64,000 bases of DNA from assembly GCA_963831935.1 (NCBI GenBank), contig CAWHSH010000003.1, forward strand, positions 177,518-241,517, given 5' to 3'. Shown piece by piece: positions 1 to 64,000 of this stretch (positions are counted from its first letter, which is position 1; the number at the start of each line of letters is the position of its first letter). The notes below the pieces were generated by a model. It made no database searches. It saw nothing but the letters and a program-made list of their open reading frames with translations, and was not told where the DNA came from. Position numbers and translations under genes: made by a program. The DNA comes from an uncultured Bacteroidales bacterium. Lineage in GTDB: Bacteria > Bacteroidota > Bacteroidia > Bacteroidales > VadinHA17.

Positions 1-416
1 TTCGCCAGCAGGTTGTAATTTCCGAAATCAATCCGGTTTTGTTCCCTTTCACCAGCTACCGGCTTGATATAAACATGTGTTGCCCAGTTTTCGCTCTGGA
101 TTATCATGTTCCCGGTATTTATCCCGGTTCTTTTCATTATCGAAAGCATTTCCTCCCCGAAGGGATCACTGCCGGTCGCTCCAAAAGCCCTGATATCGCG
201 GACTTCCATTGCAGCAAGATTGTTCGCCACATTTCCTGCTCCGCCCAGGGAGTATTTCTGTTGCCTGACAGGCCTGGTAGGGTGGCCGGTTTCGATTGAG
301 ATCTCACTCTTGGATTCATCTATGAACCAGTAAGCATCAAGGCAAAAATCGCCTACAACAGCAATTCTGACTGATTTGATCTTACCTATTATTTCCTGTA
401 ACAATGCCGGCTTCAT
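1..416 (-). CDS. PfkB-family sugar kinase, heptose-7-phosphate kinase (HldE/RfaE domain I)-like; C-terminal part lies outside the window
   Basis: Open at the window edge, so absent from the ORF track. My minus-strand translation from the ATG at 416-414 reads MKPALLQEIIGKIKSVRIAVVGDFCLDAYWFIDESKSEISIETGHPTRPVRQQKYSLGGAGNVANNLAAMEV..., the N-terminal pattern of RfaE/HldE ribokinase-like kinases. It lies 11 nt downstream of gmhA on the same strand. Confidence 0.6.
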   Translation of the reverse strand, partial: MKPALLQEIIGKIKSVRIAVVGDFCLDAYWFIDESKSEISIETGHPTRPVRQQKYSLGGAGNVANNLAAMEVRDIRAFGATGSDPFGEEMLSIMKRTGINTGNMIIQSENWATHVYIKPVAGEREQNRIDFGNYNLLA

Positions 417-427
417 ATTTCTGAATT

Positions 428-1069
428 TTATTTACCATAAAAATAATTTTCAACCATGTTACAGATTGTGTGCAATACCGGTAAATGAAGCTCCTGAACA
501 TAAGCAGTCCTTGTTTCCGGAACGTTTACGAGCACATCACAATATTGTTTCATTTTGCCCCCTGTTTTACCGGTAATTCCTATCACATTTAAGTTCAGGG
601 CCATGGCAGTAATGCAGGCATCCACTACATTTTGTGAATTCCCCGACGTGCTTATGGCAATAAGCACATCTTTTTCCATGCCGTAGCCAGTTACCTGCTG
701 TGCAAAAACAAGACACGCATCCATATCGTTGGCAATTGCAGTTGTGAGTGCATTATTTGCTGAAAGTGAAATTGCCGGTAATCCGTGTTCCAGCTTTTCA
801 GCAAGAATTTTCCCCCGGTTGGCGGATATTTCAATAAGCCTGTTTTTCAGGCTGTCGTCCAGGGGGCGTGCTGATTCAAAGCTTTTCATGAGTTCACCGG
901 CAAGGTGGTCAGCATCGGAACTGCTCCCTCCGTTTCCGCAGATAAGCAGCTTGCCTCCTCTCGAGTAACATTTTATTATCATTAAGGCAGCTTCTTCAAT
1001 TGAATTTCTTATACCGGACAATTGCGGGTATCTTTCGCAAAGCCGGTCAGTCGGCTTATCTTTATTCAT
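428..1069 (-). CDS. gmhA: phosphoheptose isomerase (SIS domain)
   Basis: 213-aa ORF with GNGGSSSDADHLAGEL and ISTSGNS motifs typical of GmhA. Adjacent to the heptose kinase-like gene. Confidence 0.85.
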   Translation of the reverse strand: MNKDKPTDRLCERYPQLSGIRNSIEEAALMIIKCYSRGGKLLICGNGGSSSDADHLAGELMKSFESARPLDDSLKNRLIEISANRGKILAEKLEHGLPAISLSANNALTTAIANDMDACLVFAQQVTGYGMEKDVLIAISTSGNSQNVVDACITAMALNLNVIGITGKTGGKMKQYCDVLVNVPETRTAYVQELHLPVLHTICNMVENYFYGK

Positions 1070-1153
1070 CAGTTTCAGGTTAATCTTTTATAAAATTATT
1101 AATTTTAATCCTGATTCCCTTAAAGACTTATAAACACTTAAGATCTAATAACT

Positions 1154-1585
1154 ATGGCAGAAAAAGAACCGCTGGTACTGAGCGACAAAAATGTCTTCCC
1201 GGCAGATGATATCCTTTATTCGATAATCGGTGATAAAAAGATTGTTTGGCAAAAGATAATGGCTTATGTAAAAGATAATTACAAAGACATCACAGAAGAA
1301 TGGAGATACTATAATGATGGTAAGCAATGGCTGTTAAAGGTACAGCAAAAGAAAAAAACACTTTTCTGGATAGGAGTGCAAAAAGATACTTTCCGTATCA
1401 CTTTTTATTTTGGCAACAAGGCTGAACTTGCTATTACCGGTAGCAGCCTGCCCAAAAAGCTCAGGGATGATTTTGTGGAAGGTAAGCGGTATGGTAATAT
1501 CAGGGCGATTACGATAAAAGTGACAGGTCAGTCTGACCTCGAAAATATTTATAAGCTTATTGATATCAAAGCGGGACTAAAATAA
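1154..1585 (+). CDS. DUF3788-like protein, function unknown
   Basis: 143-aa ORF. The EWRYYNDGKQWLLKV..KKTLFWI..FRITFYF pattern matches my recollection of DUF3788. Confidence 0.5.
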   Translation: MAEKEPLVLSDKNVFPADDILYSIIGDKKIVWQKIMAYVKDNYKDITEEWRYYNDGKQWLLKVQQKKKTLFWIGVQKDTFRITFYFGNKAELAITGSSLPKKLRDDFVEGKRYGNIRAITIKVTGQSDLENIYKLIDIKAGLK

Positions 1586-1696
1586 AATGCATAGACTACC
1601 GGTAACAACGGATTGGACATAAGGGATTTAACTTTGCGTACTTTGCGGTTAAGAAGGATCTTTTAGACAGCCCCCAATTAAATCAAAGCAAAAAAA

Positions 1697-1732
1697 AACC
1701 GTATTTAAAACCGTATTTAAAACCGTATTTAA
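1697..1732. repeat. perfect 12-bp tandem repeat AACCGTATTTAA x3
   Basis: Read directly: copies at 1697-1708, 1709-1720 and 1721-1732, in the intergenic DNA downstream of the murQ stop. Confidence 0.9.
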
Positions 1733-1782
1733 AGACGGTGATCCTTTTTCTTTGCTTGTCGCCGGCCGCCTGTCTGACTTAA

Positions 1783-2634
1783 CTAGCGATATTTCTCTCT
1801 GAATATATCGAGCACTTTTCTGACTGAACCGTGAAGAAGCAGAAGCTTTTTTGATGTTTCCGGATCAAGCCCCAATTCGTCGGAAATCATTTTTGTGCCT
1901 CTTCTTATGAGCTTCTGGTTTGTAAGCTGCATATTCACCATTTTATTTCCCTTTACACGTCCAAGGCGGATCATGGTGGCAGTAGTGATCATGTTCAGAA
2001 CAAGCTTTTGGGCGGTACCGGCTTTCATCCTGGTGCTTCCGGTCAGGAATTCAGGACCGGTTATTACTTCAATGGCCACGTCGGCATAGTTTGCCAGCGG
2101 AGTATCCTTGTTGCATGTAATTGCCCCCGTGAAGATCGCGGTTTCGCGCGCTCTTTTAAGAGCACCGACAACGTACGGTGTTGTTCCTGAGGCTGCAATG
2201 CCGACAATTACATCTTTAACAGACGGGGAATACGCTTTAAGTTCCGTCCATCCAAGTTCCTCATTATCCTCAGCCTTCTCAACTGCTTTACGTATGGCAC
2301 TGTCTCCCCCGGCAATCAATCCTATAACATATCCCTGATCAAGGCCGAATGTTGGCGGAATCTCCGAAGCATCAACTATTCCGAGTCTTCCGCTGGTACC
2401 GGCCCCGACATAGAACAGCCGGCCTCCGGTTTGCATCCTGGATACAATTGCCCCGACCAGCTTTTCAATCGAAGGGATGCACCCCTTTACAATACCGGGG
2501 ATTTTCTGATCCTCTGCATTGATCGATTCAAGAAGCTGTCTCACTGACATTTTTTCAAGGTCGTGATATAATGATTCAGATTCGGTTATGCTGATCATTT
2601 TTTTTATTTGTAAAAGGACTTCATTAGTGTCCAC
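1783..2634 (-). CDS. murQ: N-acetylmuramic acid 6-phosphate etherase
   Basis: 283-aa ORF with a SIS domain. GAGTSGRLG, GIAASGTTPYV and LTGSTRMKAGTAQK motifs are typical of MurQ. Confidence 0.85.
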   Translation of the reverse strand: MDTNEVLLQIKKMISITESESLYHDLEKMSVRQLLESINAEDQKIPGIVKGCIPSIEKLVGAIVSRMQTGGRLFYVGAGTSGRLGIVDASEIPPTFGLDQGYVIGLIAGGDSAIRKAVEKAEDNEELGWTELKAYSPSVKDVIVGIAASGTTPYVVGALKRARETAIFTGAITCNKDTPLANYADVAIEVITGPEFLTGSTRMKAGTAQKLVLNMITTATMIRLGRVKGNKMVNMQLTNQKLIRRGTKMISDELGLDPETSKKLLLLHGSVRKVLDIFREKYR

Positions 2635-2756
2635 TAAAAATTAAATATCGTTTTTTGAAATCATGATTGCATCTAGGTTGCAGAGTTTTCTTTCCAGGTA
2701 CCGATTTGAAATGAGATTATACTTTGACTTTGATCAATTTAAGATTATTTTCGTTA

Positions 2757-2870
2757 CCGTTGGCTTTAGCCAACGGTATATCAGCCTCACTATAAAGGAC
2801 TTTAGTCCTTCATTTTTGGGCTAAAGCCCTAACCTAGGCTGTATCTTTATCCGTTGGCTAAAGCCAACGG
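2757..2870. repeat. cluster of four short GC-stem hairpins with TTTA/TAAA loops (REP-like)
   Basis: The four hairpins are CCGTTGGC-TTTA-GCCAACGG (2757-2776), AAGGAC-TTTA-GTCCTT (2795-2810), GGGC-TAAA-GCCC (2818-2829) and CCGTTGGC-TAAA-GCCAACGG (2851-2870). The first and last are exact reverse complements, and both are followed by TATAT. Confidence 0.8.
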
Positions 2871-3166
2871 TATATGAGTTCAATCTTAAAATTATACAAA
2901 TTATGAACATTACATACCTTAACAAAATATTTCAAAACTAGCTACTTACAAACTAAGATTACAAAGATATCAAAGAACTATATTGTATGCTGTTGAAAAT
3001 CAATTATATTTAAGTAGACACTAATGAAAGGACTTAATAAATAAATATTATGTTACTTGTTGCTGGTTAGTTGATTAGTCAATTCAATAATATGTCATTA
3101 TAACAATAATCTTTAAAGTATTATTTTATTATCAGAATGTTCGTTTTCAATTAACTGGTAACCAGT

Positions 3167-3236
3167 AACCTGCAACCTGCAACCTGGAACCTGCAACCTG
3201 GAACCTGAAACCTGAAACCTGAAACAAACAACCTGA
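3167..3236. repeat. heptanucleotide tandem repeat (AACCTGN) x10
   Basis: Ten contiguous 7-bp units read directly: AACCTGC x2, AACCTGG, AACCTGC, AACCTGG, AACCTGA x3, AACAAAC, AACCTGA. The array ends 1 nt from the stop codon (3238-3240) of the minus-strand kinase gene. Confidence 0.9.
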
Positions 3237-3237
3237 T

Positions 3238-4089
3238 TTAACTATTCATTTTATGATATTGTATCAACCCTTCAATCGGACCTCTTGTCACTGTGGAAAT
3301 AATAAAATTGTTTTTCCTGAAAACCTCTTCAAGAATTTGCCTGAAATGCCAGGCTACCGAGCCTGTAACAGCAATCTCAGTCCTTCCCGTAAGTTTATAG
3401 AGCATAAGGTTTCTCCTGACAAATTCCTCAAATGAGCTTTTTATCAGGTTTGTACAATATTCATGTGATATATGATCTTTAAGAAACTGAACAAAGCCAC
3501 CAATGTACCTGCTGGGAAAAACTCCCCTGTATACATGGCTTACGATATCATCTTTCTCAGCATCATAGCTGTTTCTGAAATCCTCCGCCAGTTCTGAAGG
3601 CATTATCCCTCTCAGGAAATCAGCAAGCAGTTTTTTCCCGAGATATGCACCGCTACCCTCATCGCCAAGTATAAAACCAAGAGGCGGTATGTTTGAGGTA
3701 ATAGTTACTCCATTATAATAGCCCGAGTTGGAGCCGGTACCAATCATACATACATAACCTTTTCTCCTTCCGAGCAAACCTCTTGCTGCTCCTACAAGGT
3801 CGGAGAAAACATAAACCCGTGATAACGGAAGAACCGACCGGATGGCGTCCTTTACCCTGTTTTCCATTGTTTTGCCCGAGCATCCTGCCCCGTAAAACCA
3901 GACATCCTCAATTGCATCACCTGGATGTTTTATCACTGTCAGAACCTCTGACTCAAGCACTTCCCTGAACACTTCAGCATTTACAAAATTCGGATTTAAT
4001 CCGATGGTTGAAATGATTTCAGTTTCAATGGATTCTGATATCCCGCACCAATTAGTCTTGGTACCTCCGCTTTCGGCAATCAGTTTCAT
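3238..4089 (-). CDS. BadF/BadG/BcrA/BcrD-type ATPase sugar kinase (GlcNAc/MurNAc kinase-like)
   Basis: 283-aa ORF with N-terminal ESGGTKT and later GTGSNS and DEGSGAYLG motifs of ASKHA-fold N-acetylhexosamine kinases. It is upstream of murQ on the same strand. Tannerella MurK is of this family, as I recall it. Confidence 0.65.
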   Translation of the reverse strand: MKLIAESGGTKTNWCGISESIETEIISTIGLNPNFVNAEVFREVLESEVLTVIKHPGDAIEDVWFYGAGCSGKTMENRVKDAIRSVLPLSRVYVFSDLVGAARGLLGRRKGYVCMIGTGSNSGYYNGVTITSNIPPLGFILGDEGSGAYLGKKLLADFLRGIMPSELAEDFRNSYDAEKDDIVSHVYRGVFPSRYIGGFVQFLKDHISHEYCTNLIKSSFEEFVRRNLMLYKLTGRTEIAVTGSVAWHFRQILEEVFRKNNFIISTVTRGPIEGLIQYHKMNS

Positions 4090-4155
4090 AAATCAAAAGT
4101 ACAAAAAACCAATACATCCCCCTATCCCCACCACAAATTCTCCCCTGCAGGCTGG

Positions 4156-4202
4156 CCCTGTGAAATATGGCTATTGCGAGGGCTTCTCGTTATTTCACAG
4201 GG
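4156..4202. repeat. 12-bp perfect inverted repeat CCCTGTGAAATA / TATTTCACAGGG with a 23-nt spacer
   Basis: Arms at 4156-4167 and 4191-4202, read directly. Located in the divergent intergenic region between the kinase gene and the hdr-like cluster. Confidence 0.8.
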
Positions 4203-4251
4203 CTGGCTCCGTCGCTAAATTTGCCCACTGGACAAATTTTTAACGCTCGCT

Positions 4252-4270
4252 CCCTTCAAAGGGGGAATTT
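4252..4270. repeat. GC-rich hairpin repeat, 19-mer identical to 28244-28262
   Basis: CCCTTCAAAGGGGGAATTT occurs identically at 4252-4270 and 28244-28262. It contains a CCC/GGG stem around TTCAAA. Confidence 0.85.
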
Positions 4271-4412
4271 AAAGCCGTTATGCAACAACACCTTTCTATA
4301 TACGTATAAATACCCCTGTAAATTGGGTTTTAAGCCTGTTATATGCCTGACAGGAAACTAATACATTTGTTGTTAACAAATTAACTAACACTGGATTTCT
4401 TAAAGCCCGGAA

Positions 4413-5122
4413 ATGGAAAATTACCTTGATTTACTTAAACAGGATATAAGATTTGAAGAAGGGCTAAATGCTTGTATGAATTGCGGTGTCTGTACTGCTA
4501 TTTGTCCGGCTGCGGAATTCTATAATTATGATCCGCGGAAAATAGTCGACCTTGTACAATCGGGTGATAATGATGAAATAGAAAAACTTCTAAAATCAGA
4601 GGAAATCTGGTATTGTGGTGAGTGCATGTCATGCAAAACACGTTGTCCCAGGGGTAATGCTCCAGGTCTGATTATTATGGCGTTACGAGGATTATCGCAG
4701 GACCTTGGATTTTTTGTTGAATCTGAAAAGGGAAGGCAGCAGCTTGCTGTAAAAAGAACTGTAGGTCAATGGATTTTAGATCATGGTTATTGCCTTTACC
4801 TCGAGGGTGTCGGAACTGACCTTCATCCCGAACAGGGTCCAGTCTGGGATTGGATCCAGGATAACTACCGGGAGATTTTTCAACAGATTGGGAGCTAACT
4901 ATCAGGGAGACGGCCCTGGAATATTGCGTAAGATACCTGAAGAAGCAATGGAAGAGATCAGGAAGATATTTGAGGTTACCGGAGGTACACGCAGGTATGA
5001 AAAAATTGAGTTCTATTCCAAGAAAAAAAGCTGAAGAACTGGATTTGGAGCTTGACGAAGGTATTGATAATGAGTATTTCAGGCATATCTATAAAACAAA
5101 TAACGGATCTCATACCAAATAA
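4413..5122 (+). pseudogene. HdrC-like 4Fe-4S dicluster protein, two frame shifts
   Basis: ORF 4413..4898 carries CMNCGVCTAICP and CGECMSCKTRCP motifs. It continues in ORF 4783..5034 and then in a third frame to the TAA at 5120-5122. Deleting one A from the A7 run at 5023-5029 joins the last two pieces (..KKAEELDLELDEG..SHTK*). Confidence 0.7.
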
Positions 5123-5128
5123 AACAGG

Positions 5129-6192
5129 ATGAAATTAGAAGGTAAAAAAGCAATATGGAGAGAATATCAGAAAGAGATTGCTGATGACCGGTATTTCTAT
5201 GTAAGAAGCTGTGTAAGGCAAAATTTCTTTCCCGGTTCTGAAACCGCATTTCTCAAAATAATGAGAAAAGAACTGGAAAAGGATGTGTATGAACATCCGT
5301 GTCATACGACCTGCACAGGGATCGGATATCACGGAGATATTGTTCCGGTTGAAACAGCAATGACAGTTGTTGCCAGGCAGTTTTCCCTAATGACAGAAGC
5401 CGGCTATGAAAATCTTGTTCCCTCCTGTATAACATCTTTCGGACTTTATACTGAGATACTGGATACCTGGCATCATTTTCCGGAGGTTGAAGAGAAGATC
5501 AGGAAACAGCTTAGAAAAGCGACAGGCAGGGAATTCAGCATACCAAAAAACCTTGCACATGCCAGCGATGTCATTTATAAGTTCAGAAAAGAGATTGCTG
5601 CAAAAGCAAAATATAAACTGATAAATAAAAACACAGGTGAACCATTAAAAGTAGTCGATCATATAGGATGTCATTATGCCAAGATGTTTCCGTCAAAAGG
5701 TATTGGCGGTGCTGAATATCCGTATGTTCTTGCGCGGAATGGTTGAAGAATGGGGCGGGAAGGTAATTGACTATCCTGAACGGAGGCATTGCTGCGGATT
5801 TGGTTTCCGACAGTATCTTGTTCAGGCTAACAGAGGCTTCTCCATCGCCTGTTCAAAAGAAAAATTTGAATCAATGAGACCTTTTAAACCCGATATGATT
5901 ATTACCAATTGCCCGGGATGTCCAATGTTCCTTGACAGATGGCAATATGTAATAAATGAAATGGAAGGTAAAAGGTACGGCCAGAATGGAGAAGGAATAC
6001 CGGTATTTACATATGAAGAGGTGGCAGGACTTGTCCTTGGGTTATGATCCATGGGATCTGGGACTTCAAATGCATCAGACTGATTGCGAGCCGGTGCTTG
6101 ATAAAATGGGAATAGAGTATGATCCTGATGAAAAATACAATACCAGCATGCCAGACAAAAAAGTGAAGATCACAGGACTTGTAAACGTTTGA
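5129..6192 (+). pseudogene. HdrB-like CCG-domain protein, two frame shifts
   Basis: Three pieces: 5129..5746, 5676..6047 and 5956..6192. A CCG-type motif (HCCGFG, NCPGCPMF) is present. The pieces form one colinear protein when joined near 5735 and 6040. Confidence 0.7.
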
Positions 6193-6198
6193 TGAATA

Positions 6199-7228
6199 AT
6201 GAGTAAACATATTGTCGTAATAGGTGGTGGCGCAGCCGGAATGGAGGCTGCAGGCCAGCTTGCAAAAGAAGGATTTCAAGTAAGCCTGGTCGAAAAAGAA
6301 GAGGAAACAGGAGGCCATATTAAGGACTGGTATAAACTATTTCCTGACCGGAGGAATAGCTCTGAAGTCAGGGATTATCTTGAAAAGAAGGTTTCCTTGA
6401 AAAGTATCAAAATACTGACCGGAACCTATATTGAAAAAATAAACAACAATAAGGAAGGATTTTCACTATTCACAAAGGATGGAACCGAATTGAATGCCGA
6501 TGCAGTAGTTGTGGCAACGGGATTCGACCTTTTTAAAAGTGCAAGGAAAGAGGAGTATGGCTATGGCATTTATGATAACGTAATTACATCCGCTGACCTT
6601 GAAGCAATGTTCAGAAAGGGAAAGATTAAAATGTCAGACGGGATGGCACCAAAAACAGTTGGATTTGTGCATTGCGTGGGATCCAGGGATGAGAAAGCTG
6701 GTAATTTCTACTGCTCCAAGCTTTGCTGTGTTACCGCAGTCAAACAGGCAATTGAAATCAGGGAACATCTGCCCGAATCAAAAGTATTCTGTTTCTATAT
6801 GGATATGAGAATGGGAGGCGCTTATTATGAGGAACTTTACCGTGAAGCACAGGAAGTGTGGGGTATTAATTTCATCAGGGGAAAAGTATCTGAAGCCAGT
6901 GAATCAATCAATAATAAACTTGTTATCAAAGTAGAGGACACTCTGGCTGGCAGACCATTGAAAATGGAACTTGACCTGCTTGGTATTAATGGCGGGTATG
7001 GAAATGTCCGAGGGAGGATTAAAGATTGCTGAAAACTCAGGACTTAAAAAAGGCGAAAACAGATTCTTCGATCCGATAGATCATCATTATGCCAACAATT
7101 TAAGCAATATAAAAGGAGTTTTTTACGCAGGTACATGTACAGCTCCAATGAATATTACGGAGACAATTTCACATGCCAGATCTGCTGCCACGGAAGTAAT
7201 GAACTATTTAAATAACATGAATTCCTAA
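6199..7228 (+). pseudogene. short HdrA-like FAD-dependent oxidoreductase, one frame shift
   Basis: GGGAAGMEAA dinucleotide-binding motif. The HdrA cluster signature C-x-G-x-RD-x7-CS-x2-CC is present as CVGSRDEKAGNFYCSKLCC. Pieces 6199..7032 and 6971..7228 join near 6985. Confidence 0.7.
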
Positions 7229-7229
7229 A

Positions 7230-7574
7230 ATGGATAAATTCGGATTTGCCATATCTAAGGGAAGACAGATTGACTGGGAAAGCAATGACAGGAAAGTTGC
7301 TGATTTTATCCGTGAAAATGAACCAAGCTTTAAGCTTTGCATTGCATGCGGGGGTTGTGCAGCCACTTGCACCGCCGGAAACTTTACTGAATTCAGTCTG
7401 AGGGAGCTGAATATACTTTTACACCGGGGAGAAAACACAAAACCGAAGGATGATCTGAAAAAATGCATGCTCTGCGGAAAATGTACTCTGGTTTGTCCGC
7501 GAGGTGTTAATACACGAAATGTAATATTTGTGGCCAGGAAAGCTTTTCAGAAATTTGGAGATTATGCATTTTGA
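7230..7574 (+). CDS. small 4Fe-4S dicluster protein (HdrC2-like)
   Basis: 114-aa ORF with CIACGGCAATC and CMLCGKCTLVCP motifs. It starts 1 nt after the hdrA-like stop. Confidence 0.65.
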   Translation: MDKFGFAISKGRQIDWESNDRKVADFIRENEPSFKLCIACGGCAATCTAGNFTEFSLRELNILLHRGENTKPKDDLKKCMLCGKCTLVCPRGVNTRNVIFVARKAFQKFGDYAF

Positions 7575-9466
7575 ACCTTTCATAATACCTTTTAATCTCG
7601 GACTTTACTTCATACTGATCTATGCAGTAACCAGGAGCATTATATGGTTCAGGGAACTTTCAAGACCTGACAAACTGAGGCTGCAGAGAGGCTTTTTCGG
7701 TAAGGCATTCGGTCAGAGCCTCAAAGAGATTTTCCTTGAAAGCCTTATACACAGAAAAATACTGAAAACGAATTTCCGTCTTGGCTATATGCATATGAGC
7801 CTTGCTTTCGGCTGGTTTCTGCTTATCCTGTTTGGCACAATTGAAGCTGATATTTTCGGGGAAACACATCTGAACGCTCCGTATAAGGCAATTTTCTTTA
7901 AGTATTTCAATCCTGATCATGGCAAAACATTTTTTGAAGCCGGGTATTCATTCCTTATGGATTTTATTCTTGCTTTCATTCTTTCAGGACTTCTGTCTAG
8001 CCGTCATAAAGCGTCTCTCTCCCAGGGCTGTGGGGATGAAAAAAACGACCCGTCTTAAAGCAGTTGACAGAATAGCCCTTATATCGCTGTGGCTTATATT
8101 TCCAAGCCGCCTGATTGCAGAAAGCCTGACAAGCGGAGCCTATGGGACAGGAAGTTTCCTCACCGGTTCCCTTGGCTCAGTTCTGGCATCATTTTTACCA
8201 GCCCGGGATGTAGCATACCCTTTCTGGTGGCTTTACTCACTATCGCTGGGAACATTTTTTATTCTCCTTCCCCTGACCAGATATCTGCATATTCCTGTTG
8301 AGTTGTTCCTAATCTTCATGAGAAACTCGGGCATAAGGACAGGTGACAAGGCCGGGACTTTTTCAGAAGTACAGGTTCATTCCTGCTCATCATGCGGGAT
8401 CTGTATCGATCAGTGCCAGCTAAACTTCTCTGCGGGAATAAACCATATACAGTCAGCTTACCTGATGAAAGCCATCAGGAATAATGATGAAACCGGTGAG
8501 ATAGCACAAAATTGCCTGCTGTGCGGGAGATGCGACCAGAAATGTCCGGTCGGAATAGAATTGTCCCCAATTAGGATGATACAACGAAGGAGCGGTGAGT
8601 CTGAAAATAATTACGTCAATACGTGGAAAGGCTATTTTCGGAACAGGCAGACTCTGCCGGTTCAACGGCATATTACTGCCAGTTCATACGATTTTCTTCC
8701 TGAAAACAATCCAAAGATTGCAGATGTGCTATATTTTGCGGGATGCATGACACATCTGACGCCTTCCATTAAAAATGCCATGACAACGATCCTGAACGCC
8801 TCAGGTTTAAAATGGTCGTTCATCGATGAGAATGGAGGTGTTTGCTGCGGCAGGCCTCTGATGCTTGCCGGGCAGGATAAGGAGGCACGTGAACTCATAA
8901 ACTATAATTCACAGATCATCTGGAAATCAGGAGCCCACACACTTGTTACCTCATGCCCAATCTGCTATAAAGTGTTCAGGGAAAGCTATTACCTTGATGT
9001 AGAAGTGCTTCATCATACTCAATTCATCAAGAACCTGATCGAGGACGACCTGGTGAAAATGAATTTCCTCAATAAGAGAGTCACATACCACACTCCATGT
9101 GAACTTGGAAGAAGCTCAGGGGTATATGATGAGCCAAAAGAAGTAATAAGGCATGTTGCCATGCTTGAGAAAACTGGTTTTGATGACGAGAACTCATTGT
9201 GTTGCGGAGGAAGTCTGGGAAATATTAAACTCAGTTCCGCAAAAAGGCGTCAGATAGCTTTTGATGTTACTGCTGAACTTACAAAGAGTGATCCGGATTA
9301 TGTGGCTACAGCATGTCCCCTTTGCAAAAAGACACTGGCACAGGCTACTGAAACCCGGGTTGCAGATATCTCCGAACTGGTTGCAGAAGCAATTGTTACT
9401 CCCTCCGCAAAAAAAAATACTAAGCGGCAGGATATGCATGTCAGGGAATCAGCCGGGATTCTCTGA
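7564..9466 (+). pseudogene. membrane-anchored (Fe-S)-binding protein: N-terminal multi-TM domain fused to an HdrD/DsrK-like 4Fe-4S + 2xCCG domain; one frame shift
   Basis: Pieces 7528..8058 (likely start ATG 7564) and 7919..9466 join near 8000, where deleting a T gives ..ILSGLLLAVIKR... The N-terminal ~250 aa are hydrophobic. They are followed by CSSCGICIDQC, CLLCGRCDQKCP and CCG-type motifs (CCGRPL, SCPICY, CCGGSL, ACPLCK). Confidence 0.65.
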
Positions 9467-9647
9467 ATCCTTTTTGATGCTTTTTACGAATTATTTTAAA
9501 ATTGTTAATAAATAGTTAACTGGTAATGATAACATTGGTACTTTTTTTGTTTTTTAGCAAACCAAATGTATACTGAATTTGTTACTATGACGTTATAAAC
9601 TAACTGCGTTATCAATTAAAGAATTCTTAAATAAGGAGAGTAGAAAA

Positions 9648-10184
9648 ATGAGGAGAAGATTTTTTGCCTTTACTGGGCTGGTGGTGCTTATGGTATGGTC
9701 GTGCGGGCACAAAACACAGAGCGATAATATTTCCGGGAATACTATATTGCAGGCTCCTGACGGGTCGCTGGCACTTAAGATGGAAAAAGCAACATGTTAC
9801 AGCGACCTAGTAAATCCTTCGAGCAATACTGCCGAATGGAATGTAGTGGTATCAAAACCCGGACGGTTTAAAGTATGGCTGTCAAGCGCCACAAAAGATA
9901 CAACTGATCTCAGTTATGTTAATTCAGTAAAAATAAGCCTTCTGGATAAGCTTCTTGATGTCAATCCTGAGCCTGACCGGGTTGTACTTAACTCAAAGGA
10001 CGTTACTTACCCATATTTCAGGACTGATTCTTATATGGGATCATTCTATATTTCAGAACCGGGAGAATACAGCATTCAGGTAATAAGCGAAAAGGTTCTT
10101 TCAAAAGAAGCTATGGGACGGAGTTCAAACGGACCGGATGATACAAAGCTTATGTCGGTGATTCTGACCCCTATGACCCGCTGA
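9648..10184 (+). CDS. hypothetical lipoprotein
   Basis: 178-aa ORF with a signal peptide ending LMVWSC (lipobox-like Cys). I recognise no family. Its 3' end overlaps the purL stop convergently by 14 nt. Confidence 0.5.
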   Translation: MRRRFFAFTGLVVLMVWSCGHKTQSDNISGNTILQAPDGSLALKMEKATCYSDLVNPSSNTAEWNVVVSKPGRFKVWLSSATKDTTDLSYVNSVKISLLDKLLDVNPEPDRVVLNSKDVTYPYFRTDSYMGSFYISEPGEYSIQVISEKVLSKEAMGRSSNGPDDTKLMSVILTPMTR

Positions 10185-13100
10185 GTCTTTCAGTTATCCA
10201 TTTACGGGCATTTACAAATGCTTTCAGCCACGGTGTAATTTCATCCTTTTTTCTATCTGTCGGATAATATCCCCATTGCCAGGGAAAGAATGCCCGCTCA
10301 ATATGCGGCATCATGGCAAGGTGCCGGCCATCGTCGGAACATAGTCCGGCTATATCAAAATCCGATCCGTTCGGATTTGCCGGATATGTGCTCCTGGAAT
10401 ATTTTAGTACGACTTTATATTTATCCTCAGTATATGGCAGGCTGAAACGACCTTCACCGTGAGCCACCCATATACCGAGCTCAAAACCTGATAAATTGCC
10501 AAACATAACGGATTCGTTTTCCGGAATTTTGACGTTTAAAAATCCTGACTCAAATTTATGTGATTTGTTATGCAGCAATTTTGGCATCTCAATATGGCCT
10601 GGATATATAAGCCTGAGCTCAGCCATGAGCTGACAGCCATTGCAAACCCCAAGTGAAAGTGTATCGGTTCTTTTATAGAAATTTTCAAGAGCCTCACGTG
10701 CTTTTTCATTATATCTGAAAGCGCCAGCCCATCCTTTCGCTGAGCCAAGAACATCTGAATTTGAAAATCCTCCGACGAAAACAATCATGTTTACGTTTTC
10801 AAGAGTTTCCCTGCCTGCGATCAGATCGGTCATATGAACATCCTTTACATCAAATCCGGCCAGCCAGAGGGCATAGGCCATTTCCCTGTCGCCATTAACA
10901 CCTTTCTCCCTGATAATTGCTGCTCTGATACCTGATTTTTTGCGCCTGTCAGGGGATACCCCAAGCGACTTGAACGTTCCGGGAAAATCGATGATATTAA
11001 AATTAAGCTCATGATTCTTATAGCTTAAATATCTTTCAAGTGCAAGTTCAGGTCCGCATTGCCTCCGGTCGAGGAGATAGGAAGTATGAAACCACTTATC
11101 TCTCAGATAATCAATATCGAAAGTAACAATATCATCATGGTTGGTAACCTTAACATGCCTTTCGGCAACCGGATGACCTATTGATATATAAGAAATTCCA
11201 TGTTCCACCAGAATTTCGGATATTTCATTAACGTCACGTACCTGAATTATGATCCCGGGATTCTGGCTGAACAGGATCTTCACCGTATCGTTTTCATTCA
11301 TCGCGCTAAGGTTGATAGTCAAACCCCCAGCCGGGTTTGAAAAGCACATTTCAAGCAATGCAGTGATCATGCCACCAGCCGAAATATCGTGGCCTGAAAG
11401 TATTTTCCCCCTGTTTATTATATCCTGGACCGTATTGAAAACCTCAGCGAAATAGGCCGGATCTTTTACTGTAGGAACCTCATTGCCAGGATTGTTAAGG
11501 ATCTGGGCAAAGCTGCTGCCTCCGGTTTTAAACCTGTCCCTGCTCATATCGATATAGAGCAGGCTTGTATAAGGATCGGGGACTATTACCGGTTCAACGA
11601 TCTTCCTGATGTCATTTATCTCAGCGGCAGCTGATATTATGACTGTACCAGGCGACATGACAACCTGATCACTGTATTTCTGGGTCATGGAAAGGCTGTC
11701 TTTCCCGGTAGGTATGTTGATACCCAGATTAATGGCGAATTTGCTGGCTGCCTGAACCGCGGAATACAACCTGGCATCTTCCCCCGGATTTTTACATGGC
11801 CACATCCAGTTGGCTGAGAGTGATACACTTTTCAGTTTGTCGGCCAGAGGAGCCCATATTATATTGGTAAGTGCTTCGGCAATCGAAAGGACAGAACCTG
11901 CGGCAGGATCGACAAGTCCTGCAACCGGAGCATGACCTATTGAAGTTGCCATACCTTTTTTCCCCCTGTAGTCGAGGGTTATTGCCCCCAGATTGTTAAG
12001 CGGCAACTGGAGAGGACCGGCACACTGCTGTTTTGCCAGCCGGCCGGTAACTGACCTGTCAACCTTGTTTGTAAGCCAGTCTTTGCATGCAACCTCTTCG
12101 AGCTGCAATACCTTTTCAATATACTCCTCGATCATGGTCACGGAATATTTCAGCTTATCAAAATTTGAAGGCAGCGATTTATCAATCATTGTTGTCCTCG
12201 GAGGATCACCGAAAAGGGATTCAATTGCAATGTCGATCGGTTTCTCACCGGTGATGCTGTTTACAAAAGTAAACTGATGGTCTCCGGTTATCTCCCCGAT
12301 CATGTAAATCGGAGCTCTTTCCCTTTCAGCAACCTGTTTAAGAGTATCGACATGAGATGCTTCATTACCAGCCCCATGCGTTCCTGCGATTCATTGCCGA
12401 TTATTTCTTTAGCCGAAAGGGTAGGATCTCCTACGGGCAATTTATCAATGTGAATTTTACCACCTGTTGATTCTACAAGTTCTGAAAGGCAGTTCAGATG
12501 TCCGCCGGCTCCATGATCATGGATTGAGATAATCGGATTATCATCCGATTCACTCATCGCCCTGATGGCATTATACACCCTTTTCTGCATTTCGGGATTC
12601 GCTCTCTGCACTGCATTGAGTTCTATTGAACTGTCATATTTGCCTGTATCAACTGATGAAACAGCACCTCCTCCCATTCCGATCCTGTAATTATCTCCAC
12701 CAAGCAGTACAATAATATCCCCTTTTTCGGGTACACTTTTTACACTGTCTTTCTTTTTACCGATGCCAATACCTCCGGCAAGCATTATGACTTTGTCGTA
12801 GCCGTATTTCCTGAGACTCATCGAAGTGTTCAAATGTCAGAAGTGAGCCGCAGATAAGCGGCTGTCCGAATTTATTCCCGAAATCGCTGGCTCCGTTCGA
12901 CGCTTTGATCAGTATGTCTTCAGGTGTCTGATACAGCCATGGTCTCTCTTTGATCGATTTTTCCCACGACCTTGGTCCGCTCGGGCCTGGGATATGAAGT
13001 CATATATACTGCAGTTCCGGCAATCGGGAAAGCTCCTTTACCTCCTGCAATCCTGTCCCTGATTTCACCTCCTGTACCTGTCGATGCTCCGTTAAATGGT

Positions 13101-13868
13101 TCAACCGTAGTCGGGAAATTATGGGTTTCGGCTTTAAGGGTAAGAACTGATTCATAATTCCTGATAACGAAGAAATCCGGCTTGTCCTGGGTTAGCGGGA
13201 GCAAACTGTTCTGCCACAGGTCCCTGAAGGAAAGCACAGTTATCTTTATAGGCTGAAACAACCTTGTTACGATTGTAATGCGTGGTGTTCTTTATCAGCT
13301 GGAATAAAGTTGAATCCCTTTCTTCACCATCAATTATGAAAATACCGTTAAAAATTTTGTGACGGCAGTGTTCAGAATTCACCTGGGAAAATCCAAATAC
13401 TTCACTGTCAGTCAGCGGGCGGCCAATAGATTTTGAAAGATCCTCAAGATATTCTATTTCTTCTTTGCTTAATGCGAGGCCCTCTTTTTCGTTAAAATGC
13501 TTTATATTATTGACTGACAGAACCTTTTCAGGCTGGCGGTCGATAGTGAAAATATTCTGGCCGGGATTTAAATAAACCTCCTGCAACATTGGATCATATT
13601 CAGGATGTGGCGATTCTGAAATGAGAAGTTCTTCGATCCTTTTAATACCGGTCACGCCCATGTTCTGGGTGATTTCAACAGCATTAGTGCTCCAGGGGGT
13701 TATCATCTCTTTCCTTGGACCGACAAAGGTGCCTTCGATCTTTTTTTTCTTAAGAAGAGCGGCCTCACCGAATAGCCAGGTTAACTTTTCGATGTCTTTT
13801 TCAGATAAATCCGATACTGTTCCAACAGCGATGATATTTCCGGATCCGGTTTTAAAGAATAAGATCAT
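10171..13868 (-). pseudogene. purL: phosphoribosylformylglycinamidine synthase (single-chain large PurL), about 4 frame shifts
   Basis: Colinear pieces are 13152..13868, 12920..13261, an unlisted piece at 12834-12955 (PWLYQTPEDILIKASNGASDFGNKFGQPLI), 12300..12833 and 10171..12303. The C-terminus is a glutamine amidotransferase domain (GVCNGCQLM). Breaks lie near 13200, 12955, 12825 and 12355. Confidence 0.85.
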
Positions 13869-13956
13869 TTTTTGGTATTATAGAATTGATATATAATGAT
13901 TTAAGATAAAATCAGAAAAACAGAAACAAAAAAACAAAGATAATACATGTTTTGTT

Positions 13957-14058
13957 TTCTCTGTGATCCTCTGTGAACCTCTTGTGCCCTCTGTGTAAGT
14001 TCTTAAAATATAAAATGTTACACAGAGATCGCAGAGAAGACACGGAGTTCCACGGAGG
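13957..14058. repeat. CTCTGTG/CACAGAG dispersed repeat element (large imperfect palindrome)
   Basis: The left arm holds reiterated CTCTGTG-like units (13959-13998). The core is CTCTGTGTAA (13989-13998), a 19-nt loop and TTACACAGAG (14018-14027). The right arm holds CGCAGAG/CACGGAG units, ending at 14058. It lies between the dcp stop and the purL start. Confidence 0.8.
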
Positions 14059-14071
14059 AAAAGACAGAAGG

Positions 14072-16104
14072 TTAGTTCAACCCGCTTCTTTCAAGAAACG
14101 CATCCATTGAAGGTTCTTTTCCTCTGAATTTTATGTACAGATTCATAGGCTTATCGGTACCTCCCTTCTCAAGAATATTCTCCCGGAATGATTGAGCAAC
14201 CCTCCTGCCTGGTATTCCTGATTCGCTGAATAGCCTGAACGCATCTGCATCAAGGACTTCTGCCCATTTGTATCCATAATAACCTGCGGCATAACCGCCT
14301 CCGAACAGGTGCGTAAAGGAACAGCTTACATTTGAGGAGTCAACTTTCGGGAACAGTTCGGTTTTTTCCATTGATTCAGCCTCAATCGCTCCGATATCAT
14401 TCTCCACCGGTTCAGTAATGGTATGCCATGCCATATCCAGAAAAGCAAAACCCAGCTGCCGGTCGCATGCATATCCCTCATTGAATGTTGATGCTTCCCT
14501 GATCATTTTTACATATTCAGGGGGAATTTTTTCGCCTGTTTTGTAATGCACAGCCCATGTATCGAGCCACTCCTGTTCAAAGGCCCAGTTTTCCATTATT
14601 TGTGAGGGAAGTTCTACAAAATCACGGGCAACATTGGTCCCTGAAAGACTTTCATAAGTACACTGTGAAAGCATTCCATGAAGTGCATGGCCAAATTCGT
14701 GAAGGAAGGTTGTAAGTTCGGTGAAAGTGAGCAGGGAAGGCTTCGTGTCGGATGGTCTTGTGAAATTTGTGACTATTGAAACAATCGGTATTATTCTCTT
14801 TCCGTCATCATTCCTTTGCTCCCTGAAACTGGTCATCCAAGCACCGCCATTCTTGCCTTTTCTTGGATGATAATCAAGATATAGAATTGAAATCAGGCAG
14901 TCGCCATCGTATACCTCCCAGGTGCGGACTTCGTCATGATAAACAGGAATTGAATTGTTGCTTATAAACTTCAGACCATAAAGGGTCGAGGCAAGTTCGA
15001 ATATCGCTGCCTGAACATTTTCCAGTGAAAAATATGGTCTGAGTATTTCATCATCAATATTAAACCTTGCTTTTTTAAGCTTTTCAGAGTAGTATGCCCA
15101 GTCCCATCGTTCAATTCTGCCGGTATGTCCAAGTTGTGAGGCAAACTCCTTCAGGTTTTTAAAATCCCTTAGAGCCGCAGGGTGCGATGCTGAGAAAAGT
15201 TCTTCCAGGAATGTTTCCACTTTCTCAGGATTTTCGGCCATCCTGTCGCCCAGTACCATTTCGGCATAATTCTTAAAGCCAAGCATCCTTGCCATTTCAA
15301 GACGGTAGTTCACTATTGCCGGAGACAAGCGATCTGTTGTCTCTGTCATCGCCATGGAAAGCCCTTGAGATATAAGCCTTAAGCATTTTTTCACGAAGCT
15401 CCCTTTTATCAGAATATTGCATAAAGGGAATATAGCTCGGATAATTAAGCGTAAAGATATATCCCTCTTTTTGCCTGTTCTCTGCTTCTTTGGCAGCCAT
15501 CTCTATAGTGCCATCCGGTAATCCGGCAAGGTCATTCCTGTCTGTCAGGTGCAATTCAAAGGAATTGGTCTCTTCCAGAACATTTTCCTCAAACTTCAGC
15601 GATAGTTTTGACAAGCTCTTCCGACATTTCCCTGAACCGTGTTTTGTTTGCACTGTCCAGAACTGCACCTCCCAGGAGAAAATTCCTGTATTTCTTTTCG
15701 AGCAACATCAACTGTTCCGTGCTTAGATCCAAGAGTATCCTTTGAATCATAGACGGATTTTATCCTGGAAAAAAGTTTTTCATTAAGGGTAATATCGTTG
15801 GAAAACCGGGAAAGAAGTGGTGCCGTTTCCTGTGCTGAAGCTCTGAAGTTCCTTTGAGGTTTCGGCACTGTTAAGGTTAAAGAGGACCATCGAAATCCTT
15901 CCCAAGTTTTTCACCGCATCTTTCAAGGGCTGTTACGGTATTCTCAAATGTCGGATTTTCGCTGGTATCAGTTATCCGGTTTATCTCTTCAGTTGCTGAT
16001 TTTATTGCTTCCTCAATTGCAGGTTTGAAATGACCGGCCCTGATAAGATGAAACGGAGGAGTCTCATAAGGCGTATCCCACAATTCAAGTAACGGGTTCC
16101 CCAT
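14072..16104 (-). pseudogene. dcp: M3-family peptidyl-dipeptidase (Dcp-like), about 3 frame shifts
   Basis: Pieces 15877..16104, 15596..15868, 15297..15668 and 14072..15394 are colinear. The zinc motif is HEFGHALHG, and the overall layout is M3 oligopeptidase-like. Confidence 0.8.
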
Positions 16105-18788
16105 AAGAGTTTTGTTTTTGAGATGGTCAATCGTCGTATTCTGCCTCCTCGTCCTCCATTACTCTTTTTACCCGCACCAGCATATTTTGAAGGGTAGGGG
16201 GCATTTCCCTTTTCAGCAAACCAAAGTATCCTGTTCAGAAGGTCGTCATTCCCCGAATCAATCCCGTCGAATTCCGGAAGAAGGCTTTTCTTCGCATAGT
16301 GTAACGCTTTTCCTTTAAGTGAACTTAGCTGAGGGCTCGTTTCATCGATTGGGATATTGCTTGGAAGAGCAATGTAAGGTGATTTATCAGGAACCGAAGC
16401 AAAACAATCTGTCATAGGATTTGCAATTGCATCCTGAATATTCATCGGCGGAAGGCCAAGTATCTGTTCAATGGTCCTTACCATCGAGGGCTGGGTATAA
16501 TATGTGTGGATCGTTTTCTTCAATCTTGAATAAGGGCTTATTACAAGAGCAACAGTACGGTAAGCAGAGACGTGATCCCATCCCGACTGTGAATCATCTT
16601 CAACAACAAATATTACCGTATTTTCCCAGAAGCGGCTTCTGGTAAAGGCCTCAACTATTCTTCCCAGTGCTGCATCGTTATCTGCAACCATTGCTCTCGG
16701 AGTGGGGTATCCCGGTCTGATTCCTGCTGTATGATCATTTGGCAGCGCGACGATCATAAGCTCAGGAAGCTGATCACCGGCCATTTTTTCGTAGTCGTTC
16801 AGTTCCCTGATCAATGCATCAGCTCTCATGGCATCGGTAAATTCATGATTACCGTAAGACGGATAAGTTTGGGAAAGAATATTTCTTACCGCATCAATAG
16901 TTGTCTGGTTATAGAACTCAACCTTTTCTCCGGCTTTGTATTTTTTATATATATCAGTCCATCTGAGCCGGTTTTGGACTATCGGGACTGAAGCTTCACC
17001 ATAAATACGGACTGATTTTCTGTGGGTCAGTGCATTATCCCAGAGGAACCCTGTTGGGGCATAGACCAGAGCGTCATACAGTACGTGAGTATAGCTTCTG
17101 AACCATGCTCTCATGTTCTTTTCAATGTAATCGGTAACTATTGAGGCATCTGTCCACATATGCCCATCTGCCGAACATTTGCCTGATACATGAAAATTAT
17201 CAAGAAGCTGGAACTCTTCACAAAGCTTGTGAGTGTTAGGTGTGATATTGGCTCCGTATGTGCAAATAGTAGGATCTCCGTCACCCTGTTTCATGTCGCC
17301 AAGAACCTGGTCGTATGTCCTGTTCTCTTTTATAATATAGACAACATGCTTAAAAACGGACGGTTCACCGATTCTGTCGGGAACTGGTTTAGCCTGAGCG
17401 CCAACCCTTGGGGTTTCCCTGGCAAGTGTCGCTCTCGAAAGGTCGTTAACTGCGATCACTGTATCAGTGTATGATTTAAGTTCCCTAGCATTAGGTACCG
17501 GGATAACCGATACCGAGGCGAGCATGCTGTGTGTATTGAAAATCAGGTTTTTGGAAGGTGAATTGTTCAAGCCGTAATTGGCACCCGCAGCTTCCAGGTT
17601 AGTGACATAAAGATAACCCTCTGGTGAAAGGGCGATGCCCGAAGGATAGGCTCCGGTCGGAATAAAGCCGGTCACCAGGCTTGAACTTCCTGAACCTCTC
17701 CTTGCAGCTCTTTGTGAAAGCCTTATCACGGCAAGTGCATTATCCATCCCATTGGCCACATAGAGCTCTCTTTCGTTCAGGGAAAGGCACAAACCATCAG
17801 GTGAATCCCCGAAAAAAGGATTTATCTCAGGCTGTAATCTGACGCTTATGGTCTCGGTAATCTCATCAATGAGGGTATTGATAACCGATACATTGTCGCT
17901 GTTTGAATTTGTTACATAGATGTAACCTCCCCGCCTGTCGCTGATTATTTCACTGGGATGCAGACCTACAATTAGTTCTTTGATTATTGTTCCTGTTTTC
18001 GGATTAATAATAGCAACGCTTCCTTCACGTGTGCCTCCTCCCGTTGAGTTATTAACCCTTGCCTTTCCCCAGGGAACGCCGGCAACCTCGGTATCTCCCG
18101 GTAACGGATTTCTTCCTGCCCAGTTTGTGACATACAGTTTTCCGGCAGCCATAGCCAGTCCGTAAGGTGCTACTCCTGGATCAGCTACCCATATTGTATC
18201 TCCTGTTTTCAGATCCTGTTTGATAACTTTGTTATTCCCGTTCAGCACAACATAAAGGTAATCGCGGTTTGATTCTTTCCTGATAAGGATTTCATTTGGT
18301 AAAGCCATCACAGCCAGCGGGGTTCTTTTATATTCTATAAGCCTTGAGAATTCAGCCTTTGTGCCGTCCCATGTTGCTGATGCGACAAACGATCTGTTAT
18401 TCTCTCCGATGACACTCCAGTAAACTTCAGGATTCCCTCCATTGTAGTGCCAGATTATTCCGGAATAGGTGTTCATACCACCCCTGAGGTCCGCGTGGAA
18501 ACTATTCCTGAGCACGTATTTTTCTTTATTGTCCGAAGTGCTTATAAACACTATACTTGACCTTTCTTCCACTGCAAGCCAGTTTCCGTCAGGCGAAAGT
18601 GCAGCATCCAATGCGTGATTTTCCAGGGAGGCATCACCGAATGTGATCTGGATACCTGCAGGATTTATAATCCTGTTGTATGGAAGAAGTATCCTGTTCG
18701 TATCAGTTACAGATTTCTTAATTTGTGTTACCTGTGATTCGGTATGGATGAATCCGGTTAAAAGAAACAGGATTAAAAGATATCTCAT
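16002..18788 (-). CDS. secreted beta-propeller (YncE-like) / phosphoesterase-family (PLC/AcpA-type) fusion protein
   Basis: 928-aa ORF with a signal peptide. The N-terminal half has repeated YVTN/YVAN propeller-like motifs. The C-terminal half has the KHVVYIIKENRTYDQVLGD phosphoesterase motif. The last ~45 codons overlap the dcp start and look like read-through. Deleting one base from the T5 run at 16165-16169 ends the protein at ..KRVMEDEEAEYDD* (stop 16127-16129). Confidence 0.75.
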   Translation of the reverse strand: MRYLLILFLLTGFIHTESQVTQIKKSVTDTNRILLPYNRIINPAGIQITFGDASLENHALDAALSPDGNWLAVEERSSIVFISTSDNKEKYVLRNSFHADLRGGMNTYSGIIWHYNGGNPEVYWSVIGENNRSFVASATWDGTKAEFSRLIEYKRTPLAVMALPNEILIRKESNRDYLYVVLNGNNKVIKQDLKTGDTIWVADPGVAPYGLAMAAGKLYVTNWAGRNPLPGDTEVAGVPWGKARVNNSTGGGTREGSVAIINPKTGTIIKELIVGLHPSEIISDRRGGYIYVTNSNSDNVSVINTLIDEITETISVRLQPEINPFFGDSPDGLCLSLNERELYVANGMDNALAVIRLSQRAARRGSGSSSLVTGFIPTGAYPSGIALSPEGYLYVTNLEAAGANYGLNNSPSKNLIFNTHSMLASVSVIPVPNARELKSYTDTVIAVNDLSRATLARETPRVGAQAKPVPDRIGEPSVFKHVVYIIKENRTYDQVLGDMKQGDGDPTICTYGANITPNTHKLCEEFQLLDNFHVSGKCSADGHMWTDASIVTDYIEKNMRAWFRSYTHVLYDALVYAPTGFLWDNALTHRKSVRIYGEASVPIVQNRLRWTDIYKKYKAGEKVEFYNQTTIDAVRNILSQTYPSYGNHEFTDAMRADALIRELNDYEKMAGDQLPELMIVALPNDHTAGIRPGYPTPRAMVADNDAALGRIVEAFTRSRFWENTVIFVVEDDSQSGWDHVSAYRTVALVISPYSRLKKTIHTYYTQPSMVRTIEQILGLPPMNIQDAIANPMTDCFASVPDKSPYIALPSNIPIDETSPQLSSLKGKALHYAKKSLLPEFDGIDSGNDDLLNRILWFAEKGNAPYPSKYAGAGKKSNGGRGGRIRRLTISKTKLLWGTRYLNCGIRLMRLLRFILSGPVISNLQLRKQ

Positions 18789-18867
18789 GATTTATGCAGC
18801 ATTAAAATTACTACCGGTATTTCTGTTGGCTAACAGAAAAGGATGCTCGATTCTGAAGTTAGTTTTC

Positions 18868-19248
18868 TCAAAAGGGAAGATCGCTCAGCTCTTCATTTTC
18901 CGGAGGAGAATCTTCGAGAGTACTTTGAGGCGGAATATTCTGTTCCCTGCCGGCAGAAGATGTTTTCTCAATCTTCCAGGCATCGAGGTTTGTGAAGTAG
19001 TTGATCTTTCCCTCGCGTTCCCATTTATTGCCTTTCAGATTAAACCAGATCTTAACTTCTTCATTAAGAAATGATTCGTTAATAAGATCACATTTGTCCT
19101 GGACAAGCTGGAACTTTATATAATCAATAAAAACAGCCGCGCCTCCGGCATCTTTTTTCTCAATAACGAACTCCCGTTTTTTGAATTTATCGCTTACCTG
19201 GTTTACAGGTAAGATATCGATCACTTTACCGGTAATTTCGAAGGCCAT
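18868..19248 (-). CDS. DUF3127-like OB-fold protein with SSB-tail-like C-terminus
   Basis: 126-aa ORF. MAFEITGKVIDILPVNQVSDKFKKREFVIE is typical of Bacteroidota DUF3127. The acidic C-terminus ends in DLPF. Confidence 0.6.
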   Translation of the reverse strand: MAFEITGKVIDILPVNQVSDKFKKREFVIEKKDAGGAAVFIDYIKFQLVQDKCDLINESFLNEEVKIWFNLKGNKWEREGKINYFTNLDAWKIEKTSSAGREQNIPPQSTLEDSPPENEELSDLPF

Positions 19249-19249
19249 A

Positions 19250-19708
19250 TTACTTTTCGTGTATTATTATTTTTTCAATTCTGTCACCCTTACGGATCTT
19301 ATCGATAACATCCAGCCCTGTTGTTACCCTGCCAAAACAGGTGTGCTGCCGGTCGAGGTGTTTTGTATTTGTCCGGCTGTGACAGATAAAAAACTGAGAA
19401 CCTCCTGTATTTCTGCCGGCATGTGCCATTGACATCACACCCCTGTCGTGGTACTGGTTTCCGCCGGAAAGTTCGCATTTGATTTTGTATCCCGGACCAC
19501 CGGTGCCTATCCTGGGATCATTCATATCTCTTGAAAAGGGGCAACCTCCCTGGATCACAAAGTCAGGAATAACCCTGTGGAAGGCCAATCCATCATAGAA
19601 TCCTTCTTTTGCCAGATTCACAAAATTATCAACAGTTACGGGTGCATCTTCTTCAAAAAAGCTAACCTGCATAATCCCTTTGGCTGTATGAATTTCGGCA
19701 GTTTTCAT
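19250..19708 (-). CDS. cyclophilin-type peptidyl-prolyl cis-trans isomerase
   Basis: FHRVIPDFVIQGG and GSQFFI motifs. I place the start at the ATG at 19708 (MKTAEIHTAKG), 1 nt after the upstream stop, rather than at the track start 19741. Confidence 0.85.
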   Translation of the reverse strand: MKTAEIHTAKGIMQVSFFEEDAPVTVDNFVNLAKEGFYDGLAFHRVIPDFVIQGGCPFSRDMNDPRIGTGGPGYKIKCELSGGNQYHDRGVMSMAHAGRNTGGSQFFICHSRTNTKHLDRQHTCFGRVTTGLDVIDKIRKGDRIEKIIIHEK

Positions 19709-19709
19709 G

Positions 19710-20423
19710 TTACTGGACGATTTCCAGAAGTTCAACTTCAAAAATAAGAGTTGAAAAAGGCTTAATTACAGCGCCAGCCTGATTGGAACCGTAAGCAAGG
19801 CTTTCGGGGATGAAGAGCCTGAATTTTGAACCGACAGGCATTAGCTGCAAAGCTTCAGTCCAGCCTGGAATAACCCCGGAGACAGGGAATTGAGCCGGTT
19901 CATTTCTCTTGATAGAAGAGTCGAACTCGGTTCCGTCAATGAGGGTTCCAACATAATGGACCTTGACTGTATTATCTTTTGTCGGTTTTGGTCCGGTTCC
20001 CATCTTAATTACTTCATACTGAAGCCCGCTTGGTGTAACAGTTATACCGGGTTTTTCCTTATTCTTAGCCAGGAATGCTTCATTCTCGGCAATATAATCT
20101 TTATAGGTAATTTTATCCAGTTCGGCCTGTTTTGAATTCTTTTCCTCCTGACGGCTGTTGACAAATGACATTATAACTCCTCTGGCAATCTCATCCGACA
20201 TTTCAGGCTTGCCCTTCCCACCATCCATCATTGCTTTTGCAACCAATACCGGATCCAGTGTAAGGCTATCACTCATAAGTGCGTTATAATTAACAATCCC
20301 AAATGCATAAGATAGAGAATCTTCCCTTGTTTTAATTTTTGCATTGGAAACAGCACTCTTACCACAGGAGCCGAGCGTTAAGGCAATAACACTTATCAGA
20401 ACAATTAATCCCTTGATTTTCAT
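19710..20423 (-). CDS. FKBP-type peptidyl-prolyl isomerase lipoprotein (Mip/FklB-like)
   Basis: This is the C-terminal 237 aa of the 481-aa track ORF. It starts at MKIKGLIVLISVIALTLGSC (lipoprotein signal, ATG 20423). The FKBP domain reads VHYVGTLIDGTEFDSS...FPVSGVIPGWTEAL. Confidence 0.85.
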   Translation of the reverse strand: MKIKGLIVLISVIALTLGSCGKSAVSNAKIKTREDSLSYAFGIVNYNALMSDSLTLDPVLVAKAMMDGGKGKPEMSDEIARGVIMSFVNSRQEEKNSKQAELDKITYKDYIAENEAFLAKNKEKPGITVTPSGLQYEVIKMGTGPKPTKDNTVKVHYVGTLIDGTEFDSSIKRNEPAQFPVSGVIPGWTEALQLMPVGSKFRLFIPESLAYGSNQAGAVIKPFSTLIFEVELLEIVQ

Positions 20424-21155
20424 TTCATATAATTTTAAATTTTTAATTCCGCAAAGATAGTACTTTGACCTTATGAAAAAAGAGCCCGGAAAATTTATTT
20501 TTAAAATTTTAACGGCTCTGAGAATATGGCGCTTCCCGGGTGGTCCGGGTAAAAGATTCACTTTAAATCCATTCTCCTTCAGCGCCCTTTTTACCTCTCC
20601 CTTAACCGAATAGGTTACCAGTAAGCCGTTTGGGGAAGTCATTTCCGCAACCTTCCTGAAAACTTCATTTGTCCACATCTCAGGTTGTTTTTCAGGACCA
20701 AATGCATCAAAATAAATCAGATCATAACTTCCTTCAATGTCATAAGTTAACAGGTCACCTTCAATTTTGAGAAGTGTGAAATTTCTGCTCAGTTTCTCAG
20801 GCGTATTCCAATCGCACGAATGCATACGGTCGAAAATCTTTTTCCCTTTTTCACTTACGAACTCTTTATAATTCAAAGAATTGATAATATTCTCCGGCAG
20901 TGGATATTTCTCAATTGACGCATAAAATATTTCCCGGTCGTCTTTGAATGAGACTTCAGCCGTCAGGAGTGCATTTAAACCAGTGCCGAATCCTGCTTCA
21001 AATATTCTGACCGATCCGGTTTTATTATAATTCAGTCCGTTATCGATAAAAATGAATTTTGACTCCTGAACAGCCCCATGCACTGAATGGTAATGTTCAT
21101 CAATCTCAGGAATATATAGAGTATCGGAACCGTCAGATGTACGGATGATTTTCAA
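20424..21155 (-). CDS. tRNA 5-methylaminomethyl-2-thiouridine methyltransferase MnmD/MnmC-like (SAM-dependent); 3' end undefined
   Basis: The N-terminus IIRTSDGSDTLYIPEIDEHYHSVHGAVQES and the FEAGFGTGLN SAM motif are present. Protein-like sequence stops near 20508 (..PGKRHILRAVK). The frame then runs without a stop through the promoter region into the FKBP gene. Confidence 0.65.
20452..20459 (-). promoter_or_regulatory. candidate Bacteroidota -7 promoter motif (TAtcTTTG) for the FKBP gene
   Basis: The minus strand reads TATCTTTG, matching the TAnnTTTG consensus, 29-36 nt upstream of the ATG at 20423. Confidence 0.3.
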
Positions 21156-21186
21156 CGCTTATCCAATTTACTGATCAAAAAAAAAT

Positions 21187-22077
21187 TCAATTGCAGTTTT
21201 TGCAGGTGGTTGATTTTTGTCCAAATTCGACCTGGATGGTGGAATGTTCGATCCGGAACTTTTTGTGCAAATGTTCCTGGATATTATTAATAAAGTTTAC
21301 ATCGGTCTGAATTCTGGTTGAAAGGTGCACAGTGAGAGCAGCTGCTGTCGTACTCATTGCCCAGATATGTAAATCGTGAAGGTCAGAAACTTCAGGAAGG
21401 TTTTGAAGGTAATCTTTAACCTCTTTTAAATTGATATTCTCCGGAACGGCATCCAGTGCCAGGTTCACGGAATCTATCAGCAACCTGTAAGTGCTGTACA
21501 GAATTATTCCCAGGATCATCAAAGAAATTACAGAATCGAGCCAGTAGATTTTTGTCAGGGCCATAATAACTCCTGTCAGGACTACTCCGAGAGAAACAAG
21601 AGTGTCGGTAATAAAGTGCAAAAAAGCGCTTCGGATATTCAGATCATGTTTCTGTCCCTTCTTGAAAAGCCATGCCGTAAGCCCATTGATGACAATTCCA
21701 ATAAATGCCACGATTACCACATTTACCGAATTTATTATGACCGGATTTTTCAACCTTCTGATGGTTTCCACCAAAATCAGAACGACAGCTACAACCAGTA
21801 TCAGGGTATTCAGCAAAGCCACCAGAATAGTCGATCGCCGGAAACCATATGTAAATTTCAGATCGGGCTTCCTTTGCGACAGCAATATGGCAATCCATGA
21901 AAAGACCAGTACCAGTACATCGCTGAAATTATGACCTGCATCCGACATAAGGGCCATCGAATTTGAAATGGTCCCGGTGATGAATTCTGCAACTACGAAT
22001 ATGATATTCAGGACAATGCCGAGTTTAAAGGCATTTCCATAATATGAAACAGATTTGACTGAATGATCATATTCCAT
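21187..22077 (-). CDS. czcD: cation diffusion facilitator family transporter
   Basis: 296-aa ORF with six hydrophobic segments. SDAGHNFSD and HFITD motifs are typical of CDF Zn/Co/Cd exporters. Confidence 0.8.
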   Translation of the reverse strand: MEYDHSVKSVSYYGNAFKLGIVLNIIFVVAEFITGTISNSMALMSDAGHNFSDVLVLVFSWIAILLSQRKPDLKFTYGFRRSTILVALLNTLILVVAVVLILVETIRRLKNPVIINSVNVVIVAFIGIVINGLTAWLFKKGQKHDLNIRSAFLHFITDTLVSLGVVLTGVIMALTKIYWLDSVISLMILGIILYSTYRLLIDSVNLALDAVPENINLKEVKDYLQNLPEVSDLHDLHIWAMSTTAAALTVHLSTRIQTDVNFINNIQEHLHKKFRIEHSTIQVEFGQKSTTCKNCN

Positions 22078-22092
22078 GTCGGTATCGTTTAA

Positions 22093-23286
22093 TCAGCACG
22101 CCATTTCGCCTGCATTCTTTTTGGCTGAAAGGAGATTGTAGGCGCCCTTTGTGACAATCCTTGAATTTTTTAAATCAAAACCTTCAGGCAGAATGACTTC
22201 TGTATAACCCTCATCGGTTATACCTTTATGCACCTCAATGATCTTGTATTCTGTAAATGCATTACCATTCTCTTCTTTATTTCTGTCGAAGATAAAGATG
22301 TAATCCTTATCATCAAAACTTACGACTGCCTCTGACGGTAAAGAAGGGACCTTATTGTCGGAGGTTTCAATATTTGCATTCACATACATTCCGGGCATTA
22401 TATTGTTGCAGCCCTTTGTTACCAGCGCATACACCTTGCAGGCTTTATCGTCATCAATGGATTTAGCTGTCTGGGTAATTACTGCATCATGTTCCTCTGT
22501 TTCATTATTGATGAAAAAGCTGATCTTTTGCCCTTTGCTGACTTTGCCTGCATCCTTTTCAAACAGGGTAAGTTCAAGGGAAAGGGTGCTGGTGTTAACG
22601 ATCTCAAAGAGGATATCGGTCGGAGTTATTGATTTTCCTATGTTTATATTTACAGTTTTTATATAGCCGTTAATTGGTGAAACAAGGGTGACAATGCGGC
22701 TGATGTTATCCTCGGTGAGACCGGTGGGGTTGATCCCTATCAGTTCAAGGTTTTGTTCAAGAGCGGTAACCTGTGCTTTCAGACTCTTATAATCAGCTGT
22801 CACCTGTTGCAGATTTTTCTCTGAATATACTTCCTGTTTGTAAAGGTCAGAATGCCTTTTATATTCGGCTTCAGCAAATTCAAGCCTGCTCCTTGCTTCA
22901 AGATAATTTTTTTGAATATCCACAAATTCCTGGTTCTCAATCAGAGCCAGAACCTGTCCTTTTGTAACGGAAATGCCCGGCAGCAGGGTGGTGCTTTTTA
23001 CGAATCCACCAAGCGGAGCACAGACTGTCGCATAATTCTGCGGTGCCACAGTGACTTTCCCGTTTACCTTTAAAGTACTGTTTAGAGACCGCATTTCAAT
23101 TGAACCGGTATCAATATCAGCTATTTTGATCTGGTCGAATCGCATTTCAACGATATCGTCGGGAAGTATTTCAGTTTCTTCTGCTTTATTGTTTGTCATT
23201 TTCTTTCCGCTGCAGGAGATGCAAAATATAACAATTACACCCAACTTTATGTTCTGTAACAAAGTGTTCCTATGCATTTTATTCAT
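22093..23286 (-). CDS. efflux RND periplasmic adaptor subunit (CzcB/HlyD family)
   Basis: 397-aa ORF with an N-terminal lipoprotein-like signal, a coiled-coil hairpin region and barrel-sandwich motifs. It lies between the RND pump and the CDF gene. Confidence 0.8.
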   Translation of the reverse strand: MNKMHRNTLLQNIKLGVIVIFCISCSGKKMTNNKAEETEILPDDIVEMRFDQIKIADIDTGSIEMRSLNSTLKVNGKVTVAPQNYATVCAPLGGFVKSTTLLPGISVTKGQVLALIENQEFVDIQKNYLEARSRLEFAEAEYKRHSDLYKQEVYSEKNLQQVTADYKSLKAQVTALEQNLELIGINPTGLTEDNISRIVTLVSPINGYIKTVNINIGKSITPTDILFEIVNTSTLSLELTLFEKDAGKVSKGQKISFFINNETEEHDAVITQTAKSIDDDKACKVYALVTKGCNNIMPGMYVNANIETSDNKVPSLPSEAVVSFDDKDYIFIFDRNKEENGNAFTEYKIIEVHKGITDEGYTEVILPEGFDLKNSRIVTKGAYNLLSAKKNAGEMAC

Positions 23287-23288
23287 AT

Positions 23289-26200
23289 TTATAATGTTTT
23301 GCCTGTTAAATATTCAATTTTGATAATTGTCTGATTAAGATTGTCAAGAGCATCAAGATACCTCTGTTTTATTTCGAGGGCCCTGTTAAGGCTTATTACA
23401 TAATCGAGATAGTCCATAGCCCCGGCTTTATAGCTTCTTGAAGATTGATCAATTATCAGGTCTGCTTCCGGTAATGCCTGTTTTTCATAGTAATCAACAC
23501 TGCCGGAATATTTGTTGTACTCATCAAGCATTGAGTAATATGATGCGGTTAACGATTTTGCAAAATATTCGGCATCATTCCTTGCAATATTTTCATTTAT
23601 TTTGGCGGCCCTTGCTTTTGAAGTATAGGGAACAATCCAGAGTGGAATTGAGATCCCTGCCTGAACACCTGTAAATCTGTCTCCTGTACCAAATAAGTGT
23701 GGAGTTCCGTTTACTTCCTGGATTCCGCGGATAGTCTGGCTGAAATAGCCGATGTTCAGATCGGGCCATAACCGGCTTTGTTCCACATCTTTTTCCCTCC
23801 TGGATACCTCCACCTGCTGCTTAATAAATCCGAGTGACGGATTTTGACTGATAACTGCACTATCAGAGACCGGGATCGCTCCGGCTTTTACTAAAATAGT
23901 ATCAGCGGGAGTAAAGTTATTGTCGGTGTTAAGAAGAGCATTGAAACTTCGGGCAGATATTTCAATATCGGAAGAGTTCTGAAAAATTTGATTTTTAACT
24001 TCAAGGCTCTGGGAGCGGGCTGTGATCATTTCAAGGCGGTTTGTCTCACCGGTTTTTGCTCTCAGCTCGGCAGCCCTTAAGAAGCGGCTGTAAAGGCTGT
24101 CCTGGTAGAGTAAAAGCCTTTGCTTTGAGTAAAGGTATGCCAGCTTCCAGTAGACCTGCTTGACCTGGGTAGCAACTTCAAGCTGTGAACCTTTGAATTG
24201 CAGTTCGCTGCTCCTGACTCTGGCATTGGCCAGCTTCTTCTGGTTGATATAAACCGTCGGAAATGAAACTGACTGGGAAACAGTGATACTGTTATCGTTA
24301 ATTAACGAATTAATTTGACCGTATTCCAGGTTAACATTCGTTTTACCTATATCCCATGATGCACCCTTTAAAGCTTTCCGGGTATTAACTGACAGGCCTG
24401 AGGACCTGACCTGAAGGTTATTATCCAGCGCTTGCCTGATTGCATCCTGTAAATTTATATTTCTGGGCTGCTGGGAAACTGCTTTGTTAAGAAATGAGGA
24501 ACCAGTGAAGCACAACAATGTCATAATTAATACTTTAGCGGAGATGCTTTTTACAGATAGTTTTAGTTTGCCGGAGGAAAAGGCTATGTAAAATACCGGA
24601 AGTATTATAAGTGTAAGGATAGTGGCTGTTATCAGACCTCCGATAACAACTGTTGCCAGGGGTTTTTGTACCTCCGCACCGGCTGAGGTGGACAATGCCA
24701 TCGGAAGGAATCCCATGGATGCAACGGCAGCAGTCATAATAACGGGTCGGAGGCGGGTCTGGAGTCCTTTAATAACTCTTTCCTTTATGTCTGTAATACC
24801 TTCTTTTTCAAGTCTGTTGAATTCAGCAATCAGGACTATTCCATTGAGGACTGCCACTCCAAAAAGTGCTATGAATCCGACTCCGGCAGAGATAGAGAAA
24901 TTCATACCACGCAGCCAGAGTGCAAAGACACCTCCTATTGCCGCCATAGGAACAGCCGTATATATAAGGAGCGTCTGCCTGACCGAATGAAAGGTGAAAT
25001 AGAGAAGGATAAATATCAGCAGCAGAGCAACCGGAACCGCTACCGATAACCTTGCTTTTGCAGCCCGGAGGTTCTGGAATTGTCCTCCGTAGTTGATAAA
25101 GTATCCTGTCGGCAAGTTCATATTCTTATCGATTTTTCCTGAAACTTCGGAAATAACGCTCTGGACATCCCTGTTCCTGACGTTAAAGCCAATTGTGATT
25201 CTTCTTTTGGTATTTTCGCGTGATACCTGAGCAGGCCCCGATTTGATCTCGATTTTGGCAAGATTATCGAACGGAATCTGTCCGCCGGCAGGGAGTGCAA
25301 CCAAAAGGTTTTTAACATCTTCGAGGTTTTGCCGATAGTCCTTATCGAGCCGGACAACAAGCGCGAACCGTTTTTCCTCATCAAAGACAACGCCCGCCTG
25401 GCTTCCGGCAAAAGCTGCCTTCAGGACCCTGTTGACTTCATCTACTGAAAGCCCATACTCTGCCAGGCGATCCCGGTCGAATTCAACCTGAATCTGAGCG
25501 AGTCCTGTTACTTTTTCAACATTTATATCCTGAACTCCGCTGATATCCTGAATAATTTTTTCGACTTTGGTGGCTTCTGCAGCAAGGGTATTGAGATCAT
25601 CCCCGAATATCTTAATGGCAACATCCTGTTTTGTACCTGTCATCAGTTCATTAAAACGCATTTGTATCGGCTGCTGAAATTCGAATTTTACGCCTGCAAG
25701 CAGGATTAAGGCTTCTTCCATTCTGGCGACCAGATCCTCCCTGGTTTTTGCCGAGGTCCATTCACTTTTATCCTTCAGTGTGATTATATAATCACCTGTC
25801 TCCATTGGAGTTGGATCGGTAGGGATCTCTGCAGCCCCTATTTTACAAACAGCATGCCTGATTTCCGGAAAGTTATCAAGGAGTATTTTGTTTGCTTTTT
25901 CAACCATGGCTATCGTGTGGGAAAGCGATCCGCCCTGCAATGTCATGACACCTGCTGCCAGGTCACCCTCCTCAAGCTGTGGAATGAATTCCCCGCCTAA
26001 CCTTGTGAACATGAATATGCTGAAAATGAAAAGAATTACAGCGGATACCGAAACAAGTGCCTTATGACCCAGAGCATAAGAAATAACCGGATAAAATCCA
26101 TTGTGAAGTTTATCCATCATCCTGTGTGATAAATTCCTTTTATGTTCAGTTCTTTTGCTCAGGAACAATGCTGAAGCCATGGGAACCCATGTAAGTGAAA

Positions 26201-27680
26201 GAATGGCTGCTCCGATAAGAGCAAATGTTACTACCTGGGCCATCGGTCTGAACATTTTCCCTTCAATTCCTACAAGTACCATTATCGGAATGTAAACTAT
26301 CAGAATGATTATCTGTCCGAAAGTAGCCGAGCTCATCATCCGTCTTGCAGATTCAAAGACATTTTCATCCATCTGCTGCTGGGTGAGTCTCGGTACACCA
26401 ACATGATGATGCTTGCTCAAAAAAATGCGATGCACGACACTTTCGACGATTATGACTGCCCCGTCCACAATTAGTCCGAAATCGATCGCCCCAAGGCTCA
26501 TAAGGTTACCTGAAACACCGAATATGTTCATCACTGAAATGGCAAAAAGCATTGACAGGGGTATCACCGATGCTACTATTAAGCCCGCCCTGATATTTCC
26601 AAGAAAAAGTACCAGGATAAAAATAACAATCAGAGCGCCTTCAATAAGGTTTCTCGACACTGTACCAATTGCCCGTCCAACCAGGTCGGACCGGTTAAGG
26701 TATGGTTCAATGGTTACCCCGGCGGGAAGGGATTTCTGAACAGAGGCAATGCGAAGCTGAACATTGTCAATGACTTTATGTGCATTTGCCCCTTTAAGCA
26801 TCATAACCACACCTCCGACTGCCTCTGCAGTATCAACAACAAAAGCACCGTAACGGATAGCATTTCCAAACTGTACTGTGGCAATATCCTTCATCAGAAC
26901 GGGAAATCCCGATTTATTGGTTTTTACTACAATCCTTTCAATATCCTCAAGGGTTCTGACGAGGCCTATACCTCTGATGAAATATGCATTGGGATTTTTA
27001 TCAATATAGGCACTGCCCGTGTTTTCATTATTTCTTTTCAAGGCGTCAAATATGTCGGTCAGCGTAAGGTTCATCCCTCTGAGCCTGTCGGGATTGACAG
27101 CTATTTCATACTGCTTAACGAAACCGCCGTAACTGTTTATATCCGCAACACCCGGCGTTCCAAGCATCTCCCGCCGTACAACCCAATCCTGTAATGTTCT
27201 GAGGTCCATGGGATTATACTTCCCTTCGTAACCCTTCCTGACCGCGAGGTGGTACTGGAATATTTCACCCAGACCTGTGGACACAGGGGCCAGTTCAATT
27301 GTGGCAAGTCCCTCAGGAATAGCTTCTTCCGCTTCTTTCATCCTTTCTGTCAACTGCTGACGGGCCCAATAAATATCAACTCCGTCCTTAAATACTACAG
27401 TTACAACCGACAGACCCAAACGTGAGATGGATCTTAGTTCAATGATGTCAGGAATATTTGCCACAGCTACTTCGATCGGCGCCGTTATTATGCTTTCAAC
27501 CTCCTGCACCGCAAGAGAAGGCGCCATGGAAATTACCTGGACCTGATTGTTGGTAATGTCGGGAATTGCATCAATCGGTAACTGGGTGAGGGAATAAATT
27601 CCCCATCCTGTAAGTGCAAGAACAAATAACCCTACAACGAATTTATTCTTAATTGAAAAATGTATAATGCGTTCAATCAT
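23289..27680 (-). CDS. CusA/CzcA-family heavy-metal RND pump fused in frame to a TolC-like outer-membrane factor
   Basis: Uninterrupted 1463-aa ORF. The first ~1035 aa are CzcA-like with 12 TM segments. A signal-peptide-like segment follows (KSISAKVLIMTLLCFTGSSFLNKAVSQ). The last ~420 aa are TolC-like (NLQDAIRQALDNNLQV...). Confidence 0.75.
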   Translation of the reverse strand: MIERIIHFSIKNKFVVGLFVLALTGWGIYSLTQLPIDAIPDITNNQVQVISMAPSLAVQEVESIITAPIEVAVANIPDIIELRSISRLGLSVVTVVFKDGVDIYWARQQLTERMKEAEEAIPEGLATIELAPVSTGLGEIFQYHLAVRKGYEGKYNPMDLRTLQDWVVRREMLGTPGVADINSYGGFVKQYEIAVNPDRLRGMNLTLTDIFDALKRNNENTGSAYIDKNPNAYFIRGIGLVRTLEDIERIVVKTNKSGFPVLMKDIATVQFGNAIRYGAFVVDTAEAVGGVVMMLKGANAHKVIDNVQLRIASVQKSLPAGVTIEPYLNRSDLVGRAIGTVSRNLIEGALIVIFILVLFLGNIRAGLIVASVIPLSMLFAISVMNIFGVSGNLMSLGAIDFGLIVDGAVIIVESVVHRIFLSKHHHVGVPRLTQQQMDENVFESARRMMSSATFGQIIILIVYIPIMVLVGIEGKMFRPMAQVVTFALIGAAILSLTWVPMASALFLSKRTEHKRNLSHRMMDKLHNGFYPVISYALGHKALVSVSAVILFIFSIFMFTRLGGEFIPQLEEGDLAAGVMTLQGGSLSHTIAMVEKANKILLDNFPEIRHAVCKIGAAEIPTDPTPMETGDYIITLKDKSEWTSAKTREDLVARMEEALILLAGVKFEFQQPIQMRFNELMTGTKQDVAIKIFGDDLNTLAAEATKVEKIIQDISGVQDINVEKVTGLAQIQVEFDRDRLAEYGLSVDEVNRVLKAAFAGSQAGVVFDEEKRFALVVRLDKDYRQNLEDVKNLLVALPAGGQIPFDNLAKIEIKSGPAQVSRENTKRRITIGFNVRNRDVQSVISEVSGKIDKNMNLPTGYFINYGGQFQNLRAAKARLSVAVPVALLLIFILLYFTFHSVRQTLLIYTAVPMAAIGGVFALWLRGMNFSISAGVGFIALFGVAVLNGIVLIAEFNRLEKEGITDIKERVIKGLQTRLRPVIMTAAVASMGFLPMALSTSAGAEVQKPLATVVIGGLITATILTLIILPVFYIAFSSGKLKLSVKSISAKVLIMTLLCFTGSSFLNKAVSQQPRNINLQDAIRQALDNNLQVRSSGLSVNTRKALKGASWDIGKTNVNLEYGQINSLINDNSITVSQSVSFPTVYINQKKLANARVRSSELQFKGSQLEVATQVKQVYWKLAYLYSKQRLLLYQDSLYSRFLRAAELRAKTGETNRLEMITARSQSLEVKNQIFQNSSDIEISARSFNALLNTDNNFTPADTILVKAGAIPVSDSAVISQNPSLGFIKQQVEVSRREKDVEQSRLWPDLNIGYFSQTIRGIQEVNGTPHLFGTGDRFTGVQAGISIPLWIVPYTSKARAAKINENIARNDAEYFAKSLTASYYSMLDEYNKYSGSVDYYEKQALPEADLIIDQSSRSYKAGAMDYLDYVISLNRALEIKQRYLDALDNLNQTIIKIEYLTGKTL

Positions 27681-27761
27681 ATTGCTTCAATATAAATAAT
27701 TGATAATCATATGACTATCAAAAAATACAAAATGTTTTAACAGAAAGCCTTTAAGGGAATA

Positions 27762-28142
27762 TCAGGCAGAAGGAGGTGCCCTGAAGGAGGTTGTCCCGTG
27801 AAAATGATCGGAAATAAAGGACTGATCAGTTTTACTTATTATCAGATCATCGAGGGATTCAGGATTAAAAATGAAATCCTGTACTAAAAGGATTATAAGA
27901 TTATCGTGATTGAAATTACTGAAGAGAAGGCTTGAAACATGGCAGACCTTTACATCTGAAGGCTGGCCGGAAGCTTTAACCGATCGGTCCGGATCATCAG
28001 TCACGGGATAGGATTCATGAATCAGCTCCTTGCAACCTGTAAGGTTCTCATCAATATGATGATGGGGAATAACATTATGCGTGAATATCACCAGCCAGGC
28101 GAAGAGGATGGTATATGCCTTTATTTTAAGAAGTTTTCTCAA
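27762..28142 (-). CDS. hypothetical small membrane-anchored His-rich protein
   Basis: 126-aa ORF with an N-terminal hydrophobic segment followed by HNVIPHHHID. It is the first gene upstream of the RND pump on the same strand. Confidence 0.45.
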   Translation of the reverse strand: MRKLLKIKAYTILFAWLVIFTHNVIPHHHIDENLTGCKELIHESYPVTDDPDRSVKASGQPSDVKVCHVSSLLFSNFNHDNLIILLVQDFIFNPESLDDLIISKTDQSFISDHFHGTTSFRAPPSA

Positions 28143-28233
28143 CCACGCTTAATATTTCGCAAATGTAATAAAATATTCAAATTAGCAATTTCATTCTGTT
28201 AGTTTAGCATTTCTCCTCACTATATATTAACAT

Positions 28234-28298
28234 CCCCCTAACCCCCTTCAAAGGGGGAATTTGTATCCTGAATCCTGGATCTCGAACCTCGAACTCCG
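28234..28298. repeat. GC-rich hairpin repeat plus degenerate heptamer tract
   Basis: CCCCCTAACCCCCTTCAAAGGGGGAATTT lies at 28234-28262 (hairpin CCCCC-TTCAAA-GGGGG). Five 7-bp units follow at 28264-28298: TATCCTG, AATCCTG, GATCTCG, AACCTCG, AACTCCG. The tract ends 17 nt from the stop of the minus-strand HAD gene. Confidence 0.75.
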
Positions 28299-28315
28299 TA
28301 ACACAACAATATTTC

Positions 28316-28915
28316 TTACCAATTTGAATTATACCACGACCTTACATCCGTAACTTTCATCCCTGCCTTTATTGCGGCTTCTATTCCCAGTTCGGCATCT
28401 TCAAATACTTCAATAAATTCGGGTTCGATCTGCATAAGTTCCGCGCACCTCAGGAAGGTTTCGGGGTGGGGTTTGAAGGAGTTTACATCGTTGGCAGTAA
28501 CAACTATTTCAAAATACTTCCGTAAACCGGTAACTTCAAGTGTACGTTCTACAGCCTCCCGGTGTCCTCCTGTACCAACTGCCATTGGCAGGATGCCGTA
28601 ATATTTTTTTACTATATCAGTTACGGGCTCGATAGGCTTCAGAAGATGCTGAAGCTTTAAGAATTCATCAATTTTTTCTTCCATTATCTGCCCGACGGTC
28701 ACGCTGCCATCCAGACCGCAATTCTTAATTATTTCTTCTGCAATTATCCACCCCGGACTTCCCGTATGTTTGCGGAGAAAATTGTTATCGATATGAGCGC
28801 CAAACCTGATACATGCTTTTTGCCACCCCTGAAAATGATATGGCATAGTATCGGCAAGCGTACCATCAAGATCAAAAATCAATCCTTTTACCCCCGGCCT
28901 GATATCGTATTTCAT
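28316..28915 (-). CDS. HAD-superfamily hydrolase (beta-phosphoglucomutase-like subfamily IA)
   Basis: FDLDGTLADT motif I near the N-terminus, with later GTGG and EDAELGIEAA motifs. The likely start is MKYDIRPG at 28915 rather than 28936. Confidence 0.7.
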   Translation of the reverse strand: MKYDIRPGVKGLIFDLDGTLADTMPYHFQGWQKACIRFGAHIDNNFLRKHTGSPGWIIAEEIIKNCGLDGSVTVGQIMEEKIDEFLKLQHLLKPIEPVTDIVKKYYGILPMAVGTGGHREAVERTLEVTGLRKYFEIVVTANDVNSFKPHPETFLRCAELMQIEPEFIEVFEDAELGIEAAIKAGMKVTDVRSWYNSNW

Positions 28916-28959
28916 TAGCTTAAAATGAAGGGGCAAATGTATTGAAAATATTTATGATC

Positions 28960-30030
28960 TTAAAAGTTTATGCACTGAGAGCGTAATTTATAGACTATTG
29001 AATTCCTTTTGTCGAAATCGGCGTAAAAGCTCTCGAGGTAGGTTATAATGTCTTTTTTTGACCTCGGTTTAAGATAAGGAAAATCATTTATTACTTTGAA
29101 GAATTGTTCCTTCTTGTCTGAAAATTCTTTCAGATCATTTTTAAAGACCTCCTCGCTGCGGCAAATTCCCAGGTAGAGCCTTTCCCTTACAGTTTTTATT
29201 GGCAGCGATGGAAAAGGAATCGCATACTCAGCATTTACCAGACCTGTGTAGTCAAAATCAAAAGGCACGATGAGTCCCAAATCTGGAGTTTCTGACAAGG
29301 GCTGTGAAAGCACAAGGGCATTATGACCCGCAGGGACTGACCAGTCGGTATTTCCAATCATATAATTGAAAATGGCAAATCTGTCCATCATTTCTGGCTT
29401 TATATTCTTCTGAGTCAAAGGTCTTTCTACTGCCCGGGAATGTGTCCTTTTCTCAAGAAGCTTTACCGGCTCAATTGCAAATCCGAATTGGGTAAGAGGT
29501 TTTCGATCTTTGGCGGTGTTTATTAAAGTAATTCTCATTAACCGGACGCGCAGACTATTGTCGGTAAGAACATTATAAAGCTTATATACAAGGTATTCCC
29601 TTAATACAAAATCCTCATATCCTAATTTGCAATATGGGACAAGCTTAAGTTTATTAATGCCGATGAACTCACCTGCTACGGAATCCTTTAACCTAAAATT
29701 CAGGCTCAGGGGCGGAAAATCACAAATATTGGAAGTCCGGCGTATTTCTCCCCTGGCCCTGACTTTAATATTCTTATTCACTGAATCTTTATCACTGGTG
29801 AAGTATGTCAAAACTGCATCCAGATAAGCTGTATCTGATCTCTTCCTTTTATATGTGGTGATGTCGAATCTCAGGGCTATCTCAAACAAATCATCACTTT
29901 CGAATAGTTTAATATTTACATTATGGGTATCTCTGACCGCATACTGGGCGTTTGCAGAATCAACCTGGCTCAATACCGGTTGAATAAAAAAACCAGACAG
30001 GATAACAAGAACCGGGATAATTTTTTTCAT
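28960..30030 (-). CDS. hypothetical secreted protein
   Basis: 356-aa ORF with a signal peptide (MKKIIPVLVILSGFFIQPVLSQ). I recognise no family with confidence. It contains MIGNTDWSVPAGHNALVL. Confidence 0.5.
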   Translation of the reverse strand: MKKIIPVLVILSGFFIQPVLSQVDSANAQYAVRDTHNVNIKLFESDDLFEIALRFDITTYKRKRSDTAYLDAVLTYFTSDKDSVNKNIKVRARGEIRRTSNICDFPPLSLNFRLKDSVAGEFIGINKLKLVPYCKLGYEDFVLREYLVYKLYNVLTDNSLRVRLMRITLINTAKDRKPLTQFGFAIEPVKLLEKRTHSRAVERPLTQKNIKPEMMDRFAIFNYMIGNTDWSVPAGHNALVLSQPLSETPDLGLIVPFDFDYTGLVNAEYAIPFPSLPIKTVRERLYLGICRSEEVFKNDLKEFSDKKEQFFKVINDFPYLKPRSKKDIITYLESFYADFDKRNSIVYKLRSQCINF

Positions 30031-30099
30031 CTCAGCAGAATAAGTAAAGAGCTTAAATCGAAATTGTCAATCTAATTTACTAAAATAATTGGATCTGAA

Positions 30100-30135
30100 A
30101 AATAAAAAAAAAGGCCGCTGATGAGGCGGCCTTAA
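30100..30135 (-). terminator. intrinsic terminator downstream of tkt
   Basis: An 8-bp GC stem pairs AAGGCCGC (30111-30118) with GCGGCCTT (30126-30133). On the minus strand a T9 run follows (A-run 30104-30112 on plus). It lies 19 nt after the tkt stop. Confidence 0.8.
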
Positions 30136-30151
30136 CGAATGATCATAATGT

Positions 30152-32194
30152 TTACCTTTTATATTGACCCAGGTAATCCTTGACCTGGCGATAAACATTC
30201 TCTGCAGTAAATCCAAATTTTTCATCGAGCACTTTGTACGGAGCCGAAAAACCAAAACTGGTTACGCCCCATATCCTTCCATTTTGACCTGCAAGGCCCC
30301 TCAACGTAACAGGCAGTCCGGCTGTAAGGCCAAAAACAGGGATATTGTCAGGGAGAACAGATTTCTGATAATCTTCGGCCTGGTTCCTGAACAGGCCCTC
30401 CGACGGAGCTGAGACAATCCTTATTTTCAGGTTATCCTTCTTCAGCAGTTCCGCTCCTTCGAAAAGTGTAGCAACCTCCGAACCGCTTGCGATAAGTATA
30501 ATGTCAGGCGTGCCGTTGCAGTCCAGAGCAACATAGGCTCCTTTTTCCGCCTTCAGGGAGTCGGAATACCTGTCATTGGTTTCCGAAGGAAGATCTTTTA
30601 TGTTTTGTCTTGAGAGGATAAGGGCGGTTGGGGTCTTAGTATTTTCAAGCGCCATCTTCCATGCAATGGTGGTTTCATTTGAATCCGCCGGCCTGATTAC
30701 AAGCATGCTGTTTTTCCCGTGATGATTTTTCAGTTGCTCCATCAGCCTGATCTGCGCTTCCTGTTCGACTGGCTGATGGGTTGGCCCATCTTCTCCGACG
30801 CGGAAAGCATCGTGTGTCCAGATATATTTTACCGGCAATCCCATAATGCAGGCAAGTCTCACAGCCGGTTTCATGAAATCAGAAAAAACGAAGAATGTTC
30901 CGCAGGCAGGAATTACTCCACCATGCAAAGCCATCCCACTTATAATTGCAGCCATTGTCAGCTCTGATACTCCGGCCTGAAGGAAGGCACCTGTGAAATC
31001 TCCTTTTGTGAAAGCTTTTGAATTTTTTAGAAAACCGTCGGTTTTATCAGAATTTGAAAGGTCAGCTGAAGCTACCACCATGTTTTCAACTTTTTTAGCA
31101 AGTACGCCAAGGACTATAGAAGAAGCAGCTCTTGTTGCAGAGCCTTCTTTTTGGACGATTGATTTAAAGTCGATTTCAGGGATACCTCCCGAGTAGAAGA
31201 GATGAAGTTTTTTGTCGAGCTCACTATTATTTGATGCCCATTCATCTTTCCTTTTCTTCCAGTCAGCAGCAACCTTGCGCTTTTCAGCAAGTATATCGGC
31301 ATATAATTGTTTCACATCATTAAAAACCGCAAACGGATCAGAAATATCTCCGCCGAGGTTGATAAGCGACTTTTCGAACGATCCGCCTGCCTCACTCACG
31401 GGCATCCCATGGGTCGACGTTTTCCTTTCAAAACTGTTCCCTTCGTTGTCAAGAAGACCTTTACCCATGGTCGTCTTTCCGATGATTATAGTCGGCTTTT
31501 CCTTTTCGGCAAGTGCCTTATTCAGTGCCTCTCTGATCTGATCCTGATCGTTGCCATTGATATTCAGCACATTCCATCCCCAGGCTTTATATTTCATTGA
31601 GGTATCCTCATTTGTAACAGCTCTGGTTTCGGTTGAAAGCTGAATATCGTTTGAATCATAGAACATTATCAGATTACAAAGGCCAAGGAAACCGGCCAGG
31701 CGACCTGCTCCCTGTGAAATCTCTTCCTGGATTCCTCCATCGGAGATATAAGTATATATTTTGTGTGAAAAAAGTTCGCCAAATCTTGCTGCAAGGAATC
31801 TTTCAGCAATCGCTGCGCCAACAGCCATGGTATGGCCTTGTCCAAGAGGTCCGGATGTATTTTCAATTGCTTTTGTGATATCCAGTTCAGGATGACCCGG
31901 GGTTGCGCTGCCCCATTGCCTGAAGTTTTTTAAATCATCAATACTTAAGTGTCCGGTCAGCATAAGGATCGAATAGAGCATCGGTGACATATGACCGGGA
32001 TCGAGAAAGAATCGGTCGCGGTTAATCCAGGAAGGATCATCGGGATCGAAATTCAGGAATCCGGAAAAGAGTATATGAATAAAGTCAGCTCCTCCCATTG
32101 CACCTCCCGGATGGCCCGATCTGGCTTTTTCAACCATCGACATTGAAAGGATCCGTATGTTATCCGCTGCTCTTTTATCTATATCGCTTTTCAT
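30152..32194 (-). CDS. tkt: transketolase
   Basis: SGHPGGAMG thiamine-diphosphate motif and full-length transketolase layout. The likely start is MKSDIDKRAADNIR at 32194; the track ORF starts at 32236. Confidence 0.9.
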   Translation of the reverse strand: MKSDIDKRAADNIRILSMSMVEKARSGHPGGAMGGADFIHILFSGFLNFDPDDPSWINRDRFFLDPGHMSPMLYSILMLTGHLSIDDLKNFRQWGSATPGHPELDITKAIENTSGPLGQGHTMAVGAAIAERFLAARFGELFSHKIYTYISDGGIQEEISQGAGRLAGFLGLCNLIMFYDSNDIQLSTETRAVTNEDTSMKYKAWGWNVLNINGNDQDQIREALNKALAEKEKPTIIIGKTTMGKGLLDNEGNSFERKTSTHGMPVSEAGGSFEKSLINLGGDISDPFAVFNDVKQLYADILAEKRKVAADWKKRKDEWASNNSELDKKLHLFYSGGIPEIDFKSIVQKEGSATRAASSIVLGVLAKKVENMVVASADLSNSDKTDGFLKNSKAFTKGDFTGAFLQAGVSELTMAAIISGMALHGGVIPACGTFFVFSDFMKPAVRLACIMGLPVKYIWTHDAFRVGEDGPTHQPVEQEAQIRLMEQLKNHHGKNSMLVIRPADSNETTIAWKMALENTKTPTALILSRQNIKDLPSETNDRYSDSLKAEKGAYVALDCNGTPDIILIASGSEVATLFEGAELLKKDNLKIRIVSAPSEGLFRNQAEDYQKSVLPDNIPVFGLTAGLPVTLRGLAGQNGRIWGVTSFGFSAPYKVLDEKFGFTAENVYRQVKDYLGQYKR

Positions 32195-32295
32195 AAAAAA
32201 TTTAAGATTATCCGTTAATAAATTCAACGGAAACAAAATTAGGATTTATTGACGACAGGGCAAAACCGGATCGAATTCAGGAACCCGGGGATCCT

Positions 32296-32709
32296 TTACA
32301 GATATTTTCTGTCTTCCTCCGGAACATCAAAGTACTTATCGTACTTGACAGCATCAGGTCCTATCATTTCAACACCCGATGCACTGAGCTTGAATGTACA
32401 TTTTTCCCCAACAATATCCGAAAAGTAAATATCGTACTCCTTGCCATTATCATCAACCATGATTATCCTGACAAGATGATCGTACTTCAGACTGTTCAGA
32501 TGAGCGTGGCAGATGGGACATTTAATTAAGTACTCTTCTCCTTCTTCCATTTTAAAAGTAGAATGCGTAGTAACCGTATAATTCCCAAGTTCGGGATTCA
32601 GCAAGAAGAGCCCTTTTTTATTGCTGTTGTTTTTTAATGCAGCAAGGATTATTGAAGTTTTTACGTTCAGAACTCCTCTGCAGGCTTTACATAAGTATTC
32701 GGTTGCCAT
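32296..32709 (-). CDS. hypothetical CxxC...CxxC (zinc-ribbon-like) protein, last gene of the hydrogenase operon
   Basis: 137-aa ORF with CKAC (aa 7-10) and CPIC (aa 64-67). It starts 18 nt after the hydrogenase protease gene. I recognise no family. Confidence 0.5.
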   Translation of the reverse strand: MATEYLCKACRGVLNVKTSIILAALKNNSNKKGLFLLNPELGNYTVTTHSTFKMEEGEEYLIKCPICHAHLNSLKYDHLVRIIMVDDNGKEYDIYFSDIVGEKCTFKLSASGVEMIGPDAVKYDKYFDVPEEDRKYL

Positions 32710-32727
32710 AAAGTACCTCCTGTTAAT

Positions 32728-33177
32728 TTAGTATGAATTAATAATATTAATTATTTTATCAGCTTCCTCCTTTACAAGATAAGATATATTTTCACCAAAA
32801 TTAATTTTTTCTGGTTGTATGCCCAGCAAATAAACCTGCATTTTAAAAAAATCCTGAAATCTTTTCAGGGAAATATTATGCGTGTTGAAAGTCAGATCAT
32901 GTATCTTACTTAATGACATTAGCTTATGTGTTCCGGGGGTTGATTTCATATCGACACAGTCAATCAGCACAAGAATATCCGGGTTCAGTGAATTAATTTT
33001 ACCAATATAGTTTTCAAGGCTTACTTCAACAGTAAGGGCTGATATTAAAGAGGTATTTTTTATGTTTGAACTTATGTAAACGCCAACGCCATCATCCATC
33101 CTGAGGAGATTTCCGATACCGACAAAAAGTATTTTCTTATCTTTTTGTGAAAGAAGATTATTAAGGCTATCAGGCAC
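32728..33177 (-). CDS. hydrogenase maturation endopeptidase (HycI/HyaD family)
   Basis: 149-aa ORF with the GIGNLLRMDDGVGVY motif characteristic of [NiFe]-hydrogenase C-terminal processing proteases. Confidence 0.75.
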   Translation of the reverse strand: MPDSLNNLLSQKDKKILFVGIGNLLRMDDGVGVYISSNIKNTSLISALTVEVSLENYIGKINSLNPDILVLIDCVDMKSTPGTHKLMSLSKIHDLTFNTHNISLKRFQDFFKMQVYLLGIQPEKINFGENISYLVKEEADKIINIINSY

Positions 33178-33790
33178 CCTTGAATAAATATTTCAACAGA
33201 ATCTGCCGCAGGCAGTTCGGACAAATGATATTGAACATATCTTTTCTTTTTAGTCCGTCTTTGATTTCCACGTCTGTATCCTGACCTTCCGCAAGCCTTA
33301 GCTTCTGGTTCAGCAGGTTAAGATTGAGGATTGAAGAGAAAGCCTGGGGACCGAGTTTCCTGTGCATGAAATGCAAATGTTCTTTAGTTGTTATCACCGC
33401 ATGGCAGCTTTCACAAATAAGAAGTTCTTTTTCCTGATATTCTATGTTTTTACTCCGGTCAAATACTGCCAGATCAAAGATCTTGTCAGACAATTTCACT
33501 CCTTTCTGTGTAATGCAATGTTCCTGACACTGACCACAGAAAATACACAATCCATAGTCCCTTTTTATTGTCCTTACACCTTTATCCGTATCATCCGTGA
33601 ATGTTATTGCATTAGGAGGGCAAACATTGGCACATGTTTCGCACCCCACGCAGTTTTCATCATCAACAACAGGTTTGCCTCTGAAATTCTCAAAAGGAAT
33701 GTGAGGCTGAGCAGGAAATTTTGAAGTATAGGCCGGAGTAACAAGTGAAATCACTGCTTCCTTTAATTCTCTGATCTTTGGGTACTTCAT
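33170..33790 (-). CDS. NuoI/HycF/MbhN-like 2x[4Fe-4S] subunit with a C-terminal Cys-rich extension
   Basis: 206-aa ORF with CVGCETCANVCP and CIFCGQCQEHC motifs, plus later CESC and CPNC pairs. Confidence 0.7.
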   Translation of the reverse strand: MKYPKIRELKEAVISLVTPAYTSKFPAQPHIPFENFRGKPVVDDENCVGCETCANVCPPNAITFTDDTDKGVRTIKRDYGLCIFCGQCQEHCITQKGVKLSDKIFDLAVFDRSKNIEYQEKELLICESCHAVITTKEHLHFMHRKLGPQAFSSILNLNLLNQKLRLAEGQDTDVEIKDGLKRKDMFNIICPNCLRQILLKYLFKGA

Positions 33791-34104
33791 TTTATTGTCT
33801 CCTTATAATCATCTTTCACACTTTTCTTGCCGAGTTTTACCCCGAAATGGTAAGTCCCTCTTATAAGTGCATGAGCAGCTACGGTTGATCCGAAGAATAG
33901 TATTGGTATTGCAATCAGAGCCTTGGCTCCGGCATCGCTGAAACCAAAATGAAAAATAACACCAACAAGGATGCTGCAGCATCCGAGTGTGACACATTTA
34001 GTGGCTGCCTGTAGCCTGTTGTATGTATCCGGAAGCCTTATTATTCCGATACAGCCAAGCAGGTTAAAGAGAATGCCGATAGTTATGAAAACGAGACTTA
34101 TCAT
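33787..34104 (-). CDS. Mrp antiporter subunit G-like (MnhG/MbhC-like)
   Basis: 105-aa membrane protein. LLGCIGIIRLPDTYNRLQAATKCVTLG matches the MnhG signature. Confidence 0.7.
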   Translation of the reverse strand: MISLVFITIGILFNLLGCIGIIRLPDTYNRLQAATKCVTLGCCSILVGVIFHFGFSDAGAKALIAIPILFFGSTVAAHALIRGTYHFGVKLGKKSVKDDYKETIK

Positions 34105-34105
34105 A

Positions 34106-34372
34106 TTATTCGTTAAGTTTTTTGCCGGTCAGGTATTTTGCCAGGGTCAGAGTCCCGATGAAGCTCAGAATGATCCACGCAATACCGATGTCAAGAATGA
34201 ATGATTTTTCAGTCAGGATGGAAATTATCGCACAGATGCCCACAACCAGTATCCCAAAAATATCAATACCAACCATCCGGTCCGGAATTGTGGGTCCGCG
34301 GATTATCCTGTACAGACAGATGCTGCTTAGTCCGATCTGGATATAAAGCAATATGTTCAGATATTCTGTCAT
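34106..34372 (-). CDS. Mrp antiporter subunit F-like (MnhF/MbhB-like)
   Basis: 88-aa membrane protein with an RIIRGPTIPDRMVGIDIFG motif. Confidence 0.7.
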   Translation of the reverse strand: MTEYLNILLYIQIGLSSICLYRIIRGPTIPDRMVGIDIFGILVVGICAIISILTEKSFILDIGIAWIILSFIGTLTLAKYLTGKKLNE

Positions 34373-34866
34373 TCTATGATTCTTTTGATGTACTTTTCAA
34401 ATGCACCGGTAATTATAGGTGTATAAACCTCAGGATCTTCCGACCTCACGTAGATCCAGTGAATATAAAGATAGTCACCGATAATATCGACTGATATTGT
34501 ACCCGGAGTCATTGTAATTGAGTTTGCCAGCAGAGTTTTTGCCAGGTCGGATTTCAGGGTGGTTTTGACTTTCACAATTCCCGGCCTTATCGGCATCGCC
34601 GGATGGAGAACCCTGTAAGCAACATCAAAGTTTGCTTTTATACACTCCCATATAAAAACCCCCAGGTAAATTATAAACCAGAAATAGCGATGAGGCTGAA
34701 TAAGCTTGTATACATTGCCTATAAAAAACCTTGTAAATATTGCGGAGCAGATCAGCGAGGCAACAGCACCGACTATTATGTTCGGGACAGTAAGCCTGAA
34801 CGTCAGCATCAACCAGAAAATAAGCGAAAGTATAAAGACTGTTACGTACCTCATTTCAGATTCCAA
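34369..34866 (-). CDS. Mrp antiporter subunit E-like (MnhE/MbhA-like)
   Basis: 165-aa protein with two N-terminal TM segments. Position and size match MrpE; the start could instead be the ATG at 34854. Confidence 0.6.
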   Translation of the reverse strand: MESEMRYVTVFILSLIFWLMLTFRLTVPNIIVGAVASLICSAIFTRFFIGNVYKLIQPHRYFWFIIYLGVFIWECIKANFDVAYRVLHPAMPIRPGIVKVKTTLKSDLAKTLLANSITMTPGTISVDIIGDYLYIHWIYVRSEDPEVYTPIITGAFEKYIKRIIE

Positions 34867-36394
34867 TTATGAAAGTTGAATATTTAACAGGATCAGTCAG
34901 AATATTTATTGCGGGCATCAGGACAATATCCCTTATACCGGGAAACGCCAGGAGACTCAGTGCGATGCACAGAAGGCTCATTATTACCATACTGAAAATC
35001 ATCGGGAATGGCACTTCTTTTATTTTCTTTTGACTATTATCTTCAGATTTATTGAAAAAGGCATATCGCTGAAATTTCAGAAATGAAGCCAGGGTTATAA
35101 TACTAACAATAACTGCAAGCAGGGCCAGCAGGTAAAATTTGCCCATGATGGCAGCTATGATTATTATCAGCTTGCTGAAGAAACCGTTGAATGGGGGTAT
35201 TCCTGAAATTGACATCGAAGCAATAAAGGAAGTTGAAGAAGTGGCAGGCATATATTTTGCCAGTCCTCCCATCTCATGCAGATCACGTGTCCCTGTGGTG
35301 TACTCGATAGCTCCTGCATTCAGAAATAAAAGGCCTTTAAATGCAGCATGGTTAACAAGATGGAAGAGTCCTCCGGCTATGGCCAGTGAAGCTACTTCCG
35401 ACTTTCCCCCCCGTGAAATAAGAATCATACCTATGCCAACCGACATCACCACATACCCCATCTGGCTGATACTGTGATATGCCAGGAGCCTCTTGATATC
35501 CCACTGACCTATAGCCAGGAAGACTCCGATAACCATCGATAATGTTCCGAGTGTTGTAATGAGTACTGACATGCTTTCGCTCAGTTCGAACATATTGAAG
35601 AACAGCCTGATAATCACGTAAATACCGACAGCTTTTATTAATACTCCGGAAAGCATCGCTGATATCGGGGAAGGTGCGGATGAATGCGCATCAGGCAGCC
35701 AGGCATGGAATGGGATAATCGCAGCTTTCAGTCCGAATCCGCACAGGATCAGTAATTCAACAAGAAGATAAAATGGCCTGTCGTAACCACCTTTAAAAGC
35801 TTCTTTAATATCGGCAATATTAAGTGTCTTGGTTTTCCAGTAAATGAATGCGATCCCGAAAAGTATTAAAAATGAGGCAATCCCGCCAAGTACCTGGTAT
35901 TTAAACGAAGCCTCAAGTTCATTCTTTTCAACGCCAAATGCTACAAGGGCATAGGATGAGATGACTGAGATCTCAAGAAATACAAAAATGTTGAACAGGT
36001 CGCCGCTGAGGACAACTCCGTTCATACCACCCACCATAAGACAGAAGAGGGCATAGAACAGATTTTCGGCTGTGAATCTTTTAATATAGGATATTGAATA
36101 GAAGACTGATAAAAAGCCTACAACATTAATTATGCAAAGAACAATAACAGTGAAACCGTCCATAACCATATATATTCCGATAGGAATTTTATTCACCGGT
36201 TCCCATCCGCCTACCTTATACAAGGAGGCATTTTCTCCGGTTGTTGCAGCCGAATAGACGCTGAATATAGCAAGTATAAGAAGCACCAGCGCGGCAAAGT
36301 ACTTGTTAAAATTCTTAATAAACCGGCCAAGAATCATGATCAGGAAAGCTCCTGCCAGTGGGATAACAACAAACAATGGGATTAGCGGATTCAT
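34856..36394 (-). CDS. MrpD/NuoM/NuoN-like proton-conducting membrane subunit (MbhH-like)
   Basis: 512-aa polytopic protein. WLPDAHSSAPSPISAMLSG and LAYHSISQMGY motifs are typical of the antiporter-like subunit family. Confidence 0.8.
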   Translation of the reverse strand: MNPLIPLFVVIPLAGAFLIMILGRFIKNFNKYFAALVLLILAIFSVYSAATTGENASLYKVGGWEPVNKIPIGIYMVMDGFTVIVLCIINVVGFLSVFYSISYIKRFTAENLFYALFCLMVGGMNGVVLSGDLFNIFVFLEISVISSYALVAFGVEKNELEASFKYQVLGGIASFLILFGIAFIYWKTKTLNIADIKEAFKGGYDRPFYLLVELLILCGFGLKAAIIPFHAWLPDAHSSAPSPISAMLSGVLIKAVGIYVIIRLFFNMFELSESMSVLITTLGTLSMVIGVFLAIGQWDIKRLLAYHSISQMGYVVMSVGIGMILISRGGKSEVASLAIAGGLFHLVNHAAFKGLLFLNAGAIEYTTGTRDLHEMGGLAKYMPATSSTSFIASMSISGIPPFNGFFSKLIIIIAAIMGKFYLLALLAVIVSIITLASFLKFQRYAFFNKSEDNSQKKIKEVPFPMIFSMVIMSLLCIALSLLAFPGIRDIVLMPAINILTDPVKYSTFIIGI

Positions 36395-36397
36395 ATT

Positions 36398-36736
36398 TTA
36401 TCCTCTTAAGTTCTTAATCTCTCTGATATCGAAAGTCCCGTATTTACGGTAAAGCCTTATAATAATCGCCATCATCATTGCCGTTGTGGCAAGCCCGATT
36501 ACAATCGCAGTGAGTACCAATGCCTGGGGCAATGGATCGACATAAATTTTAGCCGGATTGGCCGGATCGACTATAGGAGCCACTCCTTCGTCGATATAGC
36601 CAATAAGGGCAAAAAACAGGAATGTGCTAAATTCCATGATGGACAGGGAGATCGCAATTTTGACAAGATTCCTCCTGGTTATTGCTCCGTAGAGTCCGAC
36701 AAGAAACAGTATAAAACACAACCAATAGACTGTCAT
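36398..36736 (-). CDS. MrpC/NuoK-like subunit (MbhG-like)
   Basis: 112-aa protein with three TM segments. The N-terminus LVGLYGAITRRNLVKIAISLSIME is typical of NuoK/MnhC. Confidence 0.7.
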   Translation of the reverse strand: MTVYWLCFILFLVGLYGAITRRNLVKIAISLSIMEFSTFLFFALIGYIDEGVAPIVDPANPAKIYVDPLPQALVLTAIVIGLATTAMMMAIIIRLYRKYGTFDIREIKNLRG

Positions 36737-37170
36737 TCTGAAATTTCTTCTTTAAATATTACCAGAGCCAGAAAAATAGTCAGGATTGAAGATGCAACCT
36801 CAATTCCGACAAATATATTATACAGCGGCAATATTCCGGCGCTTACAAGCTGACCCACAGTTCCCCTTGGAATCCAGTTCAGAAAAAAAACTCTTGCACC
36901 AACCAGTAATCCGCTTACTGCAAGGAAGATTACGACAAGCATTGCCAGGTTCTCATACATTGTCGATCCGGATTCTTCTTTTGTAAGATGCATGAAATCA
37001 CTTCCAAAAGCAAGGATCAGCAGAATGAATGAGCCAGCCAGAATCACTCCTCCGGCAAAGCCTCCTCCGGGGGTAAGATGACCATGGATTATTACATAAA
37101 TTCCGTAAAGGAAAACCATGCCTGAAATAAGCTGGGTGGTTTTCTTTACTATGATTGTCATTCCTTTCAT
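36733..37170 (-). CDS. MrpB/MnhB-like subunit
   Basis: HLTPGGGFAGGVILA motif of the MnhB domain. The track ORF start (37206, TTG) lies inside a repeat element, so I prefer the ATG at 37170 (MKGMTIIVKK). Confidence 0.65.
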   Translation of the reverse strand: MKGMTIIVKKTTQLISGMVFLYGIYVIIHGHLTPGGGFAGGVILAGSFILLILAFGSDFMHLTKEESGSTMYENLAMLVVIFLAVSGLLVGARVFFLNWIPRGTVGQLVSAGILPLYNIFVGIEVASSILTIFLALVIFKEEISE

Positions 37171-37194
37171 CAATTCATTGTATTTTATATCTTT

Positions 37195-37227
37195 AACCCA
37201 CCCCAAGCCCCTCCCGGGAGGGGATCC
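37195..37227. repeat. GC-rich palindromic repeat (copy A)
   Basis: AACCCACCCCAAGCCCCTCCCGGGAGGGGATCC has a 16-bp perfect palindrome CCCCTCCCGGGAGGGG. The reverse complement of 58837-58869 matches it at 30 of 33 positions. It lies between two mrpB-like genes inside the operon. Confidence 0.85.
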
Positions 37228-37230
37228 AAA

Positions 37231-37761
37231 TCAATATTTCTTTCCTTTAATTCTTAATATGGTCAATACTCCCAAAACCGCGGTTACAAGCACAGTTGCT
37301 TCGCCCATGGTATCGTAACCCCTGAAATCAAATACCACTCCTGTAACAAGATTGGCACTGCCTGTTTTTCCGGCTGCTCCTTCAATATATGGACCGGCCA
37401 TACGCAATGTACTGTCGCCGAAATTATTGAGAGTCTCTGTTGAAATTACGAAGAAATAAAACAAGATCACTATCAACAATACACTCGTAATAATTGAGAT
37501 GTAATTGTACGTATCAGGTTTTGAAAAAGGCTCTTCGCGCGAACTGTCGAGAACAACAGCCACCATGATGATCAGAGTGATGGTTTCCACAACTATCTGT
37601 ACAATTGCCAGATCAGGAGCTTTCAGAAGCAGGAAGCAAATGACCAAACCGTAACCAACAATACCGCAGGCAATTACCGCTGACAACAGGTCGCGCGCAT
37701 GGATGGCATACAATGCTCCTAAGATCATTAATCCTGTTATTATGCATATAGCAATTTCCAT
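37231..37761 (-). CDS. DUF4040 (MbhD-like) + MnhB-related (MbhE-like) membrane subunit
   Basis: The likely start is MEIAICIITGL at 37761. The C-terminal half carries NLVTGVVFDFRGYDTMGEATVL, the MnhB-related signature. Confidence 0.65.
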   Translation of the reverse strand: MEIAICIITGLMILGALYAIHARDLLSAVIACGIVGYGLVICFLLLKAPDLAIVQIVVETITLIIMVAVVLDSSREEPFSKPDTYNYISIITSVLLIVILFYFFVISTETLNNFGDSTLRMAGPYIEGAAGKTGSANLVTGVVFDFRGYDTMGEATVLVTAVLGVLTILRIKGKKY

Positions 37762-37775
37762 ACAGCTGAATTTAT

Positions 37776-39674
37776 TTATATCATGACAAGCAACATAATA
37801 ACCAATCCCGCACATACCCAGATTATATAAGCCGGCAACACACCTGTATGGGCATCGCTGAACAGATGGCTTACCCAGAGAACAAGTTGCTTTGACAGGT
37901 CATAAACGTCAAACCACTTCTTTTCGGCTTTTTTGTACATCCATGAAAAGAATCCGATTTCAGAGATTGTTTTATAGAATTCAGGAGTCGGATAGCCTGT
38001 TTCATCCTGTATTGTTTCTCCGCCGATGAAGCTGTCTTCTGTTCTGAATTTTTTCAACCCCGAGGCGACGTAGATTATTATCCCCAGGATAATGGAAACT
38101 AGTACCAGAAGAGATACAAAAGAGGAATTCCAGAAACCTGTAAACTGGAATTCACCCGATACAGGCATAAGGAATTTTGGTACTATCAGGTTTGTTGCAA
38201 ATACTCCGAAGATGATACAAAAAAGAGCAAGAATTATCATGGGTATCCACATTAAAGCCGGAACCTCCCTGACCTTCTCAAGGGAAGCCTTTCGACGACT
38301 AAGGAAAATCCCTCCTATAAATTTTATAAAGCTGGCTAATGTCAGCGCTGATCCAAGGACCGCTAATCCAAGCCATAATACCCAGAGTTTATTCGCCAGA
38401 CCCGATCCGATTCCAAAATCTATTATACCCTGGTAAATCATCCACTTTGAAGCAAACCCGTTTAAAGGCGGTACACCTGAAATTGACATGGCAAAAATAA
38501 GAGAAGCAAAGAACGTTATGGGCATGGCTTTTGAAAGGCCACCCAGCTCATCGATATTTTCCTCACCTGTCCGGTATTCAACACAACCTGCTGAAAGCAA
38601 CAAACCGCTCTTGTAAAGAGCATGATTAATCATGTGGAAAAGACCTGCAGCTATCCCTATTAGTGAGCCCAGGCCAAATCCAAGTATCATATAACCCACC
38701 TGCGAAACCGCATGAAATCCAAGCAGGCGCTTATAATTATGCTGTACAAGAGCCATCATAACTGCACTGATAATTGTGATTACTCCGATGGTGAGCAGGA
38801 GTAGTCTCATTCCATCATTAAGAATGAATATCCCGGTTGTTAACCTTGCAAGGAAGTATATACCAAGTAATTTGTCGAGTGAGGCCGGAAGCAATGCAGA
38901 TGACGTTGCAGGAGCATTTTTTGCATAATCAGGCACCCATGTATGAAACGGGAAGGCGCCTGCCTTGGTGAAACTGCCGACCAGCAAGGCTAAAAAAGCT
39001 GTTACTGTCAGGGCACTATCGGTAGATAATGATGCATTGCTTATGCTTAACGATCCAGTTAATCGCCATATTATAGCAATTCCTAATAACATAATCGAGT
39101 CTGAAGCTCCGATAAGGATCAGTGTTTTCTTGGCTGTTGCGGAACTTTCTTCATTGTTTCCGGGGATAAGTTTATAAAGTGTTATTCCGAGTATTCCCCA
39201 GAAAAAAATAAAAAGCAACAGATTGTCAGCCAGAACAGCACCATATGAACACCCGATTGTTATCAGAAAATAAGGATAATAATTCATGGCTCTCCCTTTT
39301 TTAATGTAAACCAGGGAGTAGAGAAGGATCAGAAAAGCAAAAATACTGATGAACAAAATTATAAGGCGGCTGAGATTATCAAAATTAAAAACATTGTACC
39401 TTAAAGCGTCTTTAACAAGATCAACTCCAAAAAGTGAGAAACCCGATCTTCCTGTAAGATTTCCGACTGTCGCAAGATTATAGTCAGCACTGAACAGATT
39501 TATTGTCAGGTATCCTGTTACCGTGGTTGCCAAAAGAGCAATTATCCCTTTTATGGTCCTGAATTTTTCTGGTACCAGAAGAAGGAGCAATCCTGCAACT
39601 AAGGGCAGCAGGATCACGATCTGCAGCATTGAGCTTAAAGAGGGTTGAGTTACAATGGTAAATGGCTCATACAT
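37776..39674 (-). CDS. MrpA/NuoL-like proton-conducting membrane subunit
   Basis: 632-aa polytopic protein with WVPDYAKNAPATSSALL and LGFHAVSQVGYM motifs of the antiporter-like family. Confidence 0.8.
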   Translation of the reverse strand: MYEPFTIVTQPSLSSMLQIVILLPLVAGLLLLLVPEKFRTIKGIIALLATTVTGYLTINLFSADYNLATVGNLTGRSGFSLFGVDLVKDALRYNVFNFDNLSRLIILFISIFAFLILLYSLVYIKKGRAMNYYPYFLITIGCSYGAVLADNLLLFIFFWGILGITLYKLIPGNNEESSATAKKTLILIGASDSIMLLGIAIIWRLTGSLSISNASLSTDSALTVTAFLALLVGSFTKAGAFPFHTWVPDYAKNAPATSSALLPASLDKLLGIYFLARLTTGIFILNDGMRLLLLTIGVITIISAVMMALVQHNYKRLLGFHAVSQVGYMILGFGLGSLIGIAAGLFHMINHALYKSGLLLSAGCVEYRTGEENIDELGGLSKAMPITFFASLIFAMSISGVPPLNGFASKWMIYQGIIDFGIGSGLANKLWVLWLGLAVLGSALTLASFIKFIGGIFLSRRKASLEKVREVPALMWIPMIILALFCIIFGVFATNLIVPKFLMPVSGEFQFTGFWNSSFVSLLVLVSIILGIIIYVASGLKKFRTEDSFIGGETIQDETGYPTPEFYKTISEIGFFSWMYKKAEKKWFDVYDLSKQLVLWVSHLFSDAHTGVLPAYIIWVCAGLVIMLLVMI

Positions 39675-39683
39675 AGCATATTG

Positions 39684-40877
39684 TTAAAGTTTCTTCTTTA
39701 ATCCGGCTGTCCGGCGTACTGAACGATCTATCATCTCTTTTGCATTCATGATCTTTTCACCTGTCGAAAAATCGTAAGCGACTGCCAGACGTTCGGTGCA
39801 GCAATAGCAGGGATCGACCCCTGCAAGGGTTATTGTAGCGTCAGCAATTGTCTGACCAATGCATGATTTTTTAAAGGTGGCAATATTCACATAGCTGGGA
39901 GCTCTGATCTTATGTCGTGCCGGCGAATTTGACCCGTCTGAAACAACAAAATGAAATACCTCACCTCTCGGGGCCTCAGCGCGGCCATGACCTATTCCTT
40001 CAGGAATTTCATTGACCTTCACATTCATATCTCCCTCTTTTTCCTTTTCAAGTCCCTTAAGGCACTGTTCTATTATTGATATTGACTCATACATTTCCAG
40101 AAGTCTGACCTGAGCTTTGGCAAACACATCACCGGTTTCGGCTGTTATCACTTTCCAGTCGACCAGGGGATAGGCGGCGTAGGGATCATCTTTTCTTACA
40201 TCAATTGGTACACCGGAAGCCCTGGCGGTGGGGCCCACTGCACCGTAGTCAATTACATCCTGCTTTGTAAGAACACCTACACCCTTTGTTCTTGCATGGA
40301 TCACCGGATCATCCATGATAGCACCAGTAAGTAGATCAGCTTTTTTGCTGACTTCGCTCAGGATCTTGCGGATCGTGGCGATTTTACTGTTTTCTATATC
40401 CCTGCGAACACCTCCTACCTTGAACATCGCGTAGCTGTTCCTGTTGCCTGTGATCATCTCGAACAAGTCGAGAACAGGTTCGCGGTATTTCCACGCCCAC
40501 ATAAAAACTGTATTATAACCCAGGAAATGTCCGGCAAGACCTACCCACAGAAGGTGGCTGTGAATCCGTTCCAGCTCTCCGATAATCGATCTGATATATT
40601 TCACCCTGTCAGTCACTTCAATTCCGGCTATTTCTTCAACTGCGTTTGCAAATGCAAAAGGATGAGATGTGGAGCAGATGCCGCAAATACGTTCAACAAG
40701 GAAAAAAACCTGATCATAAGTTTTTGATTCACTGAGTTTCTCGATACTCCGGTGATTGTAGCCCGTCACCCATTGAATATCCTTTACTATTTCCCCGTCA
40801 CAGTACAGCTTGAACAATTCAGGCTCTTCCTGAAGCGGATGATATGGACCAATGGGTATAAGAGTCTTTCTGCTCAT
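39684..40877 (-). CDS. group 4 [NiFe]-hydrogenase large subunit (MbhL/HycE/EchE-like)
   Basis: 397-aa NuoD-fold protein that keeps both Ni-Fe ligand pairs: N-terminal RICGICSTSH and C-terminal DPCYCCTER. A 33-aa extension follows, consistent with endopeptidase processing. Confidence 0.85.
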   Translation of the reverse strand: MSRKTLIPIGPYHPLQEEPELFKLYCDGEIVKDIQWVTGYNHRSIEKLSESKTYDQVFFLVERICGICSTSHPFAFANAVEEIAGIEVTDRVKYIRSIIGELERIHSHLLWVGLAGHFLGYNTVFMWAWKYREPVLDLFEMITGNRNSYAMFKVGGVRRDIENSKIATIRKILSEVSKKADLLTGAIMDDPVIHARTKGVGVLTKQDVIDYGAVGPTARASGVPIDVRKDDPYAAYPLVDWKVITAETGDVFAKAQVRLLEMYESISIIEQCLKGLEKEKEGDMNVKVNEIPEGIGHGRAEAPRGEVFHFVVSDGSNSPARHKIRAPSYVNIATFKKSCIGQTIADATITLAGVDPCYCCTERLAVAYDFSTGEKIMNAKEMIDRSVRRTAGLKKKL

Positions 40878-41332
40878 TCCTTTTCCTTTGTAGTTGATTT
40901 AAAATCTTTACGATATGGGTATACACCCTCTGCCCAGTTCCCTTCAGAGATAAGCTTGTCCTGGTTTGGATGGTTCAGAAAATTGATGCCGAAAAGCTCA
41001 TGCATTTCCCTTTCGATCCAGTTTGTAGCGTTTAACATGTTCGACAGCGATTCAACCTGCGGATTCTCCCTGTCGAGAATTACATGCAGATTGAGAATCA
41101 ATCCCGATTGATCTTTACTGAAATGATAGTGAATCTCAAATCCCCTTTTCGTGTGAATTGCTGATGCTATAATGAACCTGAATCCGGCCTCTTTATATAA
41201 AAATCCGGCAATATCAAGGATTGCCTCAGGCTTTATTGTAATTATAATACGCCTTGGATTCTTTTCTGTTATTTCAAGAATTTCAGATTTGAAATCTTTT
41301 TTAAGCTTGTCTATGTCGGATTCTTTAACCAT
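40874..41332 (-). CDS. NuoC/MbhK-like subunit
   Basis: 152-aa ORF. The WIEREMHELFGINFLNHPN motif is typical of NuoC/HycE-N. It overlaps the large-subunit start by 4 nt. Confidence 0.75.
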   Translation of the reverse strand: MVKESDIDKLKKDFKSEILEITEKNPRRIIITIKPEAILDIAGFLYKEAGFRFIIASAIHTKRGFEIHYHFSKDQSGLILNLHVILDRENPQVESLSNMLNATNWIEREMHELFGINFLNHPNQDKLISEGNWAEGVYPYRKDFKSTTKEKE

Positions 41333-41347
41333 GGTTTTATCTTTCTT

Positions 41348-41526
41348 CCTCTATGTGCCTCTGTGGCTCCTCTGTGTGACTCTGTGTAAGTTCTTTCTTT
41401 GTTTCTACTTTTTATCAGTTTTATTACTCTCTCCCGGTACCTCTCTGCTTTTCACGTACTAAATCCAAGCCCCTATCTGCTTTCCACTTACTCACCCGCG
41501 GCCCCTCTCTACTTCGTAAAGAGGGG
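41348..41526. repeat. composite of both dispersed repeat families inside the hydrogenase operon
   Basis: Reiterated CCTCTGTG units end in CTCTGTGTAAGT (41348-41393, core 41380-41391). CCAAGCCCCT (41465-41474) is shared with 37203-37212. A hairpin CCCCTCT-N11-AGAGGGG lies at 41502-41526. Confidence 0.75.
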
Positions 41527-41553
41527 AGGTTTAACTCTTTACTTTTGAATATA

Positions 41554-41967
41554 TTAAGTCTTCTGTACCAGTTTTACAATTCCCGCGATAATCGCCTCCG
41601 GTTTCGGAGGGCACCCAGGTATATAAGCATCCACCGGAATAACCTTATCAACAGGTCCGGCAAAAGTTATGCTTTCAGCAAATAATCCGCCTGTACATCC
41701 ACAGGCTCCTATAGCCACAACAAGAATAGGCTTTGGAGCCTGGTTATAGATCTCCAGAAGTCTCCCTTTATCGTGTCTGTTTATTATTCCGTTTACAAGC
41801 AATACATCGGCATGTCTTATACTGCCCACAAGCAAAATTCCGAAGCGTTCCAGATCATGTCTTGGGGTAAGACAATCAAGGATCTCTATATCGCAATTAT
41901 TGCATGAGGCTCCTCCAAAGTGAAAGACCCAGAGCGACTTTTTAAAGCAATAACTTTTAAATCCCAC
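41554..41967 (-). CDS. group 4 [NiFe]-hydrogenase small subunit (NuoB/MbhJ/HycG-like)
   Basis: 137-aa ORF with four Cys in the NuoB pattern (CNNC, GACGC, GCPP) for the proximal [4Fe-4S] cluster. Confidence 0.8.
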   Translation of the reverse strand: MGFKSYCFKKSLWVFHFGGASCNNCDIEILDCLTPRHDLERFGILLVGSIRHADVLLVNGIINRHDKGRLLEIYNQAPKPILVVAIGACGCTGGLFAESITFAGPVDKVIPVDAYIPGCPPKPEAIIAGIVKLVQKT

Positions 41968-41979
41968 GATAGTATCAGT

Positions 41980-42912
41980 TTAGTAACCAAAAACAATCAA
42001 AACAAGAGCAATAACTGCCAGGATATTCATCCAGATCATGAAGAAATTGACTGCCTGCCTGATCCTGATCCTGGGATTTGTATTTTTTATCAGAGTCAGC
42101 AGAAGTACAATTCCCAGAACTTTCAATATACTCCATAACATATTGATTCCGTCCAGGCGGAATCCTCCCATCAACAATGCAACAAGCAACGAAGGCAGGA
42201 TGAAAAGCATGATATATTTTGTCAGTTTGATCATGGCATATGATGATCCTGAATATTCAATAAAAATCCCTTCAGTGATTTCTGCCTCTGCTTCAGGAAT
42301 ATCAAAAGGAACAAGGGCCAGCTTTGCCTGGACACAAAAAATGCCAACTATGAAGAGCAGAATCCCGGAGACACTTCCAATAAAAGGAGCTCCGGCCTGT
42401 TGTGTCTGTATAATACTGTTAAGGTCAAATTGCTGGCCACATTTCATTATTATTCCTGCTATGAAAAGGAGAAAGGTGAGTTCATAACTTAGGATAAGTT
42501 TCATTTCCCTTGAACCGCCGACAGCGGCAAGAGGATTACCTGATGCCAGCGAACCGATAATGTATGAAAATGAAGGTATTGTAAGAAGGTAGAAGATCAC
42601 AAGAAGATCGCCCCTGAAACCCGAAGTTATATTAAACAAGGGAAGTAAAATAAAAACGCCTGCCATTACGGCACCAAATACAGAAAAGACCGGTGCAAGA
42701 AGAAAAATTAATGGCGAGCCCCTTTTCGGGAGAATAGTTTCCTTGACGAGTAACAATTTGAAAAAATCGTAGAATGGCTGCAATACAGGAGGCCCTTTTC
42801 TAAACTGGACCCTGGCTGAAATTTTCCTGTCAAACCATGAAAGGAGCGCTCCTGCTGTTGCCACGAAAAGCAGTCCTGGAAAGACAAGAAAATAAAACAG
42901 ATTTACTGCCAT
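41980..42912 (-). CDS. NuoH/HycD/MbhM-like membrane subunit
   Basis: 310-aa polytopic protein. RKISARVQFRKGP near the N-terminus and the AEAEITEG motif are typical of the NuoH family. Confidence 0.8.
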   Translation of the reverse strand: MAVNLFYFLVFPGLLFVATAGALLSWFDRKISARVQFRKGPPVLQPFYDFFKLLLVKETILPKRGSPLIFLLAPVFSVFGAVMAGVFILLPLFNITSGFRGDLLVIFYLLTIPSFSYIIGSLASGNPLAAVGGSREMKLILSYELTFLLFIAGIIMKCGQQFDLNSIIQTQQAGAPFIGSVSGILLFIVGIFCVQAKLALVPFDIPEAEAEITEGIFIEYSGSSYAMIKLTKYIMLFILPSLLVALLMGGFRLDGINMLWSILKVLGIVLLLTLIKNTNPRIRIRQAVNFFMIWMNILAVIALVLIVFGY

Positions 42913-42924
42913 TGTTATTCTTTT

Positions 42925-43422
42925 TTATTGTTTTTCAACGGTATATAAATACTCTCGTATAAGGACCTTATCATTAAGTCTGTAAATATTTTCTGATGGA
43001 GATTCATCGGATTCAACAACCGAAACAACTCCCGGAGGACACGCTTTAGTAAAAAGTTCAAGTTCCTGGCTGTCGTTCAGATCATGAAATAAATCCTTGT
43101 TCCTGTGATGTTTGAAAAAGTCGGTCATCATAGTACCGAAGGGACAGATCGTAACACATGATTTGCAGGAAATACAGAGATTTAAGTGCCGGGTGACAAT
43201 ACCTTCACTGTCTTTTTCAAGGGCATCGGCCGGACAAACATTGATGCACGGTGCGTCCTCACATCTTCTGCAGGTGAACCTGAATATAGCCAGTTCCCTT
43301 ATGGTTTTAAGGCCGACACTATCAGGGGAATGGGAAAAATAACCTTCAGGAAGAGCAATGGCCGGGTTTTCAGCCATGGCTTTGCGAAGCTTTATCATAT
43401 CCAGCAGAATTCTCTTAGTCAT
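42925..43422 (-). CDS. 4Fe-4S dicluster ferredoxin-like subunit (HycB-like)
   Basis: 165-aa ORF with CRRCEDAPCINVCP and CISCKSCVTICP motifs. Confidence 0.65.
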   Translation of the reverse strand: MTKRILLDMIKLRKAMAENPAIALPEGYFSHSPDSVGLKTIRELAIFRFTCRRCEDAPCINVCPADALEKDSEGIVTRHLNLCISCKSCVTICPFGTMMTDFFKHHRNKDLFHDLNDSQELELFTKACPPGVVSVVESDESPSENIYRLNDKVLIREYLYTVEKQ

Positions 43423-43449
43423 CTTACTTATTTATTACACCGGATTTTT

Positions 43450-44280
43450 CTATTTCCAAATATCCGGAGTATTTTTTAATTCACTATAGGTAAATACCGG
43501 TCCGTCTTTGCAAACAAAAAACTCACCCATCATGCAGTGGCCGCATTTACCAAGTCCGCACGACATGTTCTTTTCCATAGAAAGGTAGATCTGGTCATCC
43601 TTGTACCCCATTTCAAGCAGCCTGATAGTTCCGAATTTCATCATGATCGGTGGTCCGCAAACAACTGCTACCGAATTTTTGCGGTTGACATTTATATTAT
43701 TGAGCAGGGTCGTAACAACTCCTACAGGACCATCCCACCCGGTTTCTGCTCTATCAACTGTCCGGTAAGCCTCAAATTTCTCAATACTGTTCAACCTGCT
43801 GAACAGAGGTTTATAAATGCAGTCGGATGCAGTTTTTGAACCATAGCACAGGATTACCTTGACCAATTTTTCTTTAATGTGCTCCAGAGCATAAAGCAGC
43901 GATCTGATTGGTGCAAGTCCGCAACCTCCACCAAGGATCAGTACCTCTTTGCCAAAATAACTTTCAACCGGATAACCCCGGCCGTACGGACCCCGGATTC
44001 CCATATGACAACCCGGCTTTAAAGCATGCATGTATTCCGTAACATATCCTGTCTTCATCACTGTCACTTCAAGTTTATCCTTTACCAGAGGTGAAGATGA
44101 CGGAGTAAAAGGAGCCTCCCCGATACCGTCGACTGACAATTCAATAAACTGTCCGGTACCAAATGAAAATTCTTCTTCCGGGATCAGAACAAATGTTTTG
44201 ATAATCGGAGATTCTTCAATAACTTCTGTAAGCTTTGCCTTTAATGGTTTATATATGTTTTTTGTATTCAGCATTATCAT
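43450..44280 (-). CDS. FAD/NAD(P)-binding + [2Fe-2S] oxidoreductase (AsrB / sulfhydrogenase gamma HydG / PyrK-like)
   Basis: 276-aa ORF with the ferredoxin-NADP reductase-like layout (GPYG, ILGGGCGLAPI). The C-terminal CGLGKCGHCMMGEFFVC is a [2Fe-2S] motif. Confidence 0.75.
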   Translation of the reverse strand: MIMLNTKNIYKPLKAKLTEVIEESPIIKTFVLIPEEEFSFGTGQFIELSVDGIGEAPFTPSSSPLVKDKLEVTVMKTGYVTEYMHALKPGCHMGIRGPYGRGYPVESYFGKEVLILGGGCGLAPIRSLLYALEHIKEKLVKVILCYGSKTASDCIYKPLFSRLNSIEKFEAYRTVDRAETGWDGPVGVVTTLLNNINVNRKNSVAVVCGPPIMMKFGTIRLLEMGYKDDQIYLSMEKNMSCGLGKCGHCMMGEFFVCKDGPVFTYSELKNTPDIWK

Positions 44281-45273
44281 TTACTTTGCCAATTCAAGAA
44301 ACAATTCGTTTTTATTTATTTTTCCGATGCATGCTTCAATGCATCTTCCGCAACCGGTACAGGCTATGGAATTGAATTTTTGAGGCTTCCATACATATTT
44401 GCACATATACCTGTTCCGGAACCGCTGACTCAATTCGGAAAGTGGATCTTCTCCCCCTGCAACTCTCTCAAATCCGGGATACTGGCACGCATCCAGCTGT
44501 TTTACTTTTTCAAAATCCGGCTTATCAATCAATAGAAAACATGAACATGTGGGGCATATAGTCGCACACGCACCGCAGGAAACACAAGTGGCAGAATATT
44601 TTTCCCATATTTCCTTTACGGCTCCGCTGACCAGCTTTCCGGTGGATTTATAATCAGGGAGGCCCTTGTTTGATGTCAGAAGCATTGATTCAGCAGAATC
44701 GTGGGCTTTTTCTATTTCAGAAATGACAGATTGATCTTTTACATCATGCAGCCGTGTAATCTGATGGATAAAATCCTCTCCTTTAGGAGTAATAAGCCGT
44801 AATACGATCAGGTCACCCATTTGTATTGCAGAAAGATCTGCATCCGTTGTAGCATAGGGATTTATGCCATATGATGTACAATGACAATGGTCTTGCTTCT
44901 CAAAACAATCAGTCGAAATAAGTATTGTCTTTTCCCTCCGTTCCCTGTAAAAGGGGTCATTGAAATCCTTATCAAGGTAAAGTTCATCAAGGAGCTTCAA
45001 TCCCTGTATATCACAATTTGGCGAACCTAGAATAATCCTGTATTTGTCAGGCAACAGGGCAGAAGTCACATTTTCCCTCACCGGCAGGAAAAAGGTCTTA
45101 AGTGAAGTGGCGGGCTTGGCTTTGTTGTACGATATTTTGCTGATATTGGCCGGATTTATATTTTCATAGTCCATGCCATATTCATTATCCACCGTTGCGA
45201 AAATGGCATAGGATAATAACAATTGCTCAATTGTCTTATCCCATTCATCCTTTTTGATGCTTAAATATTGCAT
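44281..45273 (-). CDS. 4Fe-4S dicluster protein (AsrA / sulfhydrogenase beta HydB-like), first gene of the operon
   Basis: 330-aa ORF with CVSCGACATICPTCSC and CTGCGRCIEAC motifs plus a CHC pair. The layout parallels anaerobic sulfite reductase subunit A and hydrogenase beta subunits. Its stop abuts the next start. Confidence 0.7.
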   Translation of the reverse strand: MQYLSIKKDEWDKTIEQLLLSYAIFATVDNEYGMDYENINPANISKISYNKAKPATSLKTFFLPVRENVTSALLPDKYRIILGSPNCDIQGLKLLDELYLDKDFNDPFYRERREKTILISTDCFEKQDHCHCTSYGINPYATTDADLSAIQMGDLIVLRLITPKGEDFIHQITRLHDVKDQSVISEIEKAHDSAESMLLTSNKGLPDYKSTGKLVSGAVKEIWEKYSATCVSCGACATICPTCSCFLLIDKPDFEKVKQLDACQYPGFERVAGGEDPLSELSQRFRNRYMCKYVWKPQKFNSIACTGCGRCIEACIGKINKNELFLELAK

Positions 45274-45274
45274 T

Positions 45275-45294
45275 TATGTGAGAAGATTCACATA
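45275..45294. promoter_or_regulatory. candidate Rex (or Crp/Fnr-type) operator: TATGTGA-GAAGAT-TCACATA
   Basis: Perfect 7-bp inverted arms with a 6-nt spacer. It matches 11 of 14 defined positions of the Rex consensus TTGTGAAnnnnTTCACAA. It lies 2-21 nt upstream of the first hydrogenase-operon start codon, in the divergent region shared with rex. Confidence 0.55.
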
Positions 45295-45461
45295 TAAAAA
45301 TATATTCAATGGAAATAAAAGACAATAAAAAAAATCATATTTTTGTACTGCAAACTGAAATTGTTTTAATATTATACTTTATATCAACAATATACAAAAT
45401 TGTTTTTCGTAACGGATCAACAGGTCAGATAACAATTCAGAATAAATTTAAGATATTTGAT

Positions 45462-46145
45462 GTGAAACAAATCACAAAATACGTTATCAAAAACAGCTTA
45501 AAAAGAATCTTCCTTTACCGTGCCTGTCTGGTCAGGCTGAAGAGGATGGGTGTTGAAAAAGTCTTTTCATACACTCTCGCAAATGAAACAGGTGTTACAT
45601 CTGACCAGGTCCGGAAAGACTTTTCAGAGTTCAGTATTAAAGGAAATAAGCGTGGCGGCTATGAGGTTAATGAGCTTCTCGAAAAGATGGAAAATATTTT
45701 TCACCGGAACAAAGACCATAATATTGTCCTGATAGGCATGGGGAATCTTGGTCTGGCATTATCAAAATACAGCAGGTTTGTACAGCGTGATATGAATATT
45801 GTTGCAACCTTCGATATTGACCCGTTTAAACAGAAGATCAGGTCAGATATCCCTGTATATTCGATGAGCAGGCTGAAAGAGATTATTGACCGTTTCAGGG
45901 TAAACGTGGCAATACTTGCGGTACCTGAGATTTCAGCGCAGGAAGTCAGTGATGAACTTGTAAGAGTGGGAATTAAAGGGATAGTAAATTTCGCACCGGT
46001 GCTTCTGAAAGTTCCCCCGGACGTGGTAATCAACAATGTGAATCTTGGGGATGAGCTCGAGAGCGTTATTTACTATGTGCATAAGATGCTGAAAGTTGAC
46101 GGGCAAAAAAACATTGCATTATTATTCAAGGATATGAAATACTGA
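45462..46145 (+). CDS. rex: redox-sensing transcriptional repressor Rex
   Basis: Winged-helix N-terminus (IKNSLKRIFLYRACLVRLKRMG) and a Rossmann NADH domain (VLIGMGNLGLAL). I place the start at the in-frame GTG at 45462. The track ORF start 45309 adds 51 AT-rich low-complexity codons with no Rex-like sequence. Confidence 0.8.
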   Translation: MKQITKYVIKNSLKRIFLYRACLVRLKRMGVEKVFSYTLANETGVTSDQVRKDFSEFSIKGNKRGGYEVNELLEKMENIFHRNKDHNIVLIGMGNLGLALSKYSRFVQRDMNIVATFDIDPFKQKIRSDIPVYSMSRLKEIIDRFRVNVAILAVPEISAQEVSDELVRVGIKGIVNFAPVLLKVPPDVVINNVNLGDELESVIYYVHKMLKVDGQKNIALLFKDMKY

Positions 46146-46165
46146 TCAGAGGACTGGTCCAGGGA

Positions 46166-48387
46166 GTGGGATTCCGTCCTTTTATCTGCAGGCTCGCTGT
46201 TAAACACGGACTTTACGGTGAAGTTGACAACAGGTCGAACGGAGTATCGGTTATTTTGCAGGGCGATTTGAAAACCATAGAAAAATTCAGTAACGAGATC
46301 CTTGAAAATGCCCCTCCGGCTTCCCAGATTAAATCCATTGAATTAATTCCGAAACAGATAGAAGGGTTTTCTGAATTCCGGATCGCGGGCAGTAAAACAA
46401 TTGATAATCAGATCACGGAAGTAAGCCCGGACATTGCTGTCTGCGATGATTGTCTTTCTGATATGTTATCCGATCCGGGCAGAATAGACTACCCTTTCAT
46501 AAACTGTACAAATTGCGGCCCGCGCTTTACAATAATTGAAGGATTGCCGTATGATCGCCCGGAGACAACGATGAAGGATTTTAAGATGTGCGAAAGGTGC
46601 AGGACTGAATATTACGACATAACTGACCGTCGTTTTCATGCACAACCCATTGCTTGCAATTCATGCGGACCGCAATATCGGTATAAGGACCGGGAGAAAA
46701 CTTTAACCGGGACTGATAGTGTACTAATGCAGGTTGTTGCAGGTTTACAAATGGGACAAATTGTTGCAGTAAAAGGTCTGGGAGGCTATCATTTGATGTG
46801 TGATGCCCTGAACAATGATGCTGTTTTGAGATTAAGAATGAAGAAACAGCGTGAAGCCAAGCCGCTTGCAGTTATGTTCAGGGATATGTCCGACCTGAAA
46901 AAATTTTGCCATGTTGATGAGATCGAGCAAAGAGAATTACGCTCATGGAGAAGGCCGATACTAATTCTCAGACAGAAAAAAATCCTTTCCGAAGCAGTAA
47001 GCAACGGATTGAATACAATCGGAGCAATGCTGCCGTACATGCCCTTCCATTATATATTGTTCAGGCACGTTAATACTCCATCAGTCATTCTTACGAGCGG
47101 AAATCTGTCGGATGAACCCACGATTATTGATGATACCTCTGCTGAAAAGCAATTGATGCCGGTTGCTGATTCCATTGTGAGTTACAACAGGAAGATCCAC
47201 AACCGTGCCGATGATTCTGTCGTCAGGATTATTAACGGGAAAATAAGTCTTATCCGTCGTTCCAGAGGCTTTGTTCCACGACCCGTCGACCTTAATTATA
47301 ACGTGGATGGGATACTCGCTCTGGGAGCAGAACAAAAAGGAACTTTTTGCATCGGTAAGAATTTCCAGGCTGTAGTGAGCCAGTATATCGGTGATCTGAA
47401 AAACGTTCCGACTTACGATTTTTATAGAGAATCGATAGAACGCTTTTCGGCTTTATTCAGATTCAAGCCGGAATACGCCGTCTGCGACATGCATCCTGAT
47501 TACTTTTCAACGAAATTTGCATTGCAACTCGCGAAAGACCGGGGAATACCGGTTGTTAAAATCCAGCACCACCATGCCCACATCGTTTCGTGCATGGCAG
47601 AATACGGACTGGAAGAACGAGTCATCGGAATCAGCATGGATGGGACTGGTTATGGCATTGATGGAAAAACATGGGGCGGTGAATTTTTAATTGCTGATAC
47701 AGGGAGCTTTACACGGTTCGTTCATTTCGATTACGTTCCCATGCCCGGTGGCGATAAAGTGGCTGAAGAACCATGGAGAATGGCTTTTTCTTATTTGTTT
47801 AAGTATTTTGGCGACAGTCTGGATTATGATTCCATACCTCTTTTCAGATCTATTAATCACAGGGACCTTGGACTGGTAAAACAAATGATATTAAAAGATA
47901 TAAACTGTCCGCAAACTTCCGGGGCTGGTCGCCTTTTCGATGCTGTCTCGGCTCTCCTGGGACTATGCCGTAGAAGCACTTTCGATTCAGAAGCCCCAAT
48001 GCGGCTTGAATCGGCTATTGAAAGCGATACGGAACTCTGTTATCCTTTTGGTCTGGATGACGCTGTTATTTTTAAGGATACCTTGCGGGCGGTTCTTTCT
48101 GATCTTCCGCATTTAAAAATTTCATTAATTGCAGCGAAATTCCATAACACTATCGCACAGATAATACTCGAGGTGTCAGAAAAAATAAGAAAAGACTTTT
48201 CGACACAATAAAGTTGTACTTTCGGGAGGTGTATTTCAGAATAAATATCTGCTCGAGAAATCGGTTGAGAAACTGATCCGACACGGATTTATGGTTTATA
48301 CGAATCACATGGTTCCCTGCAAATGACGGAGGGATTTCACTGGGTCAGCTGGTAATTGCTTCAAAAAAATTGGGATTATGTGCCTGA
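46166..48387 (+). pseudogene. hypF: [NiFe]-hydrogenase maturation carbamoyltransferase HypF, at least 2 frame shifts and an unresolved start
   Basis: Acylphosphatase-like GVGFRPFICRLA. Zinc-finger pairs CDDC/CTNCGPRFT and CERC/CNSCGPQY. YrdC-like and Kae1-like regions are present. After 48211 the protein continues in other frames (KVVLSGGVFQNKYLLE.., then [21 protein letters not shown]). Deleting one A at 48321-48323 restores ..VPCNDGGISLGQ. Confidence 0.8.
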
Positions 48388-48602
48388 GTGTTCCTGCCCG
48401 GATAGTAAAGATAGACGGACAAATTGCTGATGTGTCAATCGGAGGTGCCACTTTTAAAGCGGGCCTGCAGATGGTGGAAAATGCCAGGGTAGGGGACTAT
48501 ATACTTCTTCATGCCGGATTTGCTATTCAGAAAATAAGTGAAGAGGATGCACTGGTGACAATAAAACTGCTTAAGGAACTGGACGATATTAAGGATAAAT
48601 GA
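48378..48602 (+). CDS. hypC: hydrogenase assembly chaperone HypC
   Basis: 74-aa ORF starting [10 protein letters not shown] (the conserved N-terminal Cys2 motif of HypC/HupF). It overlaps the hypF end. Confidence 0.85.
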
Positions 48603-49700
48603 CCAGGGGGATGAAATATATTGAGGAGTACCGGGATAAAGATCTGATCCTTAAGCTGGCCGATCATATTAAAAAACATGCTACCGGCAGCTACACTTTC
48701 ATGGAAGTGTGTGGCGGACATACTTCTGCAATTCATCGCTTTGGCATTCCTTCACTTCTCCCGCCAAATATCAGGTTAGTTTCAGGTCCGGGATGCCCGG
48801 TTTGCGTTACGGGAACTGAATTTATTGACAAAGCGATTGCATATTCAAAAAAGGATGGATGTGATCATTACAACATTCGGTGATCTTATAAGGGTTCCGG
48901 GATCTTCATCATCACTTGAAAAGGAAAAATCGGCCGGCGCTGATATCCGGTTAGTATTTTCAGGGCTGGAAGCACTCAATATTTCGTGGACAAATCCGGA
49001 AAAAAAGGTTATCTTCCTTGGGATCGGATTTGAAACCACAGCTCCCGGAACCGCAGTAACATTAAAGCAGGTAAAAGAATTTGATCCTCAAAATTTTTAT
49101 CTTTTAAGTGCGCATAAAATAATGCCGCCTGCCATGGAGGCAATAATCAGGGATGGCATTTGTCTGGATGGTTTTATTTGTCCGGGACATGTGGCTGCAA
49201 TTACCGGGTCAGATTACTTCAATTTCATTCCTGAAACATATGATCTGGGTTGTGTTATTTCCGGTTTTGAACCAGCCGATATACTTATGTCAGTTATTGA
49301 TGCTTGTACGCCAGGTAAACAACAGCCTGCCCACCACAGAGATACAATACAGCCGTGCAGTAACCAGGGAAGGGAACAAAATTGCACAAAGAAACCTTTA
49401 TGAAGTATTTGAAAAGGTGTGATACAAACTGGCGAGGATTGGGAATCATCCCTGCCAGCGGACTGAAACTGAAAACTGAGTTTGAAAAATTCGACGCAGA
49501 AAAGATGATCCCGGTTTCAATAAGGCAGCAAACAGACAATCCGGCATGTATTTGCGGCGATATATTGAGGGGTGTTAAAACTCCACCGTGAGTGCTCACT
49601 TTACAGCCTGGTATGCTTTCCTGAAAATCCTGTTGGTGCATGTATGGTTTCAGCTGAGGGAGCATGCAATTCTTTTTACAAATACAATTTAAATGAATGA
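48599..49700 (+). pseudogene. hypD: hydrogenase maturation factor HypD, about 4 frame shifts
   Basis: Pieces are 48599..48883 ([15 protein letters not shown]), 48825..49403 (FETTAP, GFICPGHV), 49153..49422, 49382..49591 (CICGDILRG) and a final frame ..PVGACMVSAEGACNSFYKYNLNE* ending at 49700. Confidence 0.8.
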
Positions 49701-50703
49701 ATTCATCACACTGAATCATGGCAGTGGCGGTAAACAGACCCATGAACTCATGAGGATGGTTTTTGCAAAGAAATTTGGTATGCCTGAACCACTGACCGAT
49801 TCGGCTGTTCTCAGCGAATCCGGATTAACACTGGCATTTACCACTGATTCTTATGTGATTGATCCTTTGTTTTTTCCCGGTGGAAATATCGGTAAACTTG
49901 CAGTGTGCGGAACAGTAAATGATCTTGCTGTTTCAGGGGCAATCCCAAATATTTTCGGCCTCATTTATAATTGAAGAAGGATTCCCTTTGAATGACCTTG
50001 TAACGATTGCCGATTCAATGGCAGAAGAAGCCTTAAATGCCAGGAGTAAAAATTGTGACCGGCGACACCAAAGTTGTTGAAAAAGGCAAATGTGACGGGC
50101 TGTTTATTACTACTGCAGGTACCGGCATTATAAAACCGGGTTCAGAGCATATTGCAGAGGGAAAGAGAATCAGAACAGGAGATAAGCTTATAATTAACGG
50201 CCCTGTCGGAAATCATGCTGTTGCTGTACTTGGTGCACGCAATAATCTGAACTTCAGTTCATCTGTTATTTCTGATTGTGCATCAATGAATCATATGATC
50301 CGGGATCTTCTTGATGGTTGCAGGGAATATCCACTTTATGAGAGATCTCACCAGGGGAGGGCTCGCAGCAGTGCTTAATGAACTTGCGCAAATGACCGGA
50401 AAAGGAATCCGTATTGATGAAGCGTCAGTTCCGGTTGATGATCCGGTGAAGGGATTGTGCGAGATCCTTGGATTTGATCCGTTTTCTCTTGCCAATGAAG
50501 GCAAGGTTTTGATCGTGACAGGAAGAAGATGATTTCGAAAAGGCTCTTAATATCCTGAGTATCAGATCCGTTAGGAAAAAATTCGGCAGTGATCGGTGAA
50601 ATTGTTGATGAACATAAGGAAACTGTGGTTCTAAATACATTCAAGCGGAGGCAGACGGATCCTTGAAATGCCATCCGGAATGATGCTACCAAGGATCTGT
50701 TAA
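49693..50703 (+). pseudogene. hypE: hydrogenase maturation factor HypE, about 6 frame shifts
   Basis: The N-terminus is MNEFITLNHGSGGK. Colinear pieces occupy all three frames, with breaks near 49970, 50037, 50325, 50525, 50560 and 50645. The canonical C-terminus ..MPSGMMLPRIC* ends at 50703. Confidence 0.8.
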
Positions 50704-50713
50704 TTAATTAACA

Positions 50714-51059
50714 ATGCATGAACTAAGGATAGCTGAGGATCTTTCAGGAATTGTGCTCGAAGCGGCAAGGAATGAAAAGCTTGCAAAAGGTACGTAAAGT
50801 AAATATCACGCTTTGGTCAGCTGGTACAGATAGTTCCTGAAATATTTGAGTACTGCTTTCACTGAGTCGGTAAGAGGGTACAATTGCAGAAGGCAGTGAA
50901 TTGAATATTGAGATCGTAAAGGTTAAGATGAAATGCAAGGATTGCGGGAAAGAATTCCGGATCAGAGGAAATATCTTTGCCTGCAATTATTGCGGATCAA
51001 CAGATATGGAAATTATTAAAGGGAAAGAGATTTTTATTAAAAGTATAGAAGGAGAATGA
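50714..51059 (+). pseudogene. hypA: hydrogenase nickel-insertion protein HypA, 2-3 frame shifts
   Basis: Starts with MHELRIAEDL (the HypA MHE motif). The C-terminal zinc site is CKDCGKEF...CNYCGS. Stops interrupt the middle at about 50790-50880. Confidence 0.75.
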
Positions 51060-51060
51060 T

Positions 51061-51723
51061 ATGGAAATAAGAATAATGAAAAATATCCTTGACCGGAATC
51101 AGAATAAGGCTGATGAGGTAAGGAGCCTGCTTAAGTCGAAAAATGTGATTATGGTAAACCTTATAAGCTCTCCAGGTGCAGGAAAGACAACACTTGCTTG
51201 AAAGGACCTGTGAAAAGCTGGTGAAAAAGTTACAGAATAGGAGTAATTGAAGGTGATGTAACAACAGACCGGGATGCGCAGCGGTTAAAGAAATACGATA
51301 TACCCATTGTAGTGATAAATACTGAAGGAGGATGCCATCTCGATTCTCACAGCATCTCAAAGGTCCTGGATTATTTTGACCTTGATAATCTTGATATCCT
51401 GTTTGTCGAAAATGTGGGAAATCTTATATGTCCTTCACAGTTTGACCTTGGTGAAACGTTCAAGCTGGCAGTCGTAAGCACAGCGGAAGGCGATGACAAA
51501 CCTGCCAAATACCCTATGTTGTTCAGGGAAGCAGCTGCAGTGCATTCTGAATAAGATCGATCTGATACCCTATACCAATTTCAACCTGGATAATTTCAAA
51601 AGCGATCTGAAAAATATTAACGGACAACTGCCGCTTTTTGAGATCTCCTGTACTAGGGGTGATGGACTTGAGAACTGGTATGAATGGATTGCCCAAGTCA
51701 GGTTATTTATTTCAGTGTATTAA
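51061..51723 (+). pseudogene. hypB: hydrogenase nickel-incorporation GTPase HypB, about 3 frame shifts
   Basis: P-loop SSPGAGKTTLLE, then VIEGDVTTDRDA, ENVGNLICPSQFDLGE and NKIDL motifs, spread over three frames (track ORFs 51312..51554 and 51493..51723 plus unlisted 5' pieces). Confidence 0.8.
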
Positions 51724-51740
51724 GGTGAAAAAGTAAAATT

Positions 51741-51860
51741 TCCGCAAAATTAAGATCCACGCAGATATACGGAGTATGAAATGCCTGAATTCCAATAAGC
51801 TCCTTAGGTGATTTCTCAGTAGGCAACTCTTTGACTTCTCGGGGATCTCTGTGTAAGTAC
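51741..51860. repeat. CTCTGTG/CACGGAG dispersed repeat element (third copy)
   Basis: CCACGCAGATATACGGAG-type units start near 51755, and CTCTGTGTAAGT lies at 51847-51858. The same 12-mer occurs at 13989-14000 and 41380-41391, all on the plus strand. Confidence 0.7.
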
Positions 51861-51883
51861 AAGCTGAATATTAATACTTATTT

Positions 51884-52613
51884 TCAGAATTTGAATCCGA
51901 ATTTTACCTCAAGCCGGTTATAATTATTCTTGTAAGTATAAGTAACATCATTATAACTTCCCTGCTTGTAGCTTGTCTGGGCATACCTGTAGCTGAATGA
52001 CAGGTAAGTTTCAATGTCCTGCTTTGCCCACGAGATTCCGGTTCCTAGCCCAAGAGAAGCTCCTCCTTTATAATCCTTTGGATAGTAATTATACGGATTA
52101 TATGGGATCTTCCTCCTCATCGCCACCGGTATGAATCATTGCACCTGCCCTGAAGAATATAAAAGGTGTAACCCTCTTGTCATTTATCAGCCTTTTATAT
52201 TCAAAAAAAACAGGAGAATAAGTTGAACCAAGAAATTCAACTCCCGATCCCAGGCTAAGGATATTTTTGGCTCCGTTCGTATAATTCACCAGTATATTGA
52301 AGCTGAATGGCGCAGAATACTGGCTGCTCTGGGCTCCGATCAGTAATCCGGCTTCAAGTGCAAAGCCGGCGCCGCTTGTCTTTCTTCCTTCAAATCTTGG
52401 ATTTTCTTTAACGAACTTATCAACTTCATCACTTTTAAAGTTAAAAAGACTGCCATCAGAAGTCTGGATTTTATAGTTATTATCAGATATTTCCAGCAGC
52501 TTGCCATAAATAATGCTTCCGTTTTTCAGGTAAAGTGCATCTTTTGTCCTCTGTGCTGACAACTGAAATGTAATGATAGCCAGAAGGATTAGTAAGAATA
52601 AATGTTTTTTCAT
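51884..52613 (-). pseudogene. hypothetical outer-membrane beta-barrel-like protein, one frame shift
   Basis: Pieces 52098..52613 (signal peptide MKKHLFLLILLAIITFQLSAQ) and 51884..52126 (alternating-residue strands ending in F). The break is near 52110. Confidence 0.5.
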
Positions 52614-52687
52614 ATGATATTCAGGTTAAAAGGTTATCAGTTTAGCATGATTTTTGTTTAATAAATTATGAACTAAACCTAACACTG

Positions 52688-53981
52688 ATGAAAGCAAAAA
52701 TCATTCCATTTATTGCAATTTTGTCAGCTGTAACAATATTCTTTTACTCCTGTGATGATGAAACCTTCAGGGAGTACGAAGGCAATGCCCCGGTCTATAT
52801 GACATACCCTGATCTGAGGGCAGCTGTAAAAAACCAGCAGAATGTCGAACTTGAAAATCCTGGCAAGATTTATTACAAGGATAATTACATTTTCATTGTT
52901 GAGGAGTTGAAAGGGATACATGTTTACGACAATACTGATCCTGCATCGCCTGTTAAGAAAACATTCGTAAAGGTGCCCGGCGTTGTGGATATTTCAATCT
53001 CAGGAAACACATTATATGCTGACAGCTTTGTCGATCTTGTCATACTTGATGTCCAGGATATTGACAACATCCATGAAACAGGGAGGGTTAAAGATGTTCT
53101 GCCCTATACGGTTCCTTCGACCGGAAATGAACTGCCTAATGCTTTTGTTGACAGCAAAAAAGGAGTTGTGATAGAATGGGAAGTGAAAACTATCAGGGAA
53201 AAAGTCCATGAAATACATTAATCCCTGGCCGATATTCTGGTACGAAGGAGGTATAGCGTTTCTTTCAGATGCAAATGCCTCCGGCGCATCATCAGGAGTA
53301 AGCGGCAGTGGAGTAGGCTTTGGAGGTTCGATGGCCAGGTTTGGGATAAAAGGTAATGTCCTGTATATTGTTGATGTGAACAGCCTGAAGATTTTTGATA
53401 TCACGAATAAGACAAGCCCTATAAAAGCAGGCGACTTCTATCCGGGCTGGAACATAGAAACAATGTTCCTTTCGGGTAACAATATGTTCCTGGGAACTAC
53501 AACCGGAATGGTGATCTACGATATCTCCAATCCCCTGGTGCCGACCTCAAGAACTTTCTTTACACATGCAAGAAGCTGTGATCCAGTGATTGTTGATGAT
53601 ACCCTTGCCTACATTACACTTCGTACCGGGACGACCTGTGGAGGGAGTGCAAATTGTCTTGACATAGTTAACATAAAAAATATAACCCAGCCTTCATTGC
53701 TGTATACCTTTGCGATGACCAATCCCCACGGACTTGGCAAGGACGGAGATCTGCTCTTCATTTGTGACGGAAATGCGGGATTGAAGATCTTTGATGCATC
53801 TGATCCAAGGACCCTGGGAATTAAATTGCTTTATTCCTATCCTTCTATTAACGCCTACGATGTGATCCCGATTGGTGATATTTTAGTAATGATTGGAGAT
53901 AACGGACTTTATCAGTATAGTTATTCAAATATTCAGAATATTACTTTACTGAGCAAGATCGAGGTTAAAAAAGACAAGTAA
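52688..53981 (+). pseudogene. LVIVD-repeat lipoprotein, one frame shift
   Basis: Pieces 52688..53221 (lipoprotein signal ..IFFYSC) and 53208..53981. LVIVD-like motifs recur: LVILDV, LKIFDIT, MVIYDIS, LDIVNIK, LKIFDAS. Confidence 0.65.
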
Positions 53982-54240
53982 GAAGTGTGAGTTACGCCAG
54001 TTAAACAGGTTTTGCCGGTTTTGCAGTTAAAAGTTCAAATCTGCACAACCTGTATTACCAGTATAGACGATTTAATGGATTCTGCCCGCGTCATACCGTG
54101 CCCGTTACGTCTCCTTCGCTTTGCAAGATATATCCTTGGCAAAGGTTGCCTGTAATACTTAGTACATTCTTCCACGCTTCGTTTATTTTAATTCTGAATT
54201 ATAAATTCAATTATCATATGTAAGTTTTTTTTAAAAAGGA

Positions 54241-54258
54241 TTGTTATTATTTTAACAG
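54241..54258. promoter_or_regulatory. weaker candidate Rex box TTGTTATTATTTTAACAG upstream of the [FeFe]-hydrogenase operon
   Basis: It matches 12 of 14 defined positions of the TTGTTAAnnnnTTAACAA Rex-box variant and lies 63 nt upstream of the ATG at 54321. The sequence is AT-rich, so a chance match is plausible. Confidence 0.3.
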
Positions 54259-54320
54259 CGCTTTTTTTAGTCAATGTTTTATATAAAATAAATTTATAAG
54301 TAATTAAAAAACAATAAGAT

Positions 54321-54785
54321 ATGTATCAAGCAGGAAATCTGGTAAAGAAATTATCCGAGAAACATGGCCGGTCAAGACAAAGTCTGATGCCTATTCTTCA
54401 GGGTATTGTTGAGAAACACAACTACCTGACTGATGAGGTAATGGTTGAGGTTGCCAAGGAGCTTGAAATTTCAGCAGCTGAAGTTTACGGAACAGCCTCT
54501 TTTTATACCTTTCTCGATACCAAGACGAGAGGTAAATATGTGATCAGGATCTGCAAAACAATCACATGTTCGATGAAAGGGAAAAATGAGATAATTCAGA
54601 CAATTGAAGATATGCTCAAAATAAAAGTTGGAGAAACAACTTCTGACAAGCAATTCAGTCTGATCGAAACAAACTGCATTGGCTGGTGCCATAAAGCACC
54701 TGCAATTCTGATAAATGAGATGCCTTACACAGAGCTTACTCCTGAAAAGGTTGTAGAAATAATAAAAAGTTATATGCAAAGATAA
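54321..54785 (+). CDS. NuoE-like [2Fe-2S] subunit of a trimeric [FeFe]-hydrogenase (HydC/HndA-like)
   Basis: 154-aa ORF. Cys pattern C-x4-C (CKTITC) and C-x3-C (CIGWC) of thioredoxin-like [2Fe-2S] NuoE proteins. Confidence 0.8.
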   Translation: MYQAGNLVKKLSEKHGRSRQSLMPILQGIVEKHNYLTDEVMVEVAKELEISAAEVYGTASFYTFLDTKTRGKYVIRICKTITCSMKGKNEIIQTIEDMLKIKVGETTSDKQFSLIETNCIGWCHKAPAILINEMPYTELTPEKVVEIIKSYMQR

Positions 54786-54801
54786 AATATCCGGCTATAT
54801 C

Positions 54802-55964
54802 ATGAAAAACAAAGGATTAAATAAGGTTGATCTTATATTCGAGAAAGTCGATCTGAAACAGGTTCTGACCAAGGCTTTTAAAATGAGCAATGAGGAGATT
54901 ATTCAGCAGGTTCTTGAATCGGGACTTAAAGGACGAGGTGGTGCCGGATTCCCGACCGGACTTAAATGGAAATACACTGCTGCGGAAAAAGAGCCCGAGA
55001 AATATATTGTCTGTAATGCAGATGAAGGTGAACCAGGTACCTTTAAGGACCGTGAGATCCTTGACAGGGTATCCTACAAGGTATATGGCGGGATGGCTAT
55101 TGCCAGCAAGGCTATTGGGGCAAAGACATGGTATTGTATATCTGCGTGGTGAATACCGTTTCCTTCTTCCCCAGCTGATGAAAGAGCTTGAATCGTTTCA
55201 CAAAACCATTGATGAAATAGGCTACAAGTTCAGAATAAGGTATTGTCTTGGCAGCGGAGCCTATATCTGCGGTGAAGAGAGTGCACTTTTTGAATCTATC
55301 CAGGGTGATCGTGGCGAACCGCGCAACAAGCCACCCTATCCAACTACATCAGGTGTGTTTTATAAACCCACTTCGATCAACAATGTTGAGACACTGGTAA
55401 CTGTGATGATGATTATTAACCATGGAGCTGAAGCTTACACACTTCTCGGAACCAAAGACTCCAGGGGTTCGAAAGTATTTTCAGTTTCAGGTGATACACC
55501 AACTCCCGGTATCTTTGAACTTGAATTAGGTATGTCTGTTCAGCAGTTCGTTAATGAATTTGGTGATGGTGATACTAAAGCTGTCCAGGTTGGAGGTGCA
55601 TCCGGATTTTGTGTTCCAAGAAAAAAATTCACTGAAACCATAATCGGTTTTGAAGGTGTCCCGACAGGTGGTTCAATGAAACTTTTCAACAGTTCAAGGT
55701 CAATGTATAATGTTCTCCATAACTATCTCGATTTCTTCGCTGAAGAATCGTGCGGACAATGTACTCCCTGCAGGGTCGGCTGCCAGCAGCTGCTTAAAGG
55801 TGTGGAAAAAGTAAAGAAAGGGAGAAGCAAAATCGACCTATCTTAATGAACTGGTAAAGCTTGCTGATACCATGAAAATTGCTTCTAAATGTGGTCTTGG
55901 CCAATCTGTTGGCAATGCTTTCAGAACAATAGTTGAAAACTTCAGGGAGGAGATCATTTATTAA
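54802..55964 (+). pseudogene. NuoF-like NADH/FMN-binding subunit (HydB/HndC-like), 2 frame shifts
   Basis: Pieces are 54802..55152 (GLKGRGGAGFPTGLKW), 54890..55846 (ESCGQCTPCRVG) and a third-frame tail ..LVKLADTMKIASKCGLGQSVGNAFRTIVENFREEIIY* ending at 55964. Confidence 0.8.
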
Positions 55965-55970
55965 TTTTTT

Positions 55971-57773
55971 ATGAAAAAAAGGAAAGCTATGGTAAATCTT
56001 AATATAAATGACCAATTTGTTTCTGTTCCAGCAGGAACAACAGTTCTTGCTGCTGCACAGAAACTTAAAATCAATATACCGACATTATGTAATCACCCTG
56101 ATCTGTGCGTTGCAGGTAACTGCCGTGTTTGCGTGGTTGAACAAAGAGGTGCAAGGACCCTGATAGCTTCATGTGCCACACCGGTATCGGAAGGAATGGA
56201 CATCCATACCAATACACTTAAGGTAAGAAATGCCCGGAAGCATATTGTTGAGCTGCTTCTTACTGAACACAGATCTGATTGCACAAAATGCTATAAAAAC
56301 CAGAAATGCGAACTGCAGGCTCTTGCAAACGAATTTGCTTTCGGGGATACCATCTTTCTTGACCTTGTTGAAGATCATCCTTATACCATCGACCGGTCAT
56401 CTCCATCATTCATTAAAGACGACAGCAAATGTATCCGTTGCCAGCGTTGTGTCAGGACATGTGCTGAGCTTCAGTATATTTCTGCAATTGCAGTTGCTAA
56501 TAAAGGAGCTCATCAGAAGATCTCATCCTTTCACGACAGGCCGATGAGCCATGTTGTTTGTACAAACTGCGGACAGTGTGTTAACCGGTGTCCTACCGGA
56601 GCTCTGGTCGAAAAAACCTATATCGATCAGGTTTGGGATGCAATCTATGATCCTGATAAACATGTTGTTGTGCAGACTGCACCGGCTGTGAGAGTTGCAC
56701 TTGGTGAAGATCTTGGTTATGATCCGGGTGAAAGAGTTACCGGAAAAATGGTCACAGCTCTTAAACAGGTCGGCTTTGATTCAGTTCTTGACACAGATTT
56801 CAGTGCTGACCTTACAATTATGGAAGAGGGAACAGAATTGCTTACCAGGCTTGAAAAAAGTACTCGTTGAAGGTGATAAAAAAACCAGAATTCCCATGTT
56901 TACTTCCTGTTCACCTGGCTGGATAAAATTTATTGAACATAAGTATCCCTGAGTTTCTTCCAAACCTTTCAACATGTAAATCGCCACAGCAAATGTTTGG
57001 CGCCCTGGCAAAAACGTACTTTGCAAATAAGCGCAAGCTTGATCCATCCAAAATAGTGTCCGTTTCCATAATGCCCTGTACAGCAAAGAAATTTGAAGCT
57101 GACAGGCCGGAGATGAGAGCCAGCGGATATCAAGGATATTGATTATGTACTTACAACAAGGGAACTTGCAGTGATGATAAAACAGGCCGGTATAGACTTC
57201 AGGATTCTTAAACCATCCAACTACGACTCAATTATGGGTGATTCGACCGGTGCCGGAGTAATTTTCGGAGCAACCGGAGGGGTTATGGAAGCTGCCTTAC
57301 GTACCGCCTATGAGATTGTGACGGGAAGGGAGGTTCCGTTCAGTAACCTGAATATTACCCCTGTGCGGGGAATGGACGGAGTTAAGGAAGCTTCGATTAA
57401 GATTGAAGGATGTACCGAAGACTGGAAATTCCTTGAAGGCGTTGAACTCAAAGTTGCTATTACACATGGTTTGGCAAATGCCAATAAAATTATGAAGCTT
57501 GTTAAACAAGGGAAAGCTCCCTATCATTTTGTTGAGGTTATGGCATGTCCGGGCGGTTGTATCGGTGGCGGTGGTCAGCCAATTCCAACAAGCATGGAAA
57601 TACGGGAAAACCGTATGAAAGCAATATATTCTGAAGATGAGCACATGGTTCTCCGGAAATCACATGAGAATCCCGATGTAATGACGATATATAAGGAGTT
57701 CCTTGAAAAACCCAACAGCCATAAATCGCACGAGCTCCTGCATACTCACTATGTTGAAAGGGATAACTATTAA
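55971..57773 (+). pseudogene. hydA: [FeFe]-hydrogenase catalytic subunit HydA (group A, NuoG-like N-terminus), at least 3 frame shifts
   Basis: Pieces are 55971..56870 ([2Fe-2S] and 4Fe-4S motifs), 56695..56952 (FTSCSPGW), 56933..57142 (MPCTAKKFE) and 57171..57773 (EVMACPGGCIGGGGQP). Breaks lie near 56860, 56945 and 57135. Confidence 0.85.
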
Positions 57774-57792
57774 AAATTTATTGATTAACTTG

Positions 57793-57826
57793 AAGGCCGG
57801 TATCTTTCCTTACCGGCCTTTTTATT
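57793..57826 (+). terminator. intrinsic terminator downstream of hydA
   Basis: A 10-bp stem pairs AAGGCCGGTA (57793-57802) with TACCGGCCTT (57811-57820). The loop is 8 nt and TTTATTT follows. It lies 20 nt after the hydA stop. Confidence 0.8.
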
Positions 57827-57834
57827 TAAATCAG

Positions 57835-58751
57835 ATGAATGAATTAAAAGTTTCAACAGCCCAGTTTGAACACAAATGCGGAGATAAGGTTTATAACTTA
57901 TCTGTTATAGAAACACTTGCGGAAAAAGCAGCAGCAGAAGGCTGCAGGGCGATTGCTTTCATGAATGTTCTGTTACGGGGTATACATTTGCCAGGAACCT
58001 ATCGAGGGAACAACTTCTTGATCTTGCAGAAATGATTCCCGATGGAGAAAGCACAAACATGCTCAGGGAAATCGCGTTCAAGAATAAAATCATGATTCTT
58101 GCAGGCCTCTTTGAGAAAGATAAGATCTGATAAAGTCTTCAAGACATCACGTCTGTGTTGATGAAAAGGGTTTGGTGGCTAAGCACAGGAAACTGCATCC
58201 CTTTATAAATCCGCATATTCTCCCCGGTGACCAATACACTGTTTTCATGATCGATGGATGGAAATGCGGAATCCTGATATGTTACGATAACAACGTAATT
58301 GAAAATGTGAGGGCAACTGCCCTCCTTGGAGCACAAGTTATTTTTATGCCCCATGTGACAATGTGCACTCCTTCGCCAAGACCAGGATCGGGTTTCGTTA
58401 ATCCGGAACTCTGGAAAAACAGGGATAACGGATCCGGCTTCCCTCCGGTCTGAATTCGATGGTCCCAAAGGGAGGGAATGGCTGATGAAATGGCTGCCGG
58501 CCAGGGCCTGTGATAACGGGATTTATGTGGTGTTCTCCAATCCGGTTGGAATGGACGATGATCAGCTGAAGAACGGCTGTTCTATGATCATTGATCCATT
58601 CGGAGAAATAATTGCGGAATGCAGGTCCCTCGGCAATGAAATTGTCTCTGCAACGTTAACACCTGAGAAACTTGAGAAGTCAGGCGGTTACAGGTATACA
58701 ATGGCAAGAAGACCGGAACTGTACAGGGAAATAATAGGTAATGGACCATAA
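57835..58751 (+). pseudogene. carbon-nitrogen hydrolase (nitrilase-superfamily) protein, about 4 frame shifts
   Basis: Starts MNELKVSTAQFEHK. Pieces appear in ORFs 57703..58035, 58172..58453 (KCGILICYD catalytic Cys context) and 58485..58751, plus an unlisted piece (..HECSVTGYTF..MILAGLFEKD). Confidence 0.7.
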
Positions 58752-58836
58752 ATCAGTACAGAAAGTAGCATGGTTAGTCAGGGGATGATACGGCGTAACG
58801 GGCGCAAAGGCCCAACGGCAAGAACATAAATGATAA

Positions 58837-58869
58837 GGATTCCCTCCCGGGAGGGGTTAGGGGTGGGTT
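58837..58869. repeat. GC-rich palindromic repeat (copy B, inverted relative to 37195-37227)
   Basis: GGATTCCCTCCCGGGAGGGGTTAGGGGTGGGTT. Its reverse complement matches copy A at 30 of 33 positions. Confidence 0.85.
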
Positions 58870-58909
58870 CATAACAAAGACTATCAAAGACAATAAAATA
58901 TATTACATC

Positions 58910-59377
58910 ATGGAAGCACATTTAACCTGGAAAACAAAGCTTTTCAGCAAACAATATGAGATATACAGGAATGATAATTTGATCGGGGAACTCAGGAAAG
59001 AAGGCCTGTCAAGAAAAACAAACGGTGAACTCAATGTGAAGAAAATCATATTCATAACAAAAGGATTTTTCAGGCGCGAAACCAGGATCATGGATTTTGA
59101 TGAGATATCTACACTCGGAACCATAAATTACTCTGCCTGGAAAAGCAAATCAACAATTAATTATATGAGCAAAGAGTATAAGTGGCAGTTTGATAACTTT
59201 TTAAGGACAAAATGGAGTCTTGGAAACGAAAACGGGCCTATTATCAGGTATCATTCCCGGGGTTTTAAAGGGATAATCGACACTTATACTGATGATGAAG
59301 TTTTGATCCTTTCAGGATTTTTTATAAGGAATTTTCTAAGGCAACGATCAGCAGAAAGTTCAGCTGCATCTTCCTGA
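58910..59377 (+). CDS. hypothetical protein
   Basis: 155-aa ORF with no motif I recognise. Its size and position 19 nt upstream of dinB support coding. Confidence 0.45.
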   Translation: MEAHLTWKTKLFSKQYEIYRNDNLIGELRKEGLSRKTNGELNVKKIIFITKGFFRRETRIMDFDEISTLGTINYSAWKSKSTINYMSKEYKWQFDNFLRTKWSLGNENGPIIRYHSRGFKGIIDTYTDDEVLILSGFFIRNFLRQRSAESSAASS

Positions 59378-59396
59378 TACCGGAAATGTATAGACA

Positions 59397-60470
59397 ATGA
59401 CCGGCATTCGAAAAATAATCCATATTGATATGGATGCATTTTTTGCATCGGTCGAACAGTTGGACAATCCTGAATTGAGAGGAAAACCTGTGGCAGTCGG
59501 CGGCAGCGGACAACGCCATGTGGTTGCCGCCGCCAGTTATGAAGCCAGGAAATTCGGAATCCGGTCAGCAATGCCATCTGTTATTGCGAAGAAACTATGT
59601 CCTGAACTTATTTTTGTGAGGCACAGGTTTGAGAGGTATGCAGAAGTTTCGGAGCAGGTTTTTGAAATATTAAGGGAATATACAGATCTGATTGAACCGC
59701 TGTCGATTGATGAGGCATTTCTCGATGTATCATCAGACAAAAAGAAAATAGGATCGGCGACACTAATCGCCAGGGCAATAAAGCAGGAGATCAGGAAGAG
59801 GACAGGTCTGACGGCTTCAGCGGGTATTTCGTATAACAAGTTTCTGGCAAAGATTGCATCTGACATTAATAAACCTGATGGAATATTTCTTATACCTCCT
59901 GAAGATGCCGAAAAATTTATTGAAAAGCTTCCGGTAGAGAAGTTTTACGGAATTGGAAAGGTAACAGCAGAAAAGATGCATAAGCTTGGTATACATAATG
60001 GTTTTGACCTCAAGCAGCTTGACCTGCTTTCACTTATAAGGAATTTTGGAAAAGCGGGAAAGTTTTATTTTGAAATCGTAAGAGGTATTGATGACCGTCC
60101 CGTCGAGACTGAAACTGAACGTAAATCAATAGGGACTGAAATTACGTATGAAAAAGATCTGACTACCCGGTTTGAAATTATCGCAGAGCTTTATAAGCTG
60201 GAGCGGGAATTGATTGAACGGCTTAAACATACCGGCTCTGTAGGCAGGACTGTCACGATAAAAATCAAATTTGCAGATTTCAGACAGATCACCAGGAGCA
60301 GGACTTTGCAGCATTACATTCGTGATTTTGATACCCTTCACAGAGAAGTTACAGGAATCAGAAAATCACTTGAGCTCGAGGGTAATCCCATAAGATTACT
60401 GGGAGTCAGCATCTCTAACTTCGAATCGGATGACTGCGGTGACAAGCAACTTTACTTATTTGATGAGTAG
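59397..60470 (+). CDS. dinB: DNA polymerase IV (Y-family)
   Basis: 357-aa ORF. IIHIDMDAFFASVEQ, SIDEAFLDV and the AGISYNKFLAKIASD motif are typical of DinB. Confidence 0.9.
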   Translation: MTGIRKIIHIDMDAFFASVEQLDNPELRGKPVAVGGSGQRHVVAAASYEARKFGIRSAMPSVIAKKLCPELIFVRHRFERYAEVSEQVFEILREYTDLIEPLSIDEAFLDVSSDKKKIGSATLIARAIKQEIRKRTGLTASAGISYNKFLAKIASDINKPDGIFLIPPEDAEKFIEKLPVEKFYGIGKVTAEKMHKLGIHNGFDLKQLDLLSLIRNFGKAGKFYFEIVRGIDDRPVETETERKSIGTEITYEKDLTTRFEIIAELYKLERELIERLKHTGSVGRTVTIKIKFADFRQITRSRTLQHYIRDFDTLHREVTGIRKSLELEGNPIRLLGVSISNFESDDCGDKQLYLFDE

Positions 60471-60490
60471 GGGAGCGCATCCGCGTTCTT

Positions 60491-60971
60491 TTATCTGAAT
60501 TTACTTATTTTTCTTCCCGCAGGCTCTCTTGCAGAAAGTTGTGTCCAATTAATCAGTAACGTTTTTTCATTCTCAGAGAGCCTGGCATTTTTGTGCAGTA
60601 ACCTGTAGGATGGCAATGGCATGCCATTGTTGCTGATCTCATCACCAATTGCATCAAGCTTACTCTTCTGCCTTCTGGTGGAATACCCACCAAACTCGCT
60701 GAAATTCAAATCTTCTTTGGCTTTGGTTATATGGTTTGCCAGATACCAGCCTATCGGCTGAATATTCGAGTACCAGGGATAGTCAGTATTGTTGCTGTGG
60801 CAATCGTAACAAGCATTGCGTAAAATTACCTTAACACTATCAGCAACTGTTACCACCTTTGAAATATCGGTTGGCGATGCCTGTCCATTTTTGTTCCTGG
60901 GAGGCTGTATAAACTGAATAGCAACAACTATTATTCCAATTGCTGCCAGGATTTTCTTTTTTTTGCTTCAT
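60491..60971 (-). pseudogene. haem-binding-domain (CxxCH) protein, one homopolymer frame shift near the N-terminus
   Basis: ORF 60491..60856 carries CYDCHS. The upstream frame encodes a TM anchor. Deleting one base from the T8 run at 60957-60964 gives MKQKKKILAAIGIIVVAIQFIQPPRNKNG..VTVADSVKV from the ATG at 60971. Confidence 0.65.
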
Positions 60972-61162
60972 GGTTTTAATTCTTCTATAATTGTTCCACA
61001 GGTTGAAATTTCCTTACCAAAATAGGGATTTTTAATTTCCCTGGTTTCGCTTAGCCAAAAATTATAATCGGGCAAGGTTTTCGCAACTTCTGATCCTGAA
61101 CTGAGTGAACCCAAGTTTTCTGACCTCAAATTCGTCCATTGCCAGTCTTTTGTGTTCCATGA
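60968..61162 (-). pseudogene. short ORF or remnant carrying the WLSE-x3-I-x-NPY-x-G C-terminal motif
   Basis: My translation of the open frame reads ..SEVAKTLPDYNFWLSETREIKNPYFGKEISTCGTIIEELKP*. There is no in-frame start. An out-of-frame ATG at 61160 (MEHKRLAMDEFEV..) suggests one frame shift. The stop overlaps the next start as ATGA. Confidence 0.35.
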
Positions 61163-61271
61163 TTACTTTTGAATTAAGTTTTAGTCCTGATATTTATTTT
61201 CTTATAAGCCGGCCATACCTAGAGCAGGAGATTCATTTCCCCAATGGCTCTCTATATTTTGCCCATATTTA

Positions 61272-61394
61272 TTACTTTGGCTTGCTGCTTTGATTCACAA
61301 CTTTAACTATCAGCCAAATAATAACAACAAGACCGATAATACCTATAATCCATCCCCATCCCATTCCCCAACCGTTATTCATTCCGTTCATCAT
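61272..61394 (-). CDS. possible 40-aa Gly/Trp-rich single-TM protein
   Basis: My translation is MMNGMNNGWGMGWGWIIGIIGLVVIIWLIVKVVNQSSKPK*. It is below the ORF-track length cut-off and resembles small membrane peptides often found in metal-resistance loci. Support is weak. Confidence 0.3.
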   Translation of the reverse strand: MMNGMNNGWGMGWGWIIGIIGLVVIIWLIVKVVNQSSKPK

Positions 61395-61398
61395 AATA

Positions 61399-61700
61399 TT
61401 AAGTATTTAATTTTTCACTTTTAATAAACTTGTATTGATAGCAACAACAACTGTACTTGCCGTCATTAAAACAGCACCGGCAGCAGGACTTAACAAAATG
61501 CCCGGTTTGTATAGATACACCTGAAGCCAACGGTAATGCAATTACATTATAACCAGTTGCCCAGATAAGGCTTTGAATCATTTTGCGGTAAGTAGCTTTT
61601 CCAAATAAAATCAGACTAACTATATCTTTTGGATTGCTGTTTGCTAAAACAATCCCTGATGTTTCTTCTGCAATATCACTTCCAGACCCAACAGCAGTGC
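61399..61700 (-). pseudogene. 3' fragment of a heavy-metal P-type ATPase (5'-truncated, frame-shifted)
   Basis: The translation ..AVGSGSDIAEETSGIVLANSNPKDIVSLILFGKATYRKMIQSLIWATGYNVIALPLA matches the region after the hinge motif and the last TM helices of CopA/ZntA-type pumps. The frame then breaks (track ORF 61399..61581). No N-terminal 80 percent of the gene is present. Confidence 0.65.
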
Positions 61701-61744
61701 AATAAATACAATACCTATTCCTAACAGTATTTTTTTTGCAATGA

Positions 61745-62348
61745 TCAAGGTTGTTTAATTTCTTCTATAACTGAACCGCTTGTCAACATTGCTTTTCCCA
61801 TATATGGATTTTTAATTTCCTTCGTTTCGCTTAACCAAAAAGCACCTTTCCCATTATTAAACATTGGATCAAAATCTTTATACAAAACCTGACCACCACC
61901 AAATGCTTTTACCAGATCGTAAATGTCTTTGCTCAACAGTTCAAAATGTTCTCTTTGATGTTCAATATTTCCACCGTTAGCACCTATGTGCTCAGCATGT
62001 TCTTTTGCATCGGCTTCCACATCTTCATAAGTTTTCTTTTGAGCTGGGGTCAGCGAAGATTTATCGAAATTATTAAATGTTGTTTCCAGTTTCTTTCCAG
62101 CAGCTGCAGCACCGGTGGAATTGTCTTCAGTAAAGGCATTTTTCATTTGTAAATAAGCACCGATAATCTCTTTTAACGAAACAGTATTCAGTGTAACTGC
62201 CAAAGATGATGTTGTTTCTGATTCATTATTTGTCTGGAGTTTGGTCTGTGAATCTTTACTCCTGTTCTGGTTTTCCGTAGAATTGTTGCTATTGCAGAAT
62301 GCCAGAAGTTGTGGCCACTATTGCCAAGCCTGGAATTATGTTTTTCAT
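61745..62348 (-). pseudogene. DUF3347-like lipoprotein, one frame shift in the signal peptide
   Basis: ORF 61745..62203 extends in frame upstream to ..LLAFCNSNNSTENQ.. (a lipobox). The ATG at 62348 (MKNIIPGLAIVA..) is in another frame. The C-terminus is FWLSETKEIKNPYMGKAMLTSG. Confidence 0.6.
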
Positions 62349-62466
62349 TTTAAAATAATTTAGTTAGTAAAAATTAAATACCTAACGCTTAATATTCGCC
62401 TATTGTTCGTATTTCATTTTGTGTTTTTACTTTTCCATTCCATATCATGCTGAAAATTCTTTACTT

Positions 62467-64000
62467 CTAATAATTCAATGTTTCTTTAGTTTCTCCACAG
62501 TCAATCATTTTCTCTCCGAAATAGGGATTCCGGATTGCTTTAGATTCGCTAAGCCAATAAGCACCTTTTTTATCGAATGCCATCGGGCAAAACTGATAAT
62601 ACGCTGTTTTTCCCATTAAGCCAAAGGTTTTTATTGCTTTGTAAAACTGGTTGCTGAAAACTGAGAATGCGATACGTTGCTCTTCAATCTTTTCGGATGA
62701 TACAACTAACTTAATTTGTTTGTCCAGGTTTCCCGATACATCCATCCATTGCACGTGGGCATCGCCGGTAAGAAGTTTCATATCGACGTTAGCAAGTGCT
62801 TGCTGAACTTTTTGAGCAGCTAGTTTTACCTTCTTCACATCGCTTTGCACGAAGTCATCTTTTAAAAGAATGTACTTATCAAAGAGGATATTAAGCTGCA
62901 TTATAAAATCCATGCTTACATCAATTTTTACCAGCATTTCTGAAGGTTTGCCTGATGGTTGTTCATTTTTTATAATGCTCTTTGTTTTATTTCCTGTCAA
63001 ATCCATTCCGGTAATACTTGTGTCATTAACAGGTTTGGAATCACCGGGCATTACCATCCCAGGCATTGAAGAAGTTTTTCCTCCCTGAGGATTCATCATA
63101 CTTGGCTTGCCTTCAAGCTGGGCAGCAGCATCAACACTGAAAGTGCCATTGGTGACGATCTCTTCGCCTTCATTCAAACCATTTACTACAACATAGCTGT
63201 TCCCAAGAGAAGGTCCCAGTTCAATTTCTCTTATTTTAAAAACAGGTTCATTAATATCAGGCTGTTTTACATAAACAATAGAACGTGTCCCGGTCCAAAG
63301 AACAGCTGAACGTGGAATAACCAGTTTATTACGATATTGATCTAAATTGGCTTTAACAATACCGGTAGCAAACATTTCGGGTTTAAGCCGGCCCGACTCA
63401 TTATTTATTTCAACACGTACTTTTGCAACACGGGTTACGGGGTCAATAACAGGATCAATGAAAATAATTCTACCAGTAAAGTTTATGCCAGGCAGCGCCT
63501 GAATAGTAAAAGTAAGCCTGTCTCCGGTTTTAATGAAAGGCAGATCACTTTCGTAAGCATCGAACATGATCCATACATGCGACAGGTCGGTAACATCAAA
63601 AAGAACTGTTCCCTGGTCCACATGATCACCATTATTCACACGACGGGCAATAATTACTCCATTTGTATTTGACAGGATCTCAAAATCTTCCTTTCACTTT
63701 ACCTGAATTTTCAATATCTGCGATCTGTGAATCGGTAAGTTTCCATTGACGCAGCTTGTCTTTAGCTGCCTCATAAATTTCAGGTTGGATCTGCTTATTT
63801 TAGCTGCTTCGAGCAGCTCCTGCTGGGCTGTGATCAATTCAGGCGAATAAATAATTGCAAGCGGTTGTCCTTTATTTACCTTTTCCCCTGTAAAATTCAC
63901 CATCAGTTTTTCAATTCTTCCAGGCATATGCGAGACCTGGCTTTGAATAGAACGTTCATCTGCCTGCACCTTACCATAAAGGCGGACTTCTTTTACCGGT
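62467..64000 (-). pseudogene. efflux RND periplasmic adaptor (CusB/CzcB-like) with a C-terminal DUF3347-like domain; 2 frame shifts, N-terminus outside the window
   Basis: Pieces are 62467..63639, an unlisted piece (..KQIQPEIYEAAKDKLRQWKLTDSQIADIENSGKVK) and 63694..63969, continuing upstream to the window edge. The C-terminus is YWLSESKAIRNPYFGEKMIDCG. Confidence 0.7.

Follow-up and report, generated by a model that had tools for sequence, protein, structure and literature searches.

An operon in an uncultured Bacteroidales bacterium joins a sulfhydrogenase- or AsrAB-like gene pair to a group 4 [NiFe]-hydrogenase and an Mrp-type antiporter, which raises the question of what kind of enzyme is encoded and with which redox partner it exchanges electrons. 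The locus was analysed in a 64 kb stretch of genomic DNA (64,000 nucleotides of contig CAWHSH010000003.1), here called the window.

The hun operon and its family

ORF calling showed 18 tightly packed open reading frames, all on the minus strand, that run from position 45273 down to 32296 (Table 1). The intergenic gaps from gene 1 to gene 18 are 0, 27, 12, 12, 221, -4, 9, -40, 24, -4, 3, -11, -4, 1, -4, -8 and 18 nt. The 24 nt before hunJ (gene 10) become about 60 nt if the first ATG is the start, and the hairpin CCCCTCCCGGGAGGGG lies ahead of this gene. The products were assigned with Pfam and NCBIfam profiles and the letters hunH to hunO by gene position. The gene content is exactly what the sequence-only reading of this DNA had listed, and the operon-like packing was also confirmed. 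Loci of 80 related Bacteroidales species were compared, and the whole arrangement is kept in each one whose contig extends far enough; it is therefore not a chance juxtaposition.

The suggestion that the architecture was new went too far, since the same 16-gene set has already been named Hun, a 16-subunit Ni-Fe hydrogenase-Na+/H+ antiporter supercomplex of HydDB group 4g described from metagenomes (Glass et al. 2021). Genes 1 to 16 match Hun gene for gene, including the CGIC/CYCC signature of the large subunit. The reported hosts are Atribacteria, Firmicutes, Omnitrophica, Elusimicrobia, Bacteroidetes and the cultured Kosmotoga, with an ADurb wastewater sample shown as well in a figure (Glass et al. 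2021). A related cluster of asrA, asrB, cooF, Mrp and group 4 genes has been noted in Saganbacteria. In our comparison the Kosmotoga cluster was fully colinear, with a HunG 61% identical to the one studied here, and the same hun gene order was found in Ignavibacteria and Bacillota. A variant that lacks the Mrp genes and adjoins rnf genes still has HunABC joined to NuoH, NuoB, NuoC, the large subunit (46% identical) and NuoI. The large subunit thus belongs to a named subgroup that routinely carries the two leading genes, as the sequence-only reading had allowed for at its own expense; the ferredoxin biochemistry that it had also envisaged was not found, only a prediction. No biochemical or transcript reports on any Hun complex were found in the literature.

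The last gene of the operon codes for a 137-aa protein without a Pfam or NCBIfam match. Its 524 homologues are all hypothetical or unnamed and are confined to this Bacteroidales lineage; the gene is absent from Kosmotoga and the other Hun loci compared, and the AlphaFold2 model had a pLDDT of 44.7. In related species the gap between hunE and hunF can be as short as -3 nt or as long as 275 nt, so that the spacer is not a conserved feature. It had no Rfam match, and its hairpin occurs once in the window. Taken together, the locus contains all of hunA to hunP, hycI and a lineage-specific CxxC gene, and this complete operon is a further member of a known, biochemically uncharacterised family; of the Hun-type assignment itself we are nearly certain. 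The encoded enzyme is a membrane-bound, ion-pumping, complex-I-like and Mrp-linked group 4 [NiFe]-hydrogenase.

Table 1 Features of the hun locus, with positions in the window
Feature	Coordinates	Strand	Family match or evidence
hunA, AsrA/HydB-like Fe-S protein, 330 aa, 16 Cys	44281..45273	-	Fer4_22, 2.7e-23
hunB, AsrB/HydG-like FAD + NAD(P) + [2Fe-2S] protein, 276 aa	43450..44280	-	NAD_binding_1, 4e-13
hunC, HycB/CooF-type ferredoxin, two [4Fe-4S] motifs in this lineage	42925..43422	-	HDCR HycB3/4, FHL HycB 7z0s_B
hunD, NuoH/MbhM-like membrane subunit	41980..42912	-	NADHdh, 2.9e-64
hunE, NuoB-like small subunit	41554..41967	-	Oxidored_q6, 9e-30
hunE-hunF spacer, 221 nt, hairpin (CCCCTCT..AGAGGGG) and CACAGAG-like repeats	41333..41553	-	
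hunF, NuoC-like subunit	40874..41332	-	Complex1_30kDa, 5e-25
hunG, group 4 [NiFe] large subunit, L1 CGIC and L2 CYCC	39684..40877	-	Complex1_49kDa + NiFeSe_Hases
hunH, first antiporter-like subunit, MrpA/NuoL-like, 632 aa	37776..39674	-	Proton_antipo_M
hunI, fused MbhD + MbhE-like subunit	37231..37815	-	Pfam
hunJ, MnhB-domain subunit	36733..37206	-	Pfam
hunK, MrpC/NuoK-like subunit	36398..36736	-	Pfam
hunL, second antiporter-like subunit, MrpD-like, 512 aa	34856..36394	-	Proton_antipo_M
hunM, MrpE-like subunit	34369..34866	-	Pfam
hunN, MrpF-like subunit	34106..34372	-	Pfam
hunO, MrpG-like subunit	33787..34104	-	Pfam
hunP, HycF/NuoI-like 2x[4Fe-4S] subunit	33170..33790	-	FHL iron-sulfur subunit, 9e-31
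hycI-type maturation endopeptidase	32728..33177	-	TIGR00072, 74.2 bits vs cut-off 47.45
137-aa protein with two CxxC pairs, operon gene 18	32296..32709	-	no family match
Predicted Rex box 1, TGTGAGAAGATTCACA, 4-19 nt upstream of hunA start codon	45277..45292		
Predicted Rex box 2, TGTGAAACAAATCACA, overlaps probable rex GTG start	45461..45476		
rex, redox-sensing NADH/NAD+ repressor, divergent from hunA, hyp genes next	45462..46145	+	Put_DNA-bind_N + CoA_binding
hypF (46166-48211) and hypC (48378-48602), downstream of rex	46166..48602	+	
hypD, hypE, hypA, hypB remnants, split over several frames	48599..51723	+	

The leading module and the hydrogenase core

The affinity of the two leading genes to sulfhydrogenase and AsrAB was upheld by the solved structures. 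The sole PDB match of HunA was the beta subunit of P. furiosus sulfhydrogenase I (9nez_B, 2e-32), and the best solved homologue of HunB was the gamma subunit (9nez_C, 2e-51). New here is that HunA and HunB are, by sequence comparison, closest to these two subunits. HunA also matched the NCBIfam models ShyB, AsrA and HydB, all under the equivalog cut-offs. In HunB the domains FAD_binding_6, NAD_binding_1 and DHODB_Fe-S_bind were recognised, and alignment with 9nez_C brought the motifs GGGCGLAPIRS, CGPP and CGLGKCGHC..CKDGPVF into register. The FAD, NAD(P) and [2Fe-2S] motifs are all retained, and NAD_binding_1 was also found in HunB of the Kosmotoga, Ignavibacteria and Bacillota loci. HunC has a third-cluster motif in other phyla, whereas its ligands are lost in Bacteroidales.

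HunG has the Ni-ligand motifs RICGICSTSH (residue 63) and DPCYCCTER (residue 355), followed by a C-terminal tail, and matched the structures of MbhL (6cfw_L, 3e-83) and HycE (2e-76). The intact Ni-Fe ligands and the pairing of a cleavable tail with a HycI protease had been noted before and are borne out by these motifs and the TIGR00072 score; the tail counts 34 residues and not 33. The cysteines of HunE are at positions 22, 25, 89/91 and 119. HunP has an extra C-terminal CxxC...CPxC pair that is kept in Hun loci but absent from canonical MbhN.

Rex boxes and maturation genes

The product of the divergent gene reached 211.7 bits with the NCBIfam Rex model, whose cut-off is 138, and the gene probably starts with a GTG, judging from the N-terminal alignment. 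The shared control region of hunA and rex is 190 bp long and contains both predicted operators. Each differs from the consensus TGTGAA-N4-TTCACA by one mismatch, and they are the sole one-mismatch sites in the window. Among related Bacteroidales loci, box 1 was found with at most one mismatch at about -20 in 43 of 50, and box 2 at the same position in all 50, with 12 of them perfect. Kosmotoga has a near-perfect Rex box, TTGTGAATTTTATCACAA, about 30 nt upstream of hunA, which is the sole such site in its 20-kb locus. The regions ahead of hunA in the Ignavibacteria, Bacillota and Mrp-less loci showed no Rex box. The claim of a divergent rex with a Rex box was therefore sustained by the Rex score and the two palindromes, and it was strengthened by the phylogenetic footprint of both boxes and the recurrence in a different phylum. 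Regulation of the hun operon by Rex is likely.

The order rex-hypF-hypC recurs in all five of the related loci that were inspected (L001, L005, L007, L008 and L020). Relative to L001, the hypDEAB stretch carries 6 or more uncompensated 1-nt insertions. If these frameshifts are real, hydrogenase maturation in this strain may fail.

Redox partner and direction of the reaction

Our preferred reading, with a probability of roughly one half, is an NAD(P)H:H+ oxidoreductase whose activity is coupled to an ion gradient and whose genes are freed from repression by Rex. A pyridine nucleotide as the physiological redox partner is slightly favoured, and a membrane arm working in the gradient-consuming direction is proposed tentatively. 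A rising NADH/NAD+ ratio would release Rex from its operators, and hun and the maturation genes would be transcribed. NAD(P)H would be oxidised at the FAD of HunB, and the electrons would pass from its [2Fe-2S] cluster to the [4Fe-4S] clusters of HunA, the HycB-like HunC, the HycF-like HunP, the NuoB-like HunE and finally HunG, where protons would be reduced to H2 at the Ni-Fe site. Such wiring would copy formate hydrogenlyase, with the HunAB diaphorase in place of the formate or CO dehydrogenase of groups 4a, 4b and 4c. Several points speak against this reading, among them the ferredoxin donor predicted for Hun, the lack of a Rex box in the Ignavibacteria, Bacillota and Mrp-less loci and the frameshifted hyp genes of the window. 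In addition, HunP retains MbhN-like clusters, the ferredoxin docking site in MBH, so ferredoxin may enter there, and the lost third-cluster ligands of HunC may break the cluster chain in Bacteroidales.

Ferredoxin as the only donor is unlikely in our view. HunABC would then pass electrons from reduced ferredoxin to the Ni-Fe site with a vestigial or structural NAD(P)/FAD domain in HunB, and exergonic H2 evolution would pump H+ or Na+ outward as in P. furiosus MBH. This is the sole published functional prediction for Hun (Glass et al. 2021), and HydDB lists group 4g as putatively coupled to ferredoxin. Among solved large subunits the ferredoxin-dependent MbhL is the nearest, and these Bacteroidales have Rnf and a ferredoxin-generating catabolism. 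A vestigial domain, however, should decay, whereas the three cofactor motifs of HunB are kept across phyla, and MBH works without a HunAB-like module. The AsrB/HydG/PyrK/NfnA relatives are pyridine-nucleotide flavoproteins. Predicted Rex operators in two phyla also argue against ferredoxin alone, but Rex control does not imply NADH as the substrate, because Rex governs ferredoxin-dependent hydrogenases in Clostridia and Caldicellulosiruptor as well. Somewhat less likely still is a complex with two partners, in which HunP or HunC is the entry point for reduced ferredoxin and HunAB serves as a second port. NAD(P)H and ferredoxin might jointly produce H2, the confurcation being balanced by the ion gradient and not by a bifurcating flavin, or the complex might pump ions while it passes electrons between ferredoxin and NAD(P)+, H2 formation serving as an overflow valve. 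Both MbhN/HycF clusters in HunP with the extra conserved Cys pair, the long-standing proposal of Mbx as a ferredoxin:NADP+ oxidoreductase and the rnf genes beside the Mrp-less variant fit such a complex; yet no bifurcating flavoprotein of the NuoF/HydB or GltD type was found in the operon, and the present evidence does not tell it from the single-donor models.

We consider it improbable that the complex runs in the uptake direction, oxidising H2, reducing NAD(P)+ and pumping ions outward, with about 18 kJ/mol conserved at high H2. The reaction is exergonic at high H2, complex-I-type machines are reversible and the family is common in subsurface taxa (Glass et al. 2021), but derepression of an NADH-producing enzyme at high NADH makes little regulatory sense and these Bacteroidales inhabit low-H2 methanogenic systems. 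That hunA and hunB are an independent unit, mere neighbours of the hydrogenase and part of, for example, a sulfite or polysulfide reductase with its catalytic subunit elsewhere, is very improbable. The AsrA/AsrB model scores are about equal to the sulfhydrogenase scores, but both proteins stay under the Asr equivalog cut-offs, and no AsrC or siroheme gene was found in the operon or the flanks examined. The linkage is kept in Bacteroidales, Thermotogae, Ignavibacteria, Bacillota and the Mrp-less variant. hunB starts where hunA stops, with hunC 27 nt further on, no terminator signal stood out above background, and the Rex-controlled region lies upstream of hunA and not of hunC.

The coupling of NAD(P)H to an ion gradient, as put forward by the sequence-only reading, is thus better supported by the HunB motifs and the Rex footprints, and is still an unproven proposal. 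Under standard conditions H2 formation from NADH is uphill by about 18 kJ/mol (E0' of -320 mV versus -414 mV), and therefore the membrane arm would admit H+ or Na+ to drive the reaction, with the inward flow passing through the NuoH-like subunit, both antiporter-like subunits and the small Mrp proteins. Where methanogenic partners keep the H2 pressure very low, the reaction would be near equilibrium and reversible. The Rex-box setting suggests that the bacterium disposes of surplus NADH as hydrogen gas.

Gene content and family of the locus

The content of the locus was determined by ORF calling together with Pfam and NCBIfam. Eighteen co-directional minus-strand ORFs were recovered, running from 45273 down to 32296, and their assignments bore out the operon described in the sequence-only reading. 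Adjacent genes overlap or are at most 27 nt apart, with the two exceptions listed in the table. In the large subunit HunG, the motifs RICGICSTSH and DPCYCCTER are followed by a tail of 34 residues; that reading had recognised both nickel-ligand cysteine pairs and a cleavable-looking tail, which it counted as 33 residues. The catalytic and maturation signatures of the operon are intact.

Features of the hun operon and its surroundings (window positions)
Feature	Position	Assignment	Source
hunA (gene 1)		Fer4_22, AsrA/HydB-like	Pfam, NCBIfam
hunB (gene 2)		FAD_binding_6, NAD_binding_1 and DHODB_Fe-S_bind, AsrB/HydG-like	Pfam, NCBIfam
hunC (gene 3)	42925-43422	two-cluster ferredoxin	Pfam, NCBIfam
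hunD, hunE, hunF (genes 4-6)		NuoH-, NuoB- and NuoC-like	Pfam, NCBIfam
hunG (gene 7; 39684-40877)		large subunit, Complex1_49kDa/group 4 type	
hunH-O (genes 8-15)		antiporter-like, MbhD+MbhE, MnhB, MrpC/NuoK, second antiporter-like, MrpE, MrpF, MrpG	
hunP (gene 16)	33170-33790	HycF/NuoI-like	
hycI (gene 17)		HycI protease	Pfam, NCBIfam
CxxC-protein gene (gene 18)	32296-32709	137-aa protein with two CxxC pairs, no family match	Pfam, NCBIfam
Spacing exception 1	41333-41553	221-nt spacer	
Spacing exception 2		24-nt gap, or about 60 nt with another choice of start for gene 10	
Spacer with G+C-rich hairpin	37207-37230		
Stretch between hunB and hunC	43423-43449		
Rex-type palindrome near hunA	45277-45292	one mismatch	
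Rex-type palindrome at rex start	45461-45476	one mismatch	
rex (plus strand)	45462	likely start, GTG	
hypD, hypE, hypA, hypB	48599-51723	split over several frames	
RND transporter ORF	23289-27680	1463 aa	

The 221-nt spacer contains the hairpin CCCCTCT..AGAGGGG, its sole copy in the window, and four CACAGAG-like repeats; the hairpin of the shorter spacer is CCCCTCCCGGGAGGGG. No Rfam match was obtained for the intra-operon spacers, whose lengths differ from species to species, and the fold of the 221-nt spacer was not exceptional (z = -1.7). The gap between the NuoB and NuoC genes ranges from -3 to 275 nt across related Bacteroidales species. On these grounds the 221-nt spacer was rejected as a functional conserved part; by its variable length it is an insertion-prone site, and neither a promoter that is conserved nor the border of two separate units. 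A consensus scan of the operon, with a consensus that does not model Bacteroidetes promoters, returned 46 promoter-like sites (34.2 ± 6.8 expected) and 16 terminator-like sites (11.8 ± 4.1 expected), counts that do not bear on whether the operon is one transcript. The CxxC protein has about 524 homologues, which occur in this lineage only and are all named hypothetical or unnamed. Its CxxC pairs at residues 7/10 and 64/67 are invariant, and its gene is missing from the Hun loci of the other phyla compared. An AlphaFold2 model from a 30-sequence alignment was all-beta with a mean pLDDT of 44.7 and was unusable.

The sequence-only reading overstated the novelty of the architecture, which had already been named. 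A 16-subunit Ni-Fe hydrogenase-Na+/H+ antiporter supercomplex was described as "Hun" (Glass et al. 2021; bioRxiv 10.1101/536078), with AsrAB-like HunAB, a ferredoxin as HunC, NuoH-, NuoB- and NuoC-like proteins as HunD, HunE and HunF, Mrp-like HunH-O and a NuoI-like HunP. The published HunG falls into HydDB group 4g, far from the other 4g sequences, and has the unusual L1/L2 pair CGIC-CYCC. Reported carriers are Atribacteria, Firmicutes, Omnitrophica, Elusimicrobia, Bacteroidetes and cultured Kosmotoga, to which a figure of the same paper adds an ADurb wastewater sample. The window matches this complex gene for gene, with 16 genes in identical order and the same CGIC/CYCC pair in HunG. Beyond the published complex, loci of the window lineage have a rex-hyp unit in divergent orientation, two predicted Rex boxes that are conserved, and the CxxC gene after hycI, and their HunC has two clusters only.

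The nearest 50%-identity cluster representative of HunG (P0122, 61% identical) is named Kosmotoga sp., and its locus has the 16 hun genes and hycI colinear with the window, together with hypFCD. Loci of Ignavibacteria and Bacillota keep the same gene order. In a neighbour-joining tree of the representatives, the window falls into one group with P0121, P0122 and P0124, which is separate from the canonical Mbh-type sequences. That no biochemistry was known did stand, since no biochemical study of Hun was found in the literature, nor of a similar cluster in Saganbacteria. For the name Hun, the original paper alone was found in the library searched. The enzyme is not described in the papers on digester Bacteroidales and a methanogenic bioprocess, in the genome paper on Ignavibacterium album, nor in the Staphylothermus, Mesotoga/Kosmotoga or Cell 2024 hydrogenase papers. 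Judged by its sequence, the window locus is an added member of a named, biochemically uncharacterised family, and not a new architecture.

The distribution was then examined. HunG has thousands of relatives at a minimum identity of 85%, and those with an organism name are all labelled uncultured Bacteroidales, Bacteroidia or Bacteroidota; its relatives include thousands of metagenome proteins. A scan with one genome per species gave more than 540 candidate stretches encoding a HunG relative. The best 80 of these come from 80 different genomes, all Bacteroidales-type MAGs (labelled Bacteroidales, Bacteroidia, Bacteroidota, Rikenellaceae, Rikenella or Bacteroidaceae). When the 18 proteins and Rex were compared by tblastn with these best 80 loci, the full gene order and the divergent rex were found wherever the contig was long enough, although identity dropped to 59% for HunA and 30% for Rex. 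Further members of the family occur in Thermotogae, Ignavibacteria, Bacillota, KSB1 and Marinimicrobia. The locus is a real system and is conserved.

The HunABC module and related enzymes

HunA and HunB were compared with solved structures and with family models. The sole solved homologue of HunA is the beta subunit of P. furiosus sulfhydrogenase I (9nez_B, 2e-32), and the best one of HunB is the gamma subunit of the same enzyme (9nez_C, 2e-51). HunB keeps the glycine-rich nucleotide-binding motif (GGGCGLAPIRS, compared with AAGLGTAPLRS in gamma), the CGPP motif and the [2Fe-2S] motif C-x4-C-x2-C...C. In NCBIfam, the sulfhydrogenase beta and gamma equivalog models gave 138 and 174 bits (cut-offs 690 and 650), and the AsrA and AsrB models gave 125.7 and 203.9 (cut-offs 323 and 288.6). 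Since the two proteins score about equally on both pairs of models and stay well under all cut-offs, they form a subfamily of their own within the HydBG/AsrAB superfamily. In annotation, the two are easily taken for subunits of anaerobic sulfite reductase, and this can lead metagenome surveys to infer too high a potential for sulfite reduction.

HunC belongs to the HycB/CooF/HydN family, and HunP scored highest with the HycF family of formate hydrogenlyase (9e-31). A HycB-like HunC and a HycF-like HunP suggest that the wiring copies that of formate hydrogenlyase. The start of hunB abuts the stop of hunA and hunC begins 27 nt further on. The linkage of HunAB to the hydrogenase is conserved in at least four phyla, and AsrAB-like genes ahead of mrp-hydrogenase clusters, for which the sequence-only reading had proposed a search, were found in Bacteroidales, Kosmotoga, Ignavibacteria and Bacillota loci. 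The C-terminal part of HunP contains a CxxC...CPxC pair (Cys 126, 129, 190 and 193), which is present in all Hun-type loci examined, including the Mrp-less and FrhB-type variants, and is absent from canonical MbhN. These cysteines may form a zinc or an additional Fe-S site, perhaps as a docking point for HunC. HunC itself shows an extra motif CDFC...C...C in Kosmotoga, Ignavibacteria, Bacillota and the Mrp-less variant; the Bacteroidales HunC is without it. Between hunB and hunC, many sister species, unlike the published Hun, add a gene for a 151-residue stand-alone cyclic-nucleotide-binding domain (L001:7050-7560 in a related locus; Pfam cNMP_binding, 1.3e-10). It occurs in about 35 of 60 related loci, more than half of the sister Bacteroidales species, and is absent from the window.

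The closest solved large subunit to HunG is that of the P. furiosus MBH (group 4d; PDB 6CFW; 3e-83), an H2-evolving relative of complex I that shares with Hun the NuoB/C/D/H/I-like core and an Mrp-derived membrane module. Its genes follow the mbhA-N order, taken here from the canonical-type locus L092, with the Mrp genes first; its antiporter-like subunit is a single one, and it lacks both a diaphorase and a HycB-like subunit. In Hun there are two such antiporter-like subunits, together with HunABC and the extra HunP cysteine pair, and the two enzymes fall into separate clades in the tree of cluster representatives. Membership in group 4d was rejected, as the window lacks the mbhA-N order and has a second antiporter-like subunit and a soluble donor module. 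The second-best PDB match of HunG is HycE of the E. coli formate hydrogenlyase (PDB 7Z0S; 2e-76). This enzyme and groups 4a, 4b and 4c resemble Hun in leading from a donor module over a HycB/CooF-like and a HycF-like subunit to the small subunit and the Ni-Fe site, and both the connector and the HycF-like subunit are present in the window. Their donor is a molybdopterin formate dehydrogenase or a CO dehydrogenase, whereas Hun has a HydBG/AsrAB-type flavo-iron-sulfur pair. Neither catalytic subunit was encoded in the operon or the flanks examined, and these groups were rejected. By analogy, a flavo-iron-sulfur diaphorase would occupy in Hun the place that formate dehydrogenase or CO dehydrogenase takes in groups 4a, 4b and 4c.

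In P. furiosus sulfhydrogenase I (group 3b; PDB 9NEZ), the beta and gamma subunits are homologous to HunA and HunB and share the FAD, NAD(P) and [2Fe-2S] motifs. That enzyme is a heterotetramer of the cytosol and has a large subunit of group 3 and a small subunit of its own, whereas the Hun pair sits on a membrane-bound group 4 enzyme. Group 3b was rejected because the cluster has genes for 10 membrane subunits and for a large subunit of the Complex1_49kDa/group 4 type, and a group 3 large subunit and a delta subunit are missing. AsrABC was also rejected, as no AsrC sirohaem catalytic subunit was found in the operon or the flanks examined. An "enigmatic" group 4 cluster in Saganbacteria RX5A has asrA, asrB and a cooF-like gene beside Mrp-like and group 4 genes, for which an "oxidoreductase module" was proposed (Matheus Carnevali et al. 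2019; PMC6349859). Unlike the window, that cluster contains a molybdopterin oxidoreductase, and no link to Rex was reported (PMC6349859).

Two variants bear on the donor module. In a "mini-Hun" (representative P0124; L084:5808-12011, also L085 and L086), the order is HunA-HunB-HunC-NuoH-NuoB-NuoC-large subunit-NuoI and every Mrp gene is missing; its large subunit is 46% identical to HunG of the window. HunABC is kept without Mrp, so the diaphorase travels with the hydrogenase core and not with the antiporter module, which is the most telling sign that HunAB belong to the hydrogenase. A few kb upstream of this variant are rnf genes, and its organism has PorV and Por_Secre_tail genes. In a neighbouring Mrp-linked group 4 clade (L089:71-12474), a terminal 543-residue FrhB/FdhB-like subunit replaces HunABC, which suggests another donor module, e.g. 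for F420 or a related cofactor. In this region of group 4, one donor module seems to be exchanged for another.

Predicted Rex operators and neighbouring genes

The rex gene on the plus strand, divergent from hunA, scored 211.7 bits in NCBIfam (cut-off 138). The divergent region of about 190 bp contains two palindromes of the Rex type (operator TTGTGAA-N4-TTCACAA), each with one mismatch to TGTGAA-N4-TTCACA, and these are the only one-mismatch sites within the 64 kb. The box at the rex start has at most one mismatch in 50 of the 50 Bacteroidales loci that have rex and hunA, and the hunA box, some 20 nt ahead of that gene, is found in 43 of them at a constant distance. In Kosmotoga, a near-perfect predicted Rex operator, TTGTGAATTTTATCACAA, lies about 30 nt upstream of hunA (L087:5447-5464 and L088:5888-5905) and is the only such site in 20 kb; the calculated chance expectation in 400 nt is about 6e-5, for 14 specified bases and at most one mismatch. 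The Rex box and divergent rex of the sequence-only reading were confirmed by these counts and reappear, for the box, in Kosmotoga. The Kosmotoga hun loci have no adjacent rex and carry two HTH_5/ArsR-type regulator genes upstream. A Rex box was not found upstream of hunA in the Ignavibacteria, Bacillota and Mrp-less loci. Rex lets go of DNA when NADH/NAD+ rises, so Hun would be made when NADH accumulates.

On the plus strand, rex is directly followed by hypF, then hypC and the remains of hypD, hypE, hypA and hypB, and the hun operon with this divergent unit is a self-contained hydrogenase island. In hypD-hypE, at least 6 uncompensated single-base insertions were counted against the related locus L001, and none in the coding sequence of the hun genes. 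The 13-kb operon is intact throughout, as are hypF and hypC, and the hyp orthologues are intact in four related genomes. The fragmentation is either a local assembly problem or a recent decay of the maturation genes; if the decay is real, maturation of the enzyme in this strain would require another set of hyp genes. The genes downstream of the operon are unrelated (transketolase, HAD hydrolase and an RND efflux system). The 1463-residue ORF of the window joins a full AcrB-type RND transporter (ACR_tran, residues 5-1034) to an outer-membrane-factor domain (OEP, residues 1277-1460); either the fusion is an uncommon one or the assembly has merged two genes.

Electron donor and energy coupling

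The formation of H2 from NADH by fermenting and syntrophic bacteria is uphill and a central question in anaerobic bioenergetics. Accepted answers are the electron-confurcating [FeFe]-hydrogenases and reverse electron transport via Rnf. With E0' values of -320 mV for NAD+/NADH and -414 mV for H+/H2, the reaction costs about 18 kJ/mol and can proceed only if H2 is very low or energy is supplied. In the proposed mechanism, electrons would pass from NAD(P)H to the FAD and [2Fe-2S] cluster of HunB, over the clusters of HunA to HunC, HunP and HunE, and would end at the Ni-Fe site in HunG. The obvious coupling device would be the Mrp module together with the two antiporter-like subunits, and we therefore favour the hypothesis of a gradient-assisted, reversible NAD(P)H-dependent H2 evolution by Hun.

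Rex also governs ferredoxin-dependent hydrogenases in other bacteria, and HunP keeps the clusters at which ferredoxin docks in MBH. Both count against taking the favoured hypothesis as settled. The published prediction is that ferredoxin is the donor of Hun (Glass et al. 2021). It draws on an analogy with AsrAB and gives no reason why HunB has kept its NAD(P)/FAD domain, and the evidence collected here leans towards NAD(P)H. Hun may also use both donors or act between ferredoxin and NAD(P)+. In its most far-reaching form, the favoured reading takes Hun as a gradient-driven NAD(P)H:proton oxidoreductase, resembling complex I running backwards onto a hydrogenase head, which is switched on through Rex at high NADH and is the main route from NADH to H2 in Kosmotoga and in the very abundant Bacteroidales, not yet cultured, that live in digesters, sediments and soils; we assign it a probability of roughly 0.4.

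What is added here to the published family is the evidence for Rex operators in two phyla, the Mrp-less variant and a case at the level of motifs for a pyridine-nucleotide partner. These turn the earlier idea of an NAD(P)H-coupled membrane complex into a hypothesis that is directly testable in cultured Kosmotoga, which carry hun with a Rex box. Kosmotoga was reported to be without a bifurcating hydrogenase (Mesotoga/Kosmotoga paper). If the hypothesis is true, fermenters would have a third route from NADH to H2, beside flavin-based electron confurcation and reverse Rnf with a ferredoxin hydrogenase, and the direct use of NAD(P)H by a membrane-bound [NiFe]-hydrogenase, at the expense of the ion gradient, would amount to a bioenergetic mode that is new.
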